A stretch of DNA of 64,000 nt from Thermodesulfobacteriota bacterium (GTDB lineage: Bacteria > Desulfobacterota_D > UBA1144 > Nemesobacterales > CSP1-2). The notes beneath the pieces were generated by a model, which was not told the origin of the DNA, did not search any database, and saw only the letters and a list, made by a program, of their open reading frames with translations. How positions within the stretch are numbered: position 1 is the first letter of the stretch; each line of letters starts with the position of its first letter. This document shows positions 1-64,000 of this stretch, in pieces. The position numbers and the translations under genes are program-made. The stretch is from positions 37,763 to 101,762 of the forward strand of contig JBAUII010000078.1 of the NCBI GenBank assembly GCA_049682815.1. The letters run 5' to 3'.

Positions 1-1656
1 AGATATACCTATTACCGGTATACCCCAGAAGACTGCAAAGTAATCGAACTTCTCCCAATAAGTCCACCTGTCCAGTTTTGGACGAGCACCCAGGTATAAG
101 AACCAGCGTACGTTTCGATAGAGATCGACTAGGTCTTCCCTTCGAGGAATCATGGAATTAGGACCATACAGAAGGGTTATGTCGCCCTTTGAAAATATCT
201 TGTCCAGCATATAGCCGAGATGAAAACTAATGTAACCCAATGTCACTATTGCAAAGAATCTATGGAAGTACCTTGTTACCTCTACTCCACCGAGTATACC
301 TTCCAGAATTCTCCCCCACCACGTGTAATTATACATAAGCGGTAGTCCCGTCGCAGCAAGTCCTAAGAAACTAATAATAACGGCGACGTGGGTAATTCGA
401 GTGGGAAGGCTAAATCGGAGAACATACTTGCCACTGCTCCAGCGAGTAGGAACCTCTCCCTTCGCAACTGCTACAGCCGACCGTTGAAACCAAAGAACCA
501 TATGGAGCCCAAAAAAGCCAAAAACTGAAATAAGGAGCCAATTCATCAAGGAATAGACGTAATAAAGCAGAGGAGATCTATCCGGATCGCCGGGATCAGC
601 ATGTGGGTCATAGCTTACAAATTTCTCACTTATATCAGCGTGACACCTGCCACAAGTATTAATCAGATTGGCAGGGTAGACTGAAGAAAGTGGGTTGTCA
701 TTGGGGAGATTCAGGTGAGGTGTATGGCAGTCTGAGCATTTTGCAACCTGAACAAACCCTAGCGACGTTGACTGCCCGTGAAATGTATCCTGATAGGTAA
801 GCGCCCTCTCCCCATGGCATACACTGCACTCCTCTGATATCTGAAGCCTGAATCCAGCTGACACGGGCTCCGTGATCTGATGGGATTTGTGACATGTCGT
901 ACACACTGGTCCCACGTCAAGTCCTTCCTTCCAGAGCTGTCCATGTATACTCCTCTCATACTCATCATAAATTCCAAGGTGACACTTCTTACAGGTAAGT
1001 GGTATATTCTCTCTGTAGACACTCGAGTTTTTGTCAGTTTTTGGCCTTATGTTATGTGCACCATGGCAGTCGGAGCAAACCGCGGAGACAACTAATCCAC
1101 TGACAAGGACGCCACGGCCGTGAACACTTTCGCTGTAGCTCTCGATAAATTCCGGTGACGGGAGAGGGTGCTCCTTTGTGATCTTTTCGCTTGTATGGCA
1201 ATTTGAACATGTCGCAGGAATATTCAATGGGTTTATACGAGATTTAGGGTTATCCTTTGGAAGAATACCGTGTGAGCCATGACAACTCGTGCAAATTGGG
1301 GCATCGCTATCACCCCTCGCTATCGCTTCACCATGTATGCTTTCGGAGTATTCTTTTGCAATCTCCGGGTGACATGAAGAGCAATCAACCTTATTCGGAA
1401 TTTCCTCGTGGGGTATTTCTGTTACGTCCTGATGGCAATCTGTGCACTCGAAGCCACTATGGATTGAGGCATCTAAGAGTCCTTTATCAACCAAGGGTTC
1501 CATCGTTTCGTGACACACAAGACAGTCTTCGCTTTTAGGCTCTTCAGAACGGGAAGCAACTGTGAAGGGACAAAGAATTAAGAAGAAAAGAGTTAAAAAA
1601 AACAATGACTCATTTGATCGCGTAACTTTTATCACATGTTGCCTGTTCTTTAACAT
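1..1656 (-). CDS. Multiheme cytochrome c (11 CxxCH motifs) fused to a C-terminal diheme b-type cytochrome domain (HydC/FdnI/Ni_hydr_CYTB-like). The 3' end runs off the window. CbcL-like.
   Basis: The minus-strand frame is open from position 1 to about 1656, so it is absent from the complete-ORF track. Reverse-complement reading gives CLVCH, CTDCH, CSSCH, CTSCH, CSNCH, CSDCH, CKKCH, CTTCH, CSVCH, CSDCH and CGRCH. These are followed by four or more hydrophobic helices carrying conserved His (LHMVLWF, THVAVII, RYFHRFF..FHLGYM). The N-terminus MLKNRQ..SLFFLTLFFLILCPFTVAS is signal-like. The start is assigned to the ATG at 1656-1654. Confidence 0.7.
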   Translation of the reverse strand, partial: MLKNRQHVIKVTRSNESLFFLTLFFLILCPFTVASRSEEPKSEDCLVCHETMEPLVDKGLLDASIHSGFECTDCHQDVTEIPHEEIPNKVDCSSCHPEIAKEYSESIHGEAIARGDSDAPICTSCHGSHGILPKDNPKSRINPLNIPATCSNCHTSEKITKEHPLPSPEFIESYSESVHGRGVLVSGLVVSAVCSDCHGAHNIRPKTDKNSSVYRENIPLTCKKCHLGIYDEYERSIHGQLWKEGLDVGPVCTTCHKSHQITEPVSAGFRLQISEECSVCHGERALTYQDTFHGQSTSLGFVQVAKCSDCHTPHLNLPNDNPLSSVYPANLINTCGRCHADISEKFVSYDPHADPGDPDRSPLLYYVYSLMNWLLISVFGFFGLHMVLWFQRSAVAVAKGEVPTRWSSGKYVLRFSLPTRITHVAVIISFLGLAATGLPLMYNYTWWGRILEGILGGVEVTRYFHRFFAIVTLGYISFHLGYMLDKIFSKGDITLLYGPNSMIPRREDLVDLYRNVRWFLYLGARPKLDRWTYWEKFDYFAVFWGIPVIGIS

Positions 1657-1830
1657 ACAGCCAATAGTTTGGTGCAACCGGTATCTTTGACCATCAAACC
1701 AAGACGTGCGGGAAGCTTATGCATGTTTTTTCGCCTGAATCCTTTCATTTCGTTACGAAATCAAACGGATTTTTAAGTCACATTTTTAAGACATATTTTT
1801 AGCTTCCTATAACCCCTAACTTAAAAATTT

Positions 1831-3033
1831 CTACGTTTCAAGTTTAACCTCTGCTTCCTTCCATGGCGGCAACAGAGCAACGAGGATGTACAGAATAATA
1901 AATGGGAGCGTTAGAAAGAATAACGCCACCAAGAGCCCTTCAATTCCGAGCAATTCCATTTTGTAGGTTGTAAGTCCTCTTAAACTCTTGGAAAATAATT
2001 GCCCCCCGATAACCACATTCCATCTTATACTAAAGATTCCTATCAGGGTAAGAATTGCACTTCCAAAGTAGATAAGGCGCCTTAACTCATCAGGAAGGCG
2101 CGTCAACTTTGTCCATGCCAACAAAACCATTGGAATTATAGTTCCTAGCAGCATCTGAATCACAACCATACTGATGAACAGCTTACTGATTAAAAGCTGG
2201 TACAGTATTTTTATGGATTCTTCTGATTCGTAAATGCGGTGAATGAAGTCAAGGTTTTCCAGTGAGAAGTCCAGTATCATTGCATAGAGCAAAAAGGAAG
2301 CGAGCTTATCCATACAGGCCATATCCACGCTTCTTCGTCGAAAGAGAGTAATAACCATATAGAGTAACATGACAAGCGCAATCCCCGATACTATAGCGGA
2401 AAACAAAAAAACTACGGGCATAAGCACACTGCTCCACCAGGGATTCGCCTTTACAGAGCCAAAAATAAAACCCACATAACCATGAAGGAGGAAAGCGGAT
2501 GGAATACCGATGATGGTTATAAATTTTGCCGCCTTTCTGTCAAACTGAAGAGATCTTTCTGAGAGGTCTGAAGCCCCAAGCGTTAAGATGAGGTAAATAA
2601 ATCTTTTCAACCCCTTTTCTTTAGTAGACCAGACAACGATATCCTTTCTGTACTCAAACCACAATTCCACAAGAAGGACGACCAAGAGATACCAGCCATA
2701 TACAAAGCCAAACATGGCCATAGCGGACCTGAAATTGGGTGTGAGAAAAATTTCATAGGCCCGTTCGGGATGTCCTAGATGAGCCACAAGAGGAAGAGGC
2801 GCGACAATGAGGAAAGCAAGCGCAGTGAGAAGCGAAAGCCGGTAGGTAGGCTCTACCGCCTTAACATTAAAAACCCTTTCCAGGGAAGCAAGAATAAAAG
2901 CACCTGCTACAAGACCAGTAAGATAGGGATAAACAACAATGAGGATGCTCCAATGGAGCTCAATCTCATTGGGATAGATGAAGCCTGTAATTTCTTTAAG
3001 GGAAATGGCAAGTCGCTCAAGTAAGGGATCCAA
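1831..3033 (-). CDS. NrfD/PsrC-family polytopic membrane subunit (quinone-interacting, heme-less)
   Basis: A 400-aa ORF with 8-10 predicted TM helices and NrfD-like character (LHWSILIVVYPYLTGL..., HLGHPERAYEIF). It lies directly downstream of an NrfC-like FeS gene. Confidence 0.75.
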   Translation of the reverse strand: MDPLLERLAISLKEITGFIYPNEIELHWSILIVVYPYLTGLVAGAFILASLERVFNVKAVEPTYRLSLLTALAFLIVAPLPLVAHLGHPERAYEIFLTPNFRSAMAMFGFVYGWYLLVVLLVELWFEYRKDIVVWSTKEKGLKRFIYLILTLGASDLSERSLQFDRKAAKFITIIGIPSAFLLHGYVGFIFGSVKANPWWSSVLMPVVFLFSAIVSGIALVMLLYMVITLFRRRSVDMACMDKLASFLLYAMILDFSLENLDFIHRIYESEESIKILYQLLISKLFISMVVIQMLLGTIIPMVLLAWTKLTRLPDELRRLIYFGSAILTLIGIFSIRWNVVIGGQLFSKSLRGLTTYKMELLGIEGLLVALFFLTLPFIILYILVALLPPWKEAEVKLET

Positions 3034-3846
3034 CTAAGTAACCTCCTTGTCTAGATTCGCATAGTAGACCTTGGGTTCTGTATTAAGATAGGGCTTTAAG
3101 ACACCAATATTGTTGAATCGGACAAAACGCGCAAGGGGATTGTTGCGAGGTTTTACTTCTCCAAAAGTTCTTGCTCCAGTGGGACATACCTCTACGCACG
3201 CAGGCTGCAATCCCTTTACGATTCTGTGATAGCAAAATGTGCATTTGTCCGCCGTCTTTGTCTCGGGATTGAGATATCTCGCTCCATAAGGACAGGCCTG
3301 AATGCAGTAACGACATCCTATACAGTAATCTTTATCAACGAGGACAACGCCGTCTATTGACTGGTATGTGGCTCCAACAGGACAGACCTGCACACAGGGT
3401 GGATTATTACATTGATTACATAACTTTGGAACAAAAAACGTGCGTAGGATTTCCTTTTCACTAATGGGTTCAGGAAAACCGTGCATTCCACCTTCAGGAC
3501 TGTCCACACTCGTTTCCCCATCGACTGTAATAGTATATCTTTCCACCCAGGTTCTAAAGAAATAGGGTTCCTTAGGAACATTATTTTCAATCTTGCACGC
3601 CTCTACACATCGTCCACACCCTATGCACTTATCGATGTCAATACCCATAGCATAGTAGTGCTCCCTCGGATTGTATTTCCCATAAATACTTTCCAATGTG
3701 GAAGTGCTTTCACTAGATGCCTTTTTCAAGAAGGGGAATAGCTTAGAAAAAAGCCCGCCAAGAAAAAACCCGGAGGGGATTATGAGAAGGCTTTTAAGAA
3801 AGTTCCTCCTATTTGTTACGTTATCAAGAAGCTCTTTAGCATTCAT
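3034..3846 (-). CDS. Tat-exported 4x[4Fe-4S] ferredoxin subunit, NrfC/PsrB/HybA-like
   Basis: Twin-arginine motif RRNFLKSLLI. Four Cys clusters are present: CIGCGRCVEAC, CNQCNNPPCVQVCP, CIGCRYCIQACP and CTFC..CVEVCP. It overlaps the upstream cytochrome gene at ATGA. Confidence 0.8.
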   Translation of the reverse strand: MNAKELLDNVTNRRNFLKSLLIIPSGFFLGGLFSKLFPFLKKASSESTSTLESIYGKYNPREHYYAMGIDIDKCIGCGRCVEACKIENNVPKEPYFFRTWVERYTITVDGETSVDSPEGGMHGFPEPISEKEILRTFFVPKLCNQCNNPPCVQVCPVGATYQSIDGVVLVDKDYCIGCRYCIQACPYGARYLNPETKTADKCTFCYHRIVKGLQPACVEVCPTGARTFGEVKPRNNPLARFVRFNNIGVLKPYLNTEPKVYYANLDKEVT

Positions 3847-4592
3847 TGCTTCTCATCCTCCTTTGTGCGCGCTTCAGGATAATGGGGGTAGTGACACTCC
3901 CAGCACAAAAAACCATTGCCATGGGTTTTAATGTCGACACGCGGAATTTCAGGGGAACTTTCGGCTTCCTGTGCGTGGCACTGTCCACAGAATTCTCTAT
4001 TCCTCGGTTTATCCGGCAAAGCCATCCTTGGGTTTAATTTATGCTCTTCCTTCGCTTCGTGGCATCGAGTGCAGGCTAGGGGTGCGTGGGGTGACACAAT
4101 TTTAGTTCGAGCGATTTGCGTGTGGCATGGATCGCATTCTTCGGGCGTGACCGGAGGAACCGGATCATGGGGATTATGACAGAAAATGCAAGGCTTACCC
4201 GGATTATGCCTAACAGGGTCAATCTGTGGGAATCCTGTGGGTCTCGTGGGATTATATCCATGACACAATGGACAATAGGCGCGTTTTCTTGGTGCAGGGG
4301 GTTTGTACTCATACGGGTCCTGGGTATGGGCATAGGCAGGCCCATGGCATACTTCACAGGCGACCCCCCGATGGTATGATTTGTCTTTCAAAACGTATAT
4401 ATCATCATGGCATTCGGTGCATGCAGTTTCCCCGCCATACTTAATTTCCCTGGAGACTGCGGATTGTAATGAATCGGCACGATAATGACCGTATTGCCCA
4501 AAACTTGCGGGCATAAGAAAATGGCGGACAATTAGGAAAATGAAAATCAAGACAATAGAAAGGGCGAGAAGATATTTTATCTGTTGGGGCAT
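3843..4592 (-). CDS. Octaheme c-type cytochrome with N-terminal membrane anchor
   Basis: The 249-aa ORF contains 8 CxxCH motifs (CTECH, CEVCH, CPLCH, CIFCH, CDPCH, CTRCH, CGQCH, CWECH). An N-terminal hydrophobic helix YLLALSIVLIFIFLIV is present. Confidence 0.8.
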   Translation of the reverse strand: MPQQIKYLLALSIVLIFIFLIVRHFLMPASFGQYGHYRADSLQSAVSREIKYGGETACTECHDDIYVLKDKSYHRGVACEVCHGPAYAHTQDPYEYKPPAPRKRAYCPLCHGYNPTRPTGFPQIDPVRHNPGKPCIFCHNPHDPVPPVTPEECDPCHTQIARTKIVSPHAPLACTRCHEAKEEHKLNPRMALPDKPRNREFCGQCHAQEAESSPEIPRVDIKTHGNGFLCWECHYPHYPEARTKEDEKQ

Positions 4593-4722
4593 TCCTGACT
4601 CCTTTCACAATATCAAAAAATAATTAGGACCCCCTTTTTCTTCTGTCATAGTTTTCATGGACAAGAACGTTTTTAAGATCATCATGTTGTAAAGTCGCGC
4701 CTTTGCCTGAAATTTATGCAAT

Positions 4723-4750
4723 AAATGTGCCACAATAGATCGGCACATTT
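4723..4750. promoter_or_regulatory. Perfect 9-bp inverted repeat AAATGTGCC-N10-GGCACATTT between the dtxR 3' end and the cytochrome-operon 5' region
   Basis: Read directly. It could be the terminator stem for the feoB-dtxR unit or an operator for the cytochrome operon. Confidence 0.25.
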
Positions 4751-4826
4751 GCCATGTAACAATGCTTTAAACGAAAAAACTCGGTTAGTTTGTTCAAATT
4801 CCAGTAGCATATGGCAGCCAATGGAT

Positions 4827-5483
4827 CTACGTCGAGACCTTTCTTACGTATATATGTCTCGCAATTTCATCATCTATGGCAATATCTGTTTCTCCAGCTC
4901 TCAATACATATGCAGGTTGTTTTTGGTGGAGGACGATCTCCGCTCCAGGAATGATTCCCAGGTTGGTGAGTTGATGCAATCTTCTATGGTGCCTTGGTAC
5001 TAAAAAGATTATCTTTACCCTATCTCCGGGAATTACTTTGGCGAGTGGAACGACAAATTCTTTGGTTTCCTCTTTAAAAATTCCGCAGCATTCTCCCGGA
5101 GGGATCGGCTTTTCATGTGGACAAAACCTGGGATGTCCAAGGAAAGCGCAAATGGATTCCGTGACCTCTGAACCGAGAATATGTTCAAGCTCACAGGCCG
5201 TAGAGTCCATTTCACTGGAGCCTACCTGGAGTATGTCTTTAAGAAGCTTCTCCGCTAGACGGTGACGCCTGACTATCATTTTCGCCCTCGCGTCGCCCAT
5301 TATGGTAAGGCTTATTTTACCGTCAATATCACTTATAAGATCTGCTTCCAGAGCACATCTGATAGCTTTTTTCACGTCTTTATTCCAAGACCTTATGTAG
5401 ATTGTTTCTTCGTCTTGGATGCCTTCCTCCCTGAGCTTCCAGATAAGCTCAAGCAGTTCATCGCTTTCTTCATCGTATTTCAT
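4827..5483 (-). CDS. DtxR/IdeR-family metal (iron)-dependent transcriptional repressor with C-terminal FeoA/SH3-like domain
   Basis: The N-terminal wHTH and metal-binding regions resemble DtxR. The C-terminal part (VVPLAKVIPGDRVKII...GIIPGAEIVL) is FeoA/SH3-like. The gene sits downstream of feoB. Confidence 0.8.
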   Translation of the reverse strand: MKYDEESDELLELIWKLREEGIQDEETIYIRSWNKDVKKAIRCALEADLISDIDGKISLTIMGDARAKMIVRRHRLAEKLLKDILQVGSSEMDSTACELEHILGSEVTESICAFLGHPRFCPHEKPIPPGECCGIFKEETKEFVVPLAKVIPGDRVKIIFLVPRHHRRLHQLTNLGIIPGAEIVLHQKQPAYVLRAGETDIAIDDEIARHIYVRKVST

Positions 5484-5692
5484 GCTCTTCCCTCTTGTTT
5501 AAAGAATTTTTTTAGCCACAAAATAAGTCTTGACTCCTGGGGGAAGGAGTATCCGCATCTCGGGCAGCAGACCAACAGGCAGTCTCCTATACTTATCTGG
5601 CAGCTTATGCATCTTTCCCTTCCCTCTTCCTTATAAAATTCCTCTCCACACAAGGGGCAGGAGATTAGATTCCGAGGCTCCACAGTATCCAA
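5480..5692 (-). CDS. Small Cys-rich zinc-ribbon protein, possible Feo accessory
   Basis: The 70-aa ORF carries CPLC..CISC..CCPRC. It overlaps the feoB 3' end by 28 nt and the dtxR start by 4 nt. No RBS was evaluated, so confidence is low. Confidence 0.4.
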   Translation of the reverse strand: MDTVEPRNLISCPLCGEEFYKEEGRERCISCQISIGDCLLVCCPRCGYSFPQESRLILWLKKFFKQEGRA

Positions 5693-7629
5693 TTCGTCAT
5701 ACCTCCCACAATAATGGCTATGAAAAGAACTATCGCGACTATAATAAGGGCGGTTCTGAGCCCTTGTTCCTTTATAATGATTAGAAAGTTGGCAACACAG
5801 GGGACAAATAGCGTAATCGTAACAAGACTTACTAAAACCTGATGGCTGCTCAAGTATCCGCCCTGTTGAAGATCGAAAAGACCGGCAGCACCGTAGTCTC
5901 TTCTCAGGAATCCGATTAAAAAGGCATTCGTAGCCTCTTTGGGAAGGTCAAGGAATTTTACTACGACCGGTGAAGCCAGATTTTGTAAAAATCCAAGAAC
6001 CTTTAACCTATCCAAGACAAAAAGAATTATCGTTCCCAAGACAAACAGTGGGACCGCTTCTTTCAAATACCATTCGAGTCTCGCAACAGTCTTAATGATT
6101 ACGTTACCAATCTGTGGAATCCTTATGGGCGGAACCTCAATGATAAGATCTCGGCTTTCTCCTTTTACGAAGTAAGAAGCAAGGAAGCCAACTGTAAAAA
6201 GAACAATACAAATTTCTACCCCCCAAAAGAAAATACCCCACCGAGGTAGAGTAGAAGCCATAGCAAACACCACAGCCAGCTGGGCCGAGCACGGGATTCC
6301 TACAGCCAGAAGAAATATCACAATTAGCCTTTCCTTTTTCGTCTCGAGCATCCTAGTGGTAAGGGTTGCCATTGTGTCACATCCCAGCCCCAGTACCATC
6401 GGGAGTACAACTTTTCCATTTAGACCCATTAACTTAAACACCCTGTCAACCATAATGGCCAGCCTTGGGAGGTATCCGGAATCTTCGAGGATACTAAAAA
6501 AGATGAAAAATGTGCAGATTACGGGAAAGATTATTGCGAGCGAGTATGTCAGCGCCATAGTAATTATTCCAAAATCGCCTACGAGAAAATCAATCAATAT
6601 CTTGTAGGGAATAATCTTGGGTATGGCTATTTTAAAAAAGGGGTTTATATATCCTTCAAAGACGGTTACCTCCAAGAAATCAACGAATGTTCCTGCCCCC
6701 AGTTTTCCCACAAAGAGGTATGCGAGGTAAAGTATTAGAATTAATATAGGGATCCCAAATAGAGGATGAGTCGATGTCCGTCCTAAAAGATCCAGGGTTC
6801 GGTTGTCTGATTTAAAAGAAGGAGTTGATACCTTCTGAACGATTTCTCTTGCGAGCTCAAGCCTCTTCAGACCGATGAAATAGCTTATAGGATATTCCCT
6901 GGAGCCGAGCTTTGAGAGTGGATCAAGTCCGGCAATCGAGTCTAGCTTTTCTTTAGGAATTCTGCTAATAATGTTCTCATCCATGTTGCAGTCGCCTGAT
7001 ACAATAGAAAGACCTATAAATCTTGAGAAATGAGGGTTTGATAGAATTTTTTTCATTTCGTCTAACATTCCTTCTATAGCTTGAGAGTAAGAAACTCTCA
7101 GTTGAGGGATAGTCGAATTTACAAGTTCGTTCTTAATTCCTTCTATTCCTTTTCTTTCGATAGCCACAGTCGGAACGATAGGAACCCCAAGTTTCTGAGA
7201 GAGCTTTGCTATGTTAATGTCGACTCCTCTGTGTTGCGCTTCATCCATCATATTCAACACTATGAGTAGGGGAAGTCCCATTTCTGCAATCTGGGTTGTT
7301 ATATACAGACCCCTCTCCAGGTTTTTAGCGTCTATAACCTGAATTATAAAGTTAGCTTCACCTTCTAATAAAATATTTCTAACAACCCTTTCGTCTTCCG
7401 ACGTCGGCGTCAGGCTATTAATCCCGGGCGTATCGATAAGAGAAATCGTTTCTGACCCGATTTTCATCTCTCCCGAGGTTATCTCGACCGTTGTTCCGGG
7501 ATAATTTGAAACCGTAACGTATCTCTTGGTAAGCGAACCAAAGAGTAAGCTCTTTCCGACATTTGGGTTACCAATTAGAGCAGCCTTCTTTGGATGAGCC
7601 GGGTTCTCAGACTTGGTTTTGTTAAACAT
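5665..7629 (-). CDS. feoB: Ferrous iron transporter FeoB (G-protein domain plus membrane permease)
   Basis: The N-terminal GTPase has G1 GNPNVGKS and a DTPG motif. Long polytopic C-terminal domain; 654 aa. Confidence 0.9.
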   Translation of the reverse strand: MFNKTKSENPAHPKKAALIGNPNVGKSLLFGSLTKRYVTVSNYPGTTVEITSGEMKIGSETISLIDTPGINSLTPTSEDERVVRNILLEGEANFIIQVIDAKNLERGLYITTQIAEMGLPLLIVLNMMDEAQHRGVDINIAKLSQKLGVPIVPTVAIERKGIEGIKNELVNSTIPQLRVSYSQAIEGMLDEMKKILSNPHFSRFIGLSIVSGDCNMDENIISRIPKEKLDSIAGLDPLSKLGSREYPISYFIGLKRLELAREIVQKVSTPSFKSDNRTLDLLGRTSTHPLFGIPILILILYLAYLFVGKLGAGTFVDFLEVTVFEGYINPFFKIAIPKIIPYKILIDFLVGDFGIITMALTYSLAIIFPVICTFFIFFSILEDSGYLPRLAIMVDRVFKLMGLNGKVVLPMVLGLGCDTMATLTTRMLETKKERLIVIFLLAVGIPCSAQLAVVFAMASTLPRWGIFFWGVEICIVLFTVGFLASYFVKGESRDLIIEVPPIRIPQIGNVIIKTVARLEWYLKEAVPLFVLGTIILFVLDRLKVLGFLQNLASPVVVKFLDLPKEATNAFLIGFLRRDYGAAGLFDLQQGGYLSSHQVLVSLVTITLFVPCVANFLIIIKEQGLRTALIIVAIVLFIAIIVGGMTNWILWSLGI

Positions 7630-7643
7630 TTATAGAGCGCGAC

Positions 7644-7662
7644 TTGAACAATTAATTTTCAA
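7644..7662. promoter_or_regulatory. AT-rich 19-bp near-palindrome TTGAACAATTAATTTTCAA lying 15-35 nt upstream of the feoB start; candidate metalloregulator operator
   Basis: Dyad symmetry is read directly (TTGAA-N9-TTCAA, with inner AATT). Its position overlaps the expected feoB promoter/RBS zone. Confidence 0.25.
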
Positions 7663-8039
7663 TTTTTATGACATACGTGCAAAAATAAGGCCAATCAGCT
7701 GGCTCATTCATTCCGGAAGCGTGGTTAGGGTCCAAGTGGAACATAAAGAGATATCGAGAGAATTGCGGTAAAAGTCGGTTTATTAGAATAGGAATTTCCT
7801 GTAGTTATTGGCTATGAAGTACATAGATTTGGCTGGGCATTGGAACAAAAAAATTAAATTTGGATTTTCGAATTAAAGCTCTGACGAATTTATAAATGAT
7901 AGGCTTATTCCCTGTCAATAGCCCCTTCTTTGTGATGTAAGATTTTAGGACATTTTACAACTCTAACATTTCAATCACATAAATACGTCTAAGCACAACA
8001 GGCGGCGAAATTTTCTGTTATTAAAAGCATTTTAGTCTC

Positions 8040-8507
8040 CTATTTTGCGTATGGAGTTGCAGACAACGGTTGAGGCGGTTTCAAATTAGCATCCTGACTA
8101 ATAGGAGCTTTCTCAAGGTGTATCCGTTCTACTCTCTGTATCTTGTCATCTGCATCATAGTAGATAACAAATCTACCAGTTTCTTCCTTGCCAGCCACAG
8201 CTTCGACAGGCGTCCCGATTACTTCCCATAGTCCTAATGTGAGTACATCCATCACACCGTGACCAATAGCTCTACCGGCTGATGGATCATTCCCTTTTAC
8301 GATCAGATAAGTATCTACCCAATTACCGTCTTTATCTCTCATCTCTGCATCAGGCATCCCTACTTTGGCAATCACGAATGACCTCTCTGCGCCGTTATAG
8401 AAGACACTTGTATCCTTCTGTTCATTGCCGGAGAGTGCCATCCCGACAGAACATCCTGAACATAATATTACTAAAAGAATAACCCCAACTATTTTAAGGC
8501 GTCTCAT
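8040..8507 (-). CDS. Hypothetical lipoprotein
   Basis: Signal peptide with a lipobox (LVILCSGCS). GGAGG RBS upstream. No recognisable catalytic motifs. Confidence 0.5.
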   Translation of the reverse strand: MRRLKIVGVILLVILCSGCSVGMALSGNEQKDTSVFYNGAERSFVIAKVGMPDAEMRDKDGNWVDTYLIVKGNDPSAGRAIGHGVMDVLTLGLWEVIGTPVEAVAGKEETGRFVIYYDADDKIQRVERIHLEKAPISQDANLKPPQPLSATPYAK

Positions 8508-8809
8508 TTTGAACCTCCGAAGCTAGGTTTGGATTCCTCACATTAGTTATCCTAGCTTAGTATCCAAAAATCTTATCCTGACACTCCTGACAAAAGCCGG
8601 ATATTCTGTACTCCCTCTCCGACATACCATCCTTGAATTCACATCAACCTGAGTTCCTACTGTTGGGTTACCGACTTCCTGTGCGATAAGTTCCTGAATA
8701 TAAGCACTAGCCGAGACCCCTCTGGTTTTGGCCGTCCGCGGAGCGGATTAATCATAAGAATCTAATTTGAAATCCACCCCAATACGGCTCAATCTGCTTT
8801 CGGTTTCAT

Positions 8810-9157
8810 TTACGCAGTGAGTTGCGGAAGGTCCAAGCACTTCTTTTTACATCTGACTTTGCCGCTATCAAATGCCGAACACTGAGTAACATCATCGTAT
8901 TCTCTGAAAGTGAAGATACTGGGCTCGAATTTCGCTGAAACAACCTTTTTTTTAAAAGGGCAGAAAAAGGTTTTCAGCACTAGTCGCTTCGATATTGAGA
9001 TAGCTTCTGCCCCAAAGTAAACAAGAATGACTATCATGCCCAATAGAGCAATAAGCATTGCACCTACGGCATAAGGAGCCAATAATGCGATAAATATAAC
9101 AGCAGCGATACCTTTCATAATTTGCATCATCTTATTTATTACCTCCCTGGTGTTCAC
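8810..9157 (-). CDS. Hypothetical small membrane protein (2 TM, Cys-containing C-terminal tail)
   Basis: The 115-aa ORF has two hydrophobic helices. Dyad-rich putative operator region upstream. Confidence 0.4.
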   Translation of the reverse strand: MNTREVINKMMQIMKGIAAVIFIALLAPYAVGAMLIALLGMIVILVYFGAEAISISKRLVLKTFFCPFKKKVVSAKFEPSIFTFREYDDVTQCSAFDSGKVRCKKKCLDLPQLTA

Positions 9158-9238
9158 TTAGTTGCAATTTAAATGCCAAATGAAAGCCTAGTTTTTATAA
9201 TAATTTGTGTATGTTACGATACAGGCGCGGCGTCAACC

Positions 9239-9300
9239 TGTCAGATGTCAAATAAACTGACATTAAAGACTGACAAAGCGACGGAAGTACGATGGTACTT
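9239..9300. promoter_or_regulatory. Cluster of dyad repeats: TGTCA-ga-TGTCA-N7-TGACA-N8-TGACA, followed by GAAGTAC-gatg-GTACTTC
   Basis: Read directly. It lies 80-140 nt upstream of the start codon of the 8810-9157 gene (minus strand). Confidence 0.3.
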
Positions 9301-9915
9301 CGAGAAGAAAATTGACGATGCCTGCTTCTAATTTTCCATAAAGCTCTCATCAAGGGTTAGCAGACTTCTGGAGAGTATAAAGCCATTGAGACCCCGCTTA
9401 TTATTGATATAGGACTCGAAGATTTCGAAAACCTTTCCTATGAAAAAAAGGGGCGATCTATATCACCAATCACTCTTTGAATCAGTTGAATAAGTTAGGT
9501 TTATACATTGCAGCCGATTCATATTCAGCTAAGACATTGGGAATACGTTCATATTATATTGGTATGAAATTTGCAATCGTTTTAGTAGTCAAATGATAAT
9601 GAGAGGGAATAATACGGTAAGTGTTATTTTGATCCCAGTTACTTATTGGTGGATTCAGGAAGCGATGGCTGTTCATGGAACCTGGAAACGCTGTGAATCA
9701 CCAGTTCGGGTTTTGCTATTCCTTCTCACTACGCCATCTATGATCGGCTTAATTAGGTCGGGTTCTGGGACGCGAGACGGAAGTTCAATAGAGTATTTGG
9801 GTTCTGCTTTGCAAGTTCTAATGACATCCGATATAATTGATTCGAAATCTATTCTGGGGTCTTTGAGTTTTTAGTAGAAAAAGATTAAATAAAATAGATT
9901 TTACTCGGGTTAATC

Positions 9916-10575
9916 ATGAATCTCCTTTTAGCTCTGACTTTTATATCAATGCTTGGTTCGCTCTATGCTTCATTTATTTACGCGCCGACCGAGAGGATCA
10001 TGGGACCGATCCAAAAAATTTTTTATTTCCATATGGGAACCGTTTGGGTCGCCACAATTTCATTTGTAATCGTGTTTGTTGCAAGTATACAGTATCTGAG
10101 AAAAGAAAGTCGCAACTGGGATATTCTGGCCTACTCTTCTGCTGAAATAGGGGTGGTTTTTATCACGCTTACGATAGTATCGGGTAGTATTTGGGCAAAA
10201 CCAATCTGGGGGACCTGGTGGACTTGGGATCCGCAACTCACTACTACGTTTATTCTCTGGATTCTCTACATTGTTTATATGATAGTGCGTTCATCTGCGG
10301 GTAATGATATTAGGAAGGCAAAATTTGCCGCTGTTTTCGGGATTATCGCGTTTTTAGACTTGCCGCTTGTTTACATTTCGGCGAGAGTTATGCGTGGAAT
10401 CTCCCCGGTTGTGTTTGGATCCCGTGGGGGTGGTATTGCGCCGGAGATGATGGTAGCATTGCTCGTTACACTAGTAGCTTTTACTTTTTTGTTCATCTTG
10501 ATACTTAAGCATAGAGTAGAACTAGAAATCATGAAAGATAATATCCTTAGGATTAGATTAATGGAGGCAAAGTAA
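9916..10575 (+). CDS. ccmC: Heme exporter protein CcmC (System I cytochrome c maturation)
   Basis: Six TM helices. The tryptophan-rich WWD-type motif WGTWWTWDPQLT is present. Confidence 0.85.
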   Translation: MNLLLALTFISMLGSLYASFIYAPTERIMGPIQKIFYFHMGTVWVATISFVIVFVASIQYLRKESRNWDILAYSSAEIGVVFITLTIVSGSIWAKPIWGTWWTWDPQLTTTFILWILYIVYMIVRSSAGNDIRKAKFAAVFGIIAFLDLPLVYISARVMRGISPVVFGSRGGGIAPEMMVALLVTLVAFTFLFILILKHRVELEIMKDNILRIRLMEAK

Positions 10576-10581
10576 AAGCAG

Positions 10582-10725
10582 ATGTCTTATCTTTTCTGGT
10601 CGCAAGTAATTTTTTGGATTGTACTTTTGCTATATGTTTATTATCTTATTAGAAAAAACCATAACTTGAAAATTCAGTTAGAGTCTATCGAGTCTTCTCT
10701 GAATTCGAATGAAGGAAGTCGGTAG
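10582..10725 (+). CDS. ccmD: Probable CcmD (small single-TM heme-exporter subunit)
   Basis: A 47-aa ORF (MSYLFWSQVIFWIVLLLYVYYLIRKN...) sits between ccmC and ccmE. It has a single hydrophobic helix followed by basic residues. It is below the ORF-track size cutoff. Confidence 0.45.
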   Translation: MSYLFWSQVIFWIVLLLYVYYLIRKNHNLKIQLESIESSLNSNEGSR

Positions 10726-10752
10726 CTTATTTATTGCAGTGAGGACGGTTAA

Positions 10753-11169
10753 TTGATGCTAAAAGGAAAGACAAAATTCATAGTAGCAATCACTGTGATC
10801 GCAGTTGCTATAGCATACCTTGTTTACGGTGGCGTCAATGATACGATGATCTACTATCTTACCGTTCAGGAATTGAAGGACAAGGTACCTTCAGTGTATA
10901 AGCAAAAAGTAAGGGTCTCGGGAAAGGTTGTTCCCGGATCGATAAGGAATGAGATTGATGGAAGTCTAGAGTTTACGATTGCGGACGGGGAAGAAACATT
11001 GGATGTAAAGTATAAGGGAATAGTTCCGGATATATTTAAGGACGACGTCGAAGCGGTCGTTGAGGGTCTATATACACCGGATAACGTATTTGTGGCTAGT
11101 TTGTTGTTGGCCAAATGTCCCACCAAGTACGAATCCACAGATTCTTTAAAAAGGTCTGAAAATATATAA
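10753..11169 (+). CDS. ccmE: Heme chaperone CcmE, variant type with CxxxY (LAKCPTKY) in place of the canonical HxxxY heme-binding motif
   Basis: N-terminal TM followed by an OB-fold domain (VRVSGKVVPGSI...). The C-terminal motif has Cys where His130 normally occurs. Confidence 0.8.
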   Translation: MMLKGKTKFIVAITVIAVAIAYLVYGGVNDTMIYYLTVQELKDKVPSVYKQKVRVSGKVVPGSIRNEIDGSLEFTIADGEETLDVKYKGIVPDIFKDDVEAVVEGLYTPDNVFVASLLLAKCPTKYESTDSLKRSENI

Positions 11170-11170
11170 A

Positions 11171-13171
11171 ATGGTCGAAACTGGAAGTATTTCTATATTT
11201 TTAGCTTTTATACTCTCCGTCTACGTGATATTTGCTTCGGTCGTTGGTGCGAAAACCAGAAGGAATGATTTAATCAAAAGTGCCGAGAACGGTTCACTTG
11301 CAGTCTGCTTTCTTCTAATCATAGCAGCCGTCTCGTTGATACATGCTCTCCTGAATCTAGATTTCAGCCTTAAATATGTCGCCTTAAACGCCAGCAGCGA
11401 TCTCTCTACTATTTACAGGATAACAGCATTGTGGGCGGGCCAGGCTGGATCCCTGCTTCTTTGGTGCCTAATACTCTCAGTATATACATCCCTTGTAGTA
11501 ATTCAGAACAGGAGACGAGGCAGATTCACACCATTTGTTATCGCAACACTCGCTGCTGTTTCGACCTTCTTTGTATTTCTTATAGCCTTTGTCGAGAGTC
11601 CTTTTGAAAAGCTACCTTTCGTCGCCGAGGAGGGAAGGGGGCTAAACCCGATTCTGCAGAATGGCTACATGGCGATTCATCCTCTCACCTTATACCTCGG
11701 TTATGTCGGAGTCACAGTACCCTTTGCATTTGGGATGGGTGCTCTTCTGAGCGGCAAGTTGGATGACGAGTGGATAAGACAATGCAGAAAATGGGCATTG
11801 CTTGCATGGACATTCTTAAGCCTTGGTTTGTTGTTGGGTGCAAGGTGGGCCTACTTGGAACTCGGTTGGGGTGGCTATTGGGCATGGGATCCCGTGGAGA
11901 ATGCCGCATTTATGCCATGGCTTGCCGGAACAGCGTTTGTTCACTCGGTAATGATTCAAGAAAAAAGGGGAATGCTGAAGAAGTGGAATTTATCGCTGAT
12001 AATACTCACCTTTTTCCTGGCAATATTTGGCACCTTTGTTACCAGAAGCGGGATAATTTCCTCGGTTCATTCGTTTGCCCAGTCAGACATTGGCCCCTAT
12101 TTTCTGGGTTTTATAGGTTTCATACTTATTTTCTCATTTGCAATGTTCACTCTTAGATTAGATGATCTTAAAAGCGATAATCATTTCGACTCTATTCTAT
12201 CAAGAGAGAGCGCTTTCATATTTAACAACCTTCTTTTTCTGGGTGCCGCTTTTACCGTTTTCCTGGGAACAATATTCCCGATAATATCCGAACTAATTAC
12301 GCGGAACAAGATTCTTGTTGGTCCCCCCTATTTTAATAAAGTGAATGTTCCGATCGGTTTAGTATTGATACTTCTGATGGGAATCGGTCCGTTAATTTCC
12401 TGGAGAAAGGCCTCAAAGGATAATTTAGTCAGGAATTTCACGTTTCCAGTAGCAATCGGAGTTCTGACATCTGTAATCTTATTCGTTTTCGGAATCAGAC
12501 ACATTTATGCTCTTATTTCTTTCGGCCTGTGCGCGTATGTAACTGCAACCGTGTTTGTCGAATACTACAGAGGGATAAGAGTCCGAGTTAGAAGAGGGGA
12601 AAATTATTTGCGAGCCTTCGGGAGACTCGTATCCAAAAACCGTAGGAGATACGGTGGCTACATAGTCCATCTCGGAGTTGTTTTGGTAGTGATCGGTATA
12701 ACTGGCTCATCTGTTTTTGTTAAGCAAAAAGAGGCAACACTGAAACCAGGGGAATCCATGAGCGTTGGTGATTTTACTTTGAGCTTCGGTGATCTCAACC
12801 AGTATACGACAGATGCGAAACATGTGACAGCCGCTAGCCTCTCAGTATATAATGGCGAAAGAAAGATCGGAGCAATCGTTCCTGAAAAGAATGTGTATAT
12901 TTACTCCGGAAATCGTGAGATCAATCAAGAAACTGAGGTTGCGATTCTCTCTTCATTTACACATGACCTCTATGTAATACTTTCAAGTTTTCAAGATGGT
13001 AGCGCTAGCTTCAGGGTTTTAATAAATCCAATGGTATCGTGGATCTGGGCCGGCGGCGTGGTTCTACTTTTGGGGGCAATCGTTACTATGTGGCCTACTC
13101 CCAGCAAAAAGGAACAGGAAGTACTTGTCAGATATAGTATAGGATCAAAGGACAGGACGGCAGAAGTTTAG
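11171..13171 (+). CDS. ccmF: Cytochrome c-type biogenesis protein CcmF (heme lyase component)
   Basis: 666 aa and polytopic. WWD-type motif LGWGGYWAWDPVEN. The start codon follows the ccmE stop by 1 nt. Confidence 0.85.
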   Translation: MVETGSISIFLAFILSVYVIFASVVGAKTRRNDLIKSAENGSLAVCFLLIIAAVSLIHALLNLDFSLKYVALNASSDLSTIYRITALWAGQAGSLLLWCLILSVYTSLVVIQNRRRGRFTPFVIATLAAVSTFFVFLIAFVESPFEKLPFVAEEGRGLNPILQNGYMAIHPLTLYLGYVGVTVPFAFGMGALLSGKLDDEWIRQCRKWALLAWTFLSLGLLLGARWAYLELGWGGYWAWDPVENAAFMPWLAGTAFVHSVMIQEKRGMLKKWNLSLIILTFFLAIFGTFVTRSGIISSVHSFAQSDIGPYFLGFIGFILIFSFAMFTLRLDDLKSDNHFDSILSRESAFIFNNLLFLGAAFTVFLGTIFPIISELITRNKILVGPPYFNKVNVPIGLVLILLMGIGPLISWRKASKDNLVRNFTFPVAIGVLTSVILFVFGIRHIYALISFGLCAYVTATVFVEYYRGIRVRVRRGENYLRAFGRLVSKNRRRYGGYIVHLGVVLVVIGITGSSVFVKQKEATLKPGESMSVGDFTLSFGDLNQYTTDAKHVTAASLSVYNGERKIGAIVPEKNVYIYSGNREINQETEVAILSSFTHDLYVILSSFQDGSASFRVLINPMVSWIWAGGVVLLLGAIVTMWPTPSKKEQEVLVRYSIGSKDRTAEV

Positions 13172-13236
13172 AAATTTCCTCTCTTTGCCATTTTAATCCT
13201 TTTATTGAATAGTTCCAGAAAGCTAGGAATGTCAAA

Positions 13237-13764
13237 TTGGAAATAATTATCTTATTGGCGATTGTGATTCTTACGGCAGTCTTTATAACGTTACCTTTCT
13301 TCAGAAAAAATACCGAAGTAGAAAACCCCATTGAGCAGAAATCTAATCCTATTGAAAACCCTGCTTTAATAGAGTTGAAAAAGCTTACCTCTGAAAAGGA
13401 ATTACTATACACGGCGTTGAATGATATAGAATTTGATTACGGACTCGGAAAACTATCGAGAGAAGATTATGATGAGCTTAAACGAGAATACCAAGCAAAA
13501 GCTGTGTCCGTACTGAAAGAGATAGACGAAATTAGTAAAGGTCTACATTCTACAGAGTTAGAAGATGAATTAGAAAAAGAGATAACGGCGATAAGGAAGT
13601 CAAAATCACACGATGAAAATGAAATCGAAGATGAAATTTTGAAAGCCCGAAAACAGCACAACGATAAAAATAGATATCTAACATGTATTAATTGTGGGAG
13701 GCAATACAGCGCAGGGGATCTTTTTTGTTCAAGGTGCGGTATCGGCCTAAAAGATGTCAGCTAA
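13237..13764 (+). CDS. Membrane-anchored coiled-coil protein with C-terminal zinc ribbon (CINCG...CSRCG), function unknown
   Basis: N-terminal TM helix, charged coiled-coil region, and CxxC-N12-CxxC at the C-terminus. It is co-oriented with ccmF and overlaps the next gene by 11 nt. Confidence 0.5.
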   Translation: MEIIILLAIVILTAVFITLPFFRKNTEVENPIEQKSNPIENPALIELKKLTSEKELLYTALNDIEFDYGLGKLSREDYDELKREYQAKAVSVLKEIDEISKGLHSTELEDELEKEITAIRKSKSHDENEIEDEILKARKQHNDKNRYLTCINCGRQYSAGDLFCSRCGIGLKDVS

Positions 13765-15241
13765 GGTACTTAATTTCGAAGGAATAAATAATTTGTTTGT
13801 TATCTCGACGATAGCATTTTTGCTTCTTTCGTCTACGGTCTTTTTCGGAGTAGATATCTTTGCTCAGGTGGATGCCGAGAAGGCGGATCTTGGAAAGGAT
13901 CTATTTATCCAAAATCGATGCGTTAATTGTCATACAATTGGCAGGGGTAGATTTGTAGGCCCGGACCTGGCAGGGATCAGCAGCAGATACAGTAAAGATG
14001 AAATCAAGCAATGGATAGAGAATCCTCAACAGGTGTACCAGGCCAAGGGTAAAATGCCCATAAACGAGGGCTATCCTCCGATGCCTCCGCTACAGGTTCC
14101 GCAAGCTCATATTGACGTCATTGCAGACTATCTTTTTACTAAAAAACCCGTTCAATCTACAAAAGATTATGGTGATATTAAGGGTAGTGTCACGAACAAG
14201 ACTGGTGACGAGCCACCCGTTGGAATCGAAGTTGCCCTGCGTGAAATGTTAGGAGATCGTGTTACGGATGAAAAAACACTTATGACAGACAAAAATGGAG
14301 CTTTTGAATTTAGAGATTTACCCTGGAACCGTAGCTATACGATTACCCTAAATTATAGGGGCACCGAATATGTAACGGATAAGTTGGTTTTTTACCCGGA
14401 TGAGGATACGAAGACTATTGAGCTACCCGTATATGAACCAACCGAAAGTGACAGTGAGATAATAATAAAACAAGCTCATATGATCTTACAGGTCTCTACG
14501 GACTCGATTTCGGTCGCAGAATTATTGATGTTTGAAAACAGAGATAAAAAGATATACGTCGGTTCTGACGTGGTTGATGGGAAAAGGGAGACCTTAAAGT
14601 TTCGTCTACCCAGTGATGCCAGCAATATTCAGTTCATTCATGGCATTACAAGTGAAAACGTTGTTCAAACCGAATCTGGATTTTCGGATACGTCTCCGGT
14701 CTGGCCGGGTGCTAGAAGGGTGGTTTACACCTATACAATTCCATTTAAATCCGGGAACAATGTGATCGAAGACAGGGTGAATTATCCCACTGATAGTTTC
14801 CTGCTTCTTATTTCCGATTCGGCTGAGAAAGTGACTGTGGAGGGCCTTAGTGGAGGGGATGTCGTAGATATTCAAAATGAAAAGTTTGTTCAGTGGACTG
14901 GCAGCAATCTAAAACCTGGCTCTTCAATAGTGGTAACTATAAATAAATCGTTTGATCGTGAATCGATCGCTAAGTGGGCTGCATTTTGCGTGGTTTTACT
15001 TGTTGTTGGGGGTGGAATCCTATACGCATTTGTTTTCAAAGGAAAGGGGTTTGATAGAAATGAAAGCAAGAAAACTTTGAGTGATATTGAAAAGGAAAGG
15101 GCTATGTTGATACAGGACATTGCGGAGCTCGACGATAGATTTGAGAGTGGAGGGTTGGATGAGGAAATATATAGAAGGGCGCGTGCGGAGAAAAAAGGGA
15201 GATTAATTAAACTGGTTCAGCGAATAGCTGAACTAAGTTAA
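13754..15241 (+). CDS. Membrane-anchored monoheme cytochrome c domain protein with a beta-sandwich (carboxypeptidase-regulatory-like) domain, a second TM helix and a C-terminal coiled coil
   Basis: N-terminal signal/anchor, then a class-I cytochrome c fold (CVNCH ... KMP), then GSVTNKTGDEPP...NGAFEF. A second TM (WAAFCVVLLVVGGGILYAFVF) and a charged coiled-coil tail follow. Confidence 0.6.
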   Translation: MSAKVLNFEGINNLFVISTIAFLLLSSTVFFGVDIFAQVDAEKADLGKDLFIQNRCVNCHTIGRGRFVGPDLAGISSRYSKDEIKQWIENPQQVYQAKGKMPINEGYPPMPPLQVPQAHIDVIADYLFTKKPVQSTKDYGDIKGSVTNKTGDEPPVGIEVALREMLGDRVTDEKTLMTDKNGAFEFRDLPWNRSYTITLNYRGTEYVTDKLVFYPDEDTKTIELPVYEPTESDSEIIIKQAHMILQVSTDSISVAELLMFENRDKKIYVGSDVVDGKRETLKFRLPSDASNIQFIHGITSENVVQTESGFSDTSPVWPGARRVVYTYTIPFKSGNNVIEDRVNYPTDSFLLLISDSAEKVTVEGLSGGDVVDIQNEKFVQWTGSNLKPGSSIVVTINKSFDRESIAKWAAFCVVLLVVGGGILYAFVFKGKGFDRNESKKTLSDIEKERAMLIQDIAELDDRFESGGLDEEIYRRARAEKKGRLIKLVQRIAELS

Positions 15242-15284
15242 ATCTTATGGAATTCGAGACTTCCTGCGGGAGGGGCTTCGCTAG

Positions 15285-16007
15285 TTAAATACCCCCCAGA
15301 ATATGTTGGATTAAAGCGACCGCGACAATCGCAGCCGTTTCCGTCCTGAGCGTCCTGGGGCCTAGTCCAACAGGTGTAAATCCCCACTCCATGGCTAGGT
15401 TTATCTCAAATTCCGAAAAACCCCCTTCTGGACCTATAAATATTATAACAGTTGTCGGTAGTTGTGATACAGTCTTAATATAATCACTTAACTTAGTTCT
15501 AGAATTCTCATAGAATATAAGTCTCAAGCCACTACTATGACTGTAGATTTCAGTATCTTTAAACCTGATGACATCTTGAATATTAGGAATCGTCACGCTA
15601 CGACATTGTTTTGATGCTTCTATTGCAATTCTCTGCCATCTCAAAGCCTTATTCGTTTCTCTCACTTGGGATCTCTCAGTTACGACTGGTACTATATAAT
15701 TAACTCCTAGCTCCGTTGCCTTCCCAATGATAAAGTCCATCTTGCTTCCTTTTGGTATGCCCTGTAGGAGAGTAATTTTGGTGTCGGATTCGATATTAAC
15801 CTTGGTGGAGGTGAGTATCTCCACTCTTATCTCCGTCTTATTGATCTCACTTATCTTGCCGACATGTTCAAAGGAGGTTTCATCGAAGAGCACTACTTCG
15901 TGGCCTGGTTTTAATCTTAGCACCTTAACAATATGCCTGTAATCAGACCCCGTAATGATCGCCTCCTGATTGGATATACTCTTATTGCTGATGGGGAATC
16001 TTGCCAC
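15285..16007 (-). CDS. rsmE: 16S rRNA (uracil1498-N3)-methyltransferase RsmE
   Basis: N-terminal PUA-like domain. The C-terminal SPOUT domain has GPEGGFS..E and LGPRTLRTETA motifs. Confidence 0.8.
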   Translation of the reverse strand: MARFPISNKSISNQEAIITGSDYRHIVKVLRLKPGHEVVLFDETSFEHVGKISEINKTEIRVEILTSTKVNIESDTKITLLQGIPKGSKMDFIIGKATELGVNYIVPVVTERSQVRETNKALRWQRIAIEASKQCRSVTIPNIQDVIRFKDTEIYSHSSGLRLIFYENSRTKLSDYIKTVSQLPTTVIIFIGPEGGFSEFEINLAMEWGFTPVGLGPRTLRTETAAIVAVALIQHILGGI

Positions 16008-16015
16008 TTTAATTT

Positions 16016-17545
16016 TTACTTTGTTTGTCCGGCGGTGAAATAAGATGCAATTTCCTTTGTAAGTCCTTGAACCGTGTATGTTCCTGAAATAATCTCAGGT
16101 TCGATTCCAAAACTTCTTATCGTCTCGGCTGTTATTGGTCCAATACATGCAATCGTCGATCGCGAGATGATTTTTTTATCCCTTCCAATCATCGCGAAGA
16201 AGTTTTTAACGGTCGATGAACTTGTAAATGTAATAACATCTATGTAACCGTTCCGGAGCAACTTTCTAACCTTATCGATTTTCAATTTTCCCGGCATCTT
16301 GGTTTCGTAGACGGGAAATACATCGACACGGGCGCCCATTTTTCTGAGTTTCATTGGAAGTATTTTTCTCGCTATCTTTGCCCTGGGTATAAGAACCCGA
16401 CTTCCCTTAACATTGATTTTCTCGAAAAGCTTTATTAAACCTTCAGCCCTGAACTCTTCAGGAATCAAATCCACCTTAATACCCATCTTGTTTATCTCAT
16501 TTTTTGTTTGTTCTCCAATGGCTGCGATCCTTATACCCTTGAGGTCCCTTACATCGCTTTGCTTTTGCCTGAGCCTTTGGAAAAAGAAGGTTACCCCGTT
16601 TACACTCGTAAAAATAAGCCAATTGTAGCGGTCTAAATTCTCAATCGCCTTATCGAATCTGTTCCAAGTCCTGAGAGGTGCCACGTCGATAGTGGGAAAC
16701 TTAATTACCTGTGCTCCTTCCTCTTCTAGGAGTTCGGCAAATATTCTTGCCTGGTTTTTGGCCCTAGTCACCAGAACCGTTTTACCGAAGAGGGGCTTTG
16801 ATTCAAACCAATTTATCTTATCTCTTAAATTAACCACGTCGCCGACCGCGATGATCGACGGGGAAGATATTTTCTTTTCTTTTGATAAGCTAACGATATT
16901 CCCTATAGTTCCCGTGAGCGTTGATTGATTTGGGAGAGTGCCCCAAGTTATAATGGCCACCGGGGTCTCAGGTGACTTCCCCATCTCGATTAGCTTTTTC
17001 ATATTCTGTTCCAGTTTTTCAACTCCCATGAGGAATACCAGTGTTCCTATCTTAGCCAGGGCTTCCCACGGCAGCGAAGTTTTTACCTTTTTTGGGTCTT
17101 CATGGCCTGTAACTACTGCAAACGATGACGAATAATCCCTGTGTGTAAGCGGTATCCCGGCATACGACGTCACCCCTATGGGAGATGATACACCCGGAAT
17201 TACATCAAACCGAATACCGTGCTCTGCCAGTTCAACCGCTTCCTCGCCCCCCCTTCCAAATATAAATGGGTCTCCCCCTTTGAGCCTTGCAACGATTTTC
17301 CCCCCCAGTGCTTTCTTGGTGATTAGCGTGTTGATTTCCTTTTGCGGCATCTCCTTATGGCCTCTTTTTTTCCCAACATATATAATTTCCGCTCCTTCTT
17401 TAGCAAATATAAGCAGTTCTGGGTTTACGAGGTGGTCATATACTATTACTTCCGCCCGCGCCAAGAATTTCTTTCCCTTTAGCGTAAGTAGTTCCGGATC
17501 TCCCGGACCAGCACCAATGAGATGCACTATTCCCTTTTTCATCAT
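16016..17545 (-). CDS. Bifunctional uroporphyrinogen-III C-methyltransferase / uroporphyrinogen-III synthase (CobA-HemD fusion)
   Basis: The N-terminus has the GAGPGDPELLT... SAM-methyltransferase motif. The C-terminal half is HemD-like. Confidence 0.85.
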   Translation of the reverse strand: MMKKGIVHLIGAGPGDPELLTLKGKKFLARAEVIVYDHLVNPELLIFAKEGAEIIYVGKKRGHKEMPQKEINTLITKKALGGKIVARLKGGDPFIFGRGGEEAVELAEHGIRFDVIPGVSSPIGVTSYAGIPLTHRDYSSSFAVVTGHEDPKKVKTSLPWEALAKIGTLVFLMGVEKLEQNMKKLIEMGKSPETPVAIITWGTLPNQSTLTGTIGNIVSLSKEKKISSPSIIAVGDVVNLRDKINWFESKPLFGKTVLVTRAKNQARIFAELLEEEGAQVIKFPTIDVAPLRTWNRFDKAIENLDRYNWLIFTSVNGVTFFFQRLRQKQSDVRDLKGIRIAAIGEQTKNEINKMGIKVDLIPEEFRAEGLIKLFEKINVKGSRVLIPRAKIARKILPMKLRKMGARVDVFPVYETKMPGKLKIDKVRKLLRNGYIDVITFTSSSTVKNFFAMIGRDKKIISRSTIACIGPITAETIRSFGIEPEIISGTYTVQGLTKEIASYFTAGQTK

Positions 17546-17987
17546 TGATTAACTAATAGAAATCCGAAGGAATCGTTGCTTGTCAAGGACATTTTCGTCG
17601 AGAAGCTTCTTGGAATCGAATGATTGTCGGTTGATCTTTATTCCCCTACGGGATCGTCATTCACTGGTAATTTTTGATGGGTACCCTTGACCCACCAATT
17701 TTGCGCATTTACCCAGCTTGGCACAAGTGATCGTACGATTCTTCAAGGTCGGGTCAAGATAATGAAAGCTTTCAATGCCAACAGGGATGTTCTACCAACC
17801 TCGGATTAAATCCTTTTCCACTCTCGGTATCAATATAGCGGCCTCAAGCAAATGATATCAGAAAAAGTAGCCTGGCACTTGTCTCTTTTCATTTTCGGTC
17901 GCTTCCAATCATAAGAGTAAATTTATAATAACAATTCTTTTTTAGAAGATTGACAGTCCGAGCAATTATTAAGGTTTCTTAACTAAA

Positions 17988-19604
17988 CTATTTTTTTTCT
18001 TCTTCTCTCATGTCTATAAACCTTCCCTTAGGCATAAGGAATGCTGAAATAAAAGCAACTACTGCTATGAATAATCCGGTTAAAAATACGTTTCGTAGTG
18101 AGCTAGCTAACAAATGCGTTAATGCATCATGGATTTCAGGGGATAAAAAACTCCTTGCTTCGGGGTTTACAATCAAATCTGGATTCTTTAGGTAGTGCAA
18201 TTCCGAGGCCGCAAATGACTTTGAAAGTGAGCCGGTTCCATATAGCATAGTGGTACTCAGGACCATTCCCATTACACTTACTCCGATCGTAGCACCCATA
18301 GAGCGGAAGAACTGAGTTGCGGAGGTAGCGATTCCGAGCCTCGATCTAGGAACGGAATTCTGAACGGCAAGGAGTAAGGGAATGAAGATCATACCCATTC
18401 CCGTCCCAAGGATAAGCAATACTACTATTGTACCACCGTGCGATGTATCCTTACTCATACCGCTCAGAAGAAAAAATCCAATAGACAATAGAGCAGTGCC
18501 AATTATAATGATCTGTCGATAACCAAATCGAAGCATGAATTTCCCCGAGATGCTTGAGAAAAAAACCCAACTCAGTAACAATGGCGTAAGAATGGTTCCC
18601 GCTTGCGTAGCATTCGTTCCAATCACCCCTTGAATAAATAAAGGTATGAATGATATTGACCCGAACATTGCCATTCCCACGAGGAAGCCGGTGATGACGG
18701 ATGTCTTGAAAAATGGGTTTGAAAACAATTCGAGCGGGAGGATTGGATCTTTCGCAAGCTTCTGTGTTTTGATAAATAGCCACATTAAAGGGATGCATGA
18801 TACCAGCATCAGAGTTACAACCAGAGAGTGTAGGCTGTCTCCCTTGCCGATCTGTGTCAGACCAATTAGAAAAAGCGAGACAAGCGCAGTCAACACTGTC
18901 GCTCCCTTAATATCAAGGAATACTTTCCTGTTAGTAACTGTGTTTTCTTTGAGTGCAAACCATATTACTGATACGGCTATGATTCCGAAAGGAATATTAA
19001 GGTAAAAAACCCATCTCCACGAAAATTGATCTGTAATAACTCCTCCTAGAATTGGTCCAACAATGCTAGAAAGGCCCCAAACCCCGCCGAAAAGGCCCTG
19101 CACCCTTGCCCTTTCCTTTAATGAGAACATTTCTCCGACGATTATCATTCCCAAGGTCAAAAGGGCTCCGCCGCCGAATCCCTGAAGTGCACGAAATAAA
19201 ATTAAAGCATTCATGGACTTTGATTGTCCCGAGAGTGCAGATCCTATAAGGAATATGGCAATGCCGATAATGTAGAACCTTTTCCTCCCATAAAGGTCTG
19301 ACAGTCTTCCCCAGAAGGGCAGCGAAATAGTCGAGGTCAGAACATAGGCGGAAAAGACCCAACTGTAGATGCTCAGGCCCCCCAGACTTGAGACAACAGT
19401 AGGCATTGCGGTGCTAACAGCCGTAGCTTCAAGCGCACTTAGAAACATTCCGATCATTAGCCCCATGGTGACAAACATTCTCCTGGATTTGGAGATCATG
19501 GGAAACTGTAACGCAGCTTCGGGCAGATCTGGGGTGGACAGGTTTTCAGGCGCATCAAATCGTACAAAGTTAGCCGAGTCATTTCCCAGGGCTCTTTTTT
19601 TCAT
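17988..19604 (-). CDS. MFS transporter (DHA2-like, 14 TM)
   Basis: 538 aa with multiple TM helices and MFS signature-like GRLSDLYGRKR. Confidence 0.8.
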   Translation of the reverse strand: MKKRALGNDSANFVRFDAPENLSTPDLPEAALQFPMISKSRRMFVTMGLMIGMFLSALEATAVSTAMPTVVSSLGGLSIYSWVFSAYVLTSTISLPFWGRLSDLYGRKRFYIIGIAIFLIGSALSGQSKSMNALILFRALQGFGGGALLTLGMIIVGEMFSLKERARVQGLFGGVWGLSSIVGPILGGVITDQFSWRWVFYLNIPFGIIAVSVIWFALKENTVTNRKVFLDIKGATVLTALVSLFLIGLTQIGKGDSLHSLVVTLMLVSCIPLMWLFIKTQKLAKDPILPLELFSNPFFKTSVITGFLVGMAMFGSISFIPLFIQGVIGTNATQAGTILTPLLLSWVFFSSISGKFMLRFGYRQIIIIGTALLSIGFFLLSGMSKDTSHGGTIVVLLILGTGMGMIFIPLLLAVQNSVPRSRLGIATSATQFFRSMGATIGVSVMGMVLSTTMLYGTGSLSKSFAASELHYLKNPDLIVNPEARSFLSPEIHDALTHLLASSLRNVFLTGLFIAVVAFISAFLMPKGRFIDMREEEKK

Positions 19605-19925
19605 ATGTACTCCGGTTGAACGTGGGTTGTATCTTTACTTGACACTTACATATTTCAATTAAATCTTATTCCGAGCAAGGCTAAACATTGGGTTTGTCAT
19701 TGTTAATCTATGTTCTTTTGCCATACTTATTGCCCCGAAAATAATCATCAATTGCTGAATCACATGATAATGAATCGATTGGCGGTTGAGGAAATCTAAG
19801 AATGTTTGTTAAGTATCTGGCAAATTTTTCGTTCCGTGCTTATTATACCTAGTTAATTAACATATTTAATAGATCCGTAACATTTTCTTTGATTTTTAGT
19901 TACTAAAATATAAAATCTAATCTGC

Positions 19926-20510
19926 ATGCAGATGGAAACTGATATCGAGCTCATGAGGAGAGTCAAATCAGGGGACGACAGTGCGTTCACAGAATTAATG
20001 AAAAGACACTACAAGTCTATTATGAATTATATATATCGTTTTACTAATGATAGAAATGATTCAGAAGACTTAGCCCAAGAAGTCTTTTTAAGGGTTTACC
20101 GATCGGTAAAGGAATACAAACCGCAGGCTAAATTTTCCACATGGCTCTATAAAATTGCAACGAATGTGTGCCTAACTGAAATAAAAGTGAAAGGCAGAAT
20201 GAATAAAGTGAGTTTAGATGAAATTCAGGAGAATAAGCAGGATATCGGAGATTCGAACTCCCCGAGTGGTTATGATTTGATCAACAGAAGGGACATTAAG
20301 GATAGCATTTTTCAAGCATTAAATTCAATACCTGAGAAGGAGAGGATTTCGATTATTCTTTGCAAATACGAAGGGTTGTCCTACGATGAGGTAGCCGGTG
20401 TAATAGGATGCACCGTGGGCGCTGTTAAGACATATATTCATAGAGGAAGAATGAAACTGATCGAAAAATTAAAACCAATTTTGGAAGAGAGGGGAGAAAA
20501 TGAATTGTGA
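19926..20510 (+). CDS. RNA polymerase ECF-type sigma-70 factor
   Basis: The sigma-2 region (DLAQEVFLRVYR) and sigma-4 region (LSYDEVAGVIGCTVGAVKTYIHRGR) are conserved. Confidence 0.85.
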   Translation: MQMETDIELMRRVKSGDDSAFTELMKRHYKSIMNYIYRFTNDRNDSEDLAQEVFLRVYRSVKEYKPQAKFSTWLYKIATNVCLTEIKVKGRMNKVSLDEIQENKQDIGDSNSPSGYDLINRRDIKDSIFQALNSIPEKERISIILCKYEGLSYDEVAGVIGCTVGAVKTYIHRGRMKLIEKLKPILEERGENEL

Positions 20511-20991
20511 GAATTTCAAGGACTTGATACTCGATTACACTATCGATGACCTAGACGAGTCACGGACGCACGAGTTGAAAGTACATTTAGACGTGTGCAA
20601 AGAATGTAATGAATTTCTGTCATTCGCAGACCTAGAATGGAAGTTACTGGATAAATGGGAAGGGATCGAACCAAAAGACGACTATATAACAAAGTTTTGG
20701 GAAAGATCGAATCATCGGGAAGAAGGTCGTAAACCATCGTTATTCAATCTCTTTAACTACCGGGTGCCGAATTGGTCGTATATATCCGTTGTGTCTCTAT
20801 TCCTCATTATCTTTGTCGTTGCAATTGTATATGTGACGACGGAAAATAGTGTAGTTAAGTATACGGAGAAGGACAGAGAGGACGAAGAGCTACTATTCGA
20901 AGTTGACAGAACAATATCTTTCGACAGTGCGGACATGTTGGAGATCTATGGGCTTTGGAAGGTTGGCAACGACAGCAACAAGGGAGGGTAG
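20500..20991 (+). CDS. Putative anti-sigma factor (zinc-finger HxxxCxxC, single TM)
   Basis: It overlaps the sigma gene by 11 nt. HLDVCKEC motif and a central TM helix are present. Confidence 0.6.
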   Translation: MNCENFKDLILDYTIDDLDESRTHELKVHLDVCKECNEFLSFADLEWKLLDKWEGIEPKDDYITKFWERSNHREEGRKPSLFNLFNYRVPNWSYISVVSLFLIIFVVAIVYVTTENSVVKYTEKDREDEELLFEVDRTISFDSADMLEIYGLWKVGNDSNKGG

Positions 20992-20994
20992 GAA

Positions 20995-21414
20995 TTGAAA
21001 AAGACTTGCTTCATTATTTTATCTTTAATCTTGTTTTACTCACTAAACGCTTACAGTCATGGCGGCTTTGGGAGTGCCAAGTGGTGGAAAGATGCCGAAG
21101 TTGTCAAGGAACTTAATTTAACAAACGATCAAGTCAACCTCATAGAGCAAATATTCAACAGTAACAAAGGCCAAATAGCAGACTTGAATTCACTACTAAA
21201 ACAGAAACAATCAGAGTTCCGATCGAAGATCGAAGACCCAAATTCAAGTCGGGATGAAGTTCTGGAACTAAATGATGAGGTGGTGCACTTAAAGACAAAG
21301 TTGAAAAGACTCAGGCTAGATATGTTATTAAAAATAAGAGAAGTACTGACACCGGAACAAAGGCAAAACCTACACAAAATCAGGTTCACCGAATTTAAGA
21401 AGAAACATAAATAA
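20995..21414 (+). CDS. Periplasmic Spy/CpxP-like LTxxQ-motif protein
   Basis: Signal peptide, two LTxxQ motifs (LTNDQ, LTPEQ), helical and basic. Confidence 0.6.
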   Translation: MKKTCFIILSLILFYSLNAYSHGGFGSAKWWKDAEVVKELNLTNDQVNLIEQIFNSNKGQIADLNSLLKQKQSEFRSKIEDPNSSRDEVLELNDEVVHLKTKLKRLRLDMLLKIREVLTPEQRQNLHKIRFTEFKKKHK

Positions 21415-21557
21415 GCCGTTTCGACCCTCAAACCATTCAACGGAATATAATCCTTGAGGGCTATAGCTGTTAGCTATTTCTTCAGCCGACTTAACACAAG
21501 TCGATGAGTATTATTTACACGGTTACACATTTCAATTAGAATTTTAGTCGGGTAATT

Positions 21558-23567
21558 GTGTTAAATCTCTTTAAAATTAAGACGGATTTCTCTCCTAAAG
21601 GTGATCAGCCATCGGCCATAGATAAGCTTACAAAAGGTGTCCTTAAGGGCTTTAAGCATCAAGTACTGCTAGGAGTGACAGGAAGTGGCAAGACCTTCAC
21701 TATTGCAAAAGTCATCGCTAATCTGGACAAGCCAACGTTAATTATTGCGCATAATAAGACACTTGCCGCACAATTGTATGGGGAACTCAAAGAGCTGTTT
21801 CCGGAAAATGCGGTGCATTACTTTGTCAGCTACTATGATTATTATCAACCCGAAGCCTATATCCCGGAAACGGACACCTATATAGAGAAGGATGCATCTA
21901 TAAATGAACATATCGATAGACTAAGACACGCGGCAACCTCATCGCTCTTCGATAGAAGAGACGTAATTATAGTTGCAAGCGTTTCGTGTATTTATGGTAT
22001 AGGCTCTCCCGACGACTATTACGGTATGCTTACCATAATTGAGGAAGGGATGGCTTTCGAGAGGGACGAGTTTCTTAGGAAGCTTGCCGATGCGCATTAT
22101 GAAAGGAGCAACAACGAATTTTACAGAGGTAGTTTTACCGTCAGAGGCGACTCGGTAGAGCTCTTTCCATCTCACGAAGAGTCGATAGCGTTAAGGGTGG
22201 AATTTTTTGGTAATTATGTCGAATCAATAAAAGAGATCGAACCATTAAGAAGGAAAACGATAAGAAATATAAAAAAAGCTATCATATATCCGAACACACA
22301 TTATGTTGCGCCAACGGAGAAAGTAATTCGTGCAATAAAAGGTATAAAGGAAGAGCTAATAGAGAGAATAGCCTACTTTGAATATCGGGGAATGACCTTG
22401 GAAAAGAAACGAATAGAGGAAAAAACAAATTATGATCTCGAACTCCTCTCTACAATCGGTTTCTGCCCGGGGATCGAAAACTATTCAAGGCACCTATCGG
22501 GGAGGAGACCAGGGGAACCTCCTTGGACGCTATTGGACTATTTTCCAAAGGATTCGTTATTTATAATAGATGAAAGTCATCAAACAGTCCCGCAGCTTAG
22601 GGGAATGTATGAGGGCGACAGGAGCAGGAAGCTAACTCTGGTGGAGCACGGCTTTAGGCTTCCCTCCGCTATCGACAACCGACCACTTAACTTCTCTGAG
22701 TTTGAGGAAAAGATCAATCAAGTGATTTTTGTCTCGGCTACCCCCGGGCCATATGAGCTTTCGAAATGTAACACGGAGGTTGTTCAACAGATCATTCGCC
22801 CCACCGGACTGGCTGATCCTGAGATAGAAATACGACCCGCAGAGAATCAGGTGGACGATCTTCTAGAGGAAATAAAAAAGACGGTAGAAATGTCCGATCG
22901 GGTCCTTATAACTACTCTTACCAAACGCATGGCAGAGGATTTGGCCGAATATTATAGACGACTCGGTGTAAGGGTAAGGTATATACATTCCGACATTGAG
23001 ACACTGGAGAGGATTAGAATCATAAGGGACCTCAGGGTTGGGGTTTTTGATGTTCTAATAGGGATCAATCTTCTGCGCGAAGGTCTTGATATACCTGAGC
23101 TGTCCCTTGTTGCTGTATTAGATGCGGACAAGGAAGGATACCTCCGTTCAGAAACATCCCTGATACAGATCTTCGGCCGAGCTGCCCGCAATATACGGGG
23201 AAAGGTTATAATGTACGCAGATACGATAACAAGGTCGATGTCGAGGGCAATATATGAAACCCGCCGACGGAGGGAAATTCAAATAGCATTCAACAAGTCA
23301 AATCATATCACACCAAGGAGTATCGAGAAGAGGATAAGCGATATACTCGCTTCTATATACGAAGCAGACTATTTCACTGTTCCAAAGGATGATGAGGGTG
23401 AGATATTAGAAGTTGCTCCTGAAAAGATTCCGGGCCTTATTAAGACACTCACAGAGGAGATGAAACTCGCTGCGAATAAGCTCGAGTTTGAGAATGCAGC
23501 CCGCAGCAGAGACAAGATAAAGAGACTCCGTGATCTGGAAATTAAATACCTGGGGGAGATAAAGTGA
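21558..23567 (+). CDS. uvrB: Excinuclease ABC subunit B
   Basis: GVTGSGKTF Walker A, helicase motifs and a C-terminal UvrB/UvrC interaction region. Confidence 0.95.
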
Positions 23568-25618
23568 ACCTATCGCAGGCACAGGTTTTGTTCACGCATC
23601 TGATCGCTCTGTTAGGGTTTTTTTCAATATGGATTACGGGGGCGGTCAATGATCTATCGGCCATCGTTTTTGTGGCAGCGTTAACTTTTAGCTTCATCAA
23701 TTCAAAGAGTCCCAGACAATACTATATAAACGAAAGCCTATCTACATTCCTCGCTATATCGCTTGTAGTCTATGTTTTAATGAGCTTCTTTCTTCTTGGG
23801 GTCGAAGTCTTCAAGGCAATTTTAATTTTTTTGATCTATACCCAGATCATTAAACTTCTCGCAAGGAAGACAATAAGAGATATTGTTCAAATCTACATAC
23901 TGAGTTTCTTTCAATTCCTTGCTGGGTCTGTGGTTGCTATAAATTTTGGCTATGGAGTTGCATTCGTAGCGTACGTCGCAGTATCTCTTTCTGCGATGGT
24001 TATTCTTAATATCACAAAAGAATCTCATGATACTTCTAGCAAAGAGGATCCTAACTTTGTTACTGGAAAATTTTTAAGTACCACAGCTTTGATCGGTATC
24101 TGCGTTTTAGTATTTACTGCAATGATCTTTATTTCTGTCCCAAGAATTAGAACAGGTTTTTTTATGAGTAATTTTATGAGACCCGAATCATTGAGAACCG
24201 GATTCTCAGATGAAGTAAAACTAGGACAGGTTGGACAAATTAAGTACGATACTTCGCCCGTGATGCGGGTAATGATTTTAAACAAGGAGATAAAACGGGT
24301 TCCAAGACCTATTTATTGGAGAGGCATAGCGCTTGATCAATTTGATGGAACTCATTGGAGAGCCAGTAATCGCAACTATCGAACCATCAGAAAAAAAATC
24401 GATGGAGAAACAATGGTAAAGCACTCGGGAAATAAATTATTAGCCCAGGAGATATTAACTGAACCAATAGACACGGATATTCTATTTTCAGCTAACGTTC
24501 CTGTTGGCTTTCAAGGCCTAGAGGGAAGTATGATCACTGAGATAAATGACTCATACATTCTTCCGAATAAGACATCCTATAAGCTCAAATACTTAGCATA
24601 CTCAGATTTGCAAGTCCCGGAGGCCTATGACTTGAGAACCGACCAAGGGGAATATCCAGCTGAGATAATGAATAGTTATCTCCAACTACCAATTCTAAAT
24701 AAAAAAATTCAAGATCTTGCAAAACAGTTGACAATGGACAAAACCAATCCATATGATAGGGCGATTTCTATCAAAAATTATCTTCAAAACAATTTAAAAT
24801 ATACGAGAACCTTAGAAAAGGGAACCAGCGAATTCCCGTTAGATGATTTTCTATTCGAAAATAAGGCTGGACATTGTGAATACTTTGCTACATCCATGAC
24901 AGTTATGCTAAGGGCTCTGGGTATTCCTTCAAGAGTCGTTAATGGATTTATTGATGGTCAGTGGAATGCACTCGGCGACTTTTTTTTAATAAGAGAAAGC
25001 GATGCCCACTCCTGGGTAGAGGTCTATTTCCCGACAAATGGTTGGGTTAGTTTCGATCCAACACCAGAGAGTGCGGACCCAGATGCGGAAATGGGTGCCT
25101 TTTATTTCTTTAGTTCATATTTAGACTACTTGAAATTCCGTTGGAGTAGGTATGTAATAGATTATGATCAAAAGGATCAAAATCAATTCTTCAGTCATCT
25201 GAGGAGCAAGTGGGTCTGGCAAAAGAGAAAATTACAAACTAAGAGTTTTAGTGAACTCTTGGTTGGTAAGAGATGGTTGATAGCATTAGGCATTTTGACT
25301 TTTACCGCCTTGTTATTCTTGAAAACGCCCGTATTCACAAGACTGCCTAAGCTTCGAGAAAGCGACACTGAGAAAAGAGCCTCTTCAATTTACAAAAAAG
25401 CGCTCTACATGTTGTCTAAGAAGGGATTTAAAAAGCACGATTATATGACGCCAAGAGAATTTGCTAAAGCCGTAAGCCTAGATGACAATTCAGCATCGAA
25501 TACCTTTCGAGCTTTGACAGAGGAATATTTGGAGCTCAGGTTTGGCAAATCTAATGTCGATGAGAAGATTAAAAATTTAGAAAGGCTACTTCTTATTTTG
25601 AGAAACGATATTATATAG
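23564..25618 (+). CDS. Transglutaminase-like domain membrane protein (TgpA-like)
   Basis: N-terminal polytopic region. Transglutaminase core with Cys (GHCEYFAT), His (DAHSWVEVY) and Asp (FDPTP). Confidence 0.8.
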
Positions 25619-25642
25619 CCCTTTTTTACTCGGCTACCATCT

Positions 25643-25863
25643 GTCATTCCCGAGGACTGTTATCGGAAATCCATATTGTCATCGCGAAGCGCAAAGCCCT
25701 GTGGCGATCTCCTCCCTATCGCTCGAAAAACTAGGATACTTTGACGAATAAAAAGAAGAAAACAAGAAGGGTGAAGTTAACGACAAAGGAAGTAACAAAG
25801 ACAATCTAAAAAACAGCAGGGGAAAAGACCAAAAACAAAAATAGCTCATTTATTCATGACCCC
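25643..25863 (+). repeat. Repeat family copy A, about 220 bp. It shares the 5' block gtcattcccgaggactgttatcgg..gcgaag..ccctgtggcgatctcct and the 3' block aaaaacaaaaatagctcatttattcatgacccc with copies B and C.
   Basis: Direct alignment by eye with 26796-26940 (same orientation) and with the reverse complement of 29321-29532. Confidence 0.75.
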
Positions 25864-26010
25864 AGAGATTCTTCGCGGGCAAGACTTGCTGGGATAACAT
25901 GAGCCTTCGCTGGGAAGAGGTGGTAGCTGTGTCGGGTGGATGCAGTGTTGGGCCGCAATGTTTAAAGTACGCTAATAACGACCATCCTTTTCCGATGCAT
26001 GCGGGAGAAG

Positions 26011-26490
26011 TTAATCTGTAGCGCCCTTTGTTTGATTGGTGAGGTAATTCTCGAGACCCATCTGCCCGATTTGCTCACGTTGCATTTCTGCCCAATCCAC
26101 ATGATCCTCTTCCATCTTGAGAATGCGGGTCAACAGGTCAACACTGCTCTGGTCACCCACTTCGTGCGCCAGGGCGATGGCATCATTGTAAGCATGCACG
26201 GCTGCAAGTTCAGCATCCTGGTCGCCCGTAATAATTTCAAGGACAGTTGTGCCGACTTTGATCGGATTGAGCTTTGAGACAATCGGTGTGCCCTCTAGAA
26301 AGAGGATACGCTGGATAAGCCACTCAGCGTGGTGCATCTCGTCCTTTGCTTGTCCCTCAATGGCCTTGTGGAGCTTATCATAGCCCCAATTGTCGCACAT
26401 CTCCGAGTGCACCATGTATTGATTGATTGCAGTGAGCTCATCCGCGAGGAGTTGGTTGAGCACTGCCAGTAACTTTTCGTTGCCTTTCAT
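26011..26490 (-). CDS. bfr: Bacterioferritin
   Basis: MKGNEKLLAVLNQLLADELTAINQYMVHSEM... is typical of Bfr. The start is assigned to the ATG preceded by the AAGGAAGG RBS rather than the longer track ORF. Confidence 0.85.
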   Translation of the reverse strand: MKGNEKLLAVLNQLLADELTAINQYMVHSEMCDNWGYDKLHKAIEGQAKDEMHHAEWLIQRILFLEGTPIVSKLNPIKVGTTVLEIITGDQDAELAAVHAYNDAIALAHEVGDQSSVDLLTRILKMEEDHVDWAEMQREQIGQMGLENYLTNQTKGATD

Positions 26491-26559
26491 TTTTTTCCTT
26501 CCTTTATAAGTTGGAGTATCTGTCAAACATAGCATGAGACCAATGACAAAGTCAAAAGG

Positions 26560-26683
26560 GGTACGAAAAAAAATTGTGTAACAGCGCGTCGAGAAACTTC
26601 TCCCCGACGACTTTATTGAGGATCAAGTTCGTAAGACAATAAGGCGCGAGCACTACTCTTTTCGTACCGAAAAGAGTTATTTG
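26560..26683 (+). promoter_or_regulatory. Structured leader/attenuator-like element. A hairpin CTCTTTTCG-tac-CGAAAAGAG plus TTATTTG competes with long-range pairing GGTACGAAAA(26560-69)/TTTTCGTACC(26659-68). There is also a nested stem CGTCGAGAA..TTCTCCCCGACG.
   Basis: The complementarities are read directly. The two helices share the segment TTTTCGTACC and so are mutually exclusive. The element sits in the divergent bfr / rcnR-like intergenic region. Confidence 0.3.
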
Positions 26684-26795
26684 ACCTGAAAGAATGGAAA
26701 AAGGGGAGCATCCCCATTAATTTCGCACTCTTTCTCGTCATCGTACTTCGACTAGCCTGTACTGATTATGATCGAAGTGCTCAGTATAGACTCCA

Positions 26796-26940
26796 CTGTG
26801 GCGATCTCCTGCCTATCTGTTAAGGGACTAGGTTACTTAGACGAAATGAAACAAATGGACGAGAGGGATGAAGGTCAGGATAATTCAGAAAATACTGGGA
26901 AAGAAAAACAAAAATAACTCATTTGTTCATGCCTGACCCC
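26796..26940 (+). repeat. Repeat family copy B (3' two-thirds clearly conserved; the 5' part is degenerate)
   Basis: ctgtggcgatctcct..ctagg.tactt.gacgaa..aaaaacaaaaataactcatttgttcatgcctgacccc aligns with copy A. Confidence 0.7.
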
Positions 26941-27021
26941 CTGCCCATTCATTTAGTTTGACAGCATTCCTAGCAAAGCAGATTTCCTCTATTTGCTTCT
27001 TAATCCATTGAGAAATATACC

Positions 27022-27033
27022 ATACCGGGGTAT
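27022..27033. promoter_or_regulatory. Candidate CsoR/RcnR-type operator ATACCGGGGTAT (a G/C tract flanked by TAC/GTA inverted arms), overlapping a TATATT -10-like hexamer
   Basis: Read directly, 40-50 nt upstream of the RcnR/CsoR-family gene. It resembles the known architecture of CsoR/RcnR operators. A second GGGG tract lies at 27041-27044. Confidence 0.4.
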
Positions 27034-27074
27034 ATTATCAGGGGACACGGAACTACCAAGATGGAGAGAGAATA

Positions 27075-27353
27075 ATGGCTCATACAATCAGGGACAAAAA
27101 GAAGCTTATAAATCGAGTGCGACGTATCCGCGGTCAAGTCGAAAGCATCGAGAGGGCTCTTGAGGAAGAAAAGGATTGCTCAATTATCCTTCAGAGTATT
27201 GCTGCATGTCGTGGTGCGATTAACGGACTAATGGCCGAGATTCTGGAAGGTCACATCCGTTTCCATGTGTTCGATCCTGATCAAAACCCGACCTCAGAAC
27301 AATCTAAGGCCGCACAAGAAATAATTGATGTAGTAAAAACCTACTTAAAATAG
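27075..27353 (+). CDS. CsoR/RcnR/FrmR-family metal-sensing repressor with an RcnR-like W-X-Y-Z fingerprint H3-C35-H60-H64
   Basis: 92 aa with a helical DUF156-like pattern. His at position 3 (MAH), Cys35 (KDCS) and His60/His64 (EGHIRFH). Confidence 0.8.
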   Translation: MAHTIRDKKKLINRVRRIRGQVESIERALEEEKDCSIILQSIAACRGAINGLMAEILEGHIRFHVFDPDQNPTSEQSKAAQEIIDVVKTYLK

Positions 27354-27395
27354 ACCTATGACACCGTAAGGAGATTCATAAAAGAACAAAAGGCG

Positions 27396-29336
27396 GTGAT
27401 AACAAAAATGGATACTGATCCGGGAGTGGACATTCATCCAAAGCTCAAGAAAGAAAACAATTCAGTCGATGCGTACGACATTAAGCATGGAGAACACAAT
27501 CATATAGAATGGGTAGATCTGACTCGAATCGGCTTCGTCGCACTTGGGATTGTTGCAAGTTGGTTAGGACTTTGGAAGGGATTTACGAGCTTTGACGTGA
27601 TTAGCCTTGTGGCAACACTAATAGGTGGCTATCCGATCTTTCGGGAGGCAATCGCGTCTCTCATCTCCAGGCGGATGACGATGGAACTCTCTATGACCAT
27701 TGCTCTAGGAGCGGCTTTAGCCATTGGTGAGTTCTTCACCGCTTTGGTAATTGTGCTCTTTGTGCTGATCGCCGAAGTGTTAGAGAATCTTACTGTCAGC
27801 CGAGGCAGGGGTGCAATCAAAGATCTTCTTGAACTGTTGCCTCAGAGTGCTACTATCCGTCGCGAAGGCCAAGTGCAAGAGGTTCGTACTACTGAGATTC
27901 AAGCGGGTGATAGCGTCATCATAAAGCCTGGCAGTCGAATTCCAGTGGATGGGGTTGTTATCCGTGGAAACTCCTTTGTAGACCAATCTACTATCACCGG
28001 TGAATCGATGCCTGTAGAGAAGGTGAAAGGCTCACAGGTCTATGCCGGAACGATTAATCAATCGGGCTTGCTTGAGGTCCGACCGGTCAAACTCGGTCGA
28101 GATACCGCGTTCGGGAAGGTCATCCAGGCAGTTGAACAGGCTGAAAAGTCCCGTGCACCAATCCAAAAAACTGCCGACCGACTCGCAGGATACCTAGTCT
28201 ACTTTGCCATTATCTGTGCTGCGCTCACTTTCCTCGTTACACGCGATATGCGCTCTACTATCTCAGTTATCATCGTTGCTGGTGCATGCGGAATTGCAGC
28301 AGGTACTCCACTCGCTATCCTTGGTGCCATTGGCCGTGCCGCCCGCAACGGAACTATCGTCAAGGGTGGACTGTATATGGAAATCTTAAGTGTCATAGAC
28401 ACTGTTCCTTTGGACAAGACGGGCACATTGACATTCGGAAACCCAGAAGTTACCAATGTGTATCCGCGTAATGGAGCGACGACCCAGGCCGTTTTGGAAG
28501 CTGCAGCCATTGCTGAACGGTGTTCGGAACATATTTTAGGTAAAGCTATATTAAAGAAAGCCTCTGAAATATCCCTTTCTATCGCTGAACCAGAACGGTT
28601 TGAGTATATTCCAGGTAAAGGCATTATCTGCTCGCTCAACGGAGAAGAAATTATCGTTGGTAATCGGAGTCTTTTTGTGGAAAAACACTTTGATATCGAT
28701 GAGTTTGCAGGCACTTCTGACCATCTGTCGGAAGTGCTTGTTGCCCGTGATGGACAATTCCTCGGTACTCTGCAGATTTCGGACGTGCTGCGCCCGGAAG
28801 CTGTGGAGGCGGTACGCATGCTTCGAGAAATGGGCATAAGAACCATACTTTTGACTGGTGACTCAAAGGCTATCGCTCACGCAGTTGGAAATGAGCTTGG
28901 TGTGGACGAGATATTTGCTGAACTCCTTCCAGATCAGAAACTCAACAAAGTGAAGTCACTTATCCTAGAGGGAAAGAAGGTTGCCATGGTAGGCGACGGG
29001 ATTAATGATGCTCCGGCATTGATGCAGGCGAGTGTTGGTGTTGCAATAGGCTCTGGGACAGACATTGCAAGGGAGAGCTCAAATGTCCTGCTTATAGGCA
29101 ACGATCTTCTCAAATTCGTGGAGGTACTCAGGATTGCCAGGCAGTGCCATCGGATCATTATGACAAACTTCGCAGGGACTTTGCTTGTAGACGGAGTAGG
29201 TGTTGGGCTTGCCGCTTTTGGACTACTGAGTCCCCTCCTCGCGGCTTTCATCCATGTTTTCTCGGAACTTGTGTTTATCCTGAACTCGGCGAGAATGCTC
29301 CCTAGGAAGTGCGTGGGGTCAGGCGTGAATAAATGA
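27396..29336 (+). CDS. P1B-type heavy-metal-translocating P-type ATPase, with no N-terminal HMA domain, a His-rich N-terminus and a non-canonical TM motif
   Basis: TGES, DKTGTLT and GDGINDAPAL motifs. About 8 TM helices. The N-terminus has HGEHNH. The canonical CPC/SPC position reads AGACG (no proline). Confidence 0.85.
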   Translation: MITKMDTDPGVDIHPKLKKENNSVDAYDIKHGEHNHIEWVDLTRIGFVALGIVASWLGLWKGFTSFDVISLVATLIGGYPIFREAIASLISRRMTMELSMTIALGAALAIGEFFTALVIVLFVLIAEVLENLTVSRGRGAIKDLLELLPQSATIRREGQVQEVRTTEIQAGDSVIIKPGSRIPVDGVVIRGNSFVDQSTITGESMPVEKVKGSQVYAGTINQSGLLEVRPVKLGRDTAFGKVIQAVEQAEKSRAPIQKTADRLAGYLVYFAIICAALTFLVTRDMRSTISVIIVAGACGIAAGTPLAILGAIGRAARNGTIVKGGLYMEILSVIDTVPLDKTGTLTFGNPEVTNVYPRNGATTQAVLEAAAIAERCSEHILGKAILKKASEISLSIAEPERFEYIPGKGIICSLNGEEIIVGNRSLFVEKHFDIDEFAGTSDHLSEVLVARDGQFLGTLQISDVLRPEAVEAVRMLREMGIRTILLTGDSKAIAHAVGNELGVDEIFAELLPDQKLNKVKSLILEGKKVAMVGDGINDAPALMQASVGVAIGSGTDIARESSNVLLIGNDLLKFVEVLRIARQCHRIIMTNFAGTLLVDGVGVGLAAFGLLSPLLAAFIHVFSELVFILNSARMLPRKCVGSGVNK

Positions 29337-29532
29337 GTTATTTTTGTTTTTGTTCCCCGCGATTTCTTTGAAGCGTCCTTCCTATTTCCCGTCCCATCAA
29401 TTTTTTCCCTGTTGGCTTTCCTCTTTTCGTTTGAGGATCCTAACACTTGAAGAAATAAAAAGGAGATTGACACAGGGCTTCGCCCTTCGCAATGACCTCT
29501 CTATGGATTCCCGATAACAATCCTCGGGGGAT
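29321..29532 (-). repeat. Repeat family copy C (inverted relative to A and B). Its terminus overlaps the last 6 codons and the stop of the ATPase gene.
   Basis: The reverse complement aligns with copy A at both ends. ggggtcaggcgtgaataaatga encodes GSGVNK-stop of the ATPase. Confidence 0.75.
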
Positions 29533-29598
29533 GACCGTAGAAGAGAATAGGTGCTATTAAATTTATAGAAAAAAGCAATGGTCACGCTTTTCCCGGAA

Positions 29599-30102
29599 TC
29601 AAATGAAAAATATTAAAAAGCGAATGATTACATATGCCAGAAATCCCAATACAGAAATAAGGATTGCTCTAGATGTCTCACAGTCGAGTGCTTGCCTTAT
29701 TGCAACTATGAAGGTTAGAAATACCCAAATCGACGTAATATAGGGAACGAAATGTCCAATAAATGGCAACAGCATAAAAATGTTTAAAATACCGGGTGAA
29801 TAAGCGAAGCCTAGGCATCTGAGGAGTTCCCCCAGATCTGAAGAATGCCCAAACCCCCTGACTCCGATAACATAAATTATGACACTCCATAAGACCCAGG
29901 CTATAATTGAAGATACTACGCCAGTTATTATGCCCATTGAGCCCGATATACCAATCATTCCTATTCCATTGCTTATTGAAACAAGTAGTACAGCGAGGAA
30001 GGCTTCTTTTGTAGCAGCTGGGTCGCGCTCAACCTCATCGTAAAGGTTTATATCAAGTTTTGAAGCGGCGATCATTCTTCTTATGAGATCCATTGTAGTC
30101 AA
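29599..30102 (-). CDS. Yip1-domain family membrane protein
   Basis: 167 aa with 4-5 TM helices and a Yip1/DUF1282-like pattern. Confidence 0.55.
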   Translation of the reverse strand: MTTMDLIRRMIAASKLDINLYDEVERDPAATKEAFLAVLLVSISNGIGMIGISGSMGIITGVVSSIIAWVLWSVIIYVIGVRGFGHSSDLGELLRCLGFAYSPGILNIFMLLPFIGHFVPYITSIWVFLTFIVAIRQALDCETSRAILISVLGFLAYVIIRFLIFFI

Positions 30103-30337
30103 CCATTAAAACATTACATATAACAATTTTAAAATTGAAATTCAATTTTTAGAATTGAGAGATCAACTTTCGACCCTCTTTTTTGTTTACTTAATTTACC
30201 AAATCGACACCACCATTTAATTGAATGATTATAGAGGAATGTGGCATAAGTCAAATAAAAGTTTAGAATATTTATATCATTTATCGAATTATTCGATTTG
30301 CTCAATTAATTGAAATTAGGTAAATTTTTAAGACGAT

Positions 30338-30364
30338 GCGGGTATATTACCCGCATTTTTATTT
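30338..30364 (+). terminator. Intrinsic terminator-like hairpin GCGGGTA-tat-TACCCGC followed by ATTTTTATTT, immediately upstream of rimP
   Basis: Read directly. There is no plus-strand CDS upstream, so this is either a leader attenuator of the rimP-nusA-infB operon or the 3' end of a small RNA. Confidence 0.45.
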
Positions 30365-30382
30365 GAATTTAAAAAGATAGAT

Positions 30383-30862
30383 GTGAGTGGGCCCATGCGT
30401 TTTGAGAAACCAGATGTAATTGAAACTATTAAGAATTTGTTAGACCCGATATTGCAGGAAAAAGGGCTCGAACTAGTCGATATAGAATATGCGGGCGCTG
30501 GTCGGGGGGGCGTACTCAGAATTTTCATAGATAAGGAAAATGGTATAACAGTTCAAGATTGCGCTGATATTAGTCGTGAGTTTGGTTTTCTCTTAGACGT
30601 GCATGATGTAATTCCGTATTCATACACCCTCGAGGTATCGTCACCCGGACTAAATCGAGCGCTTAAGGATTCAAAGGACTTTATAAGATTTAAAGGGAAG
30701 AAGGTAAAGATTAAAACTAAAGAAAATCTATATCAAAGAAGGGTATTTATTGGCCATTTAATCGATTTTCATGATGATGTTGCATCGATTCAGGTAGAGG
30801 GTGAAGTTTATGATATTCCATTTTATGATATCGAGAAAGCCAATTTAGAATTAGAGCTTTAG
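30383..30862 (+). CDS. rimP: Ribosome maturation factor RimP
   Basis: LEVSSPGLNRAL motif and a conserved position upstream of nusA. GTG start (or ATG at 30395). Confidence 0.85.
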   Translation: MSGPMRFEKPDVIETIKNLLDPILQEKGLELVDIEYAGAGRGGVLRIFIDKENGITVQDCADISREFGFLLDVHDVIPYSYTLEVSSPGLNRALKDSKDFIRFKGKKVKIKTKENLYQRRVFIGHLIDFHDDVASIQVEGEVYDIPFYDIEKANLELEL

Positions 30863-30873
30863 GGGGATAACAT

Positions 30874-32172
30874 ATGGCTACGGAACTAAGCAGAGTTATG
30901 GAATCGGTTGGAAAGGACAAAGGGATCGAAAGGGATGAAATAGTGAGAGCAGTCGAAGAAGCGGTGCTCTCGGCGGCACAGAGGCTATTTCGCACAGAAG
31001 GCAAAGAGAAGGAGCTTGAAGTGCATTTTAACGATGAGGAAGGAGAGGTAGAGTTATTTGAATTTAAAACCGTAGTAAGAGAAGTCGAAGACCCCGAACT
31101 TGAAATTAGTGTCGAAGAAGCAACTGCACTTGATCCAGAGTCAGAAGTTGGCGACTTAATAGGAGTGAAAATAAATCCGGAGTTTACCAGAATTGCAATT
31201 CAGAATGCGAAGCAAAAGATATTACAGAAGTTAAAGGAAGCAGAAGGAAAGGTTATATATGAAGAATTTATTAACAGAAAAGGCGAACTCGTTAGTGGAA
31301 TAGTTAGAAGGATTGAGAGAAAAAATGTAATAGTAGATCTCGGGAGAACAGAAACGATTCTTCCATACGAGCATCAGGTTCCAAAAGAATACTATAAGCC
31401 CAAGGAAAGAATAAGGGCGATTCTCTATGACATAAAAGAAACAAAGCGTGGCCCTCAACTTATCCTTTCCCGTGCACATCCAAGCTTTGTCCGCAGGCTT
31501 TTTGAGGCTGAGGTCCCTGAAATAAGTGAAGGTATTGTCGAGATAAAGTCAATCTCAAGAGATCCAGGTGGCCGTACAAAGATAGCAGTTTATTCAAATG
31601 ATGCTGATGTGGATGCTGTCGGAGCATGTGTTGGCATGAGAGGGTCAAGAGTGCAGAATATCATTCAAGAATTAAGGGGAGAAAAGATTGATATCGTGCC
31701 CTGGGCGACAGATCCCGCCAAGTTTGTATGTAATTCTCTTTCGCCGGCTATTGTCAGCAAGGTCATTATTGATGAAAGCGATAAATCTATGGAAGTAATA
31801 GTGGATGATGACCAGCTTTCATTGGCGATAGGGAGAAGGGGTCAGAATGTCAGACTTGCTTCACAACTTACGCAGTGGAAGATAGATATAAAGACTGAAT
31901 CGCAGGTTAAAAAGGAACAACAAGAGGTAGTTTCACTCCTCATGACATTGCCGAACATTGGAGAAGTAACTGCCAATCTTTTGTATAGCGAGGGATTTCA
32001 CACTTTAGAAGATATTGCATTCTCCGACCGCGATACGTTGGTCAAAGTGGCAGGTTTCAAGAGCGACGAGGAAGCCCAGAGAATTCAGACTGCAGCCAGA
32101 ATTGCTCTCAAGGATAAACTCGACAAGTTGTCTGTTCCCGAACATCCATCGGTCGAGCCTGAGGAAAGCTGA
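30874..32172 (+). CDS. nusA: Transcription termination/antitermination factor NusA
   Basis: N-terminal domain, S1 domain and two KH domains; 432 aa. Confidence 0.95.
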   Translation: MATELSRVMESVGKDKGIERDEIVRAVEEAVLSAAQRLFRTEGKEKELEVHFNDEEGEVELFEFKTVVREVEDPELEISVEEATALDPESEVGDLIGVKINPEFTRIAIQNAKQKILQKLKEAEGKVIYEEFINRKGELVSGIVRRIERKNVIVDLGRTETILPYEHQVPKEYYKPKERIRAILYDIKETKRGPQLILSRAHPSFVRRLFEAEVPEISEGIVEIKSISRDPGGRTKIAVYSNDADVDAVGACVGMRGSRVQNIIQELRGEKIDIVPWATDPAKFVCNSLSPAIVSKVIIDESDKSMEVIVDDDQLSLAIGRRGQNVRLASQLTQWKIDIKTESQVKKEQQEVVSLLMTLPNIGEVTANLLYSEGFHTLEDIAFSDRDTLVKVAGFKSDEEAQRIQTAARIALKDKLDKLSVPEHPSVEPEES

Positions 32173-32342
32173 TTAGGCAAAGATGTCTCGATATCATGGA
32201 TTTCGCGATTTTAAATTAAATGCTGCAGATCGATTACGGTTGGTTTATATAAAAGCTCTTTGAATAGTATTAGTTTAGTTGGTATCTTATAAAAATTTTA
32301 AGCATAATAAGCAGATGGGTTAAAGAGTAGAGTATAAAGGTT

Positions 32343-34949
32343 ATGGGAAACTTAAGGGTTTACGAATTTTCAAAAGAATTGGGGTTATCAAATAAAGAGG
32401 TTATTGAGATTGCAAATAAACTTGGAATTTCAGTTCGAAGTCATACGAGTTCTATCTCAGGTGAAGATGCAGAAAAAATAAAGGGAAATCTTAAAACGGC
32501 GGATACGCAAGACCAATCATCGCCAGCTGAAGAGGATCAAAAAACCGATGAAAAGGTGAAGGTCTTCCGTTCAGACAGTGGTGAAGAGGTTGTCGAGAGG
32601 AGAAAGGGTAAATCCGTCATTCTAAGGAAAAAGAAAAAGGCAGAAGAACCTGAGGTCAAAGCCGCTCAAGTAATTGAAGAAGGGGTAGGGAAACCCACAG
32701 AAAAAGCACCGGTGGAAACTCAATTAGGAACTACTGAACAGGTATCTGAGGAAATAAAGGAGATTGAGACTGAAATCATACAAGAACAGCCGCTACTGGA
32801 ATCAGAAACTGGTAGGGAAATGATTCCAGAAAAGACGGAAGAACAAGAGCTTCGTATGGAGGAGGCCAAGGAACAAACAAAAAGGTTTGAGGAAGTTAGG
32901 GAAAAAGAGGAAGAAGCAACAGTAAAAAAGAAGGGACGTAAAGTAAAACCTAAAAGAGAAGAAATAATTGATGAAGATACACTTGAAGAGCTCCGCAGAG
33001 CGTTTAAAACTAAACTTCCGGGAAGAAAAAGGGAATATCTTGTTGAAGATCGCAGATCGAGGGTAAGGTCTGTTCAAGGAAGTCTCCAGAGGGAGAAACC
33101 CAGTTCAACAATGCGCAAAGATTACGCGAAGGATATTGAACCCGGTAAGTACGAAGCCCCGTCCGCAGAAATAATACCTTTTCCAACAAAACCCATTAAG
33201 AAAAGTATAAGGTTAGGGGATACCATAATCGTCGGGGAGTTGGCAAAGAAGATGAGAGTCAAGGCAGGTGAAGTTATAAAAAGGTTGATGGATCTGGGTG
33301 CGAAATATACCGTAAACCAATCAATTGATCACGAAACGGCCGCCATCGTAGCAGAAGAACTCGGTTTCGAAATTACAGTGGATAAATTTGAGGAAGATGA
33401 ACTTCTATTTGAGCGCGACCAAGAAGTAAAGGGTGAATATGTTCCACGTCCGCCTATTGTAACAGTTATGGGACATGTGGATCATGGAAAAACAACTCTT
33501 CTCGATACCATAAGGAAGACAAACGTTGTAGGAGAGGAAAGTGGAGGGATAACCCAGCACATTGGAGCTTACTGTGTGAGCGTTGACGAAAGAAAGGTTG
33601 TCTTCGTAGATACTCCGGGGCATGAGGCCTTTACGGCGATGAGGGCTCGAGGTGCTAATGTAACTGATATAGTTATCCTAGTAGTTGCCGCAGATGACGG
33701 AGTAATGCCCCAGACGGTCGAGGCCATAAACCACGCAAAAGCAGCGAGTGTACCGATTATTGTAGCTATCAATAAGGTTGATAAGCCTGAGTCAAATCCG
33801 GATATGGTTAAAAGACAGTTATCCGATATTGGTTTGATACCGGAGGAATGGGGCGGTGACACATTGTTTGCCGGGATCTCCGCAAAAAATAACGTTGGGA
33901 TCAACGAGCTTTTGGATTTGGTGTTATTACAGGCAGATGTAATGGAATTGAAAGCCATTGAGGATAAAAGAGCGAATGGCGCGGTGATAGAAGCCGAACT
34001 AAGCAGAGGGAGAGGTCCATTAGCGACGATAATTGTAAACGAAGGGACGATAAGGGTTGGCGATTATGTCGTTGCAGGTACGGCCTACGGAAGGGTACGA
34101 GCCCTTATCGATGATAAAGGAAATAGGAAAGATTCTGCGGGCCCGTCATTGCCAGTAGAAGTGATGGGTCTTTCGGGAGTTCCCAGTGCCGGGGAAAGAT
34201 TGTACGTAGTAAAAGATGAAAAGACAGCAAAAGAGTTAGTAACACACAGAGAAATGAAAGAAAGACAACGATTCACGGCTTCAAAAAGAAAGCTTTCGCT
34301 TGAAGACCTATTCGAATCGATTCAAAAGGAGGAAGTAAAAGAACTCCTTCTCATAATTAAGGCAGACACACAGGGTTCTGTTGAGGCTATCAAGGATGCA
34401 GTATCAAAACTATCTACAGATAAATGTCGTGTGAATATCGTGCATTCAGGCGTTGGTGCGATAAATGAAACGGATGTAACGCTCGCAGTCGCGTCGAATG
34501 CCATAGTCTTAGGCTTCAGTGTGCGTCCGGATGTAAATGCGTTAGGTTTGGCTGAAAAGGAAGGGGTTTCCATAGAGCTTCACACAATTATTTATGATGC
34601 AGTTGATAGAATAAAAAAAGCAATGGAGGGACTCCTAGAACCATTAATCAAGGAAAGGATTTCGGCTCATGCTGAAGTTAGAGCTACTTTCAGCATATCA
34701 AAGATCGGCACAATTGCGGGTTGTATTGTGACAGACGGAAAGGTTTCCAGGGGAAATAGAGTGAGGCTGCTGAGGGATGGAGTTTTGATATACGAGGGAA
34801 GGATAAGCTCGCTTAAACGATTTAAAGATGATGTAAGAGAAGTTCAGACTGGTTTTGAGTGCGGGGTCGGGATCGAGAACTTCAATGATATCAAAGTCGG
34901 CGATACGCTTGAGTTTTATGATTTAGAAGAGATTAAACAAGAGCTATAG
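32343..34949 (+). CDS. infB: Translation initiation factor IF-2
   Basis: The G domain has GHVDHGKTTLLD, DTPGHEAF and NKVD motifs. Charged N-terminal region; 868 aa. Confidence 0.95.
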   Translation: MGNLRVYEFSKELGLSNKEVIEIANKLGISVRSHTSSISGEDAEKIKGNLKTADTQDQSSPAEEDQKTDEKVKVFRSDSGEEVVERRKGKSVILRKKKKAEEPEVKAAQVIEEGVGKPTEKAPVETQLGTTEQVSEEIKEIETEIIQEQPLLESETGREMIPEKTEEQELRMEEAKEQTKRFEEVREKEEEATVKKKGRKVKPKREEIIDEDTLEELRRAFKTKLPGRKREYLVEDRRSRVRSVQGSLQREKPSSTMRKDYAKDIEPGKYEAPSAEIIPFPTKPIKKSIRLGDTIIVGELAKKMRVKAGEVIKRLMDLGAKYTVNQSIDHETAAIVAEELGFEITVDKFEEDELLFERDQEVKGEYVPRPPIVTVMGHVDHGKTTLLDTIRKTNVVGEESGGITQHIGAYCVSVDERKVVFVDTPGHEAFTAMRARGANVTDIVILVVAADDGVMPQTVEAINHAKAASVPIIVAINKVDKPESNPDMVKRQLSDIGLIPEEWGGDTLFAGISAKNNVGINELLDLVLLQADVMELKAIEDKRANGAVIEAELSRGRGPLATIIVNEGTIRVGDYVVAGTAYGRVRALIDDKGNRKDSAGPSLPVEVMGLSGVPSAGERLYVVKDEKTAKELVTHREMKERQRFTASKRKLSLEDLFESIQKEEVKELLLIIKADTQGSVEAIKDAVSKLSTDKCRVNIVHSGVGAINETDVTLAVASNAIVLGFSVRPDVNALGLAEKEGVSIELHTIIYDAVDRIKKAMEGLLEPLIKERISAHAEVRATFSISKIGTIAGCIVTDGKVSRGNRVRLLRDGVLIYEGRISSLKRFKDDVREVQTGFECGVGIENFNDIKVGDTLEFYDLEEIKQEL

Positions 34950-34959
34950 CTCTAAAGAA

Positions 34960-35250
34960 ATGGTTATAGGTGTTCTCAGGATTGAACTCTACTTGGATGG
35001 CAATAGATCCCTCAAAGGAAAGAGACAACTTCTCAAAAGTCTGATCCATAGAACCAAATCGCGATTCTCGAACGTTTCAATCTCCGAGGTAGATTCTCAG
35101 GATATGTGGCAGAGGGCCACTATTGGAATCACAATAGTTAGTAACGAGAAAAACCATGTAAATTCGATTTTGGACCAGGTATCCGGATTTATAGAATCGA
35201 CTGGGATTGCTCATATGGTAAGTCGAGAATTGGAAATAATTTTTTTCTAG
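34960..35250 (+). CDS. DUF503-family protein (YlxP-like), conserved between infB and rbfA
   Basis: 96 aa (VLRIELYLDGNRSLKGKR...) in the conserved operon position. Confidence 0.65.
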   Translation: MVIGVLRIELYLDGNRSLKGKRQLLKSLIHRTKSRFSNVSISEVDSQDMWQRATIGITIVSNEKNHVNSILDQVSGFIESTGIAHMVSRELEIIFF

Positions 35251-35262
35251 GAGATCAGTCCG

Positions 35263-35613
35263 ATGTCGGGCAGTAAACGCAGCCTCAGGGTGGGTGATAT
35301 GATACTCAAAGAGATATCCGAGATGTTAATCAAGGGTAATGTAAGGGATCCTCGGATTGAGCCTGTTGTTCTCACCGGGATAAAATTAACGGACGACCTC
35401 GGATTTGCTAGGGTTTATTTTACGGTTATCGGAGATCAGATTGATAAGCAGAATATCATGGAAGGGCTCCAAAGTGCCTCGAGTTACATTAAGAGGGAAC
35501 TTTCCAGGAGGCTTAGGATTAGAAGGATTCCCGACCTCAAATTCGAATTTGACGAGGTTCTTCAAGAGGGTTACAGGATTGATGAACTCTTAAGGAAGAC
35601 TAAAGGTGAATAA
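35263..35613 (+). CDS. rbfA: Ribosome-binding factor A
   Basis: KH-like RbfA sequence (RVGDMILKEISEML...VRDPR) in operon context. Confidence 0.9.
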   Translation: MSGSKRSLRVGDMILKEISEMLIKGNVRDPRIEPVVLTGIKLTDDLGFARVYFTVIGDQIDKQNIMEGLQSASSYIKRELSRRLRIRRIPDLKFEFDEVLQEGYRIDELLRKTKGE

Positions 35614-36595
35614 TCTAGTCAGAGTGGTAGAGGTTATTCAAAATTCAAAACGCATTCTTATCGCTTCCCATGAAAGGCCGGACGCTGATGCGATAGGCTC
35701 AGTGCTTGCCCTTGGATTAGTCCTCACACGATTTGAGAAAGAGGTCGTTTGTTATAATAAGGACGGCGTTCCCAAAGTTTTAGAATTTCTCCCGGGTTCA
35801 AGATCGGTGATTAAATCGTTGACGAATGTGAGAGGTAGTTTTGATTGTACCATAGTCCTGGACTGCACCGATGTTTCCAGGGTAGGTAAGGAATTTTTAA
35901 ATTTCATGAATAAGAAAAATTGTGGAACATCCGTAATCGTAGACCATCACCAAACTACTCGGGCAACTGCTGATTTATACCTTCTCGACCCGGCTTTCTC
36001 ATCGACAGGAATGATAGTCCATCTGCTAATAAGGGAGCTTAAACTGGAGATCAATCCAGACGTTGCTACTAATCTATATACAACAATAGTCGGAGATACA
36101 GGTTCATTTAGATACTCAAACACAAGCCCGGAAACTTTCAGGGTTGCTGCTGAACTGGTTGAACAGGGAGCAAACCCATCCGATATATCTCAAGCCCTAT
36201 ACGAGAGCGAAACTCCTGAAAAACTACGGTTGATAGGCCTAGCGATCTCGACACTTGAACTCTTAGAAAACGGGCGTATTGCCTCCGTCATACTTAACAA
36301 GGAAATGTTCAATCAGACGTGTACTACTGGTGAGGATTCCGAAGGAATTGTTAATTATCCTCGTAGTGTAAAAGGCGTAGAAGTTGCTGTGTTGTTTAAT
36401 GAATTGGAGAAGATTAATCATTCCGAATCCTTTTGGAAGGTTAGTCTGCGATCCAAGGGAGAAGTAGACGTAGCGACAGTCGCAGAGACCTTTTGCGGAG
36501 GAGGCCACAAAAGGTCGGCTGGATGTATGCTTAAGGGTTCATTGAATGATGTAAAACATCGGATTTATAGTTCTATAACCGAACAATTGACATGA
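35606..36595 (+). CDS. DHH/DHHA1 phosphoesterase (NrnA-like nanoRNase / pAp phosphatase)
   Basis: DHH motif (VIVDHHQ), Asp-rich N-terminal motifs (HERPDADAIGS), and a GGGH motif in DHHA1. Confidence 0.75.
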   Translation: MNNLVRVVEVIQNSKRILIASHERPDADAIGSVLALGLVLTRFEKEVVCYNKDGVPKVLEFLPGSRSVIKSLTNVRGSFDCTIVLDCTDVSRVGKEFLNFMNKKNCGTSVIVDHHQTTRATADLYLLDPAFSSTGMIVHLLIRELKLEINPDVATNLYTTIVGDTGSFRYSNTSPETFRVAAELVEQGANPSDISQALYESETPEKLRLIGLAISTLELLENGRIASVILNKEMFNQTCTTGEDSEGIVNYPRSVKGVEVAVLFNELEKINHSESFWKVSLRSKGEVDVATVAETFCGGGHKRSAGCMLKGSLNDVKHRIYSSITEQLT

Positions 36596-37506
36596 ACGGA
36601 ATATTGCTTATAGACAAGCCCAAGGGCAAGACGTCACACGTTATTGTGCGCGATATAAAGAAGATTTTGAAAGCGAGGCGTGCGGGCCACACGGGCACGC
36701 TTGACCCATTCGCCACCGGGGTTCTTCCGGTATGTTTGAATAATGCAACAAAAGTCATTCCATTTCTAGATGAAACTTATAAAGAGTATGAAGCTACCTT
36801 GAAACTCGGTGTAACGACTGACACCATGGATGAGACAGGGGAGATAACCAATGTGAAGGAGCTAGATGAAATAAGTCTAAACGATATTGAGATTGCTCTC
36901 GCCTTTGTTAAAAATGAACCAATGCAGTTACCGCCGATGTATTCAGCCCTGAAACAGAGAGGTAGGAGATTATATGAACTGGCGAGAAATGGCATCGAGG
37001 CGCAGAGGTCTCTTCGTGCGGTTAAGGTAGCGGAACTAAGAATTTTGGACTTTCGGTCCCCGTTACTGAAATTTTTTGTCAAATGTTCTCGAGGTACTTA
37101 CGTGAGAGTCCTAGCTCAAGACATTGGGAGCAAATTAGGATACGGGGGCCATCTGGTTGATCTTAGAAGATTAAAGAGCGGAAATTTCAAGATTGAAGAT
37201 ACAATTAGGATAGAGGAAATAATGCGTGGAGAGTTAAATCTCATACCAATAGACAGGGCTCTTTCCCACCTTAAGCAAGTATATGTGACGAAGAATACGT
37301 CCATTAGAATCAGAAATGGTGAACAGGTTCGTAAATCTTATCTTGATTTGTCGAACATCCCTGAGTTTGAAGCAGGTGAAAGGTTAGCGTTTTATGACAA
37401 TATTGATCTTATCTCTGTCTCGCAGGCCAGATTTAGTTCTCATGATTTCAACAAAATTGAGGATAGGCAGATTATCTTCAGTCATTTGAGGGTTTTTAAT
37501 TCATAG
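36592..37506 (+). CDS. truB: tRNA pseudouridine(55) synthase TruB
   Basis: GHTGTLDPFATGVLPVC catalytic motif with a C-terminal PUA-like region. Confidence 0.9.
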   Translation: MNGILLIDKPKGKTSHVIVRDIKKILKARRAGHTGTLDPFATGVLPVCLNNATKVIPFLDETYKEYEATLKLGVTTDTMDETGEITNVKELDEISLNDIEIALAFVKNEPMQLPPMYSALKQRGRRLYELARNGIEAQRSLRAVKVAELRILDFRSPLLKFFVKCSRGTYVRVLAQDIGSKLGYGGHLVDLRRLKSGNFKIEDTIRIEEIMRGELNLIPIDRALSHLKQVYVTKNTSIRIRNGEQVRKSYLDLSNIPEFEAGERLAFYDNIDLISVSQARFSSHDFNKIEDRQIIFSHLRVFNS

Positions 37507-37592
37507 ATTCAATTTGACTATTCTATAATATTAGTAAGATTATTTGTCAATAATTAACCTTGTTCAGAGAATATGTATTAAGGAGAGCGAAT

Positions 37593-37862
37593 ATGGTGTT
37601 AGAGAAAGAGGAAAAATTGAGTTTGATTAATAACTTTGGTTTACACGACAAAGACGTAGGGTCGTCTGAGGTACAGATTGCTTTATTGACAAGTCGAATA
37701 AACGGACTCTCAAGTCACCTGCAATCCGCATCAAAGGACTTAAGTTCGAGACGGGGGCTGATCGCTCTCGTTGCAAAACGTAGAAAATTGCTCAATTACC
37801 TGAAGAAGACGCAACCGGAGAAATACCAGGCTCTAATTGAAAAGCTCGGATTAAGAAAGTAA
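37593..37862 (+). CDS. rpsO: 30S ribosomal protein S15
   Basis: Start assigned to the ATG after the AGGAGAG RBS, giving 89 aa. S15 signature (GSSEVQIALLTSRINGLSSHL). Confidence 0.9.
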   Translation: MVLEKEEKLSLINNFGLHDKDVGSSEVQIALLTSRINGLSSHLQSASKDLSSRRGLIALVAKRRKLLNYLKKTQPEKYQALIEKLGLRK

Positions 37863-37883
37863 GTAACTTCAAGGAGGAACTAG

Positions 37884-40001
37884 TTGAATATTGGTTTTAA
37901 GAGTGTTAAAAAGCAGGTTCTGGGAAAGGATTTCGAAATCGAGGCTGGAAGGCTTGCGAAACAGGCTAATGGAGCTGTTTTAGTTCGCCATGGGGATATC
38001 GTGATCCTGGCTACGGTGGTAGCCGAGGAGGACCGGGTCGAAGGGGAAGATTTTCTACCGTTAACCATAAATTATCAGGAAAAATCTTATGCTGCCGGTA
38101 GAATCCCTGGAGGTTATTTTCGAAGGGAAGGAAGGCCGAGTGAGACCGAGATCCTGATTTCAAGACTAATCGATAGACCGATAAGACCACTTATACCAAA
38201 AGAATTCTGTTATGAGACTCAGATGATTGTTACAGTGCTTTCGGCAGATCCCGAAAATACCCCCGACGTACTGTCTGTCACGGCAGCATCGGCTGCACTC
38301 GTAGTGTCGGACGTGCCCTTCGACGGGCCGATTGCTGCGGTCAGAGTTGGAAGGATAGGGGGCGAGTTTATTTGCAATCCAACAAGATCTGAACTTCAGC
38401 AAAGCGATATAGACATCGTAGTCGCGGGTACAAGCAAAGCAATTGTGATGGTTGAGGGTGGCGCCGATCAAGTGGCAGAAGCTGAAATAGTTGAAGCACT
38501 TATGTTTGCCCATGAGCGCGTAAAAGAATTTATCGAGATTCAAGAAGAATTCGTAACTGGATTGGATATAAGAAAGAGGGAAGCACCTATATCGGCTGTA
38601 ACTGAATCGATCAACGAGGGTGTACTATCGCTTGTCAAAAATCGGCTGGGCGATTCTTTAGTATCTGCGTCAAAGATTGAAAGGAACGAGAAAATAAAAT
38701 CTATACTTCGCGAGACGATTGAAGCTTTATCTCCTGACTTTCCGGGAATGGAAAATGAGATAACGAATGCCTTTGAGAAAGTGTTAAAAGGCATTGTCAG
38801 AGAATTTATAGTAAGGGACGAAAAGAGAGTAGATGGCAGAAGGTATGAAGATATTAGGGATATAAGTGCGGAAATAAATTTTTTGCCCCGTGCACATGGA
38901 TCGGCCCTATTCACTAGAGGTGAAACTCAAGCCGTAGTCAGTACTACCTTAGGCACGGCCTATGATGAGCAGAGGATAGATTCGCTGGAAGGCGATTTAA
39001 CTAAAAGGTTCATGCTCCATTATAACTTTCTTCCTTTTAGCGTGGGAGAGATTAGTGGAAGGCTAGGACCCGGGAGAAGGGAGATTGGTCATGGAGCCCT
39101 CGCCGAAAGGGCTCTTTTGCCGGTTCTTCCGCCAAAGGATAAATTCCCATACACCATAAGAGTGGTATCCGAGATACTTGAATCAAACGGATCATCGTCT
39201 ATGGCTACCGTTTGTGGGGCGTCGCTATCGCTCCTCGATGCAGGTGTCCCCCTCAGCACGCCTGTCAGTGGTATCGCAATGGGATTGATTAAGGAAGGTG
39301 ACCAATTTGCGATCCTCTCTGACATACTGGGTGATGAAGATCATCTAGGAGACATGGATTTTAAGGTAGCGGGAACTAAAGATGGTGTGACCGCACTTCA
39401 GATGGACATTAAGGTCACGGGTGTCGCAAAAGAAATTTTAGTAGATGCGCTGAAGCAGGCCAAAGAAGCGAGACTGTTCGTGTTAAGTAAGATGAATGAA
39501 GTGCTCTCCGAGCCAAGAGACCATATATCGGTCTACGCTCCCAGAATTCTAACATTTCAGATCAATCCAGAAAAGATAAAGGACGTGATCGGCCCCAGTG
39601 GTAAAATGATAAAGAAAATAATCGAAATAACTGGTGCTAGCATTGATATCGATGATTCGGGGACTGTTAGCGTTTCATCTACAGATCCAGAGGGATGCGA
39701 AATTGCGGAAAGGATGATAAAAGAAATTATACAAGAAATTGAAGTTGGTAAGATATATCTTGGTAGAGTAAAACGTGTTCTTGATTTCGGGGCCATAGTT
39801 GAATTGTCACACGGTAAGGACGGATTGGTTCATATTTCGCAACTTGCGCCTACAAGGGTTGGCAAGGTTACAGATATTGTTGTAGAGGGTGATGAAATAC
39901 TTGTGAAATGCATCGGCAAGGATGATGACGGCAGGATAAGACTTAGCAGAAAGGAAGCATTGGGAGAAAATATAGAAAACTACAAAGGGACTTTTAATTA
40001 A
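37884..40001 (+). CDS. pnp: Polyribonucleotide nucleotidyltransferase (PNPase)
   Basis: Two RNase PH domains, KH and S1 domains; 705 aa. Confidence 0.95.
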   Translation: MNIGFKSVKKQVLGKDFEIEAGRLAKQANGAVLVRHGDIVILATVVAEEDRVEGEDFLPLTINYQEKSYAAGRIPGGYFRREGRPSETEILISRLIDRPIRPLIPKEFCYETQMIVTVLSADPENTPDVLSVTAASAALVVSDVPFDGPIAAVRVGRIGGEFICNPTRSELQQSDIDIVVAGTSKAIVMVEGGADQVAEAEIVEALMFAHERVKEFIEIQEEFVTGLDIRKREAPISAVTESINEGVLSLVKNRLGDSLVSASKIERNEKIKSILRETIEALSPDFPGMENEITNAFEKVLKGIVREFIVRDEKRVDGRRYEDIRDISAEINFLPRAHGSALFTRGETQAVVSTTLGTAYDEQRIDSLEGDLTKRFMLHYNFLPFSVGEISGRLGPGRREIGHGALAERALLPVLPPKDKFPYTIRVVSEILESNGSSSMATVCGASLSLLDAGVPLSTPVSGIAMGLIKEGDQFAILSDILGDEDHLGDMDFKVAGTKDGVTALQMDIKVTGVAKEILVDALKQAKEARLFVLSKMNEVLSEPRDHISVYAPRILTFQINPEKIKDVIGPSGKMIKKIIEITGASIDIDDSGTVSVSSTDPEGCEIAERMIKEIIQEIEVGKIYLGRVKRVLDFGAIVELSHGKDGLVHISQLAPTRVGKVTDIVVEGDEILVKCIGKDDDGRIRLSRKEALGENIENYKGTFN

Positions 40002-40057
40002 GCAATCACGAATTTAATCTTACGATAAATTAGAAACTAAATTGACCTCAAACATCA

Positions 40058-40993
40058 GTGACAAGCATCAAACCCAGGCTGCTGGTAATATTGGGTCCCA
40101 CCGCAATAGGTAAGAGCAGTCTTGCCGTAGAGATCGCCAGGAGAATAAACGGAGAGATCTTAAGTGCTGACTCTCTGCAGGTATATCGCTACTTAGATAT
40201 AGGAACAGCTAAGCCGAGCAAAGAAGAGCAAACCCAGGTTGATCACCACCTCATCGATATTATAGATCCAGACGAGGAATTTAACGCCGGATTGTTTAGA
40301 CAACACGCAAATTCAGTAATTCGCAAACTGACAAAAAATAGGACTAAACTTATTGTAGTGGGGGGCACATATCTATATGTCAGAGTGCTTCTCCACGGCC
40401 TGATTGCTGGTGCCGCTGGAAACAAAGAAATAAGGGATAGATTCAGGGTTCTAAAATCTTCTTTTGGTGTAAGATATTTTTATGAGAAACTAAAATCGCT
40501 CGATCCAGAGTCAGCTTTGGGAATTCACTCGAATGATTATGTGAGGATCGAACGCGCCCTGGAATCTTATTACCTAACCGGGGAGAAGATTTCGACTCTA
40601 CAGAAAAAGCATGGATTTCGGGATAATGAATACAGTTATCTGAAGATAGGTCTTTATGACGAAAGGGATGCGATAAGAAGGAGGATAGAAGACAGGGTAG
40701 ACTCGATGATCAGAAATGGGTTTATCGAAGAAGTAAAAAAGATTCGAAGTATGGGATTTATACCTACTTTGAAGCCATTGCAGTCGATAGGTTATAGGCA
40801 GGTAAACCAGTATCTTGACAATAAAATTTCTCTTAACACGGCAATAGAGCTCACAAAGCGTGACACCAAGAGGCTTGCAAAACGCCAGATGACATGGCTT
40901 AAAAGTGACAAGGAGATTAGTTGGTATCGTCTTCCCGAAGATTTGGGAGGATTGATGAATGAGGTGGGGGCCTTTTATAGAATAAAGGGTTAA
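40058..40993 (+). CDS. miaA: tRNA dimethylallyltransferase MiaA
   Basis: P-loop GPTAIGKSSLA and the SADSLQVYR motif. Confidence 0.9.
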   Translation: MTSIKPRLLVILGPTAIGKSSLAVEIARRINGEILSADSLQVYRYLDIGTAKPSKEEQTQVDHHLIDIIDPDEEFNAGLFRQHANSVIRKLTKNRTKLIVVGGTYLYVRVLLHGLIAGAAGNKEIRDRFRVLKSSFGVRYFYEKLKSLDPESALGIHSNDYVRIERALESYYLTGEKISTLQKKHGFRDNEYSYLKIGLYDERDAIRRRIEDRVDSMIRNGFIEEVKKIRSMGFIPTLKPLQSIGYRQVNQYLDNKISLNTAIELTKRDTKRLAKRQMTWLKSDKEISWYRLPEDLGGLMNEVGAFYRIKG

Positions 40994-41065
40994 GATTCAA
41001 AAATGAATAACTGAAAAAATATCTATCTTCGTCTTGTTGTGACAGATAATCTTTGGTTTTATCAC

Positions 41066-41425
41066 TTACTTTCCCAATATCATTTTTATTGAAACTATAA
41101 GCAGCAATACACCGAATAACCTCTTTAGGGTTAGGTCGGGGATATACGTAGCGAATTTCGCTCCCAAATAAGCTGCTCCAACAAAACCCAAAGCGATGAA
41201 TACTGCCATACGTAAATTAACGTTTCCTTCATTGTGGTATTTTATGGCTGCGAACAATAGAAGAGGAGGAGTAAGAACTGCAAGGGAAGTTCCCTGTGCC
41301 TCGTGTTGACTAAGATGAAAGAAATATACCATTGCGGGGATCATGACGAGTCCACCGCCGATTCCGAAAAACCCGCTTGCAATTCCAGCAGCAAAGCCAA
41401 TTAATATTGAACCCAAATCTATCAT
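41066..41425 (-). CDS. Half-size (4-TM) TSUP/TauE-SafE (DUF81) family membrane protein
   Basis: A GGAGGA RBS precedes the ATG at 41425 (MIDLGSILIG...). Only one 4-TM repeat is present, and the flanking sequence has no room for the second. Confidence 0.5.
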   Translation of the reverse strand: MIDLGSILIGFAAGIASGFFGIGGGLVMIPAMVYFFHLSQHEAQGTSLAVLTPPLLLFAAIKYHNEGNVNLRMAVFIALGFVGAAYLGAKFATYIPDLTLKRLFGVLLLIVSIKMILGK

Positions 41426-41571
41426 CTCATGATCCTCCGCGAAAATTTCTTGCTGACCAACCAAGCAGAAAAGGTGACAAGATCTGTCTCACGATTCATT
41501 TCAAACTTGCCTAAGTAAACCAGAACAGATCAACGAATTCTCATCAATACGAAAGTGATGCTGCGTTTAGG

Positions 41572-42207
41572 CTAGAACGTAAAATTGTTCGCCGAAAAAC
41601 CTGTTAAGACTTCTTGATAAATTTTCTCTGCCTCGGCACGTTTTCCCTGTTTTTCCAATGCCAAAGCCAAAAGTAGTTGAGCCTGTTTCGCGTAAGGGCT
41701 TTCATCTGAGTTGAGCTTAGAAAAGGAATCAATTGCGGGTTGCCAGCTACCTTTTTTGAAGTTGGCAACACCTATCGTATAGTTCGCCGCATCTTTCAAT
41801 ATGGTATCGGTATTTTCGATGCTCAAAAATTCATTTAGTCTGAGAATGGCTTCATCATACTTTCGATTTTCGAAATTTATGAGTCCAGTATAGTAGAGGG
41901 CTATGTCAGATATCTTTGAATCGGGATAATTATCCATAATGTTTGTAAATTCAGATAGAGCCGTCTCGGTGTTCCCAGCGGTGTAATGCCCAATAGCTGT
42001 CTGAAACTTGGAATTAGCCTCTAGATCCTGCTTTTCACGATAAACGCTGACAGAGAATATGGCCAATATGATTATTATGGCGACGCCAACACCGATGACA
42101 AATTTGACGTAGTAATCCGATATGAATTCGACTATACTTGAGATGGATTTTCTAAATTCGTCAGGGCTTTTTATTTCTTTCCTAGTGAATTTTACCTTTT
42201 TAGCCAT
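41572..42207 (-). CDS. Membrane-anchored tetratricopeptide-repeat protein (YfgM-like)
   Basis: N-terminal TM helix followed by TPR-like helical repeats. Confidence 0.55.
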   Translation of the reverse strand: MAKKVKFTRKEIKSPDEFRKSISSIVEFISDYYVKFVIGVGVAIIIILAIFSVSVYREKQDLEANSKFQTAIGHYTAGNTETALSEFTNIMDNYPDSKISDIALYYTGLINFENRKYDEAILRLNEFLSIENTDTILKDAANYTIGVANFKKGSWQPAIDSFSKLNSDESPYAKQAQLLLALALEKQGKRAEAEKIYQEVLTGFSANNFTF

Positions 42208-42349
42208 CCGTGAAATTATAATAACTACAGAATAAAAAACAAGCTGGATTCCTATTTAGATTTTTGGTTTTATCACGGTAAGTTAAGTGCGATCAGTCAA
42301 TTTGCAGTTTTCATATTAGAAAGCTACAATATCATTAGGAACCTTCAAT

Positions 42350-43693
42350 ATGGTAGCTAATCTATTGTTGATTTTTTTTTCACACATTCTCATCTCCGGG
42401 ATCAATCCCGCCCTTTCGGATTCGGATGTTAAAAGCGTAAAGAGAATAACATTGATTGAAATCGACGGAACAATAAATCCTGCTACGGTTGATTATATTC
42501 GATCCGGTATGGAAAGCGCTAAGGAAAACTCGTCCGAAGCGTTGATCATTCTCCTTGATACACCTGGCGGACTCCTCACTTCTACGAAAGAGATAGTAAA
42601 AACCCTCTTAAATTCAACAGTACCTATAATAGTCTATGTTTATCCGAGCGGCGCTACGGCAACTTCTGCAGGTGTTTTTATAACGTTGTCGGCCAACATA
42701 GCGGCGATGGCAGACGGCACAAGTATAGGTGCGGCTGCACCTGTAGTGTTGGGTCCTGGTGGAGGCGGCCCGAAGAGTAAGGATGAGGACAAGGAAAAAA
42801 ACGGAAATGATAAAAAGATGAGTGAGAAAATAGAGAATTTCGCCTCGTCGTTTATCGAAAGTATAGCAGAGAAACGTGGTAGAAATGTTAAATGGGCGAT
42901 AGATGCGGTAAGAAATAGCGCTTCGATAACCGCAACTGAGGCACTCAAGAAAAATGTCATCGACCTGATCTCTCCAAATTTAAATGAATTGATTAATGAG
43001 CTTGATGGGAGAGAGGTTACTCTCCCAACGGGAAAAAAGATATTAAATACAAAAGGGGCAATGGTAGACAGGGTTAATATGAATGCCAAGCAGAGATTAG
43101 TCGATATACTAAGTACTCCGGATATCGCTTTTCTACTCATTTCCCTGGGCTCGCTTGGCTTATTTATAGAATTTTATAATCCAGGTTTGATCTTTCCGGG
43201 GGTAGCGGGGGCGATATGTCTGTTACTAGGTCTTGTCTCTCTTCAAATTCTTCCATTCAATTACGCGGGCCTGGCTCTGCTGACACTATCGATCTTACTG
43301 TTCATTACCGAGGTATATGTCACGAGCTACGGGTTACTTGCTATTGGAGGTATCTTGAGCTTTATCCTCGGAGCCCTGCTGCTTTTTGATACTCCTGAAT
43401 CTGATGTGAGAGTCGGATTTAATGTAGTCATTGCAGCGGTCCTAGCAATTGGTCTTTTCTTCACTTTCGTAGCATACCATTTGGTTAAATCCCAGCGTGC
43501 CGCCATATCTCTTGGTTTTGAGGGTCTTATGGGAGAAATCGGAGTGGCGGTTACGAGTATCGAAAATAAAGGTAAGATATTTATTCATGGTGAATATTGG
43601 GATGCGGAGAGTGATGAGATAATAAGGGAGGGGGAGAAGGTAAAGGTTGTCGAACAGATTGGCGGATTCAAACTAAGAGTAAAGAAAGTGTAA
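42350..43693 (+). CDS. NfeD-family membrane-bound ClpP-class serine protease (long form with C-terminal OB domain)
   Basis: ClpP-like fold ([18 protein letters not shown]), central TM helices and a C-terminal beta domain. It lies upstream of a stomatin gene. Confidence 0.8.
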
Positions 43694-43715
43694 GTATTTT
43701 CTTGAGGAGGTACCC

Positions 43716-44468
43716 ATGACACCTATTTTTATTTTTGTTGCATTTATTGTGCTGTTTTTTCTTTCAGGAATCAGAATTCTGAATGAATATGAACGAGGCG
43801 TCGTATTTAGGCTTGGTAGGGTTATAGAGCCAAAAATGCCCGGTTTTAGATGGATTATCCCTGGTGTAGATAAGATGTTGAAGATTAGTCTCCGGATAAT
43901 CACGATGGACGTTCCCCCCCAGGATATAATAACGAGGGATAACGTTTCCGTTAAGGTTAATGCGGTAGTATATTTTCGTGTTATTGACCCCGTTAAAGCG
44001 GTAATTCAGGTCGAAAATTACCTCTATGCGACTTCACAGCTTTCCCAAACTACATTGAGAAGCATATTGGGACAGGTTGAATTAGACGAACTCCTGTCAG
44101 AAAGGGAAAAATTAAATGTGCAGCTCCAAGAGGTATTGGATAAGCACACCGATCCATGGGGTATAAAGGTGACGCTTGTTGAGGTGAAATACGTTGACCT
44201 TCCACAGGAGATGCAGCGTGCAATAGCCGGCCAGGCCATAGCTGAGAGAGAAAGAAGGGCCAAGGTTATTAATGCAGAAGGTGAATATCAGGCAGCAACA
44301 AAACTTTCAAATGCTGCTGATATTCTAGCAAAGAGCCCTATGGCGCTACAGCTTAGATTCCTCCAGACCTTAGTTGAAGTTTCGTCCGAAAAGAGCTCAA
44401 CGATAGTATTTCCATTGCCACTGGATCTTTTAAAGCCGTTTTACGAAAAGGCTTCACGAAGTGAATGA
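43716..44468 (+). CDS. SPFH/band-7 (stomatin-like) protein
   Basis: N-terminal TM followed by an SPFH domain ([10 protein letters not shown]...YFRVIDP). Confidence 0.85.
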
Positions 44469-44505
44469 GTCTTAGGCCTCATACTAAACTAACCAAGCTA
44501 TCGAA

Positions 44506-46167
44506 ATGAAAAAGAATTTGATCATTCTGATCTTGCCCTTTTTTATACCCCTTTTTCTAACCTCATGTAAGAGTGGAAGTGATCGGTCTGAATCGAAGGG
44601 TGACAAAGTCCAGGTTAGTGCGGAAACAGAACCATTTGAAGGTGATTGGCTGATCTATCATATCGGTGCAGAGCCCGCAACGCTGAATCCGATTACCGCT
44701 ACAGACGTATATGAGTCGATGATTAATAGTGGAAATATCTATGAGACACTTGTAAAAAGGGATAATGCAGCCCTTGACATAGTTCCACTCCTTGCAGAAT
44801 CTTGGAAGATTTCCGATGATAAACTCACCTACACGTTTTATATTAGAAAGGGAATAAAATGGCAGGATGGCATTCCATTCACATCGCAAGATGTAGTTTT
44901 CTCCTACTCAAAAATAATGGATCCTCAAGTCGATGCCCCCCACCTCAGAAACTACTATAAGGATATCAAGAGCGTAGAGGCAGTCGATGAGCTGACGGTT
45001 AAATTTACATATTCAAGGCCTTACTTCCTCGCACTCGAGTTCTGCGGAGGTATGCCAATTGTGCCAAAGCATATATTCGAAAAGGGTGATTTTAATACTA
45101 ACGAAGCCGGGCGACATCCGGTTGGAACAGGACCATACAAGTTTGTCAACTGGAACACAGGCAGGGAAATCGTATTGCAAAAGAATCACGCTTACTGGGG
45201 GGAAAAACCTCATCTTGACAGGATTGTTTTTAGGATAATTAATGATCCGACTGTCGCCTTTCAGGTTTTAAAAAGAGAGGAGCTGGACTTAATGGCTCTT
45301 ACGCCCATACAGTGGTCGAGGCAGAGCGATTCAGAAAATTTCAAAAGAAAGTTCGATAAGTTAAGCTATTTTACCCCTAACTATAGTTACATCGGATGGA
45401 ATACTAGACGGCCTTATTTCTCCGATACGCGAGTTCGCATCGCAATGTCTCATCTGGTAAATAGGGAACTAATACTTGAGAAGATCTTATTTAATCTTGG
45501 TACGATAGTTACTAATCCCTTCTTTATTAATAGCCCGGAATATGACAAAACAATAGAGCCATATAGCTACGATCCCGTAAAGGCAAAAGCACTTTTAGAT
45601 CAGGCTGGTTGGGTCGATCACAACGGGGACGGAATCAGAGATAAAGATGGTGTGAAATTTGAATTTGAATTCCTCATCCCAAATGGCTCCGAAACAGGTG
45701 ATAAGATTTCTACGATACTGAAAGAGGAGCTCGATAAGGTCGGAATACTTATGAATATCCGAAACACCGAGTGGGCTGTTTTTACAACGCGTCTCAATGA
45801 GAGAAAATTTGATGCGGTGACGCTTGGTTGGTCGATGGGGGTTGAGACTGATCCATATCAGATCTGGCATTCTTCTCAGCTCGAGCAAGGTTCTAATTTT
45901 GTCGGATTTACCAACAAAGAGGCTGACAGATTAATTGATGAGGCTAGGACGGAATTTGATAGGAATAAGCGAATTGAGCTCTACAGAAAATTTTCCAAAA
46001 TAGTACACGAAGAGCAACCTTACACCTTTCTCTTTTGTCGAAAGTCAACCGTAGCATTAAACAAGAGATTCAAAGGTGTGGTAGTCTATCCACTCGGTTT
46101 AGAGCCACGCGAGTGGTTTGTTCCACCGCCATTGAGAAAATACGAGCAAGCGGCATTGAGTCCCTGA
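44506..46167 (+). CDS. ABC transporter substrate-binding lipoprotein, family 5 (peptide/nickel, Dpp/Opp/Nik-like)
   Basis: Lipobox LFLTSCKSG; 553-aa SBP_bac_5-like. Confidence 0.85.
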   Translation: MKKNLIILILPFFIPLFLTSCKSGSDRSESKGDKVQVSAETEPFEGDWLIYHIGAEPATLNPITATDVYESMINSGNIYETLVKRDNAALDIVPLLAESWKISDDKLTYTFYIRKGIKWQDGIPFTSQDVVFSYSKIMDPQVDAPHLRNYYKDIKSVEAVDELTVKFTYSRPYFLALEFCGGMPIVPKHIFEKGDFNTNEAGRHPVGTGPYKFVNWNTGREIVLQKNHAYWGEKPHLDRIVFRIINDPTVAFQVLKREELDLMALTPIQWSRQSDSENFKRKFDKLSYFTPNYSYIGWNTRRPYFSDTRVRIAMSHLVNRELILEKILFNLGTIVTNPFFINSPEYDKTIEPYSYDPVKAKALLDQAGWVDHNGDGIRDKDGVKFEFEFLIPNGSETGDKISTILKEELDKVGILMNIRNTEWAVFTTRLNERKFDAVTLGWSMGVETDPYQIWHSSQLEQGSNFVGFTNKEADRLIDEARTEFDRNKRIELYRKFSKIVHEEQPYTFLFCRKSTVALNKRFKGVVVYPLGLEPREWFVPPPLRKYEQAALSP

Positions 46168-46245
46168 CCCCATAAATTTTTAATTTTCGGATTATCAATT
46201 TAAAACTATTATTATGACTGGTTATTTTACACCATAGGTTAAATC

Positions 46246-47247
46246 ATGAGAGACTATTTAATTAAGCGGTTGATTCTGTTAGTGCCAACGCTTTTAGGGA
46301 TCAGTTTAATCACATTTTTAGTTATTCAGCTTGCCCCCGGAAGCCCGGTCGAAAGAAAATTACAGCTTGAAGAGGGGATAAAAGCAGAATCCATTACAAA
46401 GGACATCATAGAACAGACCAAGAAATTGTACGGTCTAGATAAACCAATATACATTCGTTATTGGATATGGCTACGTCAAATAGCCACGTTGAATTTCGGC
46501 CGATCTTATAAGGATCATCGTCCTGTAGTCGATAAGATAGCCGAGAGACTCCCGGTCACTCTTTCGCTAAATATCATTTCGATCATACTCGTTTATACGA
46601 TTGCTATTCCCCTGGGTGTTATTTCGGCAATTAGACAGGGAAGGTTTTCAGATCGAATTATAACCTTTTGCTTATTTGCTCTTTATTCGATCCCAAATTT
46701 TTGGCTTGCGATGGTCTTGATATACTTCCTGGGAGGTGGGGACTTTTGGGATGTCTTTCCCGTGTACGGGATAATTTCACCCGGCGCAGAATTTTATCCA
46801 TTTTATAAAATTGCCCTAAATTTTCTCTGGCATATTACATTGCCCGTGGTTTGCCTGACATATGCGGACTTCGCATATCTTTCGAGGTATCAAAAAGGGA
46901 GTTTGCTTGAGGTACTTCGTGAGGACTTCGTGAGGACTGCTAGGGCTAAAGGTCTATCTGAATCCAGAGTGATACTGAAGCACGCGCTTAGAAACTCCTT
47001 AATACCCATTGTTACGATAGTTGCGTCCATTCTTCCCGCGATGATTGGCGGTAGCGTTATAATTGAAAGCATATTCTCTATCCCCGGGATTGGACAGTTG
47101 GGTTTCGAATCAATTCTCTCGAGAGACTATCCCGTGATCATGGCGATCGCAACAATAACGGCATTTCTCACACTGATTGGAATCCTTATATCGGATATAG
47201 CCTATGTATTTGTTGACCCCAGAATAAGCTTTGAAGGTAAAAGATGA
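46246..47247 (+). CDS. ABC transporter permease (DppB/OppB-like)
   Basis: Polytopic, with an EAA-like loop and operon context. Confidence 0.85.
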   Translation: MRDYLIKRLILLVPTLLGISLITFLVIQLAPGSPVERKLQLEEGIKAESITKDIIEQTKKLYGLDKPIYIRYWIWLRQIATLNFGRSYKDHRPVVDKIAERLPVTLSLNIISIILVYTIAIPLGVISAIRQGRFSDRIITFCLFALYSIPNFWLAMVLIYFLGGGDFWDVFPVYGIISPGAEFYPFYKIALNFLWHITLPVVCLTYADFAYLSRYQKGSLLEVLREDFVRTARAKGLSESRVILKHALRNSLIPIVTIVASILPAMIGGSVIIESIFSIPGIGQLGFESILSRDYPVIMAIATITAFLTLIGILISDIAYVFVDPRISFEGKR

Positions 47248-48239
47248 ATATGAGCACGAGTATCGGATTTTGGGGTACAGCGTGGACAGAATTCAAAAAA
47301 GATAGGCTTGCGTTGGCCGGTTTCATCATAATACTGTTTTTATTAGCAACTGCAATCTTCGACAATTTTTTAGCAGGAAACAGGCCCATATTTCTAAGGT
47401 GGAACGGCAAAATTTATTTTCCGGTGTTGTTTGATTATCAGGAGCTCTACGGTGTTGATTTCGAGAAAGTTAACAAGAATCTCGGCCAGGGAGAATTTGC
47501 CATATTTCCTCCGATAAGATATAGCCCGACACAAACCGATCTTTTTTCTGTACTTTCATCTCCGTCGATGTCTCATCTATTCGGGACTGACGATAGGGGT
47601 CGTGACGTGCTTAGCAGGATGATACACGGAGCGAAGATATCGCTCTCCATCGGGTTTGTGTCTATTGGGATCGCTGCTATTATCGGTATTGTATTAGGTG
47701 GCATAGCCGGTTTTTATGGAGGCAAGATTGACTTCATAGTTTCAAGGCTATTTGAAATCATGATGACATTTCCGGTCTTTTTTCTAATCCTGACGATTCT
47801 AGCATTCAGGAACCCGAGCATCTACAATATAATGATAGTCATTGGTGCAACCGGCTGGACTGGAATTGCGCGGTTAGTAAGGGGGGATTTCTTAAAGTTG
47901 AGGAAGTTCGCTTATGTTGAGGCTGCAATAGCTCTCGGGGGCAGCGATTTCCGTGTTATGTTAAAGCATATGTTGCCGAACGCGTTAGCTCCGGTGCTTG
48001 TTGCCGCAACTTTTGGTGTAGCAGGAGCGATTTTGGTCGAATCGGCTCTCAGCTTTCTGGGATTCGGCGTCCCTCCACCTACCCCGAGTTGGGGGGATGT
48101 TTTATCACAGTCGAAGAAATATGTGGACTTTGCCTGGTGGCTTGTCCTGTTTCCCGGGGCAGCTATTTTTCTTACCGTAACTTCGTTCAATCTGGTTGGA
48201 GAAGGTTTTAGGAATGCCATCGATCCAAAAATAAGATGA
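47244..48239 (+). CDS. ABC transporter permease (DppC/OppC-like)
   Basis: Polytopic permease overlapping the upstream gene by 4 nt. Confidence 0.85.
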   Translation: MNMSTSIGFWGTAWTEFKKDRLALAGFIIILFLLATAIFDNFLAGNRPIFLRWNGKIYFPVLFDYQELYGVDFEKVNKNLGQGEFAIFPPIRYSPTQTDLFSVLSSPSMSHLFGTDDRGRDVLSRMIHGAKISLSIGFVSIGIAAIIGIVLGGIAGFYGGKIDFIVSRLFEIMMTFPVFFLILTILAFRNPSIYNIMIVIGATGWTGIARLVRGDFLKLRKFAYVEAAIALGGSDFRVMLKHMLPNALAPVLVAATFGVAGAILVESALSFLGFGVPPPTPSWGDVLSQSKKYVDFAWWLVLFPGAAIFLTVTSFNLVGEGFRNAIDPKIR

Positions 48240-48273
48240 ATTAATGGCATGGGAATCGATTTTGTAGCTTGAT

Positions 48274-49257
48274 ATGAAGAATGCTCTCGAAATAAAAGAC
48301 CTGAAGGTTTCATTTGGACCCAGAAAAAGCAAAGTGGAGGTTGTAAGCGGAGTTTCGCTTCGTATACCAGAGGGTAAGATTGTAGGAGTAGTGGGAGAAA
48401 GCGGTTGCGGTAAGACGGTAACCGCTCTTTCAATCATGAGGTTAATACCCGACCCTCCTGGGAAAATTACTGGAGGAGAGATAACCTTCGATGGGGTAAA
48501 TCTGTTAGAACTATCGGAAAGCGATATTAGGGCTCTGCGTGGGAATAGAATTTCCATGATCTTCCAGGAGCCGATAAGCTCCCTTAACCCTGTTTTCCCG
48601 GTGAGTGATCAGATCGGTGAAGCTATAAGGACCCATCTTAAGTTATCAAAAAAGGAAGAAAGAGAACGGGTAATTGAGCTGCTGAGGCTTGTCGGTATAC
48701 CAGCGCCCGAGAAAAGACTGAATAGCTATCCACATGAGTTGAGTGGTGGGATGTGTCAGAGAGTTATGATCGCCATGGCTCTTGCGTGTCATCCGCAGCT
48801 TCTCATCGCGGATGAACCCACTACTGCGCTCGACGTGACGATTCAAGCCGGAATTCTTGAATTGATCGATGAGCTTAAAGAAAAGATGGGCATGTCTGTC
48901 CTGTTGATAACTCACGATCTTGGAATTGTTGCGGAGGTTGCCGATTATGTTTATGTTATGTATGCTGGGAAGATTGTTGAGCATGCTTCTGTAATTGATC
49001 TGTTTGATTCACCATCCCATCCTTATACAATAGGGCTGATGAACTCGATCCCGCGCTTGAATGACCAAAAGCAAAAACTAAACGCGATTCCAGGTACGAT
49101 ACCGAGCCCACATGAATTCCCATCGGCTTGTAGGTTCCAAGATCGATGTCCGTACGTGATAGATAAATGTAGGATCAACGAACCTCCCCTTGAACAGGTA
49201 AATAAAATGCATTATGCCGCATGTTTTAGGTCCGAAGAATTGATCGAAGGTCTATAA
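48274..49257 (+). CDS. ABC transporter ATP-binding protein (DppD/OppD-like)
   Basis: Walker A GESGCGKT, LSGGMCQR signature and a C-terminal oligopeptide-type extension. Confidence 0.9.
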   Translation: MKNALEIKDLKVSFGPRKSKVEVVSGVSLRIPEGKIVGVVGESGCGKTVTALSIMRLIPDPPGKITGGEITFDGVNLLELSESDIRALRGNRISMIFQEPISSLNPVFPVSDQIGEAIRTHLKLSKKEERERVIELLRLVGIPAPEKRLNSYPHELSGGMCQRVMIAMALACHPQLLIADEPTTALDVTIQAGILELIDELKEKMGMSVLLITHDLGIVAEVADYVYVMYAGKIVEHASVIDLFDSPSHPYTIGLMNSIPRLNDQKQKLNAIPGTIPSPHEFPSACRFQDRCPYVIDKCRINEPPLEQVNKMHYAACFRSEELIEGL

Positions 49258-50226
49258 ATGGAAATTCCTGCGCTTATAAGATTGGACAAACTAAAAAAGT
49301 ACTTTCCTGTTAGAACCGGAATATTTTCAAGCAAGGGTAATTCTATCAGAGCCGTTGATGGAATTGATCTCGATATCTATAAAGGCGAAACCCTCGGACT
49401 TGTGGGTGAGAGTGGATGCGGAAAGACTACCCTTGGGAAGACAATTATAAAGCTAATAGAGCCCACTGAAGGTCGCATATTCTATGATGGTGACGATATA
49501 ACGCAATACAGCACTGCGAAAATGCGTCATCTAAGGCGATATGTACAGATAATCTTTCAGGATCCATATGGCTCGCTAAATCCTAGAATGAAGGTCGAAA
49601 GCATAGTCGGCGAAGGGATACTCATTCATGGGATAGATATTACAAGATCCTATAAGGACGAGACCAAACGACTCATCGAGATAGTGGGTCTGAAGCAAGA
49701 CGCACTTACACGCTATCCACATGAATTCAGTGGTGGCCAACGTCAGAGGATAGCCATTGCACGTACGCTTGCCGTAAGACCTAGATTTATCGTCTGCGAC
49801 GAGCCTGTCTCTGCGCTCGATGTCTCGGTACAGGCACAGATTATAAACCTCCTAATATCTCTACAGGAAAAATTTAATCTTACTTATCTATTCATATCTC
49901 ACGATCTGAGAATAATAAAGCACATTAGCAATAGGGTCGCTGTGATGTATCTTGGTAAAATAGTGGAACTCGCGACAAGCAAAGAGCTTTACAAGAATCC
50001 GCTGCATCCGTATACGAAGGTTATACTCTCATCCGTGCCTTTGCCTGATCCTAGGACCAAAAGAAAAAGGATAACCCTTTCAGGAGATGTACCAAATCCA
50101 ATAAACCCCCCTTCCGGGTGCAGTTTTCATCCACGTTGCCCAATAGCTGTGGAGAGATGTAAGCACGAGGAGCCGGTCCTGCGTGACGCAGGCGGTGGCC
50201 ATATGGTTTCTTGTCACATGGCTTAG
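49258..50226 (+). CDS. ABC transporter ATP-binding protein (DppF/OppF-like)
   Basis: Walker A GESGCGKTT and FSGGQRQR signature. Confidence 0.9.
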   Translation: MEIPALIRLDKLKKYFPVRTGIFSSKGNSIRAVDGIDLDIYKGETLGLVGESGCGKTTLGKTIIKLIEPTEGRIFYDGDDITQYSTAKMRHLRRYVQIIFQDPYGSLNPRMKVESIVGEGILIHGIDITRSYKDETKRLIEIVGLKQDALTRYPHEFSGGQRQRIAIARTLAVRPRFIVCDEPVSALDVSVQAQIINLLISLQEKFNLTYLFISHDLRIIKHISNRVAVMYLGKIVELATSKELYKNPLHPYTKVILSSVPLPDPRTKRKRITLSGDVPNPINPPSGCSFHPRCPIAVERCKHEEPVLRDAGGGHMVSCHMA

Positions 50227-50313
50227 TAATTTATTCACTATACACTTGCAAATACCGAAAGCTATATTATTATTTTATATTTAATCTTTAGAATCTTTAG
50301 AGCATAATACAAG

Positions 50314-50829
50314 ATGAAAATTAAGGTTTCTGATATCGGTAACGAGGGATTAAGTTTAAATCTATCCAAAGAGCCCAACTGGTTGGTAAACGCGCCTGAT
50401 GTAGTCTCGGGTAAGGGAGGAATGCGCATATCTTCAGATTATGAGATTCGGCTCCACGTCTCAAAGGTGCTAAATGAAATTCATGTACAGGGAAACGTCA
50501 TTTTTTCTATTGTTTCTCCATGTTCAAGATGCCTCGATTCTGTTGAATCCAATCTTAAATCGGAAATAAATTTAACTCTCCTGCCACACAGACCTGGAAT
50601 TGAAGGGGATGAGACCGGGGATTATGAGAGTTATGATGGAAATGAAATTGATGTCGGTGGATACCTTAGAGAAATAATCGCAATGTCGCTTCCCGTGAAG
50701 ATACTGTGCGGCGAACAGTGCCGCGGTCTCTGTCAAAATTGCGGTGTAAACCTGAACTCAGCCAGTTGCTCCTGCGAGGATGAATGGATCGACCCAAAGC
50801 TTGCTGTTCTCAGAAACGTAAAATTATAA
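50314..50829 (+). CDS. YceD/DUF177 family protein
   Basis: Acidic protein with C-terminal CxxC..CxxC, immediately upstream of rpmF. Confidence 0.75.
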
Positions 50830-50845
50830 ACCGTGGAGAAATCAG

Positions 50846-51028
50846 ATGGCACTTCCGAAGAGAAAAATTTCTAAATCAAGATCTGCAAAACGCAGAACTC
50901 ATTATAAGCTCGCGCGTCCGGGTTTGTCAATTTGCCCAAATTGTGGTGAAATGAAATCGCCGCATAGGATCTGTAAAAGTTGTGGCTTCTATAAAGGAAG
51001 GACATTTAAAAAAGAACCAGAAGTCTAA
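50846..51028 (+). CDS. rpmF: 50S ribosomal protein L32
   Basis: [17 protein letters not shown].., with a CPNCG..CKSCG zinc ribbon. Confidence 0.9.
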
Positions 51029-51045
51029 GCTTTTCAAGGGCGTGA

Positions 51046-51996
51046 ATGAAGGGCTTGAATTTGATGAAAGCATTTGTATTTCCTGGACAAGGGTCTCAAT
51101 ATGTGGGTATGGGGAAGGATCTCTACAGAACGTTTAAAATTGCGCGAACGACGTTTGAAGAGGCCAGTGATGTAACTGGAGTTGATCTTTGCAGGGTCTG
51201 TTTTGAAGACCGTTATGGGGAGTTGACACATACGATTAATGCTCAGCCGGCAATTGTTACAGTGAGCGTGGCTGCATTGAGAGTGATTTCTGAGGAAACA
51301 GAAATAAAAGCGGATTATGTAGCCGGACATAGTTTGGGTGAGTATACCGCGCTCGTCGCGAGTGAAGCGATGGATTTTAAAGATGCTGTATGGATTGTGA
51401 GAAAACGCGGGGAGTATATGCAGAATGCGGTCCCGTTGGGTGTTGGTGCAATGTCTGCCATCATAGGGCTCCAGAAGCACGAGGTGGAGAAAATCTGTAG
51501 CGAGGCTTCTGTAAATGGGTTTATAGTAACTCCTGCTAATTTCAATGCCCCGAGCCAGACGGTGATTTCTGGCAATAAAGAAGCTGTTGACAAGGCTACC
51601 GAGTTAGCGAGATCGAATGGGGCAAAAAGGGTGATTCCACTTGAAGTAAGTGCTCCTTTTCATTGTCCACTCATGGCCCCCGCAGCGGAAAAACTCCGTA
51701 TGGATTTAGAAAAAATCGATATCTCGAGATATAAAATACCGGTTGTTACTAATGTTGATGCTAAACTAAATACCGACCCGGTAAAGACGAAAGCTACGCT
51801 TGTTGATCAAGTTAAAAGTCCTGTACAATGGTATGAATCGATTAAGCTGTTATACGATATGGGTGTAAGGAAATTTATAGAGATAGGCCCAGGGAAAACA
51901 CTCTCCGGTTTAATTAAAAGGTCAATTCCAGATCCGGTTGTATTAAACGTGGAAAATATAAGTGGCTTAGAGTTGTTAAGAGATAATGACTTTTGA
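51046..51996 (+). CDS. fabD: Malonyl CoA-ACP transacylase FabD
   Basis: FVFPGQGSQ and GHSLGEY motifs. An alternative start lies at 51064. Confidence 0.9.
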   Translation: MKGLNLMKAFVFPGQGSQYVGMGKDLYRTFKIARTTFEEASDVTGVDLCRVCFEDRYGELTHTINAQPAIVTVSVAALRVISEETEIKADYVAGHSLGEYTALVASEAMDFKDAVWIVRKRGEYMQNAVPLGVGAMSAIIGLQKHEVEKICSEASVNGFIVTPANFNAPSQTVISGNKEAVDKATELARSNGAKRVIPLEVSAPFHCPLMAPAAEKLRMDLEKIDISRYKIPVVTNVDAKLNTDPVKTKATLVDQVKSPVQWYESIKLLYDMGVRKFIEIGPGKTLSGLIKRSIPDPVVLNVENISGLELLRDNDF

Positions 51997-52729
51997 TAAT
52001 AAGATTGCTCTAATTACCGGTGCTTCTAGAGGAATTGGTAAGGCGATTGCTCTTGAACTTTCATCACGGGGTGCTTATGTGGTGGTAAATTATCACCGAA
52101 GCGTTTCGGCAGCGGAAGAAGTATCAAATAATATAGTAAATTCTGGAGGAAAGTGTAAAATAAGTGGTTTTAATGTCTCTGATTTCACTCGGGTTCAAGA
52201 GGAAATCGATAAAGTCGCCGAAGAACTTGGGGGCTTGCATATTCTGGTAAACAATGCGGGGATAACCAAGGATGGACTTTTACTGAGAATGAAGGAAAAT
52301 GACTGGGACGAAGTTCTCTCGGTAAATTTGAAAGGCGTTTTTAATTGCACAAAAGCGGCGTCAAAAATAATGGTAAAACAGAGATACGGTAGGATTATAA
52401 ACATAACATCTATCGTTGGAGAGATGGGTAATGTGGGACAAACCAATTACTCTGCATCCAAGGCAGGTATAATTGGGTTTACAAAATCAACCGCTAAAGA
52501 GCTTGGATCAAGGAATATTACCGTAAACGCGATAAGTCCTGGATTCATCGAGACCGATATAACTCAAGATCTTTCACAGAAGATAAAAGACGCTTACATC
52601 GAAGCTATTCCGCTTGGGAGATTTGGAAAACCGCATGACGTAGCGAAGGCGGTTATGTTTCTGGCATCTGATGATGCTTCTTACATAACTGGTGAGGTAA
52701 TAAGAGTGAATGGCGGGTTATACACATAA
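51986..52729 (+). CDS. fabG: 3-oxoacyl-ACP reductase FabG
   Basis: SDR motifs TGASRGIGKA and YSASKAG. Confidence 0.9.
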   Translation: MTFDNKIALITGASRGIGKAIALELSSRGAYVVVNYHRSVSAAEEVSNNIVNSGGKCKISGFNVSDFTRVQEEIDKVAEELGGLHILVNNAGITKDGLLLRMKENDWDEVLSVNLKGVFNCTKAASKIMVKQRYGRIINITSIVGEMGNVGQTNYSASKAGIIGFTKSTAKELGSRNITVNAISPGFIETDITQDLSQKIKDAYIEAIPLGRFGKPHDVAKAVMFLASDDASYITGEVIRVNGGLYT

Positions 52730-52754
52730 AATCTATATTTAGGAGGATGAGAAA

Positions 52755-53006
52755 ATGGCAACTCAAGTTGACCAAGAAATAGTGAGCGCGGTAAAAAAAA
52801 TGATAGCAAGCCAGCTTGGTAAGTCAGAGGATGAGATTACGCCCGACTCATCGTTTATTGAGGACTTAGGAGCAGATTCCCTGGATTTGGTTGAACTCAT
52901 TATGTCAATGGAAGACAAATTTGGGCTTGAAATAGCCGATGAAGACGCTGAGAGTATTGTTACCGTCCAAGATGCTATCAATTTTATCATGGAGCGAAAA
53001 AAATAA
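52755..53006 (+). CDS. acpP: Acyl carrier protein
   Basis: DSLD phosphopantetheine-attachment motif; acidic; 83 aa. Confidence 0.9.
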
Positions 53007-54244
53007 TGAAAAGAAGGGTTGTGGTCACTGGAATTGGTTTGATAACGCCAGTGGGGACTGGAAACAAATTGACCTGGGATGGTATATGTGAAGGCCGATC
53101 GGGTGTGCGAACTATCCAAAAATTTGATCCTGTAGCTGCTGACTTGAAAACACACATTGCTGGCGAGGTTCTGGATTTTGACCCGAATGATTTTATGGAT
53201 GCTAAGGATTTGAAAAAAGCAGATCGATTCATCCACTTTGCAATAGCTTCAACTAAACTGGCTCTTGATGACGCAGATCTTGAGATCACGGAAGAGCTAT
53301 CTCCACGCGTTGGAACACTAATAGCTAGTGGAATTGGGGGTATGGAGACACTTGTTAACACTCATTTTGTACTCCTGGAAAAAGGACCAAATCGTATATC
53401 TCCGTTTTTTATTCCATCGATGATTTCAAATATGGCAGCGGGGTTGGTATCTATCCGTTTTAATGCAAAAGGACCAAATTGTTGTACAACAACGGCATGC
53501 GCTGCAAGCGCTCATGCAATAGGCTATGCGGCGCACATGATTGAAAGGGGCGATGCAGACGTAATGATAGCAGGAGGGACAGAAGCACCTATAATAACAA
53601 TTGCTGTCGCTGGATTTAATGCGATGCGAGCACTGTCGACGAGAAATGACGAGCCGCATAGGGCGTCCAGACCCTTTGATAGGGAGCGTGATGGATTTGT
53701 GATGTCGGAAGGCGGTGGGACTGTAATTCTTGAGGAACTTGACTATGCAAAAAAGCGTGGAGCGAGAATCTATGCCGAGCTTATAGGGTTTGGGATGAGT
53801 GCTGACGCGAATCATATCACGTCACCCACACTTGACGGTCCCATAAGATGCATGAGGCTTGCGCTCAATGACGCGGAATTAAACCCCGAAGATGTAGGTT
53901 ATATAAATGCGCATGGCACGTCTACACCTCAAAATGATGTAAATGAGACGCGAGCAATTAAAGAGGTATTAAAGAGCCACGCCTATAATGTGCCGGTGAG
54001 TTCAACCAAGTCGATGACCGGTCATCTACTTGGGGCTGCCGGGGCGATAGAATCGGCCTTCACTGTTCTTTCACTTTATCACGGTATAATTCCGCCAACA
54101 ATTAATCTGGACTATCCGGACCCTGAGTGTGACCTAGATTATGTACCCAATCAAACAAGGGAACAAAAGATTAAGTATTCTCTTAGCAACTCATTCGGTT
54201 TCGGTGGCACTAACGCGTGTTTAGCTTTCAAAAGATTCGAATGA
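53006..54244 (+). CDS. fabF: 3-oxoacyl-ACP synthase II FabF
   Basis: KAS active-site Cys (TACAAS) and the His/His (HGTST..GHLLGAAG) pattern. Confidence 0.9.
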   Translation: MKRRVVVTGIGLITPVGTGNKLTWDGICEGRSGVRTIQKFDPVAADLKTHIAGEVLDFDPNDFMDAKDLKKADRFIHFAIASTKLALDDADLEITEELSPRVGTLIASGIGGMETLVNTHFVLLEKGPNRISPFFIPSMISNMAAGLVSIRFNAKGPNCCTTTACAASAHAIGYAAHMIERGDADVMIAGGTEAPIITIAVAGFNAMRALSTRNDEPHRASRPFDRERDGFVMSEGGGTVILEELDYAKKRGARIYAELIGFGMSADANHITSPTLDGPIRCMRLALNDAELNPEDVGYINAHGTSTPQNDVNETRAIKEVLKSHAYNVPVSSTKSMTGHLLGAAGAIESAFTVLSLYHGIIPPTINLDYPDPECDLDYVPNQTREQKIKYSLSNSFGFGGTNACLAFKRFE

Positions 54245-54533
54245 TAGAATAAAGCTTAATTCTGTTCCGAACTTGAAACAAATCCGTACCGGTCTTCGGA
54301 GTTCTGGGGAAATTTCATTTTCCATTATATAGTATTAAGAGCAGATTAATTAAAAATGGCAAATAGATATTTGAAACACTCGGTATCGTTAATCAACTAT
54401 TTTCAAACCTTAGAAATTTTGAATTGGTATAATTTGAGTATTTAACGTAATTCGGTATTTTTAAAGATTATACAATTGTGTTTATTTCCCGAAGAGTAAT
54501 TGATTGCAGTTTAAGTTCGTATGGTGAATAAAA

Positions 54534-57221
54534 TTGAGTGAAAATCTGAAGCGAGCGACATACACGAAATTTAAAACAACTGAGGGAGTGATTAACTTCT
54601 ACTCTCTTGAGCTCCTTGAACAAAATTTGGGAATTAATATTTCAAGATTCCCTATCTCAATTAAGATCCTCATAGAAAATTTAATCCGTAATTTTGACGG
54701 GACGACAGTAAATTCCGATCATATAAATAACCTTGCAACTTGGAGTCCTGAAAAACACAAACCCGAAGAAATACCGTTTAAGCCAGCCCGCGTAATCCTT
54801 CAGGATTTTACGGGTGTGCCTTGTGTCGTCGACCTTGCTGCAATGCGATCAGTTGTTAAAATGATGGGTGGCGATCCAACCAGAATCAATCCGATCGTTC
54901 CTGTTGATCTTGTCATTGATCACTCAGTTCAGGTGGATTTCTTTGCTACCTCAGACTCTTTTTCAAGAAATGTAGAGATTGAGTACTCAAGAAACGGCGA
55001 GAGATATGCTTTTCTTAGATGGGCTCAAAGTGCATTTGATAATTTCCGCGTTGTGCCTCCAGGCACGGGTATCGTTCATCAGGTTAATCTAGAATGCCTT
55101 GCAAGAGTTGTAGGCACGAGTGAGAATAATGGCGAAACGGTTGCATTTCCGGATACTCTTGTCGGTACTGATTCACACACAACTATGATCAACGGATTGA
55201 GTGTCCTCGGATGGGGGGTAGGGGGTATAGAAGCAGAGGCGTGTATGTTGGGGCAACCGCTTTATATGCTTATTCCCGAGGTTGTGGGATTCAAATTAAA
55301 CGGCTTTTTACCGCAGGGAGTAACTGCCACAGATCTCGTTTTGACCGTGACAGAAATACTCAGGAAAAAGGGCGTAGTGGGTAAATTTGTAGAGTTTTTC
55401 GGTCCAGGCCTCAGCCACTTGAGCCTGTCAGATAAGGCAACAATAGCAAATATGGCACCAGAATACGGCGCAACAATGGGATTCTTTCCTGTAGATATGG
55501 AAACACTCGGATATTTGAAGATGACAGGGCGAGACAGGCAACTTGTCGAGCTTGTAGAGATCTATAATAAGGAACAGGGATTGTTCCGGACAGATGATAT
55601 GGATGAACCTCTTTATAGCGATCTGATAGAACTCGATATATCTACCATTGAGCCATCATTGGCAGGACCAACGAGACCTCAGGATCGGGTTTCACTAAGG
55701 AGCCTGAAGCAGTCTTATAGGAATAGCTTAAAGGCAAGATTGGGGAATGATAGTGACATAATTGACAAGAGTGTTGAGGTTGAGACCGGCGATGGAAGAT
55801 ACCGGTTATCGAATGGATCGGTTGTAATTTCAGCTATTACAAGTTGTACAAACACGTCGAATCCTACCGTAATGGTTGCTGCTGGTCTGCTTGCAAAAAA
55901 GGCTGTTGAACGTGGTATTAGTGTTAATCCTACAGTTAAAACAAGCCTTGCCCCTGGCTCGAGGGTCGTTACTGATTATCTCGATGCTTCGGGCCTTACT
56001 CCTTACCTGGAGAAGTTGGGGTTTAACCTAGTGGGTTACGGTTGTACTACTTGTATCGGGAATAGCGGGCCACTCCCCGAACCAATTGAAGAAGCGATTA
56101 GAACACATGACCTCACTTGTGCTGCTGTACTGAGTGGTAATAGGAATTTCGAGGGCAGAATTCACCCGTTTGTAAAATTTTCATACCTTGCTTCACCACC
56201 CCTTGTTGTCGCCTTCGGCCTTGCCGGAACAGTTGACATAGATGTTTATAATGAACCTATTGGATATGATCGAGATAAGAATCCGGTTTACCTGAAGGAC
56301 GTTTGGCCGTCACAAGAGGAAATTCGAACCACTATTGAAAGGGCACTGAATCCTGAGCTCTTTAGAGCTCAATACTCACATGTCTTTGAAGGTGACAACA
56401 CTTGGAAATCCTTATCTACTCCAGAGGGAGGACAATATAGGTGGGACCCCGGATCAACTTACATACAAGAGCCGCCGTACTTTTTTGACTTCTCTCATGA
56501 ACTACCAAAACTCAACGACATAAAGTCTGCAAAGGTGCTGGCACTTCTGGGAGATTCGGTTACAACCGACCACATTTCGCCGGCCGGGTCTATACCAAAA
56601 GATGGTCCTGCGGGAAAATTCTTGATTGAACACGGCGTTAAACAACTTGACTTTAATAGCTTTGGATCTCGTCGAGGTAACCATGAGGTCATGATTCGTG
56701 GCACATTTGCTAACATCAGACTAAGAAACCTGTTGGTTCCGGGAGTCGAAGGTGGATGGACAATCCACGTACCAACGGGCGAGAAGATGAACATCTATGA
56801 TGCGTCTAAGAAATATCAGGAAGAAGGCACACCGCTTATAGTAATAGGTGGAAAAGAATATGGCACTGGCAGCTCGCGCGACTGGGCTGCTAAGGGCACA
56901 GCGCTTCTTGGTATTAAAGCTGTAATTGCGGAAAGTTACGAACGGATCCATAGAAGTAATTTAATTGGTATGGGGGTGTTACCGCTTCAGTTTAAGCCGG
57001 GAGAATCACGGGAGATGCATCAACTCTCTGGCTTTGAAGATTATGATATAGTTGGCATTTCCGAGGGGCTGTCCCCTGGTGAGGATATCACAGTTAGAGT
57101 TCGTAATGGGAGCGGAAGCGTGAAAACTTTTAAGGTAATATGCCGCTTAGACGGGCCAATTGAAGTAGAATACTACCGTAACGGTGGGATATTACAGACT
57201 GTTCTCAGGCAAATGATATGA
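54534..57221 (+). CDS. acnA: Aconitate hydratase A
   Basis: 895 aa. The N-terminus is similar to AcnA (YYSL..L..RLP.S.K.L.ENL). TTG start. Confidence 0.9.
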   Translation: MSENLKRATYTKFKTTEGVINFYSLELLEQNLGINISRFPISIKILIENLIRNFDGTTVNSDHINNLATWSPEKHKPEEIPFKPARVILQDFTGVPCVVDLAAMRSVVKMMGGDPTRINPIVPVDLVIDHSVQVDFFATSDSFSRNVEIEYSRNGERYAFLRWAQSAFDNFRVVPPGTGIVHQVNLECLARVVGTSENNGETVAFPDTLVGTDSHTTMINGLSVLGWGVGGIEAEACMLGQPLYMLIPEVVGFKLNGFLPQGVTATDLVLTVTEILRKKGVVGKFVEFFGPGLSHLSLSDKATIANMAPEYGATMGFFPVDMETLGYLKMTGRDRQLVELVEIYNKEQGLFRTDDMDEPLYSDLIELDISTIEPSLAGPTRPQDRVSLRSLKQSYRNSLKARLGNDSDIIDKSVEVETGDGRYRLSNGSVVISAITSCTNTSNPTVMVAAGLLAKKAVERGISVNPTVKTSLAPGSRVVTDYLDASGLTPYLEKLGFNLVGYGCTTCIGNSGPLPEPIEEAIRTHDLTCAAVLSGNRNFEGRIHPFVKFSYLASPPLVVAFGLAGTVDIDVYNEPIGYDRDKNPVYLKDVWPSQEEIRTTIERALNPELFRAQYSHVFEGDNTWKSLSTPEGGQYRWDPGSTYIQEPPYFFDFSHELPKLNDIKSAKVLALLGDSVTTDHISPAGSIPKDGPAGKFLIEHGVKQLDFNSFGSRRGNHEVMIRGTFANIRLRNLLVPGVEGGWTIHVPTGEKMNIYDASKKYQEEGTPLIVIGGKEYGTGSSRDWAAKGTALLGIKAVIAESYERIHRSNLIGMGVLPLQFKPGESREMHQLSGFEDYDIVGISEGLSPGEDITVRVRNGSGSVKTFKVICRLDGPIEVEYYRNGGILQTVLRQMI

Positions 57222-57295
57222 ACAAATGTTGAAATAAATTTATTTTAATATAGATTTTCACTTCTGATTATCTATGACTATTAGGAGCTCTTGCA

Positions 57296-58543
57296 ATGAC
57301 AGCTACAAATCTAAATGAAGGACAAAGAATAGAAATCAAGAAGGACGATGGAAGTCTTATTGTACCCGACAACCCTATTATTCCTTATATTGAGGGTGAT
57401 GGGACTGGCCCGGATATCTGGCATGCTTCTGAGATCGTTTTTGATGCCGCCGTAAAGAAGGCATACGACGGTAGGAAAAAGATTGTATGGCATGAAGTTC
57501 TGGCAGGAGAGAAAGCATTTGTCGAAACCGGCAACTGGCTTCCTACAGAAACCTTAGAAAGCGTAAAAAGGTATATCGTTGCAATCAAGGGGCCCCTGAC
57601 CACACCAGTAGGTGGAGGTATTCGTAGCTTAAACGTTGCCCTCAGACAGCAGCTTGACCTCTATGCGTGTGTCCGACCGGTCAGATATTTTAAGGGTACA
57701 CCCTCGCCAGTTAAAAGACCAGAATTGATGGATCTAGTAATATTCCGTGAAAACACCGAGGATCTTTATGCTGGCATTGAATGGCAGAGTAATTCAGATG
57801 AAGCAAATATGGTAATTGATTTTCTGCGCAAAAACCTGAATGTAACTATAAGACCCGGCTCAGGAATTGGCATTAAGCCGATAAGTCCATTTGGTACGAA
57901 GAGACTTGTAAGAAAAGCTATACAATACGGGATCAAGTATGATAGAAGAAGCGTAACATTGATGCATAAAGGCAATATCATGAAGTTTACCGAAGGCGCC
58001 TTCAGAGATTGGGGATATGAATTGGCAAAAGAGGAATTTGGTGATGTGACCATTACCGAAGACGAGCTCTGGGAAAAACACGGGGGAAAGATGCCAGATA
58101 GTAAAATTCTTATTAAAGACAGGATTGCTGACAGCATGTTTCAGCAGATCCTGACAAGAACAGATGAGTATGATATAGTGACAACGCCGAATCTAAATGG
58201 AGATTACCTATCCGACGCTTCCGCGGCGCAGGTCGGAGGCCTGGGTATGGCACCCGGGGGGAATATAGGGGATCCCTATGCAGTTTTTGAAGCGACGCAC
58301 GGAACCGCACCCAAATATGCCGGCCAAGACAAGGTAAATCCTGGCTCCGTGATTCTCTCAGGCGTGATGATGCTACAGTATCTTGGATGGAAAGATGCTG
58401 CGGACCTGATTGTCAAGGCTTTGGAAAAAACAATCATTGACAAAACCGTAACATACGATCTCCATAGACAGATCGAAGGCGCAACCCTTCTTAAGTGTTC
58501 AGAGTTTGGTGAGAAGATTGTAGAAAACATGGATCGGGTTTAA
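57296..58543 (+). CDS. icd: Isocitrate dehydrogenase (NADP-dependent, homodimeric type)
   Basis: 415 aa with IcdA-like motifs ([18 protein letters not shown]). Confidence 0.9.
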
Positions 58544-58641
58544 ATGTGAAATAGGTACAGAATTTAATCTCGTCTAAAATTTGGATTCTTAATCTAGTCA
58601 CAGACAGCAATTTAAGAATGAAATCAATCATTGGAGGGTGA

Positions 58642-59586
<945 letters not shown>

Positions 59587-59808
59587 GATTTAAAATCAGA
59601 GTAAGTTATTCTGAAATAAGAATAATCAGACCGAACCACTGTTTTTTAGAATGACATGGATTTCTTATTGCAAGGTTTAACTTCCGCCTTCTTGACTTTC
59701 CATATAAAATTATTATACTTTGACCCCCGAGTATGTGGGAATGAGTTACAAATCTCCTCGTCTCGTTTAGATTCGTTCAACTTCACAAGAAAAATAGGAT
59801 AAATAAAG

Positions 59809-61560
59809 ATGCCAGTACATGACGTTATCATTGTTGGAGGTGGTGGGGCTGGATTACGCGCTGCTATAGCCGTTGCCGAGGAAAACCCAAAATTCAGCGT
59901 AGGAATGATAAGCAAAGTTTATCCTATGCGTAGCCATACCGTGTCTGCAGAGGGTGGAGCCGCCGCGGTGGTTAAGGATAATGACAGCCTGGATGACCAT
60001 TTTAGGGATACCGTGGGAGGAAGTGATTGGTTGGCAGATCAGGATGCTGTCGAGATTTTTATTAAGGAAGCTCCTGAAGAAATGATTCAAATGGAACATT
60101 GGGGTTGCCCTTGGAGCAGAGAGCCGAATGGGAAGGTTGCAGTTCGACCTTTTGGCGGTATGAAAATTGAACGCACATGGTTTGCCGCTGACAAGACGGG
60201 TTTTCATATGCTCCACACACTCTATCAGACCTCGTTAAAATACGGAAACTTGACTTCATACGATGAGTGGTTTGCAACAAATATTCTGGTTGAAAGCGGC
60301 AGATGCCAGGGGATAACAGCATTGGAATTGAGGACCGGCAAGGTTGAGGTAATCGCCGCTAAGGCGGTGATAATATGCACGGGCGGGGCCGGTCGAGTAT
60401 TTCCGTTTACAACGAACGGAGCGATCAAAACCGGAGATGGAATGGCTTTAGCCTATCGTGCCGGCGTAGCTTTAAAGGATATGGAATTTGTACAATATCA
60501 CCCAACAGGTCTTCCCGGAACTGGTATCTTAATCACTGAGGCTGCTCGCGGAGAGGGTGGGATAATGGTAAACAAGGAAGGCTATAGATATCTTCAGGAC
60601 TACGATCTGGGTAAACCCTTAGATGTCTCTCACCCCGACCATCCTGTGAAAAAGAGTATGGAGCTTGGACCTCGAGACCGACTTAGCCAGGCCTTCGTGA
60701 AAGAGGTCGAAAAGGGGAGGACGTTCACTGGTGAATTCGGTGACTATGTTCACCTGGATGTAAGACACCTTGGTGAGAAAAAAATAAATAAGAAAATACC
60801 ATTCGTAAGGGAACTTGTTTCTAAATATGTTGGAATAGACCCCGTGTACTATCCCATACCTGTACGCCCTGTGGTCCATTACTGCATGGGTGGCATAGAT
60901 ACTGATAATGACGGTGCAACCAGTTTGCCAGGACTATTCGCGGCTGGAGAGGTTGCATGTGTTTCAATCAACGGCGCTAACAGGCTGGGTTCAAACTCTC
61001 TCACCGAACTTCTGGTGTTCGGAGCTAGGGCGGGCAGGTCGGCGGCTAGATTTGCGATGGAAAACACTGGACTAAACATGGATTCGCTGCAGAAACAGGG
61101 CGCAGATGAGCTGACAAGAATTAAAAATAACTTCACCGGTAAGCAAGGCGGCACAGAACGCATAGCAGATCTGAGGCAGGAAATGACGAAGGCAATGGAG
61201 ACGGGCGCAGGCATTTATAGGTCTGAGAATAGCTTAAAAGATACGTGTGACACCCTGGCCGAACTCCGCGGTCGATTCGGTAATATAGTAATTGAAGATA
61301 GGAGTCTCACATTTAATACAGAACTTGCTTCGGCGCTTGAGTTGGATTTCATGATAGATGTCGCACAGGCTCTAGCTCATAGTGCGCTCGCGCGGACAGA
61401 AAGCCGTGGTTCGCATCAGCGAACAGATTTTCCGGATCGGAATGATAAGGAATTCCTGAAGCATTCTCTCGCATTGCGAACGCCAGACGGGCCAAAGATA
61501 GAGTATAAAGATGTGGTAATCACGAGCTGGCCCCCCGAAGAGCGAGTGTATGGGAGATAA
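59809..61560 (+). CDS. Succinate dehydrogenase / fumarate reductase flavoprotein subunit
   Basis: FAD-binding [10 protein letters not shown], the HTVSAEGG covalent-FAD His region and HYCMGG. Confidence 0.9.
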
Positions 61561-61563
61561 CGA

Positions 61564-62322
61564 ATGACAGAGAAGACCATGGAATTGGAGATTCTACGCT
61601 ATCGACCGGAGCAGGACCAAAAGCCCTCTTTTCAAACCTATGTAATACCTTTCAAGAAGGAGTGGGTCGTTTTAGATGCCATTAATCACATAAAGGATCA
61701 TATAGATGGGTCTTTATCATACCGATGGTCATGTAGGATGGGTGTATGTGGGAGTTGTGGTATGATGGTCAACGGTGTGCCAAAACTCACATGCGCGGCA
61801 TTTCTTAAGGATTATTATCCTGAAAAGATTAGAGTTGAACCACTGAATGGATTTCCTATTCAAAGGGATTTAGTCATCGTGATGGACGACTTCATAAATA
61901 AATTGGAAGAAATCAAGCCTTGGATCATTCGGAAGGAGGGAGAAGAAAAATCACTAGAAGAAGGTGAATATCTGCAAACACCCGCTGAACTGGCTGCATA
62001 CAAGCAGTACTCTATGTGTATCAATTGCATGCTCTGTTATGCTGCCTGCCCCGTGTACGCTATTGATAACTCGTTTATCGGTCCCGCAGCAATTGCCCTG
62101 GCACAGCGATACAACATGGATTCTCGCGATCAGGGCCGCGAATTAAGACAGGAAGTCATCGCGAGTAACGAAGGGGTATGGGAATGCACCTTCGTTGGCG
62201 AATGCTCAGAGGTTTGTCCGAAGGACGTCGATCCTGCTGCGGCTATTCAGAGGGGTAAGGTGTCTGGAACAATCGATTATTTTAAGAATGTGATAATTCC
62301 TTGGGGAGGAAAGAGTAAATGA
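61564..62322 (+). CDS. Succinate dehydrogenase / fumarate reductase iron-sulfur subunit
   Basis: 2Fe-2S ([15 protein letters not shown]), 4Fe-4S and 3Fe-4S Cys clusters. Confidence 0.9.
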
Positions 62323-62702
62323 ATCCCTATGTTCGTCATTACCCAAATACCTGGTGGTTGAGTAGGCGCCCCTACTTCCTATTTATGGTGAGAGAATTTA
62401 CCTCAATTTTTGTTGCCGGGTATTGCGTTTTTCTCTTGTATTTCATACATAAGCTTTCCCAGGGTCCGGATTCCTATTACGGAGTGATCGAAGCATTGAA
62501 GTCCCCTTTATCGGTAATACTCCACATAATTGCCTTCATTTTCGCTGTGTATCACAGTATTACTTGGTTTAAACTTACTCCAAAGATAATGATCTTAAGG
62601 ATTGGAGAGGAGCGAATACCTCCATTTCTGATATCGGGGGCGAATTTTGTTGCATGGGTCGCGGTTTCCGCTATCCTGGTCTGGATAATCTCGGTGGTAT
62701 AA
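62319..62702 (+). CDS. frdC: Fumarate reductase membrane anchor subunit C (E. coli FrdC-like, heme-less)
   Basis: [16 protein letters not shown] resembles E. coli FrdC. Three TM helices. Confidence 0.75.
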
Positions 62703-62704
62703 TA

Positions 62705-63058
62705 ATGAGCAAGTCAAACGATGCAATTTGGTGGTCTTTATTTGCGGCTGGCGGAGTTGTTTCAGCCCTATTTATACCTATATTAATCTTAATCAGTGGT
62801 ATCGTAATCCCATTTACAGTGACAGGCAAAGATGCGTTTCTTTACGAAAGAATTCACGGAGCAGTTACGAACCCAATTATTAGGATTTTGATTTTTTGTC
62901 TTATCATTTTTCCTTTTTTTCACTTCGCTCATAGGTTTCGTTCGATATTAATCGACGTAGGACTTTCGAAATTTCGCCCTGCGATTTCAGTAATTTGCTA
63001 TGGAAGTGCAATTGTTGGAACGCTCCTCACAGCCGTAGTTCTGTGGAACTTTTCCTAA
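62705..63058 (+). CDS. frdD: Fumarate reductase membrane anchor subunit D (FrdD-like)
   Basis: AIWWSLFAAGGVVSAL..LYERI resembles E. coli FrdD. Start assigned to the ATG at 62705. Confidence 0.7.
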   Translation: MSKSNDAIWWSLFAAGGVVSALFIPILILISGIVIPFTVTGKDAFLYERIHGAVTNPIIRILIFCLIIFPFFHFAHRFRSILIDVGLSKFRPAISVICYGSAIVGTLLTAVVLWNFS

Positions 63059-63183
63059 AACTGCTAGTCGATCTTGAAGTAAAATTAATATCTTTTGAGT
63101 AATTTGTTCCACATTCTCATTATATTGGCAATTATTAATTTATTAACATCATAACGCGTAATCTCAAAGGAGGCGCCAGATAA

Positions 63184-64000
63184 GTGAATATTCATGAGTA
63201 TCAAGCAAAGGAATTACTTTCTAAATACGGGGTAAAGGTGCCGACCGGAAAGGTTGCTTTTAGCGAGGATGAGGCAGAACAAATAGCAAAGGATCTAGGT
63301 GTGAATAAATACGTTGTAAAGGCACAAATACACGCAGGCGGTAGAGGCAAAGGAGGTGGCATAAAGCTTTCTAATTCTCCAAGTGAAATCCCTCAGATAG
63401 TTTCTGAACTAATAGGAATGGGTCTCGTAACACATCAGACTGGACCGGAAGGTAAGATAGTTAGAAAGGTATTAATAGAGGAGGCTTCAGAGATTAAGAG
63501 AGAGTGCTACTTAGGAATGGTAATTGATAGGGAAAAAGAAAGAGTCGTCATCATGGCGAGCGGAGAGGGCGGAGTAGAAATCGAAGAGATTGCAAGAACA
63601 CACCCTGAAAGGATTATCAAAGAATATGTAGACCCTTCTCTCGGTCTTATTCCATTTCAGTGCAGGAGAATAGCATATTTTTTGGGTTTCGAAGGAAAGG
63701 CAGTAAACAGAGTAGTTGGTCTAATCACGGGTCTCTATAGAGCCTTTATCGAAAATGATTGCTCTCTCGCTGAGATTAATCCGCTTATTGTTACGAACGA
63801 AGAAGAGATCTTAGCATTGGATGCAAAGCTTAACTTTGACGACAACGCCTTATTTCGTCACCCTGAAATTGAAAAGCTGCGTGATCCGGAGGAAGAGGAT
63901 CCAGCGGAACTGGAGGCGAAATCTTGGGGAATTAGCTATGTCAAACTAGGTGGCAATATCGGATGCCTTGTTAACGGGGCCGGGCTGGCAATGGCGACCA
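63184..64000 (+). CDS. sucC: Succinyl-CoA synthetase beta subunit (ADP-forming), N-terminal part; runs off the window
   Basis: GTG start after the AAAGGAGG RBS. NIHEYQAKELL..VVKAQIHAGGRGKGGG ATP-grasp motifs. Confidence 0.85.
   Translation, partial: MNIHEYQAKELLSKYGVKVPTGKVAFSEDEAEQIAKDLGVNKYVVKAQIHAGGRGKGGGIKLSNSPSEIPQIVSELIGMGLVTHQTGPEGKIVRKVLIEEASEIKRECYLGMVIDREKERVVIMASGEGGVEIEEIARTHPERIIKEYVDPSLGLIPFQCRRIAYFLGFEGKAVNRVVGLITGLYRAFIENDCSLAEINPLIVTNEEEILALDAKLNFDDNALFRHPEIEKLRDPEEEDPAELEAKSWGISYVKLGGNIGCLVNGAGLAMAT

Follow-up and report, generated by a model that had tools for sequence, protein, structure and literature searches.

A candidate multi-module operon for quinone-pool:cytochrome c oxidoreductases in a relative of Candidatus Dadabacteria

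Modules and gene content of the locus

The 64-kb stretch of DNA analysed here (the window) comes from a relative of a Candidatus Dadabacteria MAG. With moderate confidence, we regard the locus described below as the beginning of a multi-module operon of the sigma-54 type, coding for no fewer than two inner-membrane quinone-pool:cytochrome c oxidoreductases that work independently of each other. In the first module, consisting of the products of genes A, B and C, menaquinol would be bound by C at the periplasmic face, and its electrons would travel along the four [4Fe-4S] clusters in B to A, whose eight bis-His haems would pass them on to soluble cytochromes of the periplasm. The second module would be D, a one-polypeptide enzyme of the CbcL/MtrH/MtoC type, whose dihaem cytochrome b would exchange electrons with the quinone pool and relay them to the 11-haem periplasmic domain fused to it. 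Close relatives suggest two further modules past the window edge, i.e. an ImcH-type, NapC/NirT-like cytochrome and, a few kb beyond it, a CbcBA-like pair. All of these would be routes by which electrons leave (or enter) the quinone pool in parallel, and not subunits of one enzyme; by analogy with Geobacter, where CbcL, ImcH and CbcBA have roles at different potentials, each probably suits acceptors of a different potential. Of this picture, the parts with their cofactor motifs, the synteny and the linkage counts were observed, whereas the formation of complexes, the direction in which electrons flow, the partners and the use of the promoter are inferred.

Open reading frames and domain searches in the window define four co-directional genes, all on the minus strand. 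Gene A (3843-4592) encodes a membrane-anchored octahaem cytochrome c of 249 amino acids with a duplicated tetrahaem unit, eight CxxCH motifs and one N-terminal transmembrane (TM) helix, gene B (3034-3846) a Tat-exported four-[4Fe-4S] ferredoxin-type subunit of the NrfC/PsrB type (270 aa), and gene C (1831-3033) a haem-less integral membrane subunit of the NrfD family (400 aa) with a presumed quinone/quinol site. Gene D (1-1656 as present in the window, 552 aa, in an unbroken frame that runs past the window edge) combines a signal/anchor and a periplasmic 11-haem cytochrome c domain with 11 CxxCH motifs (622-1656) with a predicted FdnI/HydC-type cytochrome b membrane domain that is cut by the window edge (1-621). 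A and B share 4 nt (stop of A, start of B), B and C abut with zero gap, and a spacer of 174 nt (1657-1830) lies between C and D. The 19 CxxCH motifs in A and D are far beyond chance, with just three open frames in the rest of the 64 kb containing even one. A previous sequence-only reading of this DNA had described the four parts, their tight co-directional packing and the 19 motifs, and on all these points it proved accurate.

The A-B-C trio and known complexes

By gene order and conservation, A-B-C appears to be a self-contained and strongly conserved trio. At 40 of the 43 metagenome loci with room for both genes, C is directly preceded by A and B, and A there nearly always has eight CxxCH motifs. 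More than 100 clusters from different phyla are 68-98% identical to C, which keeps 68-80% identity from phylum to phylum, compared with about 50% or less for D outside its own lineage, and a homologue of A with 56% identity occurs in a Melioribacteraceae MAG. In A, the eight distal His residues are invariant and all eight haems appear bis-His, which speaks for a haem wire and not for a catalytic haem. B has a twin-arginine motif (RRNFLK) and exactly 16 Cys residues in four ferredoxin-type groups; it matches Fer4_11 (E 2e-28), its closest solved relative is PsrB (2vpw_B, E 1.4e-47), and TtrB and DsrO are its top NCBIfam models, both under their cut-offs. C strongly matches the NrfD family (PF03916, E 9e-43), its best NCBIfam match, weak and below cut-off, being NrfD of the nitrite reductase system. 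The domain assignments of B and C had been made correctly. The predicted structure of C, which is of moderate confidence (pLDDT 66, pTM 0.70), is best matched by the 10-helix ActC of alternative complex III (8k9e_C, E 5e-8; 6btm_C, TM 0.71; ActC chains within E 5e-8 to 2e-5 and TM 0.59-0.71; TM about 0.7 over approximately 400 columns), with ActF next and only a partial match to the 8-helix PsrC. We found no functional name for the trio in the databases we consulted and no experimental study of any member of the A-B-C family in the literature.

This structural match and the composition of the trio make the earlier comparison with Cbc complexes and alternative complex III a reasonable one. As in alternative complex III, a haem-less, presumably quinol-binding subunit of the NrfD type would feed FeS clusters and then an anchored multihaem cytochrome. 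However, B with its 270 aa has no molybdopterin-like domain and its alignment with ActB (933-1039 aa) is confined to the FeS part at the C-terminal end, the operon and its relatives have one NrfD-type gene where alternative complex III has ActC and ActF, equivalents of ActD and ActE are missing, and no match in fold was seen between A and ActA. A full alternative complex III was rejected for want of the ActB molybdopterin-like domain, a second NrfD, ActD and ActE.

In composition, the trio corresponds to Cbc4 of Geobacter (CbcSTU, GSU0068-0070), with B as the four-[4Fe-4S] subunit and C as the integral membrane subunit adjoining the FeS gene. The Cbc4 cytochrome is an N-terminally anchored tetrahaem protein, with all haems bis-His and an NrfH/CymA-like haem core, whereas A has eight haems by duplication of a tetrahaem unit; no physiological role has been assigned to Cbc4. 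Genome papers on Melioribacter roseus (Mros1571-1572) and the candidate phylum MBNT15 describe sets of an FeS protein, an NrfD-like anchor and a multihaem cytochrome without a molybdenum subunit, which were read as quinol:periplasmic-cytochrome reductases. To judge from these descriptions, they share with the trio a multihaem cytochrome in place of the molybdopterin subunit, but they are annotation-only reports and include neither an octahaem subunit nor a recurrent linkage to CbcL-/ImcH-like genes.

NhcABCD and QrcABCD of sulfate reducers, which are quinone reductases, likewise consist of a periplasmic multihaem cytochrome, a four-cluster FeS protein and a 10-helix NrfD-type subunit without a catalytic substrate site. 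Yet A and B lie far under the HmcA, HmcB and QrcC models (19.6 bits against a cut-off of 400 for HmcA; 90.7 against 420 for HmcB), and no gene resembles QrcB or NhcD. A complex of the NhcABCD/Hmc type was rejected on these HmcA and HmcB scores and because A has no sequence match among nine-haem cytochromes in the PDB. A CISM molybdoenzyme (Psr/Ttr/Nrf-type) was also rejected, since a catalytic molybdopterin or NrfA-type gene occurs neither upstream in the window nor downstream in the syntenic relatives nor recurrently at 103 loci, and the TtrB, NrfC, NrfD and DsrO/P models stay below their cut-offs.

Protein D, its downstream neighbours and the direction of electron flow

D appears to be a member of the CbcL/MtrH/MtoC family, separate from the trio, because its architecture fits the published definition and an orthologue with the same spacing of 11 motifs is listed in this family. 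According to this definition, an N-terminal periplasmic domain with 3-23 CxxCH motifs is followed by a C-terminal domain with about six TM helices that is homologous to the HydC/FdnI cytochrome b (PMC6295460). The orthologue, KRT67040.1 of Ca. Dadabacteria CSP1-2 (670 aa, 11 motifs, six TM helices), is tabulated as a CbcL/MtrH/MtoC homologue in Table S2 of Zhong & Shi (2018, PMC6295460), and its motif spacing equals that of D and of P0001, a full-length relative of D (672 aa, 88% identical), with an offset of 2-3 residues. All 11 CxxCH motifs of D are invariant in 18 homologues, and so are His385, 423, 465 and 479 among the homologues in alignment A1. Since approximately 120 C-terminal residues of D are missing from the window (relatives have 658-672 aa), the end of the operon must lie outside it. 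A hydropathy scan at the threshold used gives four helices after the haem domain, as against six in the listed Dadabacteria orthologue, and the missing C-terminus contains, in the relatives, three more His residues conserved in at least 90% of alignment A1. The membrane domain present in the window matches its families weakly (PF01292 with 21.8 bits at a gathering score of 30.1, TIGR01583 with 38 bits); P0001 barely reaches the gathering score of PF01292 (30.2 bits), and the earlier assignment to this family appears correct. At two loci (L145 and L154), the cytochrome c and b parts of D-like proteins are separate ORFs.

Like CbcL of Geobacter sulfurreducens (GSU0274; Zacharoff et al.; PMC6295460), D has an N-terminal periplasmic multihaem cytochrome c domain, fused to what is probably an FdnI/HydC-type cytochrome b of about six helices, with conserved His residues. 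It differs by its 11 haems and approximately 670 aa (9 haems and 619 aa in GSU0274) and by its location in an operon with other quinone modules, whereas in Geobacter cbcL is counted as a one-gene cluster. In analogy to the role of its family, D may serve as a quinol oxidase for low-potential extracellular acceptors. The 64-kb window encodes no outer-membrane conduit and no further multihaem cytochrome, so that an extracellular end-point is here an analogy only.

In three syntenic relatives (L001, L003 and L008), the region beyond the window edge contains an ImcH-type cytochrome, a two-component system, a peptidase and a cytochrome b/9-haem pair. With at least five genes, the operon of the relatives is larger than the four-gene operon proposed earlier. 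The product of gene E (L001:3987-5495) has TM helices at 14-32, 45-63 and 98-116, a CGTLCH motif (CX3CH) at 130 and six CxxCH motifs, and matches PF03264 (E 1e-11); ImcH is defined by three N-terminal TM helices, an atypical CX3CH plus 5-9 CxxCH motifs and similarity to NapC/NirT. E is therefore predicted to be of the ImcH type, and from synteny in the three relatives such a gene is likely to be present also in the genome from which the window derives.

Operation in the reverse direction, with the modules acting as periplasmic cytochrome:quinone reductases that deliver electrons from donors in the periplasm or outside the cell, such as Fe(II), H2/formate via cytochromes or a syntrophic partner, to menaquinone, seems unlikely to us. 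The CbcL-family proteins MtoC and MtrH are found in both metal reducers and metal oxidisers, sequence features do not tell the two directions apart, and MtoC has been proposed to act in just this manner in iron oxidisers. Moreover, the quinone reductases NhcABCD and QrcABCD share the plan of cytochrome c, FeS protein and NrfD, and the window contains oxidative TCA-cycle genes but no conduit on the acceptor side. On the other hand, the co-located ImcH-type and CbcBA-type genes have been characterised solely as quinol oxidases in Geobacter, neither the window nor the 10-kb flanks in close relatives contain a gene of the mtoAB/mtrAB or Cyc2 type, and the low scores of A and B against the Hmc/Nhc and Qrc family models set them apart from these reductases.

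Linkage of the modules and control of the operon

Another question is whether A, B, C and D belong to one module, as had been proposed earlier together with the notion that an NrfD protein and a c::b fusion in one operon are uncommon. Neither idea holds up. B and C are found within 10 kb of D at 18 of 80 D-anchored named loci, or 11 of 40 when only loci with full flanks are considered, and D-, E- or G-like genes occur near C at 9 of the 34 C-anchored loci with enough flank. Side-by-side occurrence of both kinds of modules is thus common, not rare. The arrangements include ABC-D-E in Dadabacteria, ABC-E-D at 11 Verrucomicrobia loci, D..ABC-E, D-ABC and genes on opposite strands. With about a quarter of the loci linking the trio to CbcL-/ImcH-like genes in variable order and orientation, the pairing is recurrent and modular, which fits poorly with one four-subunit enzyme. 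As this linkage is also far above chance, the modules may be coupled functionally or even physically.

A genuine four-subunit complex, in which the NrfD and cytochrome b sites act together, e.g. by cycling quinone in a transmembrane electron loop so as to conserve or dissipate energy, we consider quite improbable. It would be consistent with the co-directional genes, with the only promoter-like element found being upstream of A, with the linkage of B-C to D-like genes extending over several phyla and with the unusual conservation of the C-D spacer in close relatives. However, most A-B-C loci are without D and most D loci without A-B-C, spacing varies in addition to order and strand, and an ImcH-like gene often stands between the trio and D. 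Also, A, B and C overlap or abut while D is set apart by its 174-nt spacer, D evolves faster than the trio (87% DNA identity to L008, compared with 95% for A-B-C), and Geobacter CbcL functions as a single-gene product. The electron loop itself, which had been suggested on the basis of the two quinone-interacting modules, finds no specific support.

Just as improbable is that A-B-C is the membrane electron-delivery anchor of a periplasmic enzyme encoded elsewhere in the genome, such as a molybdoenzyme or a cytochrome c nitrite, sulfite or tetrathionate reductase. In its favour, NrfBCD, with an equal plan of haem wire, FeS protein and NrfD, serves NrfA, as MccCD serves MccA; B is closest to PsrB, TtrB, DsrO and NrfC, and the best, if weak, NCBIfam match of C is an NrfD. 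On the other side, no catalytic gene recurs near the trio at 103 loci, every family model stays below its curated cut-off, all haems of A appear bis-His and the recurrent neighbours are other types of quinol oxidases. No neighbour family occurs at more than 12 of these 103 loci, and there is no molybdopterin enzyme among the ten that are annotated. A molybdopterin subunit is encoded neither upstream in the window nor downstream in L001, L003 and L008, in line with what had been noted from the DNA before.

Returning to parallel modules as the preferred explanation, both kinds are widespread and already catalogued, the Dadabacteria orthologue of D since 2018, and the locus by itself reveals no new principle. 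Electron exit from the quinone pool is, however, the least understood step of extracellular or periplasmic respiration outside of Geobacter and Shewanella, and this relative of Dadabacteria groups several known exit types, i.e. a Cbc4-like and a CbcL-type one in the window and, as suggested by synteny in close relatives, an ImcH-type and a CbcBA-like one. Being strongly conserved, common across many uncultured phyla and functionally unnamed in the databases we consulted, the Cbc4-like trio is a sensible choice for biochemical work and could serve as a marker gene set in metagenome surveys. More tentatively, and with doubts outweighing our confidence, the trio of an anchored tetra- or octahaem cytochrome, a four-cluster FeS protein and an ActC-like NrfD subunit might represent a distinct, very widespread and as yet uncharacterised class of quinone-pool:cytochrome c oxidoreductases (a 'mini-ACIII') that is functionally coupled to CbcL-/ImcH-type enzymes in a conserved gene set of Dadabacteria, Verrucomicrobiota, Myxococcota, Glassbacteria, Zixibacteria and others. 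If so, these uncultured groups might use it as the ion-translocating, energy-conserving branch of their extracellular or periplasmic electron transfer.

The C-D spacer had been thought to contain an internal promoter, but on the operon strand it shows no sigma-70-like, sigma-54-like or terminator-like signal, and its predicted RNA fold is no better than that of shuffled sequences (z -0.11). In three close relatives the spacer has 92-94% identity, more than the coding DNA of D (87-91%); in L003, approximately 60 unrelated nt replace it. A sigma-54 (RpoN) -24/-12 promoter-like element, TGGCACATTTATTGC, is located at 4718-4732 on the minus strand, some 126 nt before gene A begins, and may serve as the promoter of the operon. 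It is a consensus match, and the regulators beside the operon in relatives are NarL-type proteins and not sigma-54 activators. TGGCAC-N5-TTGC occurs as a single perfect copy in the 64 kb, where 0.02 would be expected. The element is kept in L008 and in L003, a 79-84%-identical relative, where it lies within the sole 32-nt upstream stretch that L003 and the window have in common. At another locus, L088, the corresponding operon is preceded by TGGCACGGCTATTGC.

Parts of the locus and their families

All four genes that the sequence-only reading had put together were found, on the minus strand, and its CxxCH counts, its Tat FeS protein and its NrfD-type protein were borne out. Gene A (3843–4592, minus strand) encodes a 249-aa cytochrome with eight CxxCH motifs and a single N-terminal hydrophobic helix; it overlaps by 4 nt with B (3034–3846, minus strand), a 270-aa FeS protein with the N-terminal twin-arginine motif RRNFLK, a match to Pfam Fer4_11 (E 2e-28) and exactly 16 cysteines, whose four ferredoxin-type groups are sufficient for four [4Fe-4S] clusters. 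B abuts C (1831–3033, minus strand), a 400-aa membrane protein of the NrfD family (E 9e-43), and a gap of 174 nt separates C from D (1–1656, minus strand), in which a signal or anchor sequence is followed by 11 CxxCH motifs and then a hydrophobic domain that is weakly similar to Ni_hydr_CYTB and formate dehydrogenase gamma. The D frame, whose interruption would have undermined the proposed module, is unbroken up to the window edge, where it runs off. Because D relatives have 658–672 aa, D in the window is short of about 120 residues; in a full-length relative (88% identical) the cytochrome b Pfam model is just at its gathering score. Elsewhere in the 64 kb, only three other open frames contain at least one CxxCH motif, and an Rfam scan of the window gave no match.

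By its sequence, D appears to fit the published definition of the CbcL/MtrH/MtoC fusion family, i.e. 416–1034 aa, 3–23 CxxCH motifs, conserved His and, in most members, six TM helices (PMC6295460). An orthologue from Candidatus Dadabacteria CSP1-2 (KRT67040.1; 670 aa, six TM helices) is already in the table of this family (PMC6295460), and its 11 motifs have the same spacing as those of D. The A family comprises more than 900 proteins, which are annotated as hypothetical or mislabelled; automated labels such as ‘ribosomal protein S27AE’ and ‘DnaJ-class molecular chaperone’ presumably arose from the Cys-rich motifs. All eight CxxCH motifs and eight further His residues are invariant in this family, a pattern that would fit eight bis-His electron-transfer haems. 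The two halves of A are homologous to each other (E 2e-13), residues 1–144 align with the A-like proteins that have four haems in Verrucomicrobia (E 1e-37), and many of 855 A-family representatives are about 150 aa long, matching the residues 1–144 part only.

An exact-sequence look-up of B and C gave no record; with no exact copy of the contig on record, synteny was therefore taken from relatives, and the downstream order was read from a Candidatus Dadabacteria MAG, to which DNA identity is 95% for A-B-C and 87% for D, and from two metagenome contigs. In all three, A-B-C-D is followed by a gene for a 502-aa protein, then by a divergent NarL-type two-component system and an M48 peptidase and, further on, by a cytochrome b (260–264 aa) with a 9-haem cytochrome. 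The 502-aa protein is similar to NapC/NirT, has three TM helices at its N-terminus and carries one CX3CH and six CxxCH motifs, sequence features which correspond to the published ImcH signature. None of the downstream genes in these three relatives encodes a molybdopterin subunit, so the module claim is not overturned by a catalytic partner just past the edge.

The A-B-C trio and its partners

The flanks of 80 loci anchored on D-like proteins in named genomes and of 80 loci anchored on C-like proteins in metagenomes were searched with the window's proteins. In 40 of the 43 loci with room for both, A and B immediately precede C, and the A-like gene in trio loci nearly always has eight haems: the A-B-C trio is a unit. 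C falls into more than 100 clusters that are 68–80% identical, with sources labelled Zixibacteria, Aminicenantia and others; identity of D is at most about 50% outside its own lineage.

Whether the trio and D form one enzyme, as the sequence-only reading had it, can be judged from how they travel together. Linkage of the trio to D-, E- or G-like genes (E being the ImcH-type cytochrome and G a further gene of the comparison) was found in 18 of the 80 D-anchored loci, in 11 of the 40 of these with at least 8 kb on either side, and in 9 of the 34 C-anchored loci whose extra flank was 5 kb or more. The pairing, which had been considered uncommon, is thus common, and the linkage is real but partial. 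The arrangement is ABC-D-E in Dadabacteria and D..ABC-E or D-ABC in other loci, and eleven Verrucomicrobia loci, with a tetrahaem A, have ABC-E-D; in one Myxococcota and one Thermodesulfobacteriota locus, trio and partner are on opposite strands. Conservation of the trio, partial linkage and varying order therefore point to independent modules that frequently stay linked, unlike the subunits of a single enzyme. Any other neighbour family is present in at most 12 of 103 loci; the ten annotated ones are a monohaem cytochrome c, a Rieske protein, a cytochrome b and a second NrfD-type protein, besides DUF2339, sensors and regulators, a small multihaem cytochrome and two families without a Pfam match. 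A truncated Psr, Ttr or Nrf enzyme was rejected, as no catalytic subunit was found downstream in relatives or among the 103 loci.

In two loci (L145:11222–15251 and L154:3205–7259), the 11-haem cytochrome and the cytochrome b downstream of the trio are separate ORFs and not a fusion, which suggests that c and b parts undergo fusion and fission within this gene set, with an assembly frameshift as the alternative; a 9-haem cytochrome and cytochrome b pair comes next in both. In the eleven Verrucomicrobia genomes (loci within L026–L086, e.g. L035:5459–12097), the genes for tetrahaem A, B, C, an ImcH-like and an 11-haem CbcL-like protein follow each other in this order, and several of these genomes also have a monohaem cytochrome c and a second, more distant FeS/NrfD pair, which in one of them is fused to a cNMP-binding domain.

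Proposed electron transfer from the quinone pool

In composition, A-B-C matches the plan of Cbc4 (CbcSTU) of Geobacter, in which CbcS consists of a 29-residue anchor at the N-terminus, a linker and a set of four bis-His haems arranged NrfH-like, CbcT carries four [4Fe-4S] clusters and CbcU is the integral membrane subunit. By analogy, A-B-C may work like Cbc4 or a stripped-down alternative complex III (ACIII). The nearest solved structure to B is PsrB (E 1e-47), and B stayed under every cut-off of the curated models TtrB, DsrO, NrfC, QrcC and HmcB. Because single-sequence and profile searches of the PDB gave no match to C, it was placed by fold comparison only: a model of moderate quality (pLDDT 66, pTM 0.70) has its best fold match in ActC of ACIII and a partial one in the 8-helix PsrC. 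Full membership of ACIII was rejected, with B having no ActB molybdopterin-like domain, a single NrfD-type gene and no ActD or ActE. Genome papers have interpreted FeS and NrfD modules without a molybdenum subunit in the same way as A-B-C here; in MBNT15 a multihaem cytochrome replaces this subunit, and for Melioribacter roseus an NrfCD pair has been described. A Melioribacter multi-omics paper has nothing on the NrfCD cluster, and a Caldithrix paper and a 2026 peat EET preprint do not cover inner-membrane modules.

The best-supported reading is that of two parallel routes from the quinone pool. In one, C would oxidize menaquinol, with electrons passing via the four clusters of B to the eight haems in A and from there to carriers in the periplasm; in the other, D alone, with two b haems and eleven c haems, would do the same job as the trio. 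By synteny, ImcH-type and CbcBA-like modules are probably added past the window edge. The Geobacter systems ImcH, CbcL and CbcBA each have a separate acceptor-potential window, and by analogy we infer a similar division of labour among the modules here. Since its parts are known, the D orthologue is catalogued and the pairing is common, the locus is a new member of known families, for which the original description was correct. The most useful by-product of the analysis is the recognition of the trio as a very widespread, conserved module that has apparently escaped experimental study.

Regulatory elements and genomic context

An internal promoter had been proposed for the gap between C and D (1657–1830). 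On the operon strand, no sigma-70-like or terminator-like site was found there, the scans for sigma-70 promoters and for terminators having scored at or close to what shuffles would give, and a sigma-54 search that allowed up to two mismatches gave nothing; predicted RNA structure was no better than in shuffles. The internal promoter is thus left unsupported, though not disproved. The spacer is 92–94% identical in three close relatives, where D coding DNA is 87–91% and the region upstream of A 81% identical; in the 79–84%-identical relative it is swapped for about 60 unrelated nt.

A perfect sigma-54 -24/-12 consensus, TGGCACATTTATTGC (4718–4732, minus strand), lies about 126 nt upstream of A and is the only perfect one in the 64-kb window (0.02 expected). 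It is kept in relatives and falls within the sole upstream stretch common to a more distant relative. Of 50 loci, 4 have it ahead of an A-like gene, versus 0 of 50 on the control strand, and from its distribution this sequence element is lineage-specific, not family-wide. Geobacter cbcBA is also sigma-54-dependent. A 14-nt inverted repeat (4741–4754) is found directly upstream of the element. In locus L088, where C is 98% identical as a protein and A-C DNA 95–97%, an extra 160-aa ORF without a Pfam match (L088:7778–8260, plus strand) lies between the sigma-54 element and A, on a segment of about 600 nt that is absent from the window (4593–4826).

Upstream, the cytochrome operon is adjoined by an iron-dependent repressor–FeoA fusion of 218 aa, a Cys-rich ORF of 70 aa that resembles a zinc ribbon, and FeoB (4827–7629, minus strand), neighbours which are also present in L088 and fragmented in L003, the 79–84%-identical relative. 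Further genes upstream are those for the CcmC/E/F haem-lyase system, a HemD/CobA fusion and ferritin and, beyond these, housekeeping and TCA-cycle genes, i.e. an ordinary chromosomal context with an iron/haem theme. At 9916–15241 (plus strand), these System I cytochrome c maturation genes for CcmC, CcmE and CcmF precede those for a zinc-ribbon protein (175 aa) and for a protein of 495 aa with a monohaem cytochrome c domain and a CarboxypepD_reg-like domain, an unusual pairing also seen in L003. An ECF sigma factor, a 163-aa ORF that has no Pfam match and may encode an anti-sigma factor, and an LTXXQ/metal-resistance periplasmic protein make up a small envelope-stress-type cluster (19926–21414, plus strand).

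Follow-up and report, generated by a model that had tools for sequence, protein, structure and literature searches.

The stretch of DNA analysed here, 64,000 nucleotides from a Thermodesulfobacteriota bacterium (hereafter the window), opens inside a minus-strand gene which an initial annotation had read as a rare fusion of an 11-heme c-type cytochrome with a diheme b-type cytochrome. The locus raises the question of what this protein is, how it relates to the quinol oxidase CbcL of Geobacter, and in which direction and with which partners it would carry electrons between the quinone pool and the periplasm.

The gene, assigned to the CbcL/MtrH/MtoC family from its open frame and its BLASTP homologs, covers positions 1..1656 (minus strand) with its 5' 552 codons and is cut at the window edge. 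Its frame displays no stop between the stop codon at 1717-1719 and base 1 (572 codons), with candidate starts at ATG 1656 and GTG 1635, close homologs being annotated from GTG. The uninterrupted frame through both parts and its truncation by the edge, as first annotated, were thus confirmed; the c part runs into the b part without a stop or frameshift, and homologs at 71-88% identity are likewise single polypeptides, 649-688 aa long. A pseudogene or an assembly artefact was rejected, given that the frame is intact and that a separate metagenome contig carries it with 91.5% identity at the DNA level. Around 120 codons are absent from the window, for an estimated full length of ~672 aa, and the absent C-terminus was deduced from homologs at 79-88% identity. 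A full-length homolog at 88% identity, P0001, was used as surrogate, window residue numbers being those of P0001 plus 7. At the N-terminus, hydropathy and the P0001 model point to a signal peptide or anchor (1555..1656, minus strand, aa 1-34, core LFFLTLFFLILCPFTVA), which the AlphaFold model renders as a helix at 10-24 with low pLDDT. Since c-heme attachment needs the periplasm, the c domain that follows would be exported there.

This putative periplasmic multiheme domain spans 640..1524 (minus strand, aa 45-339) and was delimited by motif count, with CxxCH motifs at aa 45, 71, 92, 122, 150, 194, 222, 252, 277, 307 and 335. The count of 11 given by the initial annotation is exact and its span, about 700-1530, is close to the actual one. 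Indeed, 22 of the 23 cysteines of the window fragment fall within CxxCH motifs, whereas 20,000 residue shuffles averaged 0.046 motifs and never exceeded 2, compared to the 11 observed, and the other two frames of the region contain none. In the whole 64 kb, the only other ORF with more than one CxxCH is an 8-heme gene at 3843-4592. Furthermore, ten histidines outside the motifs are invariant or nearly so among 70 homologs, which is consistent with bis-His hemes. The top sequence match of the c domain in the PDB (28pb_A, 'Cytochrome c', 278 aa) was considered as a CbcL and rejected, with an E-value of only 1.5e-8 to the CbcL ortholog used below.

The remainder of the frame enters the membrane. 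Helix limits were transferred from the P0001 AlphaFold model (pLDDT 87.5, offset +7), which shows six transmembrane (TM) helices, three of them complete in the window together with the start of a fourth, so that the 'four or more' hydrophobic helices first counted were slightly generous as to number while the membrane domain itself stands. TM0, the linker between the c and b domains (463..573, minus strand, aa 362-398; P0001 helix 355-391), carries His385 (nt 502-504), which corresponds to P0001 H378 and is invariant in homolog alignment A1. TM-A (334..408, minus strand, aa 417-441), placed by profile alignment to 1kqf_C, contains His423 (nt 388-390), invariant in the homolog alignments and equivalent to FdnI His18, a ligand of the cytoplasmic-side heme b. 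TM-B (190..285, minus strand, aa 458-489), placed from the P0001 model and the profile alignment, contains His465 (nt 262-264), which the profile alignment equates with FdnI His57, a ligand of the periplasmic-side heme b, as well as His479 (nt 220-222), also invariant. TM-C begins at aa 533 and is cut by the window edge; its start is marked by the family signature RWTYWEKFDYFAVFWG (22..69, minus strand, aa 530-545), identified in alignments, invariant among homologs and also present in Geobacter CbcL.

Both by fold and by profile, the best PDB match of the b domain is FdnI, with a Foldseek E-value of 2.3e-4 and a target TM-score of 0.77 for the P0001 model against 1kqf_C and a profile E-value of 1.1e-10, at a sequence identity of ~18%. 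In the profile alignment, FdnI H18, H57, H155 and H169 align with the invariant P0001 histidines 416, 458, 571 and 586. Two of these four ligand positions lie in the window, in agreement with the earlier claim of histidines typical of HydC/FdnI cytochromes, and the second pair (P0001 H571 and H586), invariant in homologs, is located beyond the edge. P0001 H591 is a further invariant histidine, in addition to those at window positions 385 and 479. The b domain, as seen in the surrogate, thus has the FdnI fold together with the FdnI ligand histidines, and would bind two hemes b. On PF01292 (cutoff 30.1 bits) the window fragment scores 21.8, full-length P0001 a borderline 30.2 and the CbcL ortholog 27.6, which suggests a divergent branch of that family. 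An unusual extra C-terminal region had also been raised as a possibility. However, the ~120 absent residues can be read in the 88%-identical homolog, where their alignment with CbcL extends to the end; because they hold the two remaining heme-b histidines and a sixth helix, like CbcL, no such extra region is to be expected.

The resemblance to FdnI raises the possibility that the protein is simply the gamma (cytochrome b) subunit of a formate dehydrogenase or hydrogenase. JGI automatic naming calls the homologs 'cytochrome b subunit of formate dehydrogenase', and TIGR01583 gives a partial match in addition to the FdnI fold. That match, however, reaches 38 bits against a cutoff of 116, no FdnG/H or hydrogenase subunits are adjacent in the window or in four related loci (L001, L002, L126 and L127), and the 11-heme domain occupies the place where FdnH would dock. 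Hence this reading is effectively refuted, and the name 'formate dehydrogenase gamma subunit' was rejected. A NiFe-hydrogenase/NADH-dehydrogenase-type cluster does occur in another locus (L123), where it is unrelated, on the opposite strand, several kb away and not adjacent to the homolog.

In order to place the protein with respect to CbcL, a Geobacteraceae MAG ortholog found by motif scan (L039) was used as reference in place of GSU0274. This ortholog was validated against GSU0274: the two CbcL sequences measure 615 and 619 aa, 29 of 35 residues equal a published CbcL fragment, and their heme motifs lie at 35/58/83/106/130/160/188/231/259 and 34/57/82/105/129/158/186/229/257 respectively. 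By BLASTP the window fragment matches the ortholog over both domains with 34% identity (E 2e-81), and P0001 matches it with 38% identity over a 628-column alignment reaching the C-terminus (E 3e-132). A c::b fusion of the CbcL type is therefore borne out, and the protein is a true but distant homolog of CbcL. It is not a CbcL ortholog, because it has 11 hemes versus 9 with another spacing and an identity below 40%; within the CbcL clade, made up of GSU0274 orthologs from Geobacter, Desulfuromonas and Syntrophus, identity ranges from 57.6 to 100% (PMC6295460). The first interpretation is hence partly supported: the CbcL-type fusion holds, the protein is a homolog and more than the 'functional analogue' first described, and the caution that the heme count may differ from that of CbcL was justified.

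The supposed rarity of the fusion was not upheld. The CbcL/MtrH/MtoC family was catalogued in 2018 in 15 phyla, with 3-23 hemes and usually six TM helices (Zhong & Shi, PMC6295460), and Table S2 of that study already includes 11-heme members, Omnitrophica OGX07562.1 (649 aa) and Opitutae PAW67162.1 (706 aa). Related proteins numbered more than 6,500 in our scans, and the b-domain motif, scanned for as the family signature RWTYWEKFDYFAVFWG, occurs in at least 120 species genomes, fused to 0-21 hemes. Judged from its multiheme N-terminus, its TM histidines and its similarity over both domains, the protein can be assigned to this family.

Further indications of function come from the neighbourhood. 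Upstream of the fusion gene and on the same strand lie three genes: a membrane-anchored octaheme cytochrome c of 249 aa with 8 CxxCH, the first gene of the cluster (3843..4592, minus strand); an NrfC/DsrO/TtrB-like four-cluster 4Fe-4S protein of 270 aa (3034..3846, minus strand), identical to NCBI MGB7292294.1 from a Thermodesulfobacteriota MAG, whose 123.5-kb contig encodes proteins identical to those of the window; and an NrfD-family integral membrane subunit of 400 aa (1831..3033, minus strand; PF03916, 147.5 bits), 174 nt from the fusion gene, a synteny kept in L001, L002 and L126. A PDB sequence search gave no match for the NrfD-like subunit and only short matches to octaheme nitrite reductases for the octaheme protein. 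A promoter scan of 1-5600 did no better than shuffles, and neither promoter nor terminator was found in the gap 1657-1830; the cluster would form an operon.

Such an arrangement invites the reading that the fusion protein is a subunit of an Hmc-like complex with the octaheme/NrfC/NrfD trio, holding two quinone-interacting modules and serving periplasmic respiration of sulfur or nitrogen compounds, or a redox loop, instead of extracellular electron transfer. The shared strand and the short distances, a 4-nt overlap, an abutment and then 174 nt (60 nt in L126), speak for it, as do a Marinimicrobia locus (L116) in which the trio adjoins a CbcL-type cytochrome b and a NapC/NirT-type cytochrome in another gene order, and two loci (L049 and L109) which hold the trio and a CbcL-type cytochrome b within one 8-kb tile. 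However, the trio was not found beside the 72%-identical homolog (L127) or beside homologs of 51-55% identity, it occurs in only 3 of 120 scanned tiles, and no terminal reductase gene is located nearby, which makes this complex improbable.

Another set of neighbours is seen in the relatives. In the syntenic loci the fusion gene is followed by an ImcH homolog, a two-component system and a split CbcBA-like pair, the latter made of a 9-heme c-type protein with a C-terminal TM helix and a cytochrome b of 265 aa sharing 37% identity with the b domain of the fusion. An ImcH-type gene adjoins in 7 of the 7 contexts examined, which comprise the fusion subfamily and its stand-alone-b relative. ImcH homologs have been reported only from Fe(III) reducers (PMC6295460), and this adjacency favours outward electron flow.

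Taken with the domain structure, these data make it probable that the protein is an inner-membrane bc-type cytochrome of the CbcL/MtrH/MtoC family linking the menaquinone pool with periplasmic cytochromes, menaquinol oxidation being its most likely activity. The 11-heme c domain, probably all bis-His, would be exported by Sec to the periplasm and tethered by TM0 to an FdnI-type four-helix diheme cytochrome b, followed by a C-terminal sixth helix. Menaquinol would most likely be oxidised near the cytoplasmic-side heme b, from where electrons would pass over both b hemes to the other side of the membrane and then out through the chain of c hemes, a route also proposed for Geobacter CbcL. From these features we infer the cofactors that the protein binds, its quinone site, the way electrons flow and its partners. 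No outer-membrane conduit or periplasmic partner was seen in the 64 kb.

The same family protein could also run inward, as a quinone reductase fed by periplasmic cytochromes in the manner proposed for MtoC, with Fe(II), a cathode, a syntrophic partner or a periplasmic dehydrogenase supplying electrons to the menaquinone pool. Indeed, Fdn-N transfers electrons from the periplasm to quinone, and FdnI, the structural template of the b domain, itself takes part in that inward transfer. MtoC has been proposed to reduce quinone, Fe(II) oxidisers also carry CbcL/MtrH/MtoC homologs, and the two directions cannot be told apart by any feature of the sequence (PMC6295460). Inward operation is nevertheless unlikely, given that the neighbouring ImcH-type family is so far tied to Fe(III) reducers and that mtoAB/mtrAB-like genes were not seen beside the subfamily in the contexts examined. 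Outward menaquinol oxidation thus remains the preferred reading. Geobacter CbcL has been described as needed to reduce acceptors below about -0.1 V and as off at higher potential (bioRxiv 10.1101/2022.08.31.506072). The low-potential quinol oxidase role suggested at first for the present protein is unsupported; since members of the family are also found among Fe(II) oxidisers, neither direction nor potential window can be read from sequence.

By itself the gene is of limited consequence, since the literature already covers the family, its breadth and members with 11 hemes. It does give an uncultured Thermodesulfobacteriota MAG a probable CbcL-type menaquinone-to-periplasm cytochrome, which makes the organism a candidate for respiration through cytochromes, either extracellular or periplasmic. 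The most interesting part is the context, in which a sensor kinase accompanies a cluster of CbcL-type, ImcH-type, CbcBA-like and NrfCD-type modules. We tentatively propose, as a rather speculative idea, that this lineage carries a ~13-kb island with counterparts of four of the six Geobacter inner-membrane quinone:cytochrome modules and a sensor, namely a Cbc4-like octaheme/NrfC/NrfD trio, the 11-heme CbcL-type fusion, an ImcH homolog, a split CbcBA-like pair and a two-component sensor, and that the CbcL-type and ImcH-type proteins may act or be regulated as a unit. If so, that unit could be, for example, a potential-graded exit gate or even a physical complex, and the island would contrast with Geobacter, whose known systems are dispersed and independent. 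The pairing of CbcL-type b domains with ImcH-type genes is tight and specific to the subfamily, and no description of it was found in the literature searched. Its recurrence outside Geobacter could matter to specialists, and the island would offer a compact natural system for how bacteria choose quinol oxidases across acceptor potentials.

Among known systems, CbcL (GSU0274, Cbc1) shares with the present protein an N-terminal periplasmic multiheme c domain followed by a membrane domain of the FdnI diheme b type, with six TM helices in CbcL and in the P0001 model, and both have the RWTYWEKFD(Y/F)FAVFWG motif and a heme-proximal segment of the c domain. They differ in that CbcL has 9 CxxCH in 619 aa compared to 11 in ~672 aa, at 34-38% identity, and in that CbcL reportedly needs no accessory subunits whereas the gene studied here is clustered with an NrfCD module and, in relatives, with an ImcH-type gene. 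The catalogued 11-heme homologs belong to other phyla and are likened here by heme count and motif spacing; OGX07562.1 has 11 hemes, six TM helices and an essentially identical spacing (+26, +21, +30, +28, +44/45, +28, +30, +25, +30, +28). MtoC/MtrH from Dechloromonas, Gallionella and Rhodoferax likewise fuse a multiheme c to a six-TM cytochrome b, but have 9-10 hemes and are encoded alongside mtoAB/mtrAB outer-membrane conduits, none of which lies beside the fusion here. With E. coli FdnI (PDB 1KQF chain C) the protein has in common the four-helix diheme b core, with all four ligand histidines aligned in P0001; FdnI consists of four helices and docks FdnH, whereas the fusion adds an N-terminal helix with the 11-heme domain and a sixth helix. 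The likeness of the surrounding modules is one of architecture only: the relatives' split c and b pair has the layout of Geobacter CbcBA (Cbc5), and the upstream trio has the three-part layout of Cbc4/CbcSTU, whose cytochrome carries 4 hemes compared to 8 in the octaheme protein found here.

On the minus strand the frame of the fusion gene is unbroken over window positions 1-1719, with a stop at 1717-1719, candidate starts at 1656 (ATG) and 1635 (GTG) and an exit from the window at base 1. Within this frame exactly 11 CxxCH motifs were counted, at residues 45-339 (nt 640-1524), and they hold 22 of the 23 cysteines of the window protein; the other two frames over the gene contain none, and 20,000 shuffles of the protein's residues gave 0.046 motifs on average and 2 at most. 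A signal-peptide-like N-terminus is followed by the heme domain and then by hydrophobic helices. Indeed, the initial annotation had described one open minus-strand frame with 11 CxxCH motifs running into helices, and this holds; hydrophobic helices are present as it stated, but its count of four or more is slightly too high for what is visible in the window. On Pfam the c7, c3 and paired-CXXCH domains were matched, while PF01292 (FdnI/HydC cytochrome b) reached 21.8 bits against a cutoff of 30.1 because the b-domain is cut by the window edge.

The nearest homologs are single polypeptides of 649-688 aa with 71-88% identity, and therefore about 120 residues are absent from the window protein; a second length class of homologs lies at about 900-950 aa. 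As full-length stand-in we used P0001, a 672-aa homolog 88% identical to the window protein, whose contig shows 91.5% DNA identity to window 8-3453. The fusion gene is truncated by the window edge alone and its C-terminus is of the usual kind: an extra C-terminal region differing from CbcL had been suspected, but the P0001 alignment reaches the C-terminal helix of a CbcL ortholog with nothing unusual.

In the AlphaFold2 model of P0001, built with 70 homologs (pLDDT 87.5, pTM 0.74), six membrane helices are found at 355-391, 410-434, 451-482, 526-550, 562-591 and 640-671. Among PDB folds it most resembles that of E. coli FdnI, from formate dehydrogenase-N (1kqf_C, E 2.3e-4, target TM-score 0.77), which a profile from 13 diverse b-domains also matches (E 1.1e-10). 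In the profile alignment all four FdnI heme ligands (H18, H57, H155, H169) correspond to invariant histidines of P0001 (416, 458, 571, 586), two of which have counterparts inside the window, His423 (nt 388-390, minus strand) and His465 (nt 262-264), while those of 571 and 586 lie past the edge. The topology agrees with FdnI as well: His423 lies at the cytoplasmic end of the helix TM-A, and the periplasmic end of TM-B carries His465. Three more membrane-domain histidines, P0001 H378, H472 and H591, are invariant in the 70 homologs, and each sits within the membrane's cytoplasmic half; the first two are His385 (nt 502-504, minus strand) and His479 (nt 220-222) of the window protein. A quinone site and third heme ligands are both possibilities for them.

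In the protein a c domain is fused to a b domain, CbcL is a homolog, and the fold and ligand histidines are those of FdnI; two b hemes would span the membrane, with a menaquinone site close to the heme on the cytoplasmic side, where FdnI has one and where one has been proposed for CbcL (bioRxiv 10.1101/2022.08.31.506072). The quinone pool would exchange electrons with a periplasmic wire of 11 hemes, which is probably bis-His throughout given that ten non-motif histidines are invariant or nearly so in the homologs and one more is kept at 66%. A formate dehydrogenase gamma subunit was rejected, since no catalytic subunits adjoin the gene in the window or in close relatives and TIGR01583 gives 38 bits against a cutoff of 116.

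In three syntenic relatives, the gene whose place corresponds to the stretch directly beyond window base 1 encodes an ImcH-type cytochrome of 502-506 aa (L001 3987-5495; L126 12126-13634; L127 3797-5317). The L001 protein begins with three helices and carries one CX3CH and six CxxCH motifs, at 130, 155, 204, 314, 432, 452 and 493, a layout matching that of ImcH GSU3259 (motifs at 132, 156, 205, 311, 428, 448 and 486; helices at 13-35, 45-67 and 100-122). Beyond it (L001 5566-11667; L126 13687-19784) follow a LuxR-type response regulator, a dCache/HAMP/HisKA_3 kinase, an M56/M48 peptidase and a split pair, a nine-heme cytochrome c with a C-terminal helix like TM0 (the c-to-b linker) and a 265-aa cytochrome b 37% identical to the fused b-domain; together the two form a CbcBA-like paralog of the fusion. 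Each of the seven contexts examined for the fusion subfamily and its stand-alone-b relative had as neighbour a multiheme gene of the ImcH type or the related NapC/NirT type, and tblastn confirmed the ImcH type in five of them. Among the matches listed in 8-kb genome tiles, such a neighbour is seen for 19 of the 33 stand-alone b genes, for 2 of the 3 forms with 10-11 hemes, for 1 of the 8 with nine and for none of the 43 with 15-21. Hence the ImcH-type pairing with CbcL-type b-domains is subfamily-specific. In Geobacter cbcL and imcH are unlinked, and no description of the tandem arrangement was found in the literature searched. Because of this ImcH-type neighbour, a quinol oxidase with outward electron flow is favoured; reverse operation is a live rival, since direction is not marked by any sequence feature of the family (PMC6295460).

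Upstream of the fusion gene, in this NCBI MAG labelled Thermodesulfobacteriota, three minus-strand genes encode a membrane-anchored octaheme cytochrome c (3843-4592), an NrfC/DsrO/TtrB-like four-cluster FeS protein (3034-3846) and an NrfD-family membrane subunit (1831-3033). The first two overlap by 4 nt, the last two abut, and a 174-nt gap separates the trio from the fusion gene; neither a promoter nor a terminator was detected there by a consensus scan. Its three-part layout is that of Geobacter Cbc4/CbcSTU, whose cytochrome has 4 hemes instead of 8, and it was assigned to no named complex because the NCBIfam scores for DsrO, TtrB and NrfD each fall under their cutoffs. That the fusion protein acts within a larger NrfCD-containing complex is possible, though weakly supported: the trio is not beside the 72% homolog (L127) and occurs in 3 of 120 tiles among the matches listed, a narrower association than the ImcH-type one. 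The same modules are seen in changed order in a Marinimicrobia MAG (L116, 123-5899), where a stand-alone CbcL-type cytochrome b precedes a 662-aa NapC/NirT-type multiheme protein and octaheme, NrfC and NrfD genes that share 50-68% identity with those of the window, which suggests that the association recurs across phyla. The one feature meriting a specialist's second look is that the fusion gene clusters with ImcH-type, CbcBA-like and NrfCD-type modules.

A DtxR-family metal repressor with a C-terminal FeoA domain (218 aa) adjoins FeoB (654 aa) at 4827-7629 on the minus strand; in L126 FeoB is present as two short fragments only. Further upstream, near the cytochrome cluster, Ccm and heme biosynthesis genes were observed (9916-17545), comprising CcmC-like (9916-10575) and CcmF (11171-13171) proteins of cytochrome c maturation system I and a CobA/HemD fusion (16016-17545), together with a monoheme cytochrome c with a CarboxypepD_reg domain (13754-15241).

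The fusion had been called rare, which does not stand: related proteins number more than 6,500 in a database search, a motif common to the window protein and to CbcL in the alignment fragments legible in a supplement, ...RW(T)YWEKFD(F)FAVFWG..., matched at least 120 species genomes, and the CbcL/MtrH/MtoC family defined by Zhong & Shi 2018 spans 15 phyla, 416-1034 aa and 3-23 hemes, with six helices in most members and conserved TM histidines (PMC6295460). Its members occur in Fe(III) reducers and in Fe(II) oxidisers (PMC6295460). Among the matches listed, the same b-domain is fused to 0, 7, 9, 10, 11, 15, 17, 19 or 21 CxxCH motifs, and hosts include Gemmatimonadota, Ignavibacteriota, Bacteroidota, Eisenbacteria, Acidobacteriota, Syntrophales, Marinimicrobia, Verrucomicrobiota, Nitrospirota and others. 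Judged by motif spacing, the 19-heme forms (e.g. Caldithrix Cabys_319) resemble the 11-heme unit of the window protein with a second copy of hemes 1-8 placed ahead of it, and such spacing suggests a modular history. Table S2 of PMC6295460 includes 11-heme members, and in one of them, Omnitrophica OGX07562.1 (649 aa), the motifs are spaced as in the window protein. The fusion protein is thus a further member of a known, widespread family whose 11-heme form is already catalogued.

In CbcL itself, residues 30-279 form a nine-heme c domain, to which a diheme b part with six helices is fused (PMC9129911; bioRxiv 10.1101/2022.08.31.506072). In place of GSU0274, a Geobacteraceae MAG protein from the motif scan was compared, of 615 aa against 619, with heme motifs at 35, 58, 83, 106, 130, 160, 188, 231 and 259 against 34, 57, 82, 105, 129, 158, 186, 229 and 257, and identical at 29 of 35 residues of the legible CbcL fragment. 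The window fragment shares 34% identity with this ortholog (E 2e-81) and P0001 38% over 628 columns to the C-terminal helix (E 3e-132), so that the window protein is truly homologous to CbcL over its c and b domains alike. It had been proposed as a functional analogue of CbcL; with 11 hemes against nine, a difference that the initial annotation had allowed for, and less than 40% identity, against 57.6-100% inside the CbcL clade (PMC6295460), the protein is not a CbcL ortholog.

Follow-up and report, generated by a model that had tools for sequence, protein, structure and literature searches.

A variant of the System I route of cytochrome c maturation, 'System I*', was reportedly set out by Allen in 2006 and Goddard in 2010, and its kind is said to have been known since 2006. 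In System I*, the haem-binding histidine of the haem chaperone CcmE is replaced by cysteine, in all archaea and in some bacteria; the delta-proteobacteria are the largest bacterial group to carry it, and CPSKY is the commonest motif (PMC3601427). The system is functional, as a Desulfovibrio operon expressed in E. coli has demonstrated, and CcmI is helpful to it without being essential (PMC3601427). In M. acetivorans, the cysteine of CcmE is required (PMC9084895). The literature disagrees on how the cysteine holds haem, with covalent binding described for D. desulfuricans and non-covalent binding for D. vulgaris (PMC3884852). A sequence-only reading of the DNA analyzed here took a CxxxY CcmE combined with loss of CcmH as an established variant of archaea and Desulfovibrio. 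The variant itself is documented (PMC3601427, PMC9084895), but absence of CcmH does not define it: CcmH is missing from about two thirds of the bacteria with a Cys-type CcmE and present in about one third (PMC3601427).

The locus compared here with these systems lies in a 64-kb window, by which we mean the whole stretch of DNA that was analyzed (64,000 nucleotides). Its Cys-type CcmE is a member of this known kind in an uncultured Candidatus Dadabacteria (Thermodesulfobacteriota) metagenome-assembled genome (MAG). A database protein (P0001) that is 100% identical to the window CcmE comes from a Thermodesulfobacteriota MAG and bears the NCBI annotation CcmE, and NCBI taxonomy places Dadabacteria as a class within Thermodesulfobacteriota. 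Among species-representative genomes, the nearest is 'Candidatus Dadabacteria bacterium isolate MFD05684.bin.1.387' (hereafter the sister genome), whose contig CAWDVW010000007.1 (727,604 bp) is collinear with the window over 20 kb at 92.5% nucleotide identity and encodes a CcmE 98% identical to that of the window. The features on which the comparison rests are the following:

9533..9874, forward strand: remains of the 3' end of a decayed ccmB, equivalent to roughly residues 150-207 in a 222-aa CcmB (tblastn, CcmB-family HMM, synteny)
9916..10575, forward strand: ccmC, haem-handling WWD protein (PF01578, E=1.9e-28; TIGR01191 ccmC, E=6.6e-31)
10582..10725, forward strand: ccmD-like small membrane protein of 47 aa, between ccmC and ccmE, with a single hydrophobic helix
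10753..11169, forward strand: ccmE, Cys-type haem chaperone with an N-terminal membrane anchor, an OB-fold domain and the tail LAKCPTKY
11107..11130, forward strand: the LAKCPTKY motif (sequence read directly; alignments to 8ce8_E, 1sr3_A, 2kct_A and 1j6q_A)
11171..13171, forward strand: ccmF, haem lyase, a single protein of 666 aa (CcmF_C, Cytochrom_C_asm)
13237..13764, forward strand: 'ZnR' (our name), a 175-aa CcmI-N-terminal-like protein with an N-terminal TM helix, then a cytoplasmic helix, and a zinc ribbon at the C-terminus
13754..15241, forward strand: 'CytCPD' (our name), a 495-aa membrane protein whose gene begins 11 nt before ZnR ends

That the ccmE product is an otherwise typical CcmE with Cys at the haem-attaching position, as had been proposed from the letters, is borne out by the motif as read and by its match to Pfam CcmE (PF03100; E=1.3e-27; score 96.5 bits, cut-off 24.6 bits), which covers residues 33-128 and 98 of the 99 profile positions. 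The open reading frame encodes 138 aa from a TTG at 10753 and 137 aa from an ATG at 10756, one codon later; database copies begin at this ATG, which is likely the true start. On inspection of the sequence, a hydrophobic stretch, KFIVAITVIAVAIAYLVYGG (residues 8-27), aligns with the E. coli anchor. Searches with phmmer matched the CcmE structures of E. coli, S. putrefaciens and D. vulgaris. The motif occupies residues 119-126 within a tail reading LLAKCPTKYES; its Cys is encoded by TGT at 11116-11118 and its Tyr by the codon at 11128-11130.

In HMMER alignments with the solved structures (8ce8_E, E=3e-12; 1sr3_A), LLAKCPTKY runs column for column with VLAKHDENY of E. coli, so that the Cys falls at His130 and the Tyr at Tyr134. 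The motif is also in register with LAKHDENY of 1j6q, and the Cys aligns with the Cys of 'KCP' in D. vulgaris CcmE (2kct_A; E=2.7e-7, a moderate similarity). Aligned with the E. coli and the Desulfovibrio motifs alike, the cysteine is therefore the equivalent of His130. The protein resembles E. coli CcmE (1SR3, 8CE8) in its fold, its N-terminal anchor and the register of its LAK[H/C]xxxY tail, and on the surface that contacts CcmC it conserves Asp101 and an acidic residue at position 105 (PMC6204919); it differs in having Cys for His130. With the CcmE of D. desulfuricans and D. vulgaris (2KCT) it shares the anchored OB-fold, Cys in place of His and a Tyr four residues on, while its CPTKY departs from the majority CPSKY. 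By its sequence, the window CcmE has the defining feature of System I* and lacks that of canonical System I, and it is predicted to be a haem-binding, Cys-type (CxxxY) chaperone of System I*.

The cysteine is a fixed character and neither a chance substitution nor a sequencing error, because LLAKCPTKY is present in 120 of the 120 best listed CcmE homologues, down to about 65% identity, because every CcmE of about 65 related loci has Cys at the haem-binding position (as KC[PAG][ST][KR][YW]), and because dN/dS against relatives is 0.06-0.19. CcmE is under purifying selection. No second CcmE-type motif occurs in the 64-kb window besides that of 10753-11169. Since E. coli CcmE carrying H130C binds haem and cannot pass it on (PMC9084895), the partner proteins here must be adapted to the cysteine.

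These partners are encoded in an ordered series on the forward strand (9916-15241): ccmC, the ccmD-like gene, ccmE, ccmF, ZnR and CytCPD, followed by convergent genes. The gaps along the series are 6, 27-30, 1 and 65 nt, and then comes the 11-nt overlap. All six genes evolve under purifying selection, with dN/dS of 0.03-0.22 against relatives. The ccmD-like gene itself has a dN/dS of 0.10-0.17 and is kept in relatives; its product matches the C-terminus of a 233-aa protein of a relative locus (L004) and has a weak match to TIGR04391 CcmD_alt_fam (E=0.0055, 16.7 bits, under the cut-off of 24). CcmF matches CcmF_C (E=1.5e-67) and Cytochrom_C_asm (E=1.6e-37), and in alignment with E. coli CcmF it has the WWD motif together with His at all four of the E. 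coli positions H173, H261, H303 and H491, so that on its aligned residues CcmF is canonical. Multihaem cytochromes, in which the organism had been supposed to be rich, are indeed encoded in the window, at 1-1716 and 3843-4592 on the reverse strand, with 11 and 8 CxxCH motifs. Rfam and tRNA scans of the window returned nothing, and a promoter and terminator scan gave no more than shuffled expectation.

Several canonical components are missing. No [LIVM]RCxxC or WCxxC motif was found in a credible ORF in a six-frame scan of the 64-kb window. Pfam, applied to essentially all window ORFs of at least 100 aa, detected no CcmA, CcmB, CcmG or CcmH and no System II ResB/CcsA, and tblastn of the window with E. 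coli CcmA, CcmB, CcmG and CcmH gave nothing convincing. The earlier claim that the cluster has neither ccmH (LRCxxC) nor ccmG thus stands by motif, Pfam and tblastn. No CcmH is found within +/-10 kb in any Dadabacteria-type locus; Dehalococcoidia-type loci with a Cys-type CcmE have a CcmH homologue. Of the System I* set, ccmC, the ccmD-like gene and ccmF are in the window, and ccmA and ccmB are seen in the collinear sister genome. We consider it probable (roughly 85%) that the six-gene operon, comprising ccmC, D, E, F and two ccmI-like genes, is the haem-delivery and haem-ligation half of System I* in a Candidatus Dadabacteria genome.

The fate of ccmA and ccmB bears directly on this reading. 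Relatives at about 70% CcmE identity have a contiguous ccmA-ccmB-ccmC-(D)-ccmE-ccmF, and ccmAB is missing from the locus in all relatives with at least 83% CcmE identity. Within about 750 bp 5' of ccmC, the window retains sequence that still matches, in degenerate form, the final third of CcmB, at the position where ccmB ends in the relatives with contiguous ccmA-B-C. Residues 151-207 of the L008 CcmB match window positions 9662-9838 by tblastn (E=2e-4), and a CcmB-family HMM scores the relic at E=0.0014 in the window and at 3.6e-5 in the sister genome (L006/L007). The relic is frameshifted in the window by a 1-nt indel relative to L006/L007, where a 137-aa ORF exists. We rejected this ORF, upstream of ccmC in L006, as a real gene: it has no Pfam match, its sole resemblance is to the C-terminus of CcmB, and in the window the frame is broken. 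The statement that ccmA and ccmB are not adjacent is therefore true within the window, except that a decayed 3' end of ccmB adjoins ccmC.

To look for ccmB elsewhere, species-representative genomes were scanned with a CcmE+CcmB chimera alignment and the patterns LAKCPTKY and GFV[SA]VGTLF. A relative's CcmB as query gave no match, among the best 120 listed, on the sister 727,604-bp contig or on the window's own 123,503-bp contig. The sister contig nevertheless carries, besides CcmE (L045), an intact ccmA-ccmB pair (L037) about 51 kb upstream on the same strand, with CcmB matching PF03379 at E=4.6e-29. Because the sister genome holds this pair, we infer that the transporter was relocated and not lost, its presence in the window's own genome being extrapolated from a congeneric sister; in window coordinates ccmAB would lie about 41 kb before base 1. 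A System I lacking CcmAB altogether was considered and rejected in view of the same intact pair. At L037, ccmA and ccmB come after genes for a DsbD_N-domain protein, a redoxin-fold protein and an epimerase, in that order. The redoxin-fold product contains only one Cys (NPDCPFV) and lacks a CxxC, and its assignment as CcmG is unsupported without that motif.

The degenerate ccmB fragment next to ccmC, and the disappearance of ccmA/B from the locus in every relative with at least 83% CcmE identity, could also be read as signs that ccmCDEF is a decaying or auxiliary remnant left after loss of ccmAB, with maturation carried out by System II or by a second canonical ccm set elsewhere. We regard this as highly improbable. 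None of ccmC, D, E, F and the two genes after ccmF is broken, and in comparisons across relatives of 83-98% identity all six show strong purifying selection; CcmF keeps all its catalytic residues, the sister genome has its ccmA-ccmB on the same contig, and the 64-kb window holds no System II gene.

CcmC departs from the canonical model at one haem ligand. E. coli CcmC binds haem through H60 and H184 (PMC10457321). In alignments with E. coli CcmC and 80 related CcmCs, His39 of the window protein corresponds to H60, and both His39 and WGTWWTWD are conserved. Of the two haem-ligand His that mark canonical System I, the window CcmC thus has the H60 equivalent, and it has Ser at the position of the second, H184. 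Ser occupies this position in 57 of 57 Dadabacteria-clade CcmCs, in the motif R[VLI][MK]RGISPVVFG. Chloroflexi-type CcmC keeps the H184-equivalent His, and ten Dehalococcoidia have Met at the H60 position. Discussion of a Ser-for-His184 change was not found in the literature examined. Because the clade's CcmC is without the second His needed in E. coli, the E. coli model of CcmC may not transfer unchanged to the Dadabacteria clade.

A thioether-type covalent intermediate, as proposed in the sequence-only reading, is one possible form of the CcmE-haem link. In another view, the CcmE cysteine would be a non-covalent axial thiolate ligand of ferric haem, forming no thioether, and it may compensate for the missing CcmC His in this clade. 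In favor of this view stand the Ser in all 57 Dadabacteria-clade loci and D. vulgaris CcmE, for which non-covalent binding of ferric haem by the conserved Cys127 is reported (PMC3884852); moreover, a thioether would be hard to break again (PMC3601427). We nonetheless find this doubtful. D. desulfuricans CcmE bound haem covalently (PMC3601427), and C120 of M. acetivorans CcmE is needed for a haem-stainable CcmE (PMC9084895). Compensation is further weakened by the Chloroflexi-type loci, which pair a Cys-type CcmE with a retained CcmC His, so that the two traits are not coupled.

The absence of CcmH from the cluster, already stated in the sequence-only reading, is confirmed, but that account passes over the two genes after ccmF, which carry a CcmI-N-terminal-like module. 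ZnR (gene dN/dS 0.16-0.22) has the cytoplasmic helix motif L..IKDIEFDY..GKLS..DY..L and matches Zn_Ribbon_1 at 24.6 bits, just under the cut-off of 25. CytCPD begins with a TM helix and a monohaem cytochrome c domain (CVNCH); tandem beta-sandwich domains follow in the periplasm, and after another TM helix come CcmI-N-like cytoplasmic helices. Pfam detects Cytochrom_C (E=6.8e-9) and, below its cut-off, CarboxypepD_reg. The AF2 model (pLDDT 82.4) has a TM helix at the N-terminus and a small cytochrome c domain, then tandem beta-sandwiches, and ends in a further TM helix with a helical hairpin on the cytoplasmic side.

With HMMs built from homologues, ZnR and CytCPD were found to follow ccmF in about 60 loci of Dadabacteria and Chloroflexi. 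The order is ccmA-B-C-(D)-E-F-ZnR-CytCPD in Dadabacteria and ccmE-F-(ccmH)-ZnR-CytCPD-ccmA-B-C-(D) in Dehalococcoidia and other Chloroflexi, where the pair lies inside the operon. Because the Chloroflexi version of CytCPD (about 387 aa) is without the cytochrome c domain, the conserved core of the protein is the non-cytochrome part: a beta-rich periplasmic part, a TM helix and a cytoplasmic helix. A profile search of 1.84 billion representatives gave 890 clusters at E<=1e-30, the majority of which have the core alone, and no Pfam family covers the CytCPD core.

The link to CcmI is seen at the level of the families. TIGR03142, the CcmI N-terminal domain, matches 15 of 26 ZnR-family members (best E=1.9e-7) and, at the C-terminal TM helix and following helix, 7 of 27 CytCPD-family members (best E=3.7e-6); against the window's own proteins, ZnR gives no match and CytCPD gives E=0.59 (cut-off 29.3 bits). 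The two proteins share the module with each other, as hhalign places ZnR 1-99 on CytCPD 406-494 with a probability of 96.8% (E=2.6e-10), and one protein (P0443) fuses a double zinc ribbon to the CytCPD core. In their families they resemble CcmI/CycH, with a TM helix followed by a cytoplasmic helix of what appears to be the same signature, and their genes come right after ccmF (or ccmH). Unlike CcmI/CycH, they have no TPR: Pfam finds none in either protein, the AF2 model of CytCPD has beta-sandwiches instead, and what they carry is a zinc ribbon in ZnR and, in CytCPD, tandem beta-sandwiches, joined in Dadabacteria by the cytochrome c domain. We infer that they are CcmI-like factors with a non-TPR substrate-handling domain.

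The top Foldseek PDB matches of CytCPD are Ost1/ribophorin I of the eukaryotic oligosaccharyltransferase (E=8e-11 to 1e-7, identity 8-12%), which likewise have tandem luminal or periplasmic beta-sandwiches, one TM helix and cytosolic helices. With TM-scores of about 0.25, we treat this as an architectural analogy only, with no sign of common descent or shared function.

In another account the two genes would encode no maturation factors: one product would be a client cytochrome and the other a small, unrelated membrane protein, both carried along with the operon. CytCPD does have a genuine CxxCH cytochrome c domain and is named 'cytochrome c' in public annotations, and the TIGR03142 scores of the window's own ZnR and CytCPD are not significant. 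This account is unlikely on the behavior of the families. The cytochrome domain is missing from most of the CytCPD family (proteins of about 385 aa, in 890 clusters at E<=1e-30), so the core of the family is not a cytochrome. The pair stays next to ccmF in two phyla despite operon rearrangement, lying between ccmF/ccmH and ccmA in Chloroflexi; 15 of 26 and 7 of 27 family members match the CcmI N-terminus; and ZnR and CytCPD share one module and occur fused.

A CcmI-like role thus remains our preferred reading of the pair, and it leads to a possible, still tentative, extension. ZnR and CytCPD may form an undescribed two-protein module for handling apocytochrome, which would replace TPR-CcmI (and in Dadabacteria also CcmH) and whose core form would occur in many Chloroflexi; with it may go a CcmC-to-CcmE hand-over that uses a different haem ligation, possibly a Cys thiolate.

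Set against Desulfovibrio System I*, the locus has a similar setting: at phylum level the former delta-proteobacteria neighbourhood, a cluster without CcmH and CcmG, and a putative CcmI-type factor (PMC3601427). It differs from Desulfovibrio in that its CcmI-type factor is without TPR and split over two proteins, in that ccmAB is detached from the cluster, and in that its CcmC is without the second His. With the CcmABCEF of M. acetivorans, where the CcmE Cys is required for haem attachment, it shares a CxxxY CcmE and, across the 64-kb window, the lack of CcmH (PMC9084895). Archaea have no CcmD, no CcmI and a split CcmF, whereas here we see a CcmD-like ORF, CcmI-like modules and a single 666-aa CcmF.

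These comparisons suggest how the operon may work. By analogy with E. coli, CcmC with CcmD would present haem at the periplasmic WWD site. CcmE would take it through Cys121/122 of LAKCPTKY, and the Tyr at +4 would ligate the iron; both residues are seen in the window, and the chemistry is modeled on M. acetivorans and D. desulfuricans. Release of holo-CcmE would fall to CcmAB, which the sister genome encodes about 51 kb away, and the canonical CcmF would pass haem to the CxxCH sites of the multihaem cytochromes encoded nearby. With no CcmH found in the window, the CcmI-N-like modules of ZnR and CytCPD probably dock on CcmF, and the periplasmic tandem beta-sandwich, standing in place of the CcmI TPR, probably handles the apocytochrome; for both of these steps, synteny, remote homology and fold are the guides.

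The Cys-type CcmE adds Candidatus Dadabacteria to the lineages known to have one, and as a finding it is ordinary in itself. It is a reliable marker that System I*, rather than canonical System I, serves multihaem cytochrome maturation here. The accessory pair, the Ser-type CcmC and the ccmB relic with relocated ccmAB are more notable than CcmE. For the two questions of how System I* operates without CcmH and how the Cys-haem link is made and broken, the Dadabacteria clade offers natural experiments: a conserved, unnamed accessory pair with CcmI-like anchors and a non-TPR periplasmic domain, and a CcmC that has kept just one of two His ligands, both of them essential in E. coli.

Downstream of ccmF, the window carries a conserved pair of genes:

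13237-15241, + strand: genes for a zinc-ribbon protein and a beta-sandwich membrane protein, 3' of ccmF

The same pair follows ccmF at about 60 loci from two phyla (numbered L003-L090). Both proteins contain a transmembrane-plus-helix module resembling the N-terminal domain of CcmI, and the two are sometimes fused, as in the database representative P0443. The core family comprises about 890 clusters at 50% identity, and Pfam holds no model for it.

At the other end of the cluster, a remnant of ccmB persists:

9533-9874, + strand: decayed, frameshifted relic of the ccmB 3' end, immediately 5' of ccmC

In the sister genome (92.5% identical; locus L037), ccmA-ccmB is intact and lies about 51 kb upstream. 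Near this relocated ccmB, L037 also encodes a 454-aa protein (12971-14335, +) with a CarboxypepD_reg-like domain followed by a C-terminal cytochrome c. Both domain types are shared with the 495-aa beta-sandwich protein of the window, but their order is reversed.

The haem-ligand residues of CcmC also vary:

9916-10575, + strand: ccmC; second haem-ligand region at residues ~155-170, motif RVMRGISPVVFG

Within RVMRGISPVVFG, Ser occupies the position of the second haem ligand of E. coli, His184, as it does in all Dadabacteria-clade CcmCs (57/57). The His184 equivalent is retained in Chloroflexi-type CcmCs, and the H60 position is Met in ten Dehalococcoidia CcmCs.

In Dehalococcoidia-type loci with a Cys-type CcmE, ccmF and the zinc-ribbon gene flank a gene for a CcmH N-domain homologue, whose motif is CQCGC in place of LRCxxC. 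In relatives, two genes also lie upstream of ccmA:

L065 7030-7545; L057 3857-4366; L079 7180-7704; six similar loci: CcmH N-domain homologue
L037 5829-7396; L008 2989-4564: DsbD_N-domain protein and redoxin-fold protein, upstream of ccmA

The redoxin-fold protein has a single active-site Cys (NPDCPFVQRHY) and lacks CxxC; together with the DsbD_N-domain protein, it might serve as a non-standard thiol-redox partner of the Ccm pathway.

The window also encodes central metabolism and a respiratory-type gene set:

54534-63058, + strand: aconitase, isocitrate dehydrogenase, malate/lactate dehydrogenase, fumarate reductase/succinate dehydrogenase (four subunits, FrdABCD type)
1-4592, - strand: respiratory-type gene set, including a partial cytochrome (11 CxxCH motifs, cytochrome b561-like membrane C-terminus)
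1831-3033, - strand: NrfD/PsrC-type membrane subunit
3034-3846, - strand: 4Fe-4S protein
3843-4592, - strand: cytochrome with 8 CxxCH motifs

Given these central-metabolism genes and a nosZ-like gene close to the ccm cluster in some relatives (L003), the label "anaerobe" applied by the sequence-only reading is not established. The ccm system probably counts the products of the respiratory-type set among its clients.

Iron-handling genes adjoin the ccm cluster, with ferritin farther off, and a haem synthesis gene lies downstream:

4827-7629, - strand: DtxR-type repressor fused to FeoA, plus FeoB
26011-26535, - strand: ferritin
16016-17545, - strand: uroporphyrinogen-III C-methyltransferase/synthase fusion (TP_methylase+HEM4)

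The TP_methylase+HEM4 fusion gene is found 3' of the ccm cluster in all relatives examined (L003-L011), a placement suggesting that the linkage of haem synthesis to haem attachment is conserved.

Follow-up and report, generated by a model that had tools for sequence, protein, structure and literature searches.

A candidate two-part CcmI-like accessory subunit of the CcmF haem lyase encoded in System I* cytochrome c maturation operons

The ccm cluster and the two genes following ccmF

The window (i.e. the whole 64-kb stretch of DNA analysed) contains a cytochrome c maturation (ccm) cluster on the forward strand, which is composed of the following genes:

9916..10575, + strand: ccmC, haem-handling WWD protein, first gene of the local cluster (Pfam Cytochrom_C_asm 1.9e-28; NCBIfam TIGR01191 6.6e-31)
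10582..10725, + strand: ccmD-like ORF, 47 aa with a single TM (assigned from size, single hydrophobic helix and position only)
10753..11169, + strand: ccmE, Cys-type (KCPTKY, System I*; Pfam CcmE 1.3e-27, motif from the translation)
11171..13171, + strand: ccmF, haem lyase (Pfam CcmF_C 1.5e-67; Cytochrom_C_asm 1.6e-37)
13237..13764, + strand: ORF1, small CcmI-N-like membrane protein with a C-terminal zinc ribbon, 175 aa (67 homologues in a word-indexed protein search; AF2 pLDDT 78)
13754..15241, + strand: ORF2, cytochrome c domain, three beta-sandwich units, TM and CcmI-N-like cytoplasmic helices, 495 aa (202 homologues in a word-indexed protein search)

As the ccmD-like ORF, with counterparts in the 44-53 aa genes located 3' of ccmC in loci L007-L009, is positioned between ccmC and ccmE, the local gene order is ccmC-D-E-F-ORF1-ORF2. 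The coordinates of ORF1 and ORF2 given in a first-pass annotation were confirmed, together with the 65 nt separating the ccmF stop from the ORF1 start and the 11-nt overlap between the two ORFs. ORF1 starts with a TTG codon, with AGGA 8 nt upstream, and the encoded protein is identical (100% identity, equal length) to the NCBI MAG protein P0121. ORF1 and ORF2 are real genes, conserved well beyond chance. Homologues of CcmH, CcmG and CcdA were not detected anywhere in the 64-kb window, nor in the Dadabacterial loci. The reported absence of CcmH, CcmI and CcmG from the cluster accordingly stands for CcmH and CcmG, but not for CcmI, since the pair is itself CcmI-like. An Rfam scan of the whole window returned zero matches, while promoter and terminator scans yielded counts that were not above those of shuffled sequence; the sole + strand terminator-like site near the end of ccmF (13047-13064) lies within the ccmF coding sequence. 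An ECF sigma/anti-sigma set is located 4.7 kb downstream.

The predicted features of ORF1 are as follows:

13237..13314, + strand: TM helix, aa 1-26, ending in a conserved LPFF(R/K)K (AF2 helix 2-26)
13360..13536, + strand: cytoplasmic helix motif, aa 42-100, DIEFDYGLGKLSREDY, CcmI-loop-like and, by profile comparison, homologous to the ORF2 C-terminus (hhalign; TIGR03142 in relatives)
13678..13746, + strand: cytoplasmic zinc ribbon, C150xxC153-N10-C164xxC167 (Pfam Zn_Ribbon_1 2.1e-5)

Within the TM helix, P20 is invariant across phyla, and the ending of this helix is analogous to the [WY]PL(L/A)(R/K) of proteobacterial CcmI. The zinc ribbon, for which a CxxC-N12-CxxC spacing had been noted at first (the actual spacer is N10), scored 24.6 bits against Pfam PF13240 (two CxxC knuckles), for which the cut-off is 25. 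Its four Cys residues are invariant among 33 homologues, many homologues carry a precomputed PF13240 assignment, and the ribbon is present in 67 of 80 ORF1-like proteins and missing from the other 13.

For ORF2, the following features were predicted:

13754..13870, + strand: signal peptide or anchor, aa 1-39, likely cleavage between IFA and Q (conserved A-Q ending the hydrophobic stretch)
13874..14140, + strand: class I cytochrome c domain, aa 41-129, C56VNCH60, M110 (Pfam PF00034 6.8e-9)
14168..14431, + strand: transthyretin/CarboxypepD_reg-like beta-sandwich, aa 139-226
14459..14947, + strand: double beta-sandwich, aa 236-398, Ost1/ribophorin I-like and M1-aminopeptidase N-domain-like fold, no Pfam family
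14975..15034, + strand: C-terminal TM helix, aa ~408-427, KWAAFCVVLLVVGGGILYAFVF followed by KGKG (AF2 helix 402-428)
15056..15235, + strand: cytoplasmic helical hairpin, aa 435-494, IAELDDRFESGGLDEEIY, CcmI-loop-like (TIGR03142 in relatives; hhalign)

The CVNCH-containing class I cytochrome c domain proposed initially is well founded: it scored 37.4 bits against Pfam Cytochrom_C PF00034 (cut-off 21.3), CVNCH occurs as a single copy (aa 56-60), and C56, C59, H60 and M110 are invariant across 36 homologues. The best NCBIfam matches of this domain are cytochrome c550 and c551. What had been described as one Ig-like domain is indeed of the beta-sandwich type, but the AF2 model (mean pLDDT 82) divides the periplasmic beta part into three units, namely the transthyretin-like sandwich (compare Pfam PF13620, a seven-strand beta-sandwich with a cut-off of 32.3 bits) and the double sandwich that follows it. 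A PDB sequence search with both family profiles retrieved no relatives besides generic zinc ribbons and a transthyretin-like domain (SOP4, E 0.003).

Two TM helices had been assigned to ORF2, of which the C-terminal one was retained. The 'two-TM' label is uncertain: the N-terminal hydrophobic segment ends in the conserved A-Q site, and sequence prediction makes it a normal, cleavable signal peptide for the majority of relatives, with clear AxA-type signal peptides in those that lack the cytochrome domain. The mature protein may therefore possess a single TM (aa ~408-427).

Family alignments revealed no conserved Cys, His or Met and no conserved CxxC in the periplasmic beta module, and the lack of conserved Cys and His fits a binding or scaffold role rather than a thiol-redox or haem-ligand role. 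The only Cys pairs across ORF1 and ORF2 are those of the haem-binding CVNCH and of the cytoplasmic zinc ribbon, and the proteins of the window have no periplasmic Cys outside CVNCH. Searches of ORF1 and ORF2 against Pfam and NCBIfam produced no match to CcmH (Pfam PF03918; LRCxxC three-helix bundle), to the CxxC of a CcmG/TlpA thioredoxin or to TPR, and the periplasmic part of the ORF2 AF2 model consists of beta-sandwich domains only. SHOCT (Pfam PF09851) was considered for the helix motif and rejected, as it reached 18.1 bits (cut-off 27) in a single fusion protein, P0245, and was found in neither ORF1 nor ORF2.

Distribution and genomic context of the pair

An exhaustive search with the ORF2 profile from which the cytochrome domain had been removed identified 818 cluster representatives at E<=1e-30 and 3317 at E<=1e-10. 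The majority of the 818 are ~390 aa in length and have no cytochrome domain; these were missed by a word-indexed search with a diverse ORF2 profile, which returned Dadabacterial and Bacillaceae members only. The pair was observed in System I* operons of Thermodesulfobacteriota/Dadabacteria, Acidobacteriota, Chloroflexota, Bacillota, Myxococcota, KSB1, Calditrichota, Binatia and others. The suggestion that the two genes are lineage-specific is thus contradicted by hundreds to thousands of cluster representatives from more than ten phyla; only the cytochrome c fusion, and not the pair, is patchy within the family. Such fusions to ORF2 occur in several lineages (Dadabacteria, Chloroflexota L088, the dihaem proteins P0332/P0333 and L056), the N-terminal cytochrome c domain being a recurrent add-on to the ORF2 family.

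This distribution bears on the reading of ORF2 as a membrane-anchored respiratory cytochrome c, i.e. a carrier to an oxidase or reductase that stays beside ccmF through conserved synteny, with ORF1 unrelated to it. The database names of ORF2 ('cytochrome c551/c552') agree with such a carrier, the haem domain is the best-conserved part of the protein within Dadabacteria and resembles c550/c551 and CcoO, and the synteny with rsmE and cobA/hemD is likewise conserved in the Dadabacteria lineage. However, what forms the core of the family is the region outside the cytochrome domain, most of the 818 representatives lack the cytochrome domain, and relatives are found within ccm operons of unrelated phyla in which the remaining synteny differs, so that this reading is largely refuted and very unlikely to be correct.

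The genomic context of the pair was shown to be consistently that of cytochrome c maturation. All nine contexts selected by ORF2 homology contain ccm clusters, with the order ccmE-ccmF-ORF1-ORF2 in L001-L004 (Dadabacteria lineage) and ccmE-F-H-ORF1-ORF2-ccmABCD in L007 (Acidobacteriota) and L092; further examples are L008, L009, L010, L091 and L093. The Metabacillus plasmid pB218 displays the arrangement ccmE-F-H-hyp117-hyp310-ccmABCD-tlpA. Furthermore, selection by an ORF1 motif alone ([ED][FY]DYx[LM]GKL[SP]) gave 80 loci from named genomes of more than ten phyla, 78 of which carry ccm genes. In these 80 loci, the upstream neighbour of the ORF1-like gene was CcmF in 31 cases, CcmH in 24 and thioredoxin in two, while the downstream neighbour was ORF2-like in 41 and CcmA in 27. 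Many operons, including those of the KSB1, Calditrichota and Binatia types, encode ORF1 without ORF2, and the two halves are therefore not obligatorily coupled.

A co-occurrence analysis with CxxxY-type ccmE, as had been called for, showed that every CcmE beside the pair is of the Cys type (59 of 59, comprising 50 from scan loci L011-L090, eight from L001-L010 and the one in the window), while the canonical Cupriavidus control CcmE is of the His type; this exclusive tie to Cys-CcmE may reflect shared phylogeny. In combination with the ccm clusters in 78 of 80 and nine of nine contexts, these data strongly support the accessory role in a variant Ccm system that had been advanced for the two genes.

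The same loci speak to the suggestion that the pair stands in for CcmH and CcmG, the thiol-redox components missing from this cluster, with which the lack of CcmH, CcmG and CcdA in the window and in Dadabacterial loci agrees. CcmH and thioredoxin are often encoded alongside the pair (L005, L007, L008, L010, L088, L091 and L092), which argues that the pair is not a replacement for CcmH/CcmG; neither protein presents a conserved periplasmic CxxC apart from the haem-binding CVNCH, and this suggestion, contradicted by the co-occurrence data, is barely credible.

The uniform CcmE type could instead point to a System I*-specific device for haem chemistry rather than a chaperone of apocytochromes, in which the pair would help to release or reduce the haem bound to the Cys of CcmE and the ORF2 cytochrome would feed electrons to the periplasmic haem of CcmE/CcmF. 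The 59 Cys-type CcmE proteins and the appearance of cytochrome fusions in several lineages are consistent with this, and how the thioether between haem and the Cys of CcmE is broken is recognised as a puzzle (PMC3601427). Yet most members have neither a cytochrome domain nor conserved periplasmic Cys, His or Met, and redox chemistry therefore cannot be the core function; in addition, the co-occurrence with Cys-CcmE is possibly phylogenetic, and CcmF has its own b-haem for reduction according to a review (PMC3884852). Haem chemistry as the primary task of the pair is hence considered rather unlikely.

Relation to CcmI and natural fusions

CcmI is composed of two TM helices with a cytoplasmic leucine-zipper loop between them and a periplasmic TPR domain, and forms part of a CcmFHI complex (PMC3884852). 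Among NCBIfam models, TIGR03142 (CcmI) is matched by the largest number of ORF2-family members (14 of 25, with a best E of 1.7e-5), and it also matches ORF1 relatives (E 8.9e-6 and 1.9e-5). Positions 3-76 of the model, which correspond to the N-terminal TM and loop, align with ORF2 aa 408-487 and ORF1 aa 4-88. These scores remain below the cut-off of 29.3 bits, at 10.4 (E 0.59) for the ORF2 and 8.4 (E 2.5) for the ORF1 of the window and at 26.0 and 24.9 for the best relatives, compared with 99.1 bits for a true CcmI (C. necator).

Profile-profile alignment with hhalign pointed in the same direction. The ORF2 C-terminus aligned with three CcmI N-termini at a probability of 95% (E 3.7e-8, as opposed to 0.027 for its reversed control) and ORF1 did so at E 2e-5 to 2e-4, the reversed controls for the two proteins ranging from 0.03 to 0.16. 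ORF1 scores were weak against a five-sequence CcmI set that included Burkholderia and Ruegeria, in which the loop is missing or divergent, and the CcmI-like region comprises just a TM and an amphipathic helix, a sequence type liable to spurious matches. The helix modules of the pair thus resemble, significantly but at a sub-threshold level, the first TM and cytoplasmic loop of proteobacterial CcmI, indicative of a putative remote homology. Between the two proteins themselves, the alignment of the ORF1 TM and cytoplasmic helix with the C-terminal equivalent of ORF2 (probability 97.3%, E 2.5e-11) identifies these regions as homologous at the level of sequence profiles.

Two natural fusions were observed. 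In L009, CcmF (782 aa) bears a C-terminal extension that represents the cytoplasmic part and zinc ribbon of ORF1, while P0245 joins ORF1 to ORF2 in the order TM1, cytoplasmic motif with zinc ribbons, TM2, periplasmic beta module, TM3 and cytoplasmic motif. As predicted from its sequence, the layout of P0245 reproduces the topology of CcmI, with the beta-sandwich module replacing the TPR domain.

The CcmF fusion also bears on the alternative raised in the first-pass annotation, i.e. that the genes form a signalling pair. In such a transmembrane sensor of redox or haem status, a periplasmic haem domain would connect to a coiled coil and zinc ribbon in the cytoplasm; periplasmic and cytoplasmic parts are indeed linked via single TM helices, the ribbon could bind a partner or nucleic acid, and the ECF sigma/anti-sigma set is nearby. 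Against this, Pfam and NCBIfam revealed no kinase, cyclase, HTH or anti-sigma domain in the pair, most relatives lack the haem domain, 13 of 80 ORF1-like proteins lack the ribbon, one lineage has ORF1 fused to CcmF, and the context is consistently that of ccm structural genes. A sensor is consequently extremely unlikely.

Proposed function and comparison with known systems

It is probable that ORF1 and ORF2 together make up an accessory subunit of the CcmF haem lyase that is CcmI-like but split into two halves, in maturation systems with Cys-CcmE (System I*). By analogy with the CcmI-1 domain, each protein would supply a single membrane helix and, after it, a helix motif on the cytoplasmic side, through which the pair would dock onto CcmF, with ORF1 contributing the putative cytoplasmic zinc ribbon. 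ORF2 would be the periplasmic working part, its transthyretin-like domain and double beta-sandwich being predicted where CcmI has TPR, and this beta module would most likely hold or position either holo-CcmE or the apocytochrome in its unfolded state at the haem site on the periplasmic side of CcmF. In the Thermodesulfobacteriota/Dadabacteria lineage, ORF2 has also gained an N-terminal monohaem class I cytochrome c domain, which, speculatively and with low confidence, could act as a tethered one-electron donor keeping the transferred haem reduced. We infer the physical binding to CcmF, the chaperone or scaffold role and the redox role of the haem domain from these features, the CcmF::ORF1 fusion in L009 providing indirect evidence for the association with CcmF; the CcmI analogy does not explain what the zinc ribbon and the cytochrome c domain do. 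Some System I* systems function without the pair: in E. coli, cytochromes are matured by the ccm operon of Desulfovibrio, and ccmABCEF from M. acetivorans suffices in another methanogen (PMC3601427, PMC9084895). The pair would therefore be helpful rather than essential.

System I* is viewed as a streamlined Ccm system, in which the question of whether CcmH and CcmI were lost or replaced is open (PMC9084895, PMC3601427). A wider proposal can be offered only tentatively: the pair may represent an unrecognised, widespread two-subunit System I* component and the 'missing' non-proteobacterial CcmI-type apocytochrome handler, i.e. an Ost1/ribophorin-like beta-sandwich docked to CcmF via duplicated CcmI-1-like modules, with the fused haem c domain of Dadabacteria and a few others as the physiological haem reductant. 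If the pair is confirmed as a haem-lyase subunit, the System I* parts list would be revised. Hundreds to thousands of 'hypothetical', 'zinc-ribbon' and 'cytochrome c551' annotations would, if the proposal is true, be explained, and a second solution for presenting unfolded apocytochromes to CcmF (beta-sandwich versus TPR) would emerge. Cytochrome-fused variants could illuminate the source of reductant in haem attachment; should the fused haem c domain be the physiological reductant, the long-open origin of the haem-reducing electrons of Ccm would become directly testable. Cultured Bacillaceae offer a genetic route for testing the pair.

With respect to known systems, System I* is the variant Ccm with a Cys-containing CcmE (Allen 2006, Goddard 2010, as reviewed in PMC3601427). 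The KCPTKY of the window CcmE fits this definition, the taxa carrying the pair (delta-proteobacteria-like, Chloroflexi and Firmicutes) match the described distribution, and the presence of CcmH in just some carriers agrees with the review (PMC3601427). The published System I* descriptions examined give ccmABCDEF(H)(I) and make no mention of the pair; likewise, a literature search (ccmF and zinc ribbon; Dadabacteria cytochrome c; CcmI in Chloroflexi, Firmicutes or Acidobacteria) found no description of it.

CcmI/CycH (TIGR03142), the apocytochrome chaperone subunit of the CcmFHI haem-ligation complex, shares with the pair an operon position directly after ccmF/ccmH and a TM helix that closes with [YW]P(L/F) and leads into an amphipathic helix on the cytoplasmic side, of the type L..EL(D/E).D...G.(I/L)..E.Y. 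Unlike CcmI, the pair is split over two genes, has a periplasmic beta-sandwich module instead of TPR, occurs with Cys-type rather than His-type CcmE and scores under the family cut-off. ORF2 has an extra C-terminal TM with a second copy of the loop motif, as well as the cytochrome c domain in the Dadabacteria lineage, and ORF1 has a zinc ribbon.

The haem domain of ORF2 is similar to Bacillus c550/c551 and CcoO-like class I cytochromes in its CXXCH, Met ligand and GPDL..(V/I)..RY. Those cytochromes, however, are small proteins with an N-terminal or lipid anchor, without the 360-aa beta module, TM and CcmI-like tail of ORF2.

Ost1/ribophorin I is the best fold match to ORF2, with which it shares an architecture that combines a double beta-sandwich with one TM and a helical domain in the cytoplasm. 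No relationship is detectable at the sequence level (9-13% identity), Pfam Ribophorin_I (PF04597) gave no match, and the two differ in how their domains are arranged, which keeps the TM-scores low (about 0.25); the similarity may have arisen by convergence or be a general property of beta-sandwiches. Ost1/ribophorin I belongs to the eukaryotic and archaeal-type oligosaccharyltransferase, where it is a non-catalytic subunit of a membrane enzyme that modifies unfolded secreted polypeptides.

Gene organisation downstream of ccmF

The source organism was placed in the Dadabacteria lineage of Thermodesulfobacteriota. Its ccm cluster and flanking genes are arranged as follows.

Features at the ccm locus in the window
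4827-7629, minus strand: DtxR-type repressor with a FeoA domain, and FeoB, upstream of the ccm cluster
9916-10575: ccmC, upstream of ccmF
10582-10725, plus strand: 47-aa ORF with a single TM (MSYLFWSQVIFWIVLLLYVYYLIRKN...), between ccmC and ccmE, very likely ccmD
Between the ccmD-like ORF and ccmF: Cys-type ccmE, haem motif KCPTKY
Ending at 13171: ccmF
13237-13764: ORF1, TTG start, AGGA 8 nt upstream
13754-15241: ORF2
3' of ORF2, opposite strand: rsmE and the cobA/hemD fusion
16016-17545, minus strand: the cobA/hemD (uroporphyrinogen-III methyltransferase/synthase) fusion, downstream of the ccm cluster

The first-pass annotation had placed ORF1 and ORF2 correctly, including the 65-nt gap to ccmF and the 11-nt overlap between them; the ccmD-like ORF was absent from it. 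ORF1, which is 100% identical to an NCBI MAG protein of equal length (175 aa), consists of an N-terminal TM and long helices followed by C150xxC153-N10-C164xxC167, the spacing being N10 rather than the N12 originally read. ORF2 begins with a signal peptide or anchor and continues with a class I cytochrome c domain (CVNCH; its score exceeds the Pfam cut-off), three units of beta-sandwich fold, a TM spanning roughly aa 408-427 and a cytoplasmic helical hairpin.

The AlphaFold2 model of ORF2 had a mean pLDDT of 82, with values near 90 for the beta module. Structure matches to the helical hairpin represent weak evidence, and likeness to Ost1 is one of architecture only, since ORF2 and Ost1 have no sequence relationship. 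Across the ORF2 family, the periplasmic module lacks any conserved Cys, His or Met, which points to binding or scaffolding as its role.

Iron/haem genes flank the ccm cluster on both sides, and the cobA/hemD and rsmE neighbours are kept in related loci. Between 8040 and 9915, two minus-strand ORFs had no Pfam match: 8040-8507, with a lipoprotein-like N-terminus, and 8810-9157 (115 aa), with two hydrophobic segments and a Cys-rich tail. A stretch of ~760 nt 5' of ccmC contained no convincing ORF, and an Rfam scan of the whole window gave no matches. Further downstream (19926-21414, plus strand), an ECF sigma factor gene is followed by a 163-aa ORF without a Pfam match, possibly an anti-sigma factor, and by a gene for an LTXXQ/Spy-like periplasmic protein; this trio recurs in two related loci (L001 and L002).

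Distribution of the pair and association with ccm genes

A search of 1.84 billion cluster representatives with an ORF2 profile lacking the cytochrome domain retrieved 5230 representatives at E<=1e-3, 3317 at E<=1e-10 and 818 at E<=1e-30, a family extending far beyond the Dadabacteria lineage; the annotation had suggested lineage-specific factors. Most members are ~380-400 aa and lack the cytochrome domain, typically comprising a signal peptide, a transthyretin-like domain, a double beta-sandwich, a TM and a C-terminal helix. A minority (proteins P0332 and P0333; Chloroflexota locus L088) have one or two cytochrome c domains at the N-terminus, this domain being a recurrent, non-universal addition. 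Database names include 'hypothetical', 'cytochrome c551/c552' and 'carboxypeptidase-like regulatory domain', and the core is not represented by any family in Pfam or NCBIfam. Myxococcota relatives (L081:6396-8522, also L076, L079 and L080) are 670-730 aa, their periplasmic module being expanded by bMG3, Big_1 or CarboxypepD_reg-like domains.

The order ccmE-ccmF-ORF1-ORF2 is retained in L001-L004 (homologues 45-50% identical), which alone proves little because the remaining neighbourhood is also syntenic there. The first lead outside the lineage came from a tblastn search of plasmids with CcmF: on Metabacillus plasmid pB218 the gene order is ccmE-ccmF-ccmH-hyp117-hyp310-ccmA-B-C-D-tlpA, in which hyp117 is an ORF1 relative without zinc ribbon (ASPFFIKR; LSELEYDYQMGKLPERDY) and hyp310 an ORF2 relative without cytochrome domain. 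Directly 5' of this ccmE lies a 51-aa gene (L005:6240-6395) annotated 'SHOCT domain-containing protein', with a Cys-rich N-terminus (MSCCGS) and a sequence (LKVRLAQGEISIEEYLKTK) similar to the ORF1/ORF2 helix motif. Loci outside the lineage that were picked by ORF2 homology only were all in ccm clusters (L007, Acidobacteriota; L008, a deltaproteobacterial MAG; L009, L010, L091, L092 and L093).

When a single genome of each GTDB species was scanned for the ORF1 motif, [ED][FY]DYx[LM]GKL[SP], 80 loci were recovered, from Dadabacteria, Thermodesulfobacteriota, Acidobacteriota, Chloroflexota, Myxococcota, KSB1/Zhuqueibacter, Calditrichota, Binatia, Schekmanbacteria, Neomarinimicrobiota, Margulisiibacteriota, Bacillota (including the isolate Radiobacillus sp.) and MAGs labelled Cytophagia or Bacteroidetes. 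In gene maps drawn by hmmsearch/phmmer, 78 of the 80 contained ccm genes, the other two being short contigs with the pair alone. The annotation's suggestion of accessory factors of a variant Ccm system is strongly supported, and their confinement to one lineage is not. The direct upstream neighbour of ORF1 was CcmF (31 loci), CcmH (24) or thioredoxin (2), and the downstream neighbour ORF2-like (41) or CcmA (27). Three arrangements were seen repeatedly: ccmE-F-(H)-(trx)-ORF1-ORF2-ccmABC; (ccmH)-ORF1-ccmABC, without ORF2; and ccmE-F-H-ORF1 followed by an ORF of ~245-280 aa.

This last ORF, found instead of an ORF2 relative in Binatia, Margulisiibacteriota and related loci (L074:6650-7471, L087:6420-7259, L090:6532-7266), had no Pfam match and may be an alternative periplasmic partner. 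In L036-L072 (KSB1, Calditrichota, 'Cytophagia' MAGs), an ORF1-like gene of 130-145 aa with a zinc ribbon lies directly 5' of ccmABC, often after ccmH, with neither ORF2 nor ccmF nearby, so that ORF1 can exist without ORF2; in L036, a P-type metal ATPase gene lies upstream.

The annotation had also proposed examining co-occurrence with CxxxY-type ccmE, and the outcome was positive. All 59 CcmE proteins encoded beside the pair (the window's own, 50 from scan loci L011-L090 and eight from L001-L010) are of the Cys type, their haem-binding motif being [KRQSTA]C[PA][ST][KR]Y; CcmE of a canonical Cupriavidus operon, with TPR-type CcmI, has His. These distribution data fit poorly with ORF2 being an unrelated respiratory cytochrome and with a sensor pair, the signalling alternative of the annotation, both of which are very unlikely. 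The distribution is likewise a poor fit to a substitute for CcmH/CcmG, also very unlikely: CcmH and thioredoxin occur in many pair-bearing operons, so the pair does not compensate for their absence. The co-occurrence with CcmH agrees with its reported presence in about one third of System I* (Cys-type CcmE) bacteria (PMC3601427).

Similarity to CcmI and natural fusions

The TM and helix of ORF1 were shown to be homologous to the C-terminal TM and helix of ORF2 (hhalign of diverse alignments: probability 97.3%, E 2.5e-11, 84 columns; lineage-only alignments: E 4.5e-4). Among 18,950 NCBIfam models, the CcmI model TIGR03142 matched the most members of a broad ORF2-family set (14 of 25, best E 1.7e-5), as well as 5 of 36 Dadabacterial ORF2 proteins (best E 1.2e-4) and ORF1 relatives (Clostridia 8.9e-6, Radiobacillus 1.9e-5, and others), always at about profile positions 3-76 (TM1 and loop) and always below the cut-off of 29.3 bits, a real CcmI scoring 99 bits. 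Against three annotated CcmI from Cupriavidus, Psychrobacter and Rhizobium plasmids, hhalign gave a probability of 95% and E 3.7e-8 for the ORF2 C-terminus and E 2e-5 to 2e-4 for ORF1, compared with 0.03-0.16 for reversed-sequence controls. CcmI, ORF1 and many ORF2 relatives all have a [YW]P(L/F) turn where the TM ends on the cytoplasmic side. Judged from these alignments, ORF1 and the ORF2 C-terminus both resemble the N-terminal module of CcmI.

Two natural fusions were identified. The 782-aa CcmF of L009 (4656-7004) is a CcmF::ORF1 fusion, its C-terminal extension comprising the cytoplasmic helix motif and zinc ribbon of ORF1 (GELESDLRTGILSKDEYDAL, then EIERRVRALR, then CPRCG...FCTSCG). P0245 (L091:1499-3559; 686 aa), encoded downstream of ccmH and a thioredoxin gene, is an ORF1::ORF2 fusion in which TM1 is followed by the cytoplasmic motif and a pair of zinc ribbons, then by TM2 (derived from the signal peptide of ORF2), the periplasmic beta module, TM3 and a cytoplasmic motif. 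Mechanical ORF maps also contained apparent CcmF::CcmH (L049:3552-5996, 814 aa) and CcmE::CcmF (L022:3470-5911, 813 aa) fusions, which could be real or ORF-calling/frameshift artefacts.

Proposed role and comparison with CcmI

The best-supported reading, which we consider probable, is that ORF1 and ORF2 together form an accessory subunit of the System I* haem lyase CcmF, CcmI-like but split in two. From the fusions and CcmI biology, we infer that the duplicated CcmI-1-like modules would dock the pair to CcmF. The periplasmic beta module may handle apocytochrome or holo-CcmE; for the cytochrome c domain, we weakly favour a role as a tethered donor of electrons that reduce haem. Some System I* sets function without the pair (Desulfovibrio genes in E. 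coli; M. acetivorans ccmABCEF; PMC3601427, PMC9084895). Like CcmI in several organisms, it may be non-essential and instead improve maturation or act on particular substrates.

No paper describing ORF1/ORF2 and no curated family for them was found; the Desulfovibrio System I* 'CcmI' may or may not be ORF1-type. On this reading the pair would be a CcmI-type subunit that is divided between two genes and differs in its periplasmic module, and the cytochrome c-fused form in the window would be a sub-variant. The first four elements of P0245 follow the order published for CcmI, in which TM1, a leucine-zipper loop and TM2 precede the periplasmic domain (PMC3884852), except that a beta module takes the place of the TPR repeats of CcmI.
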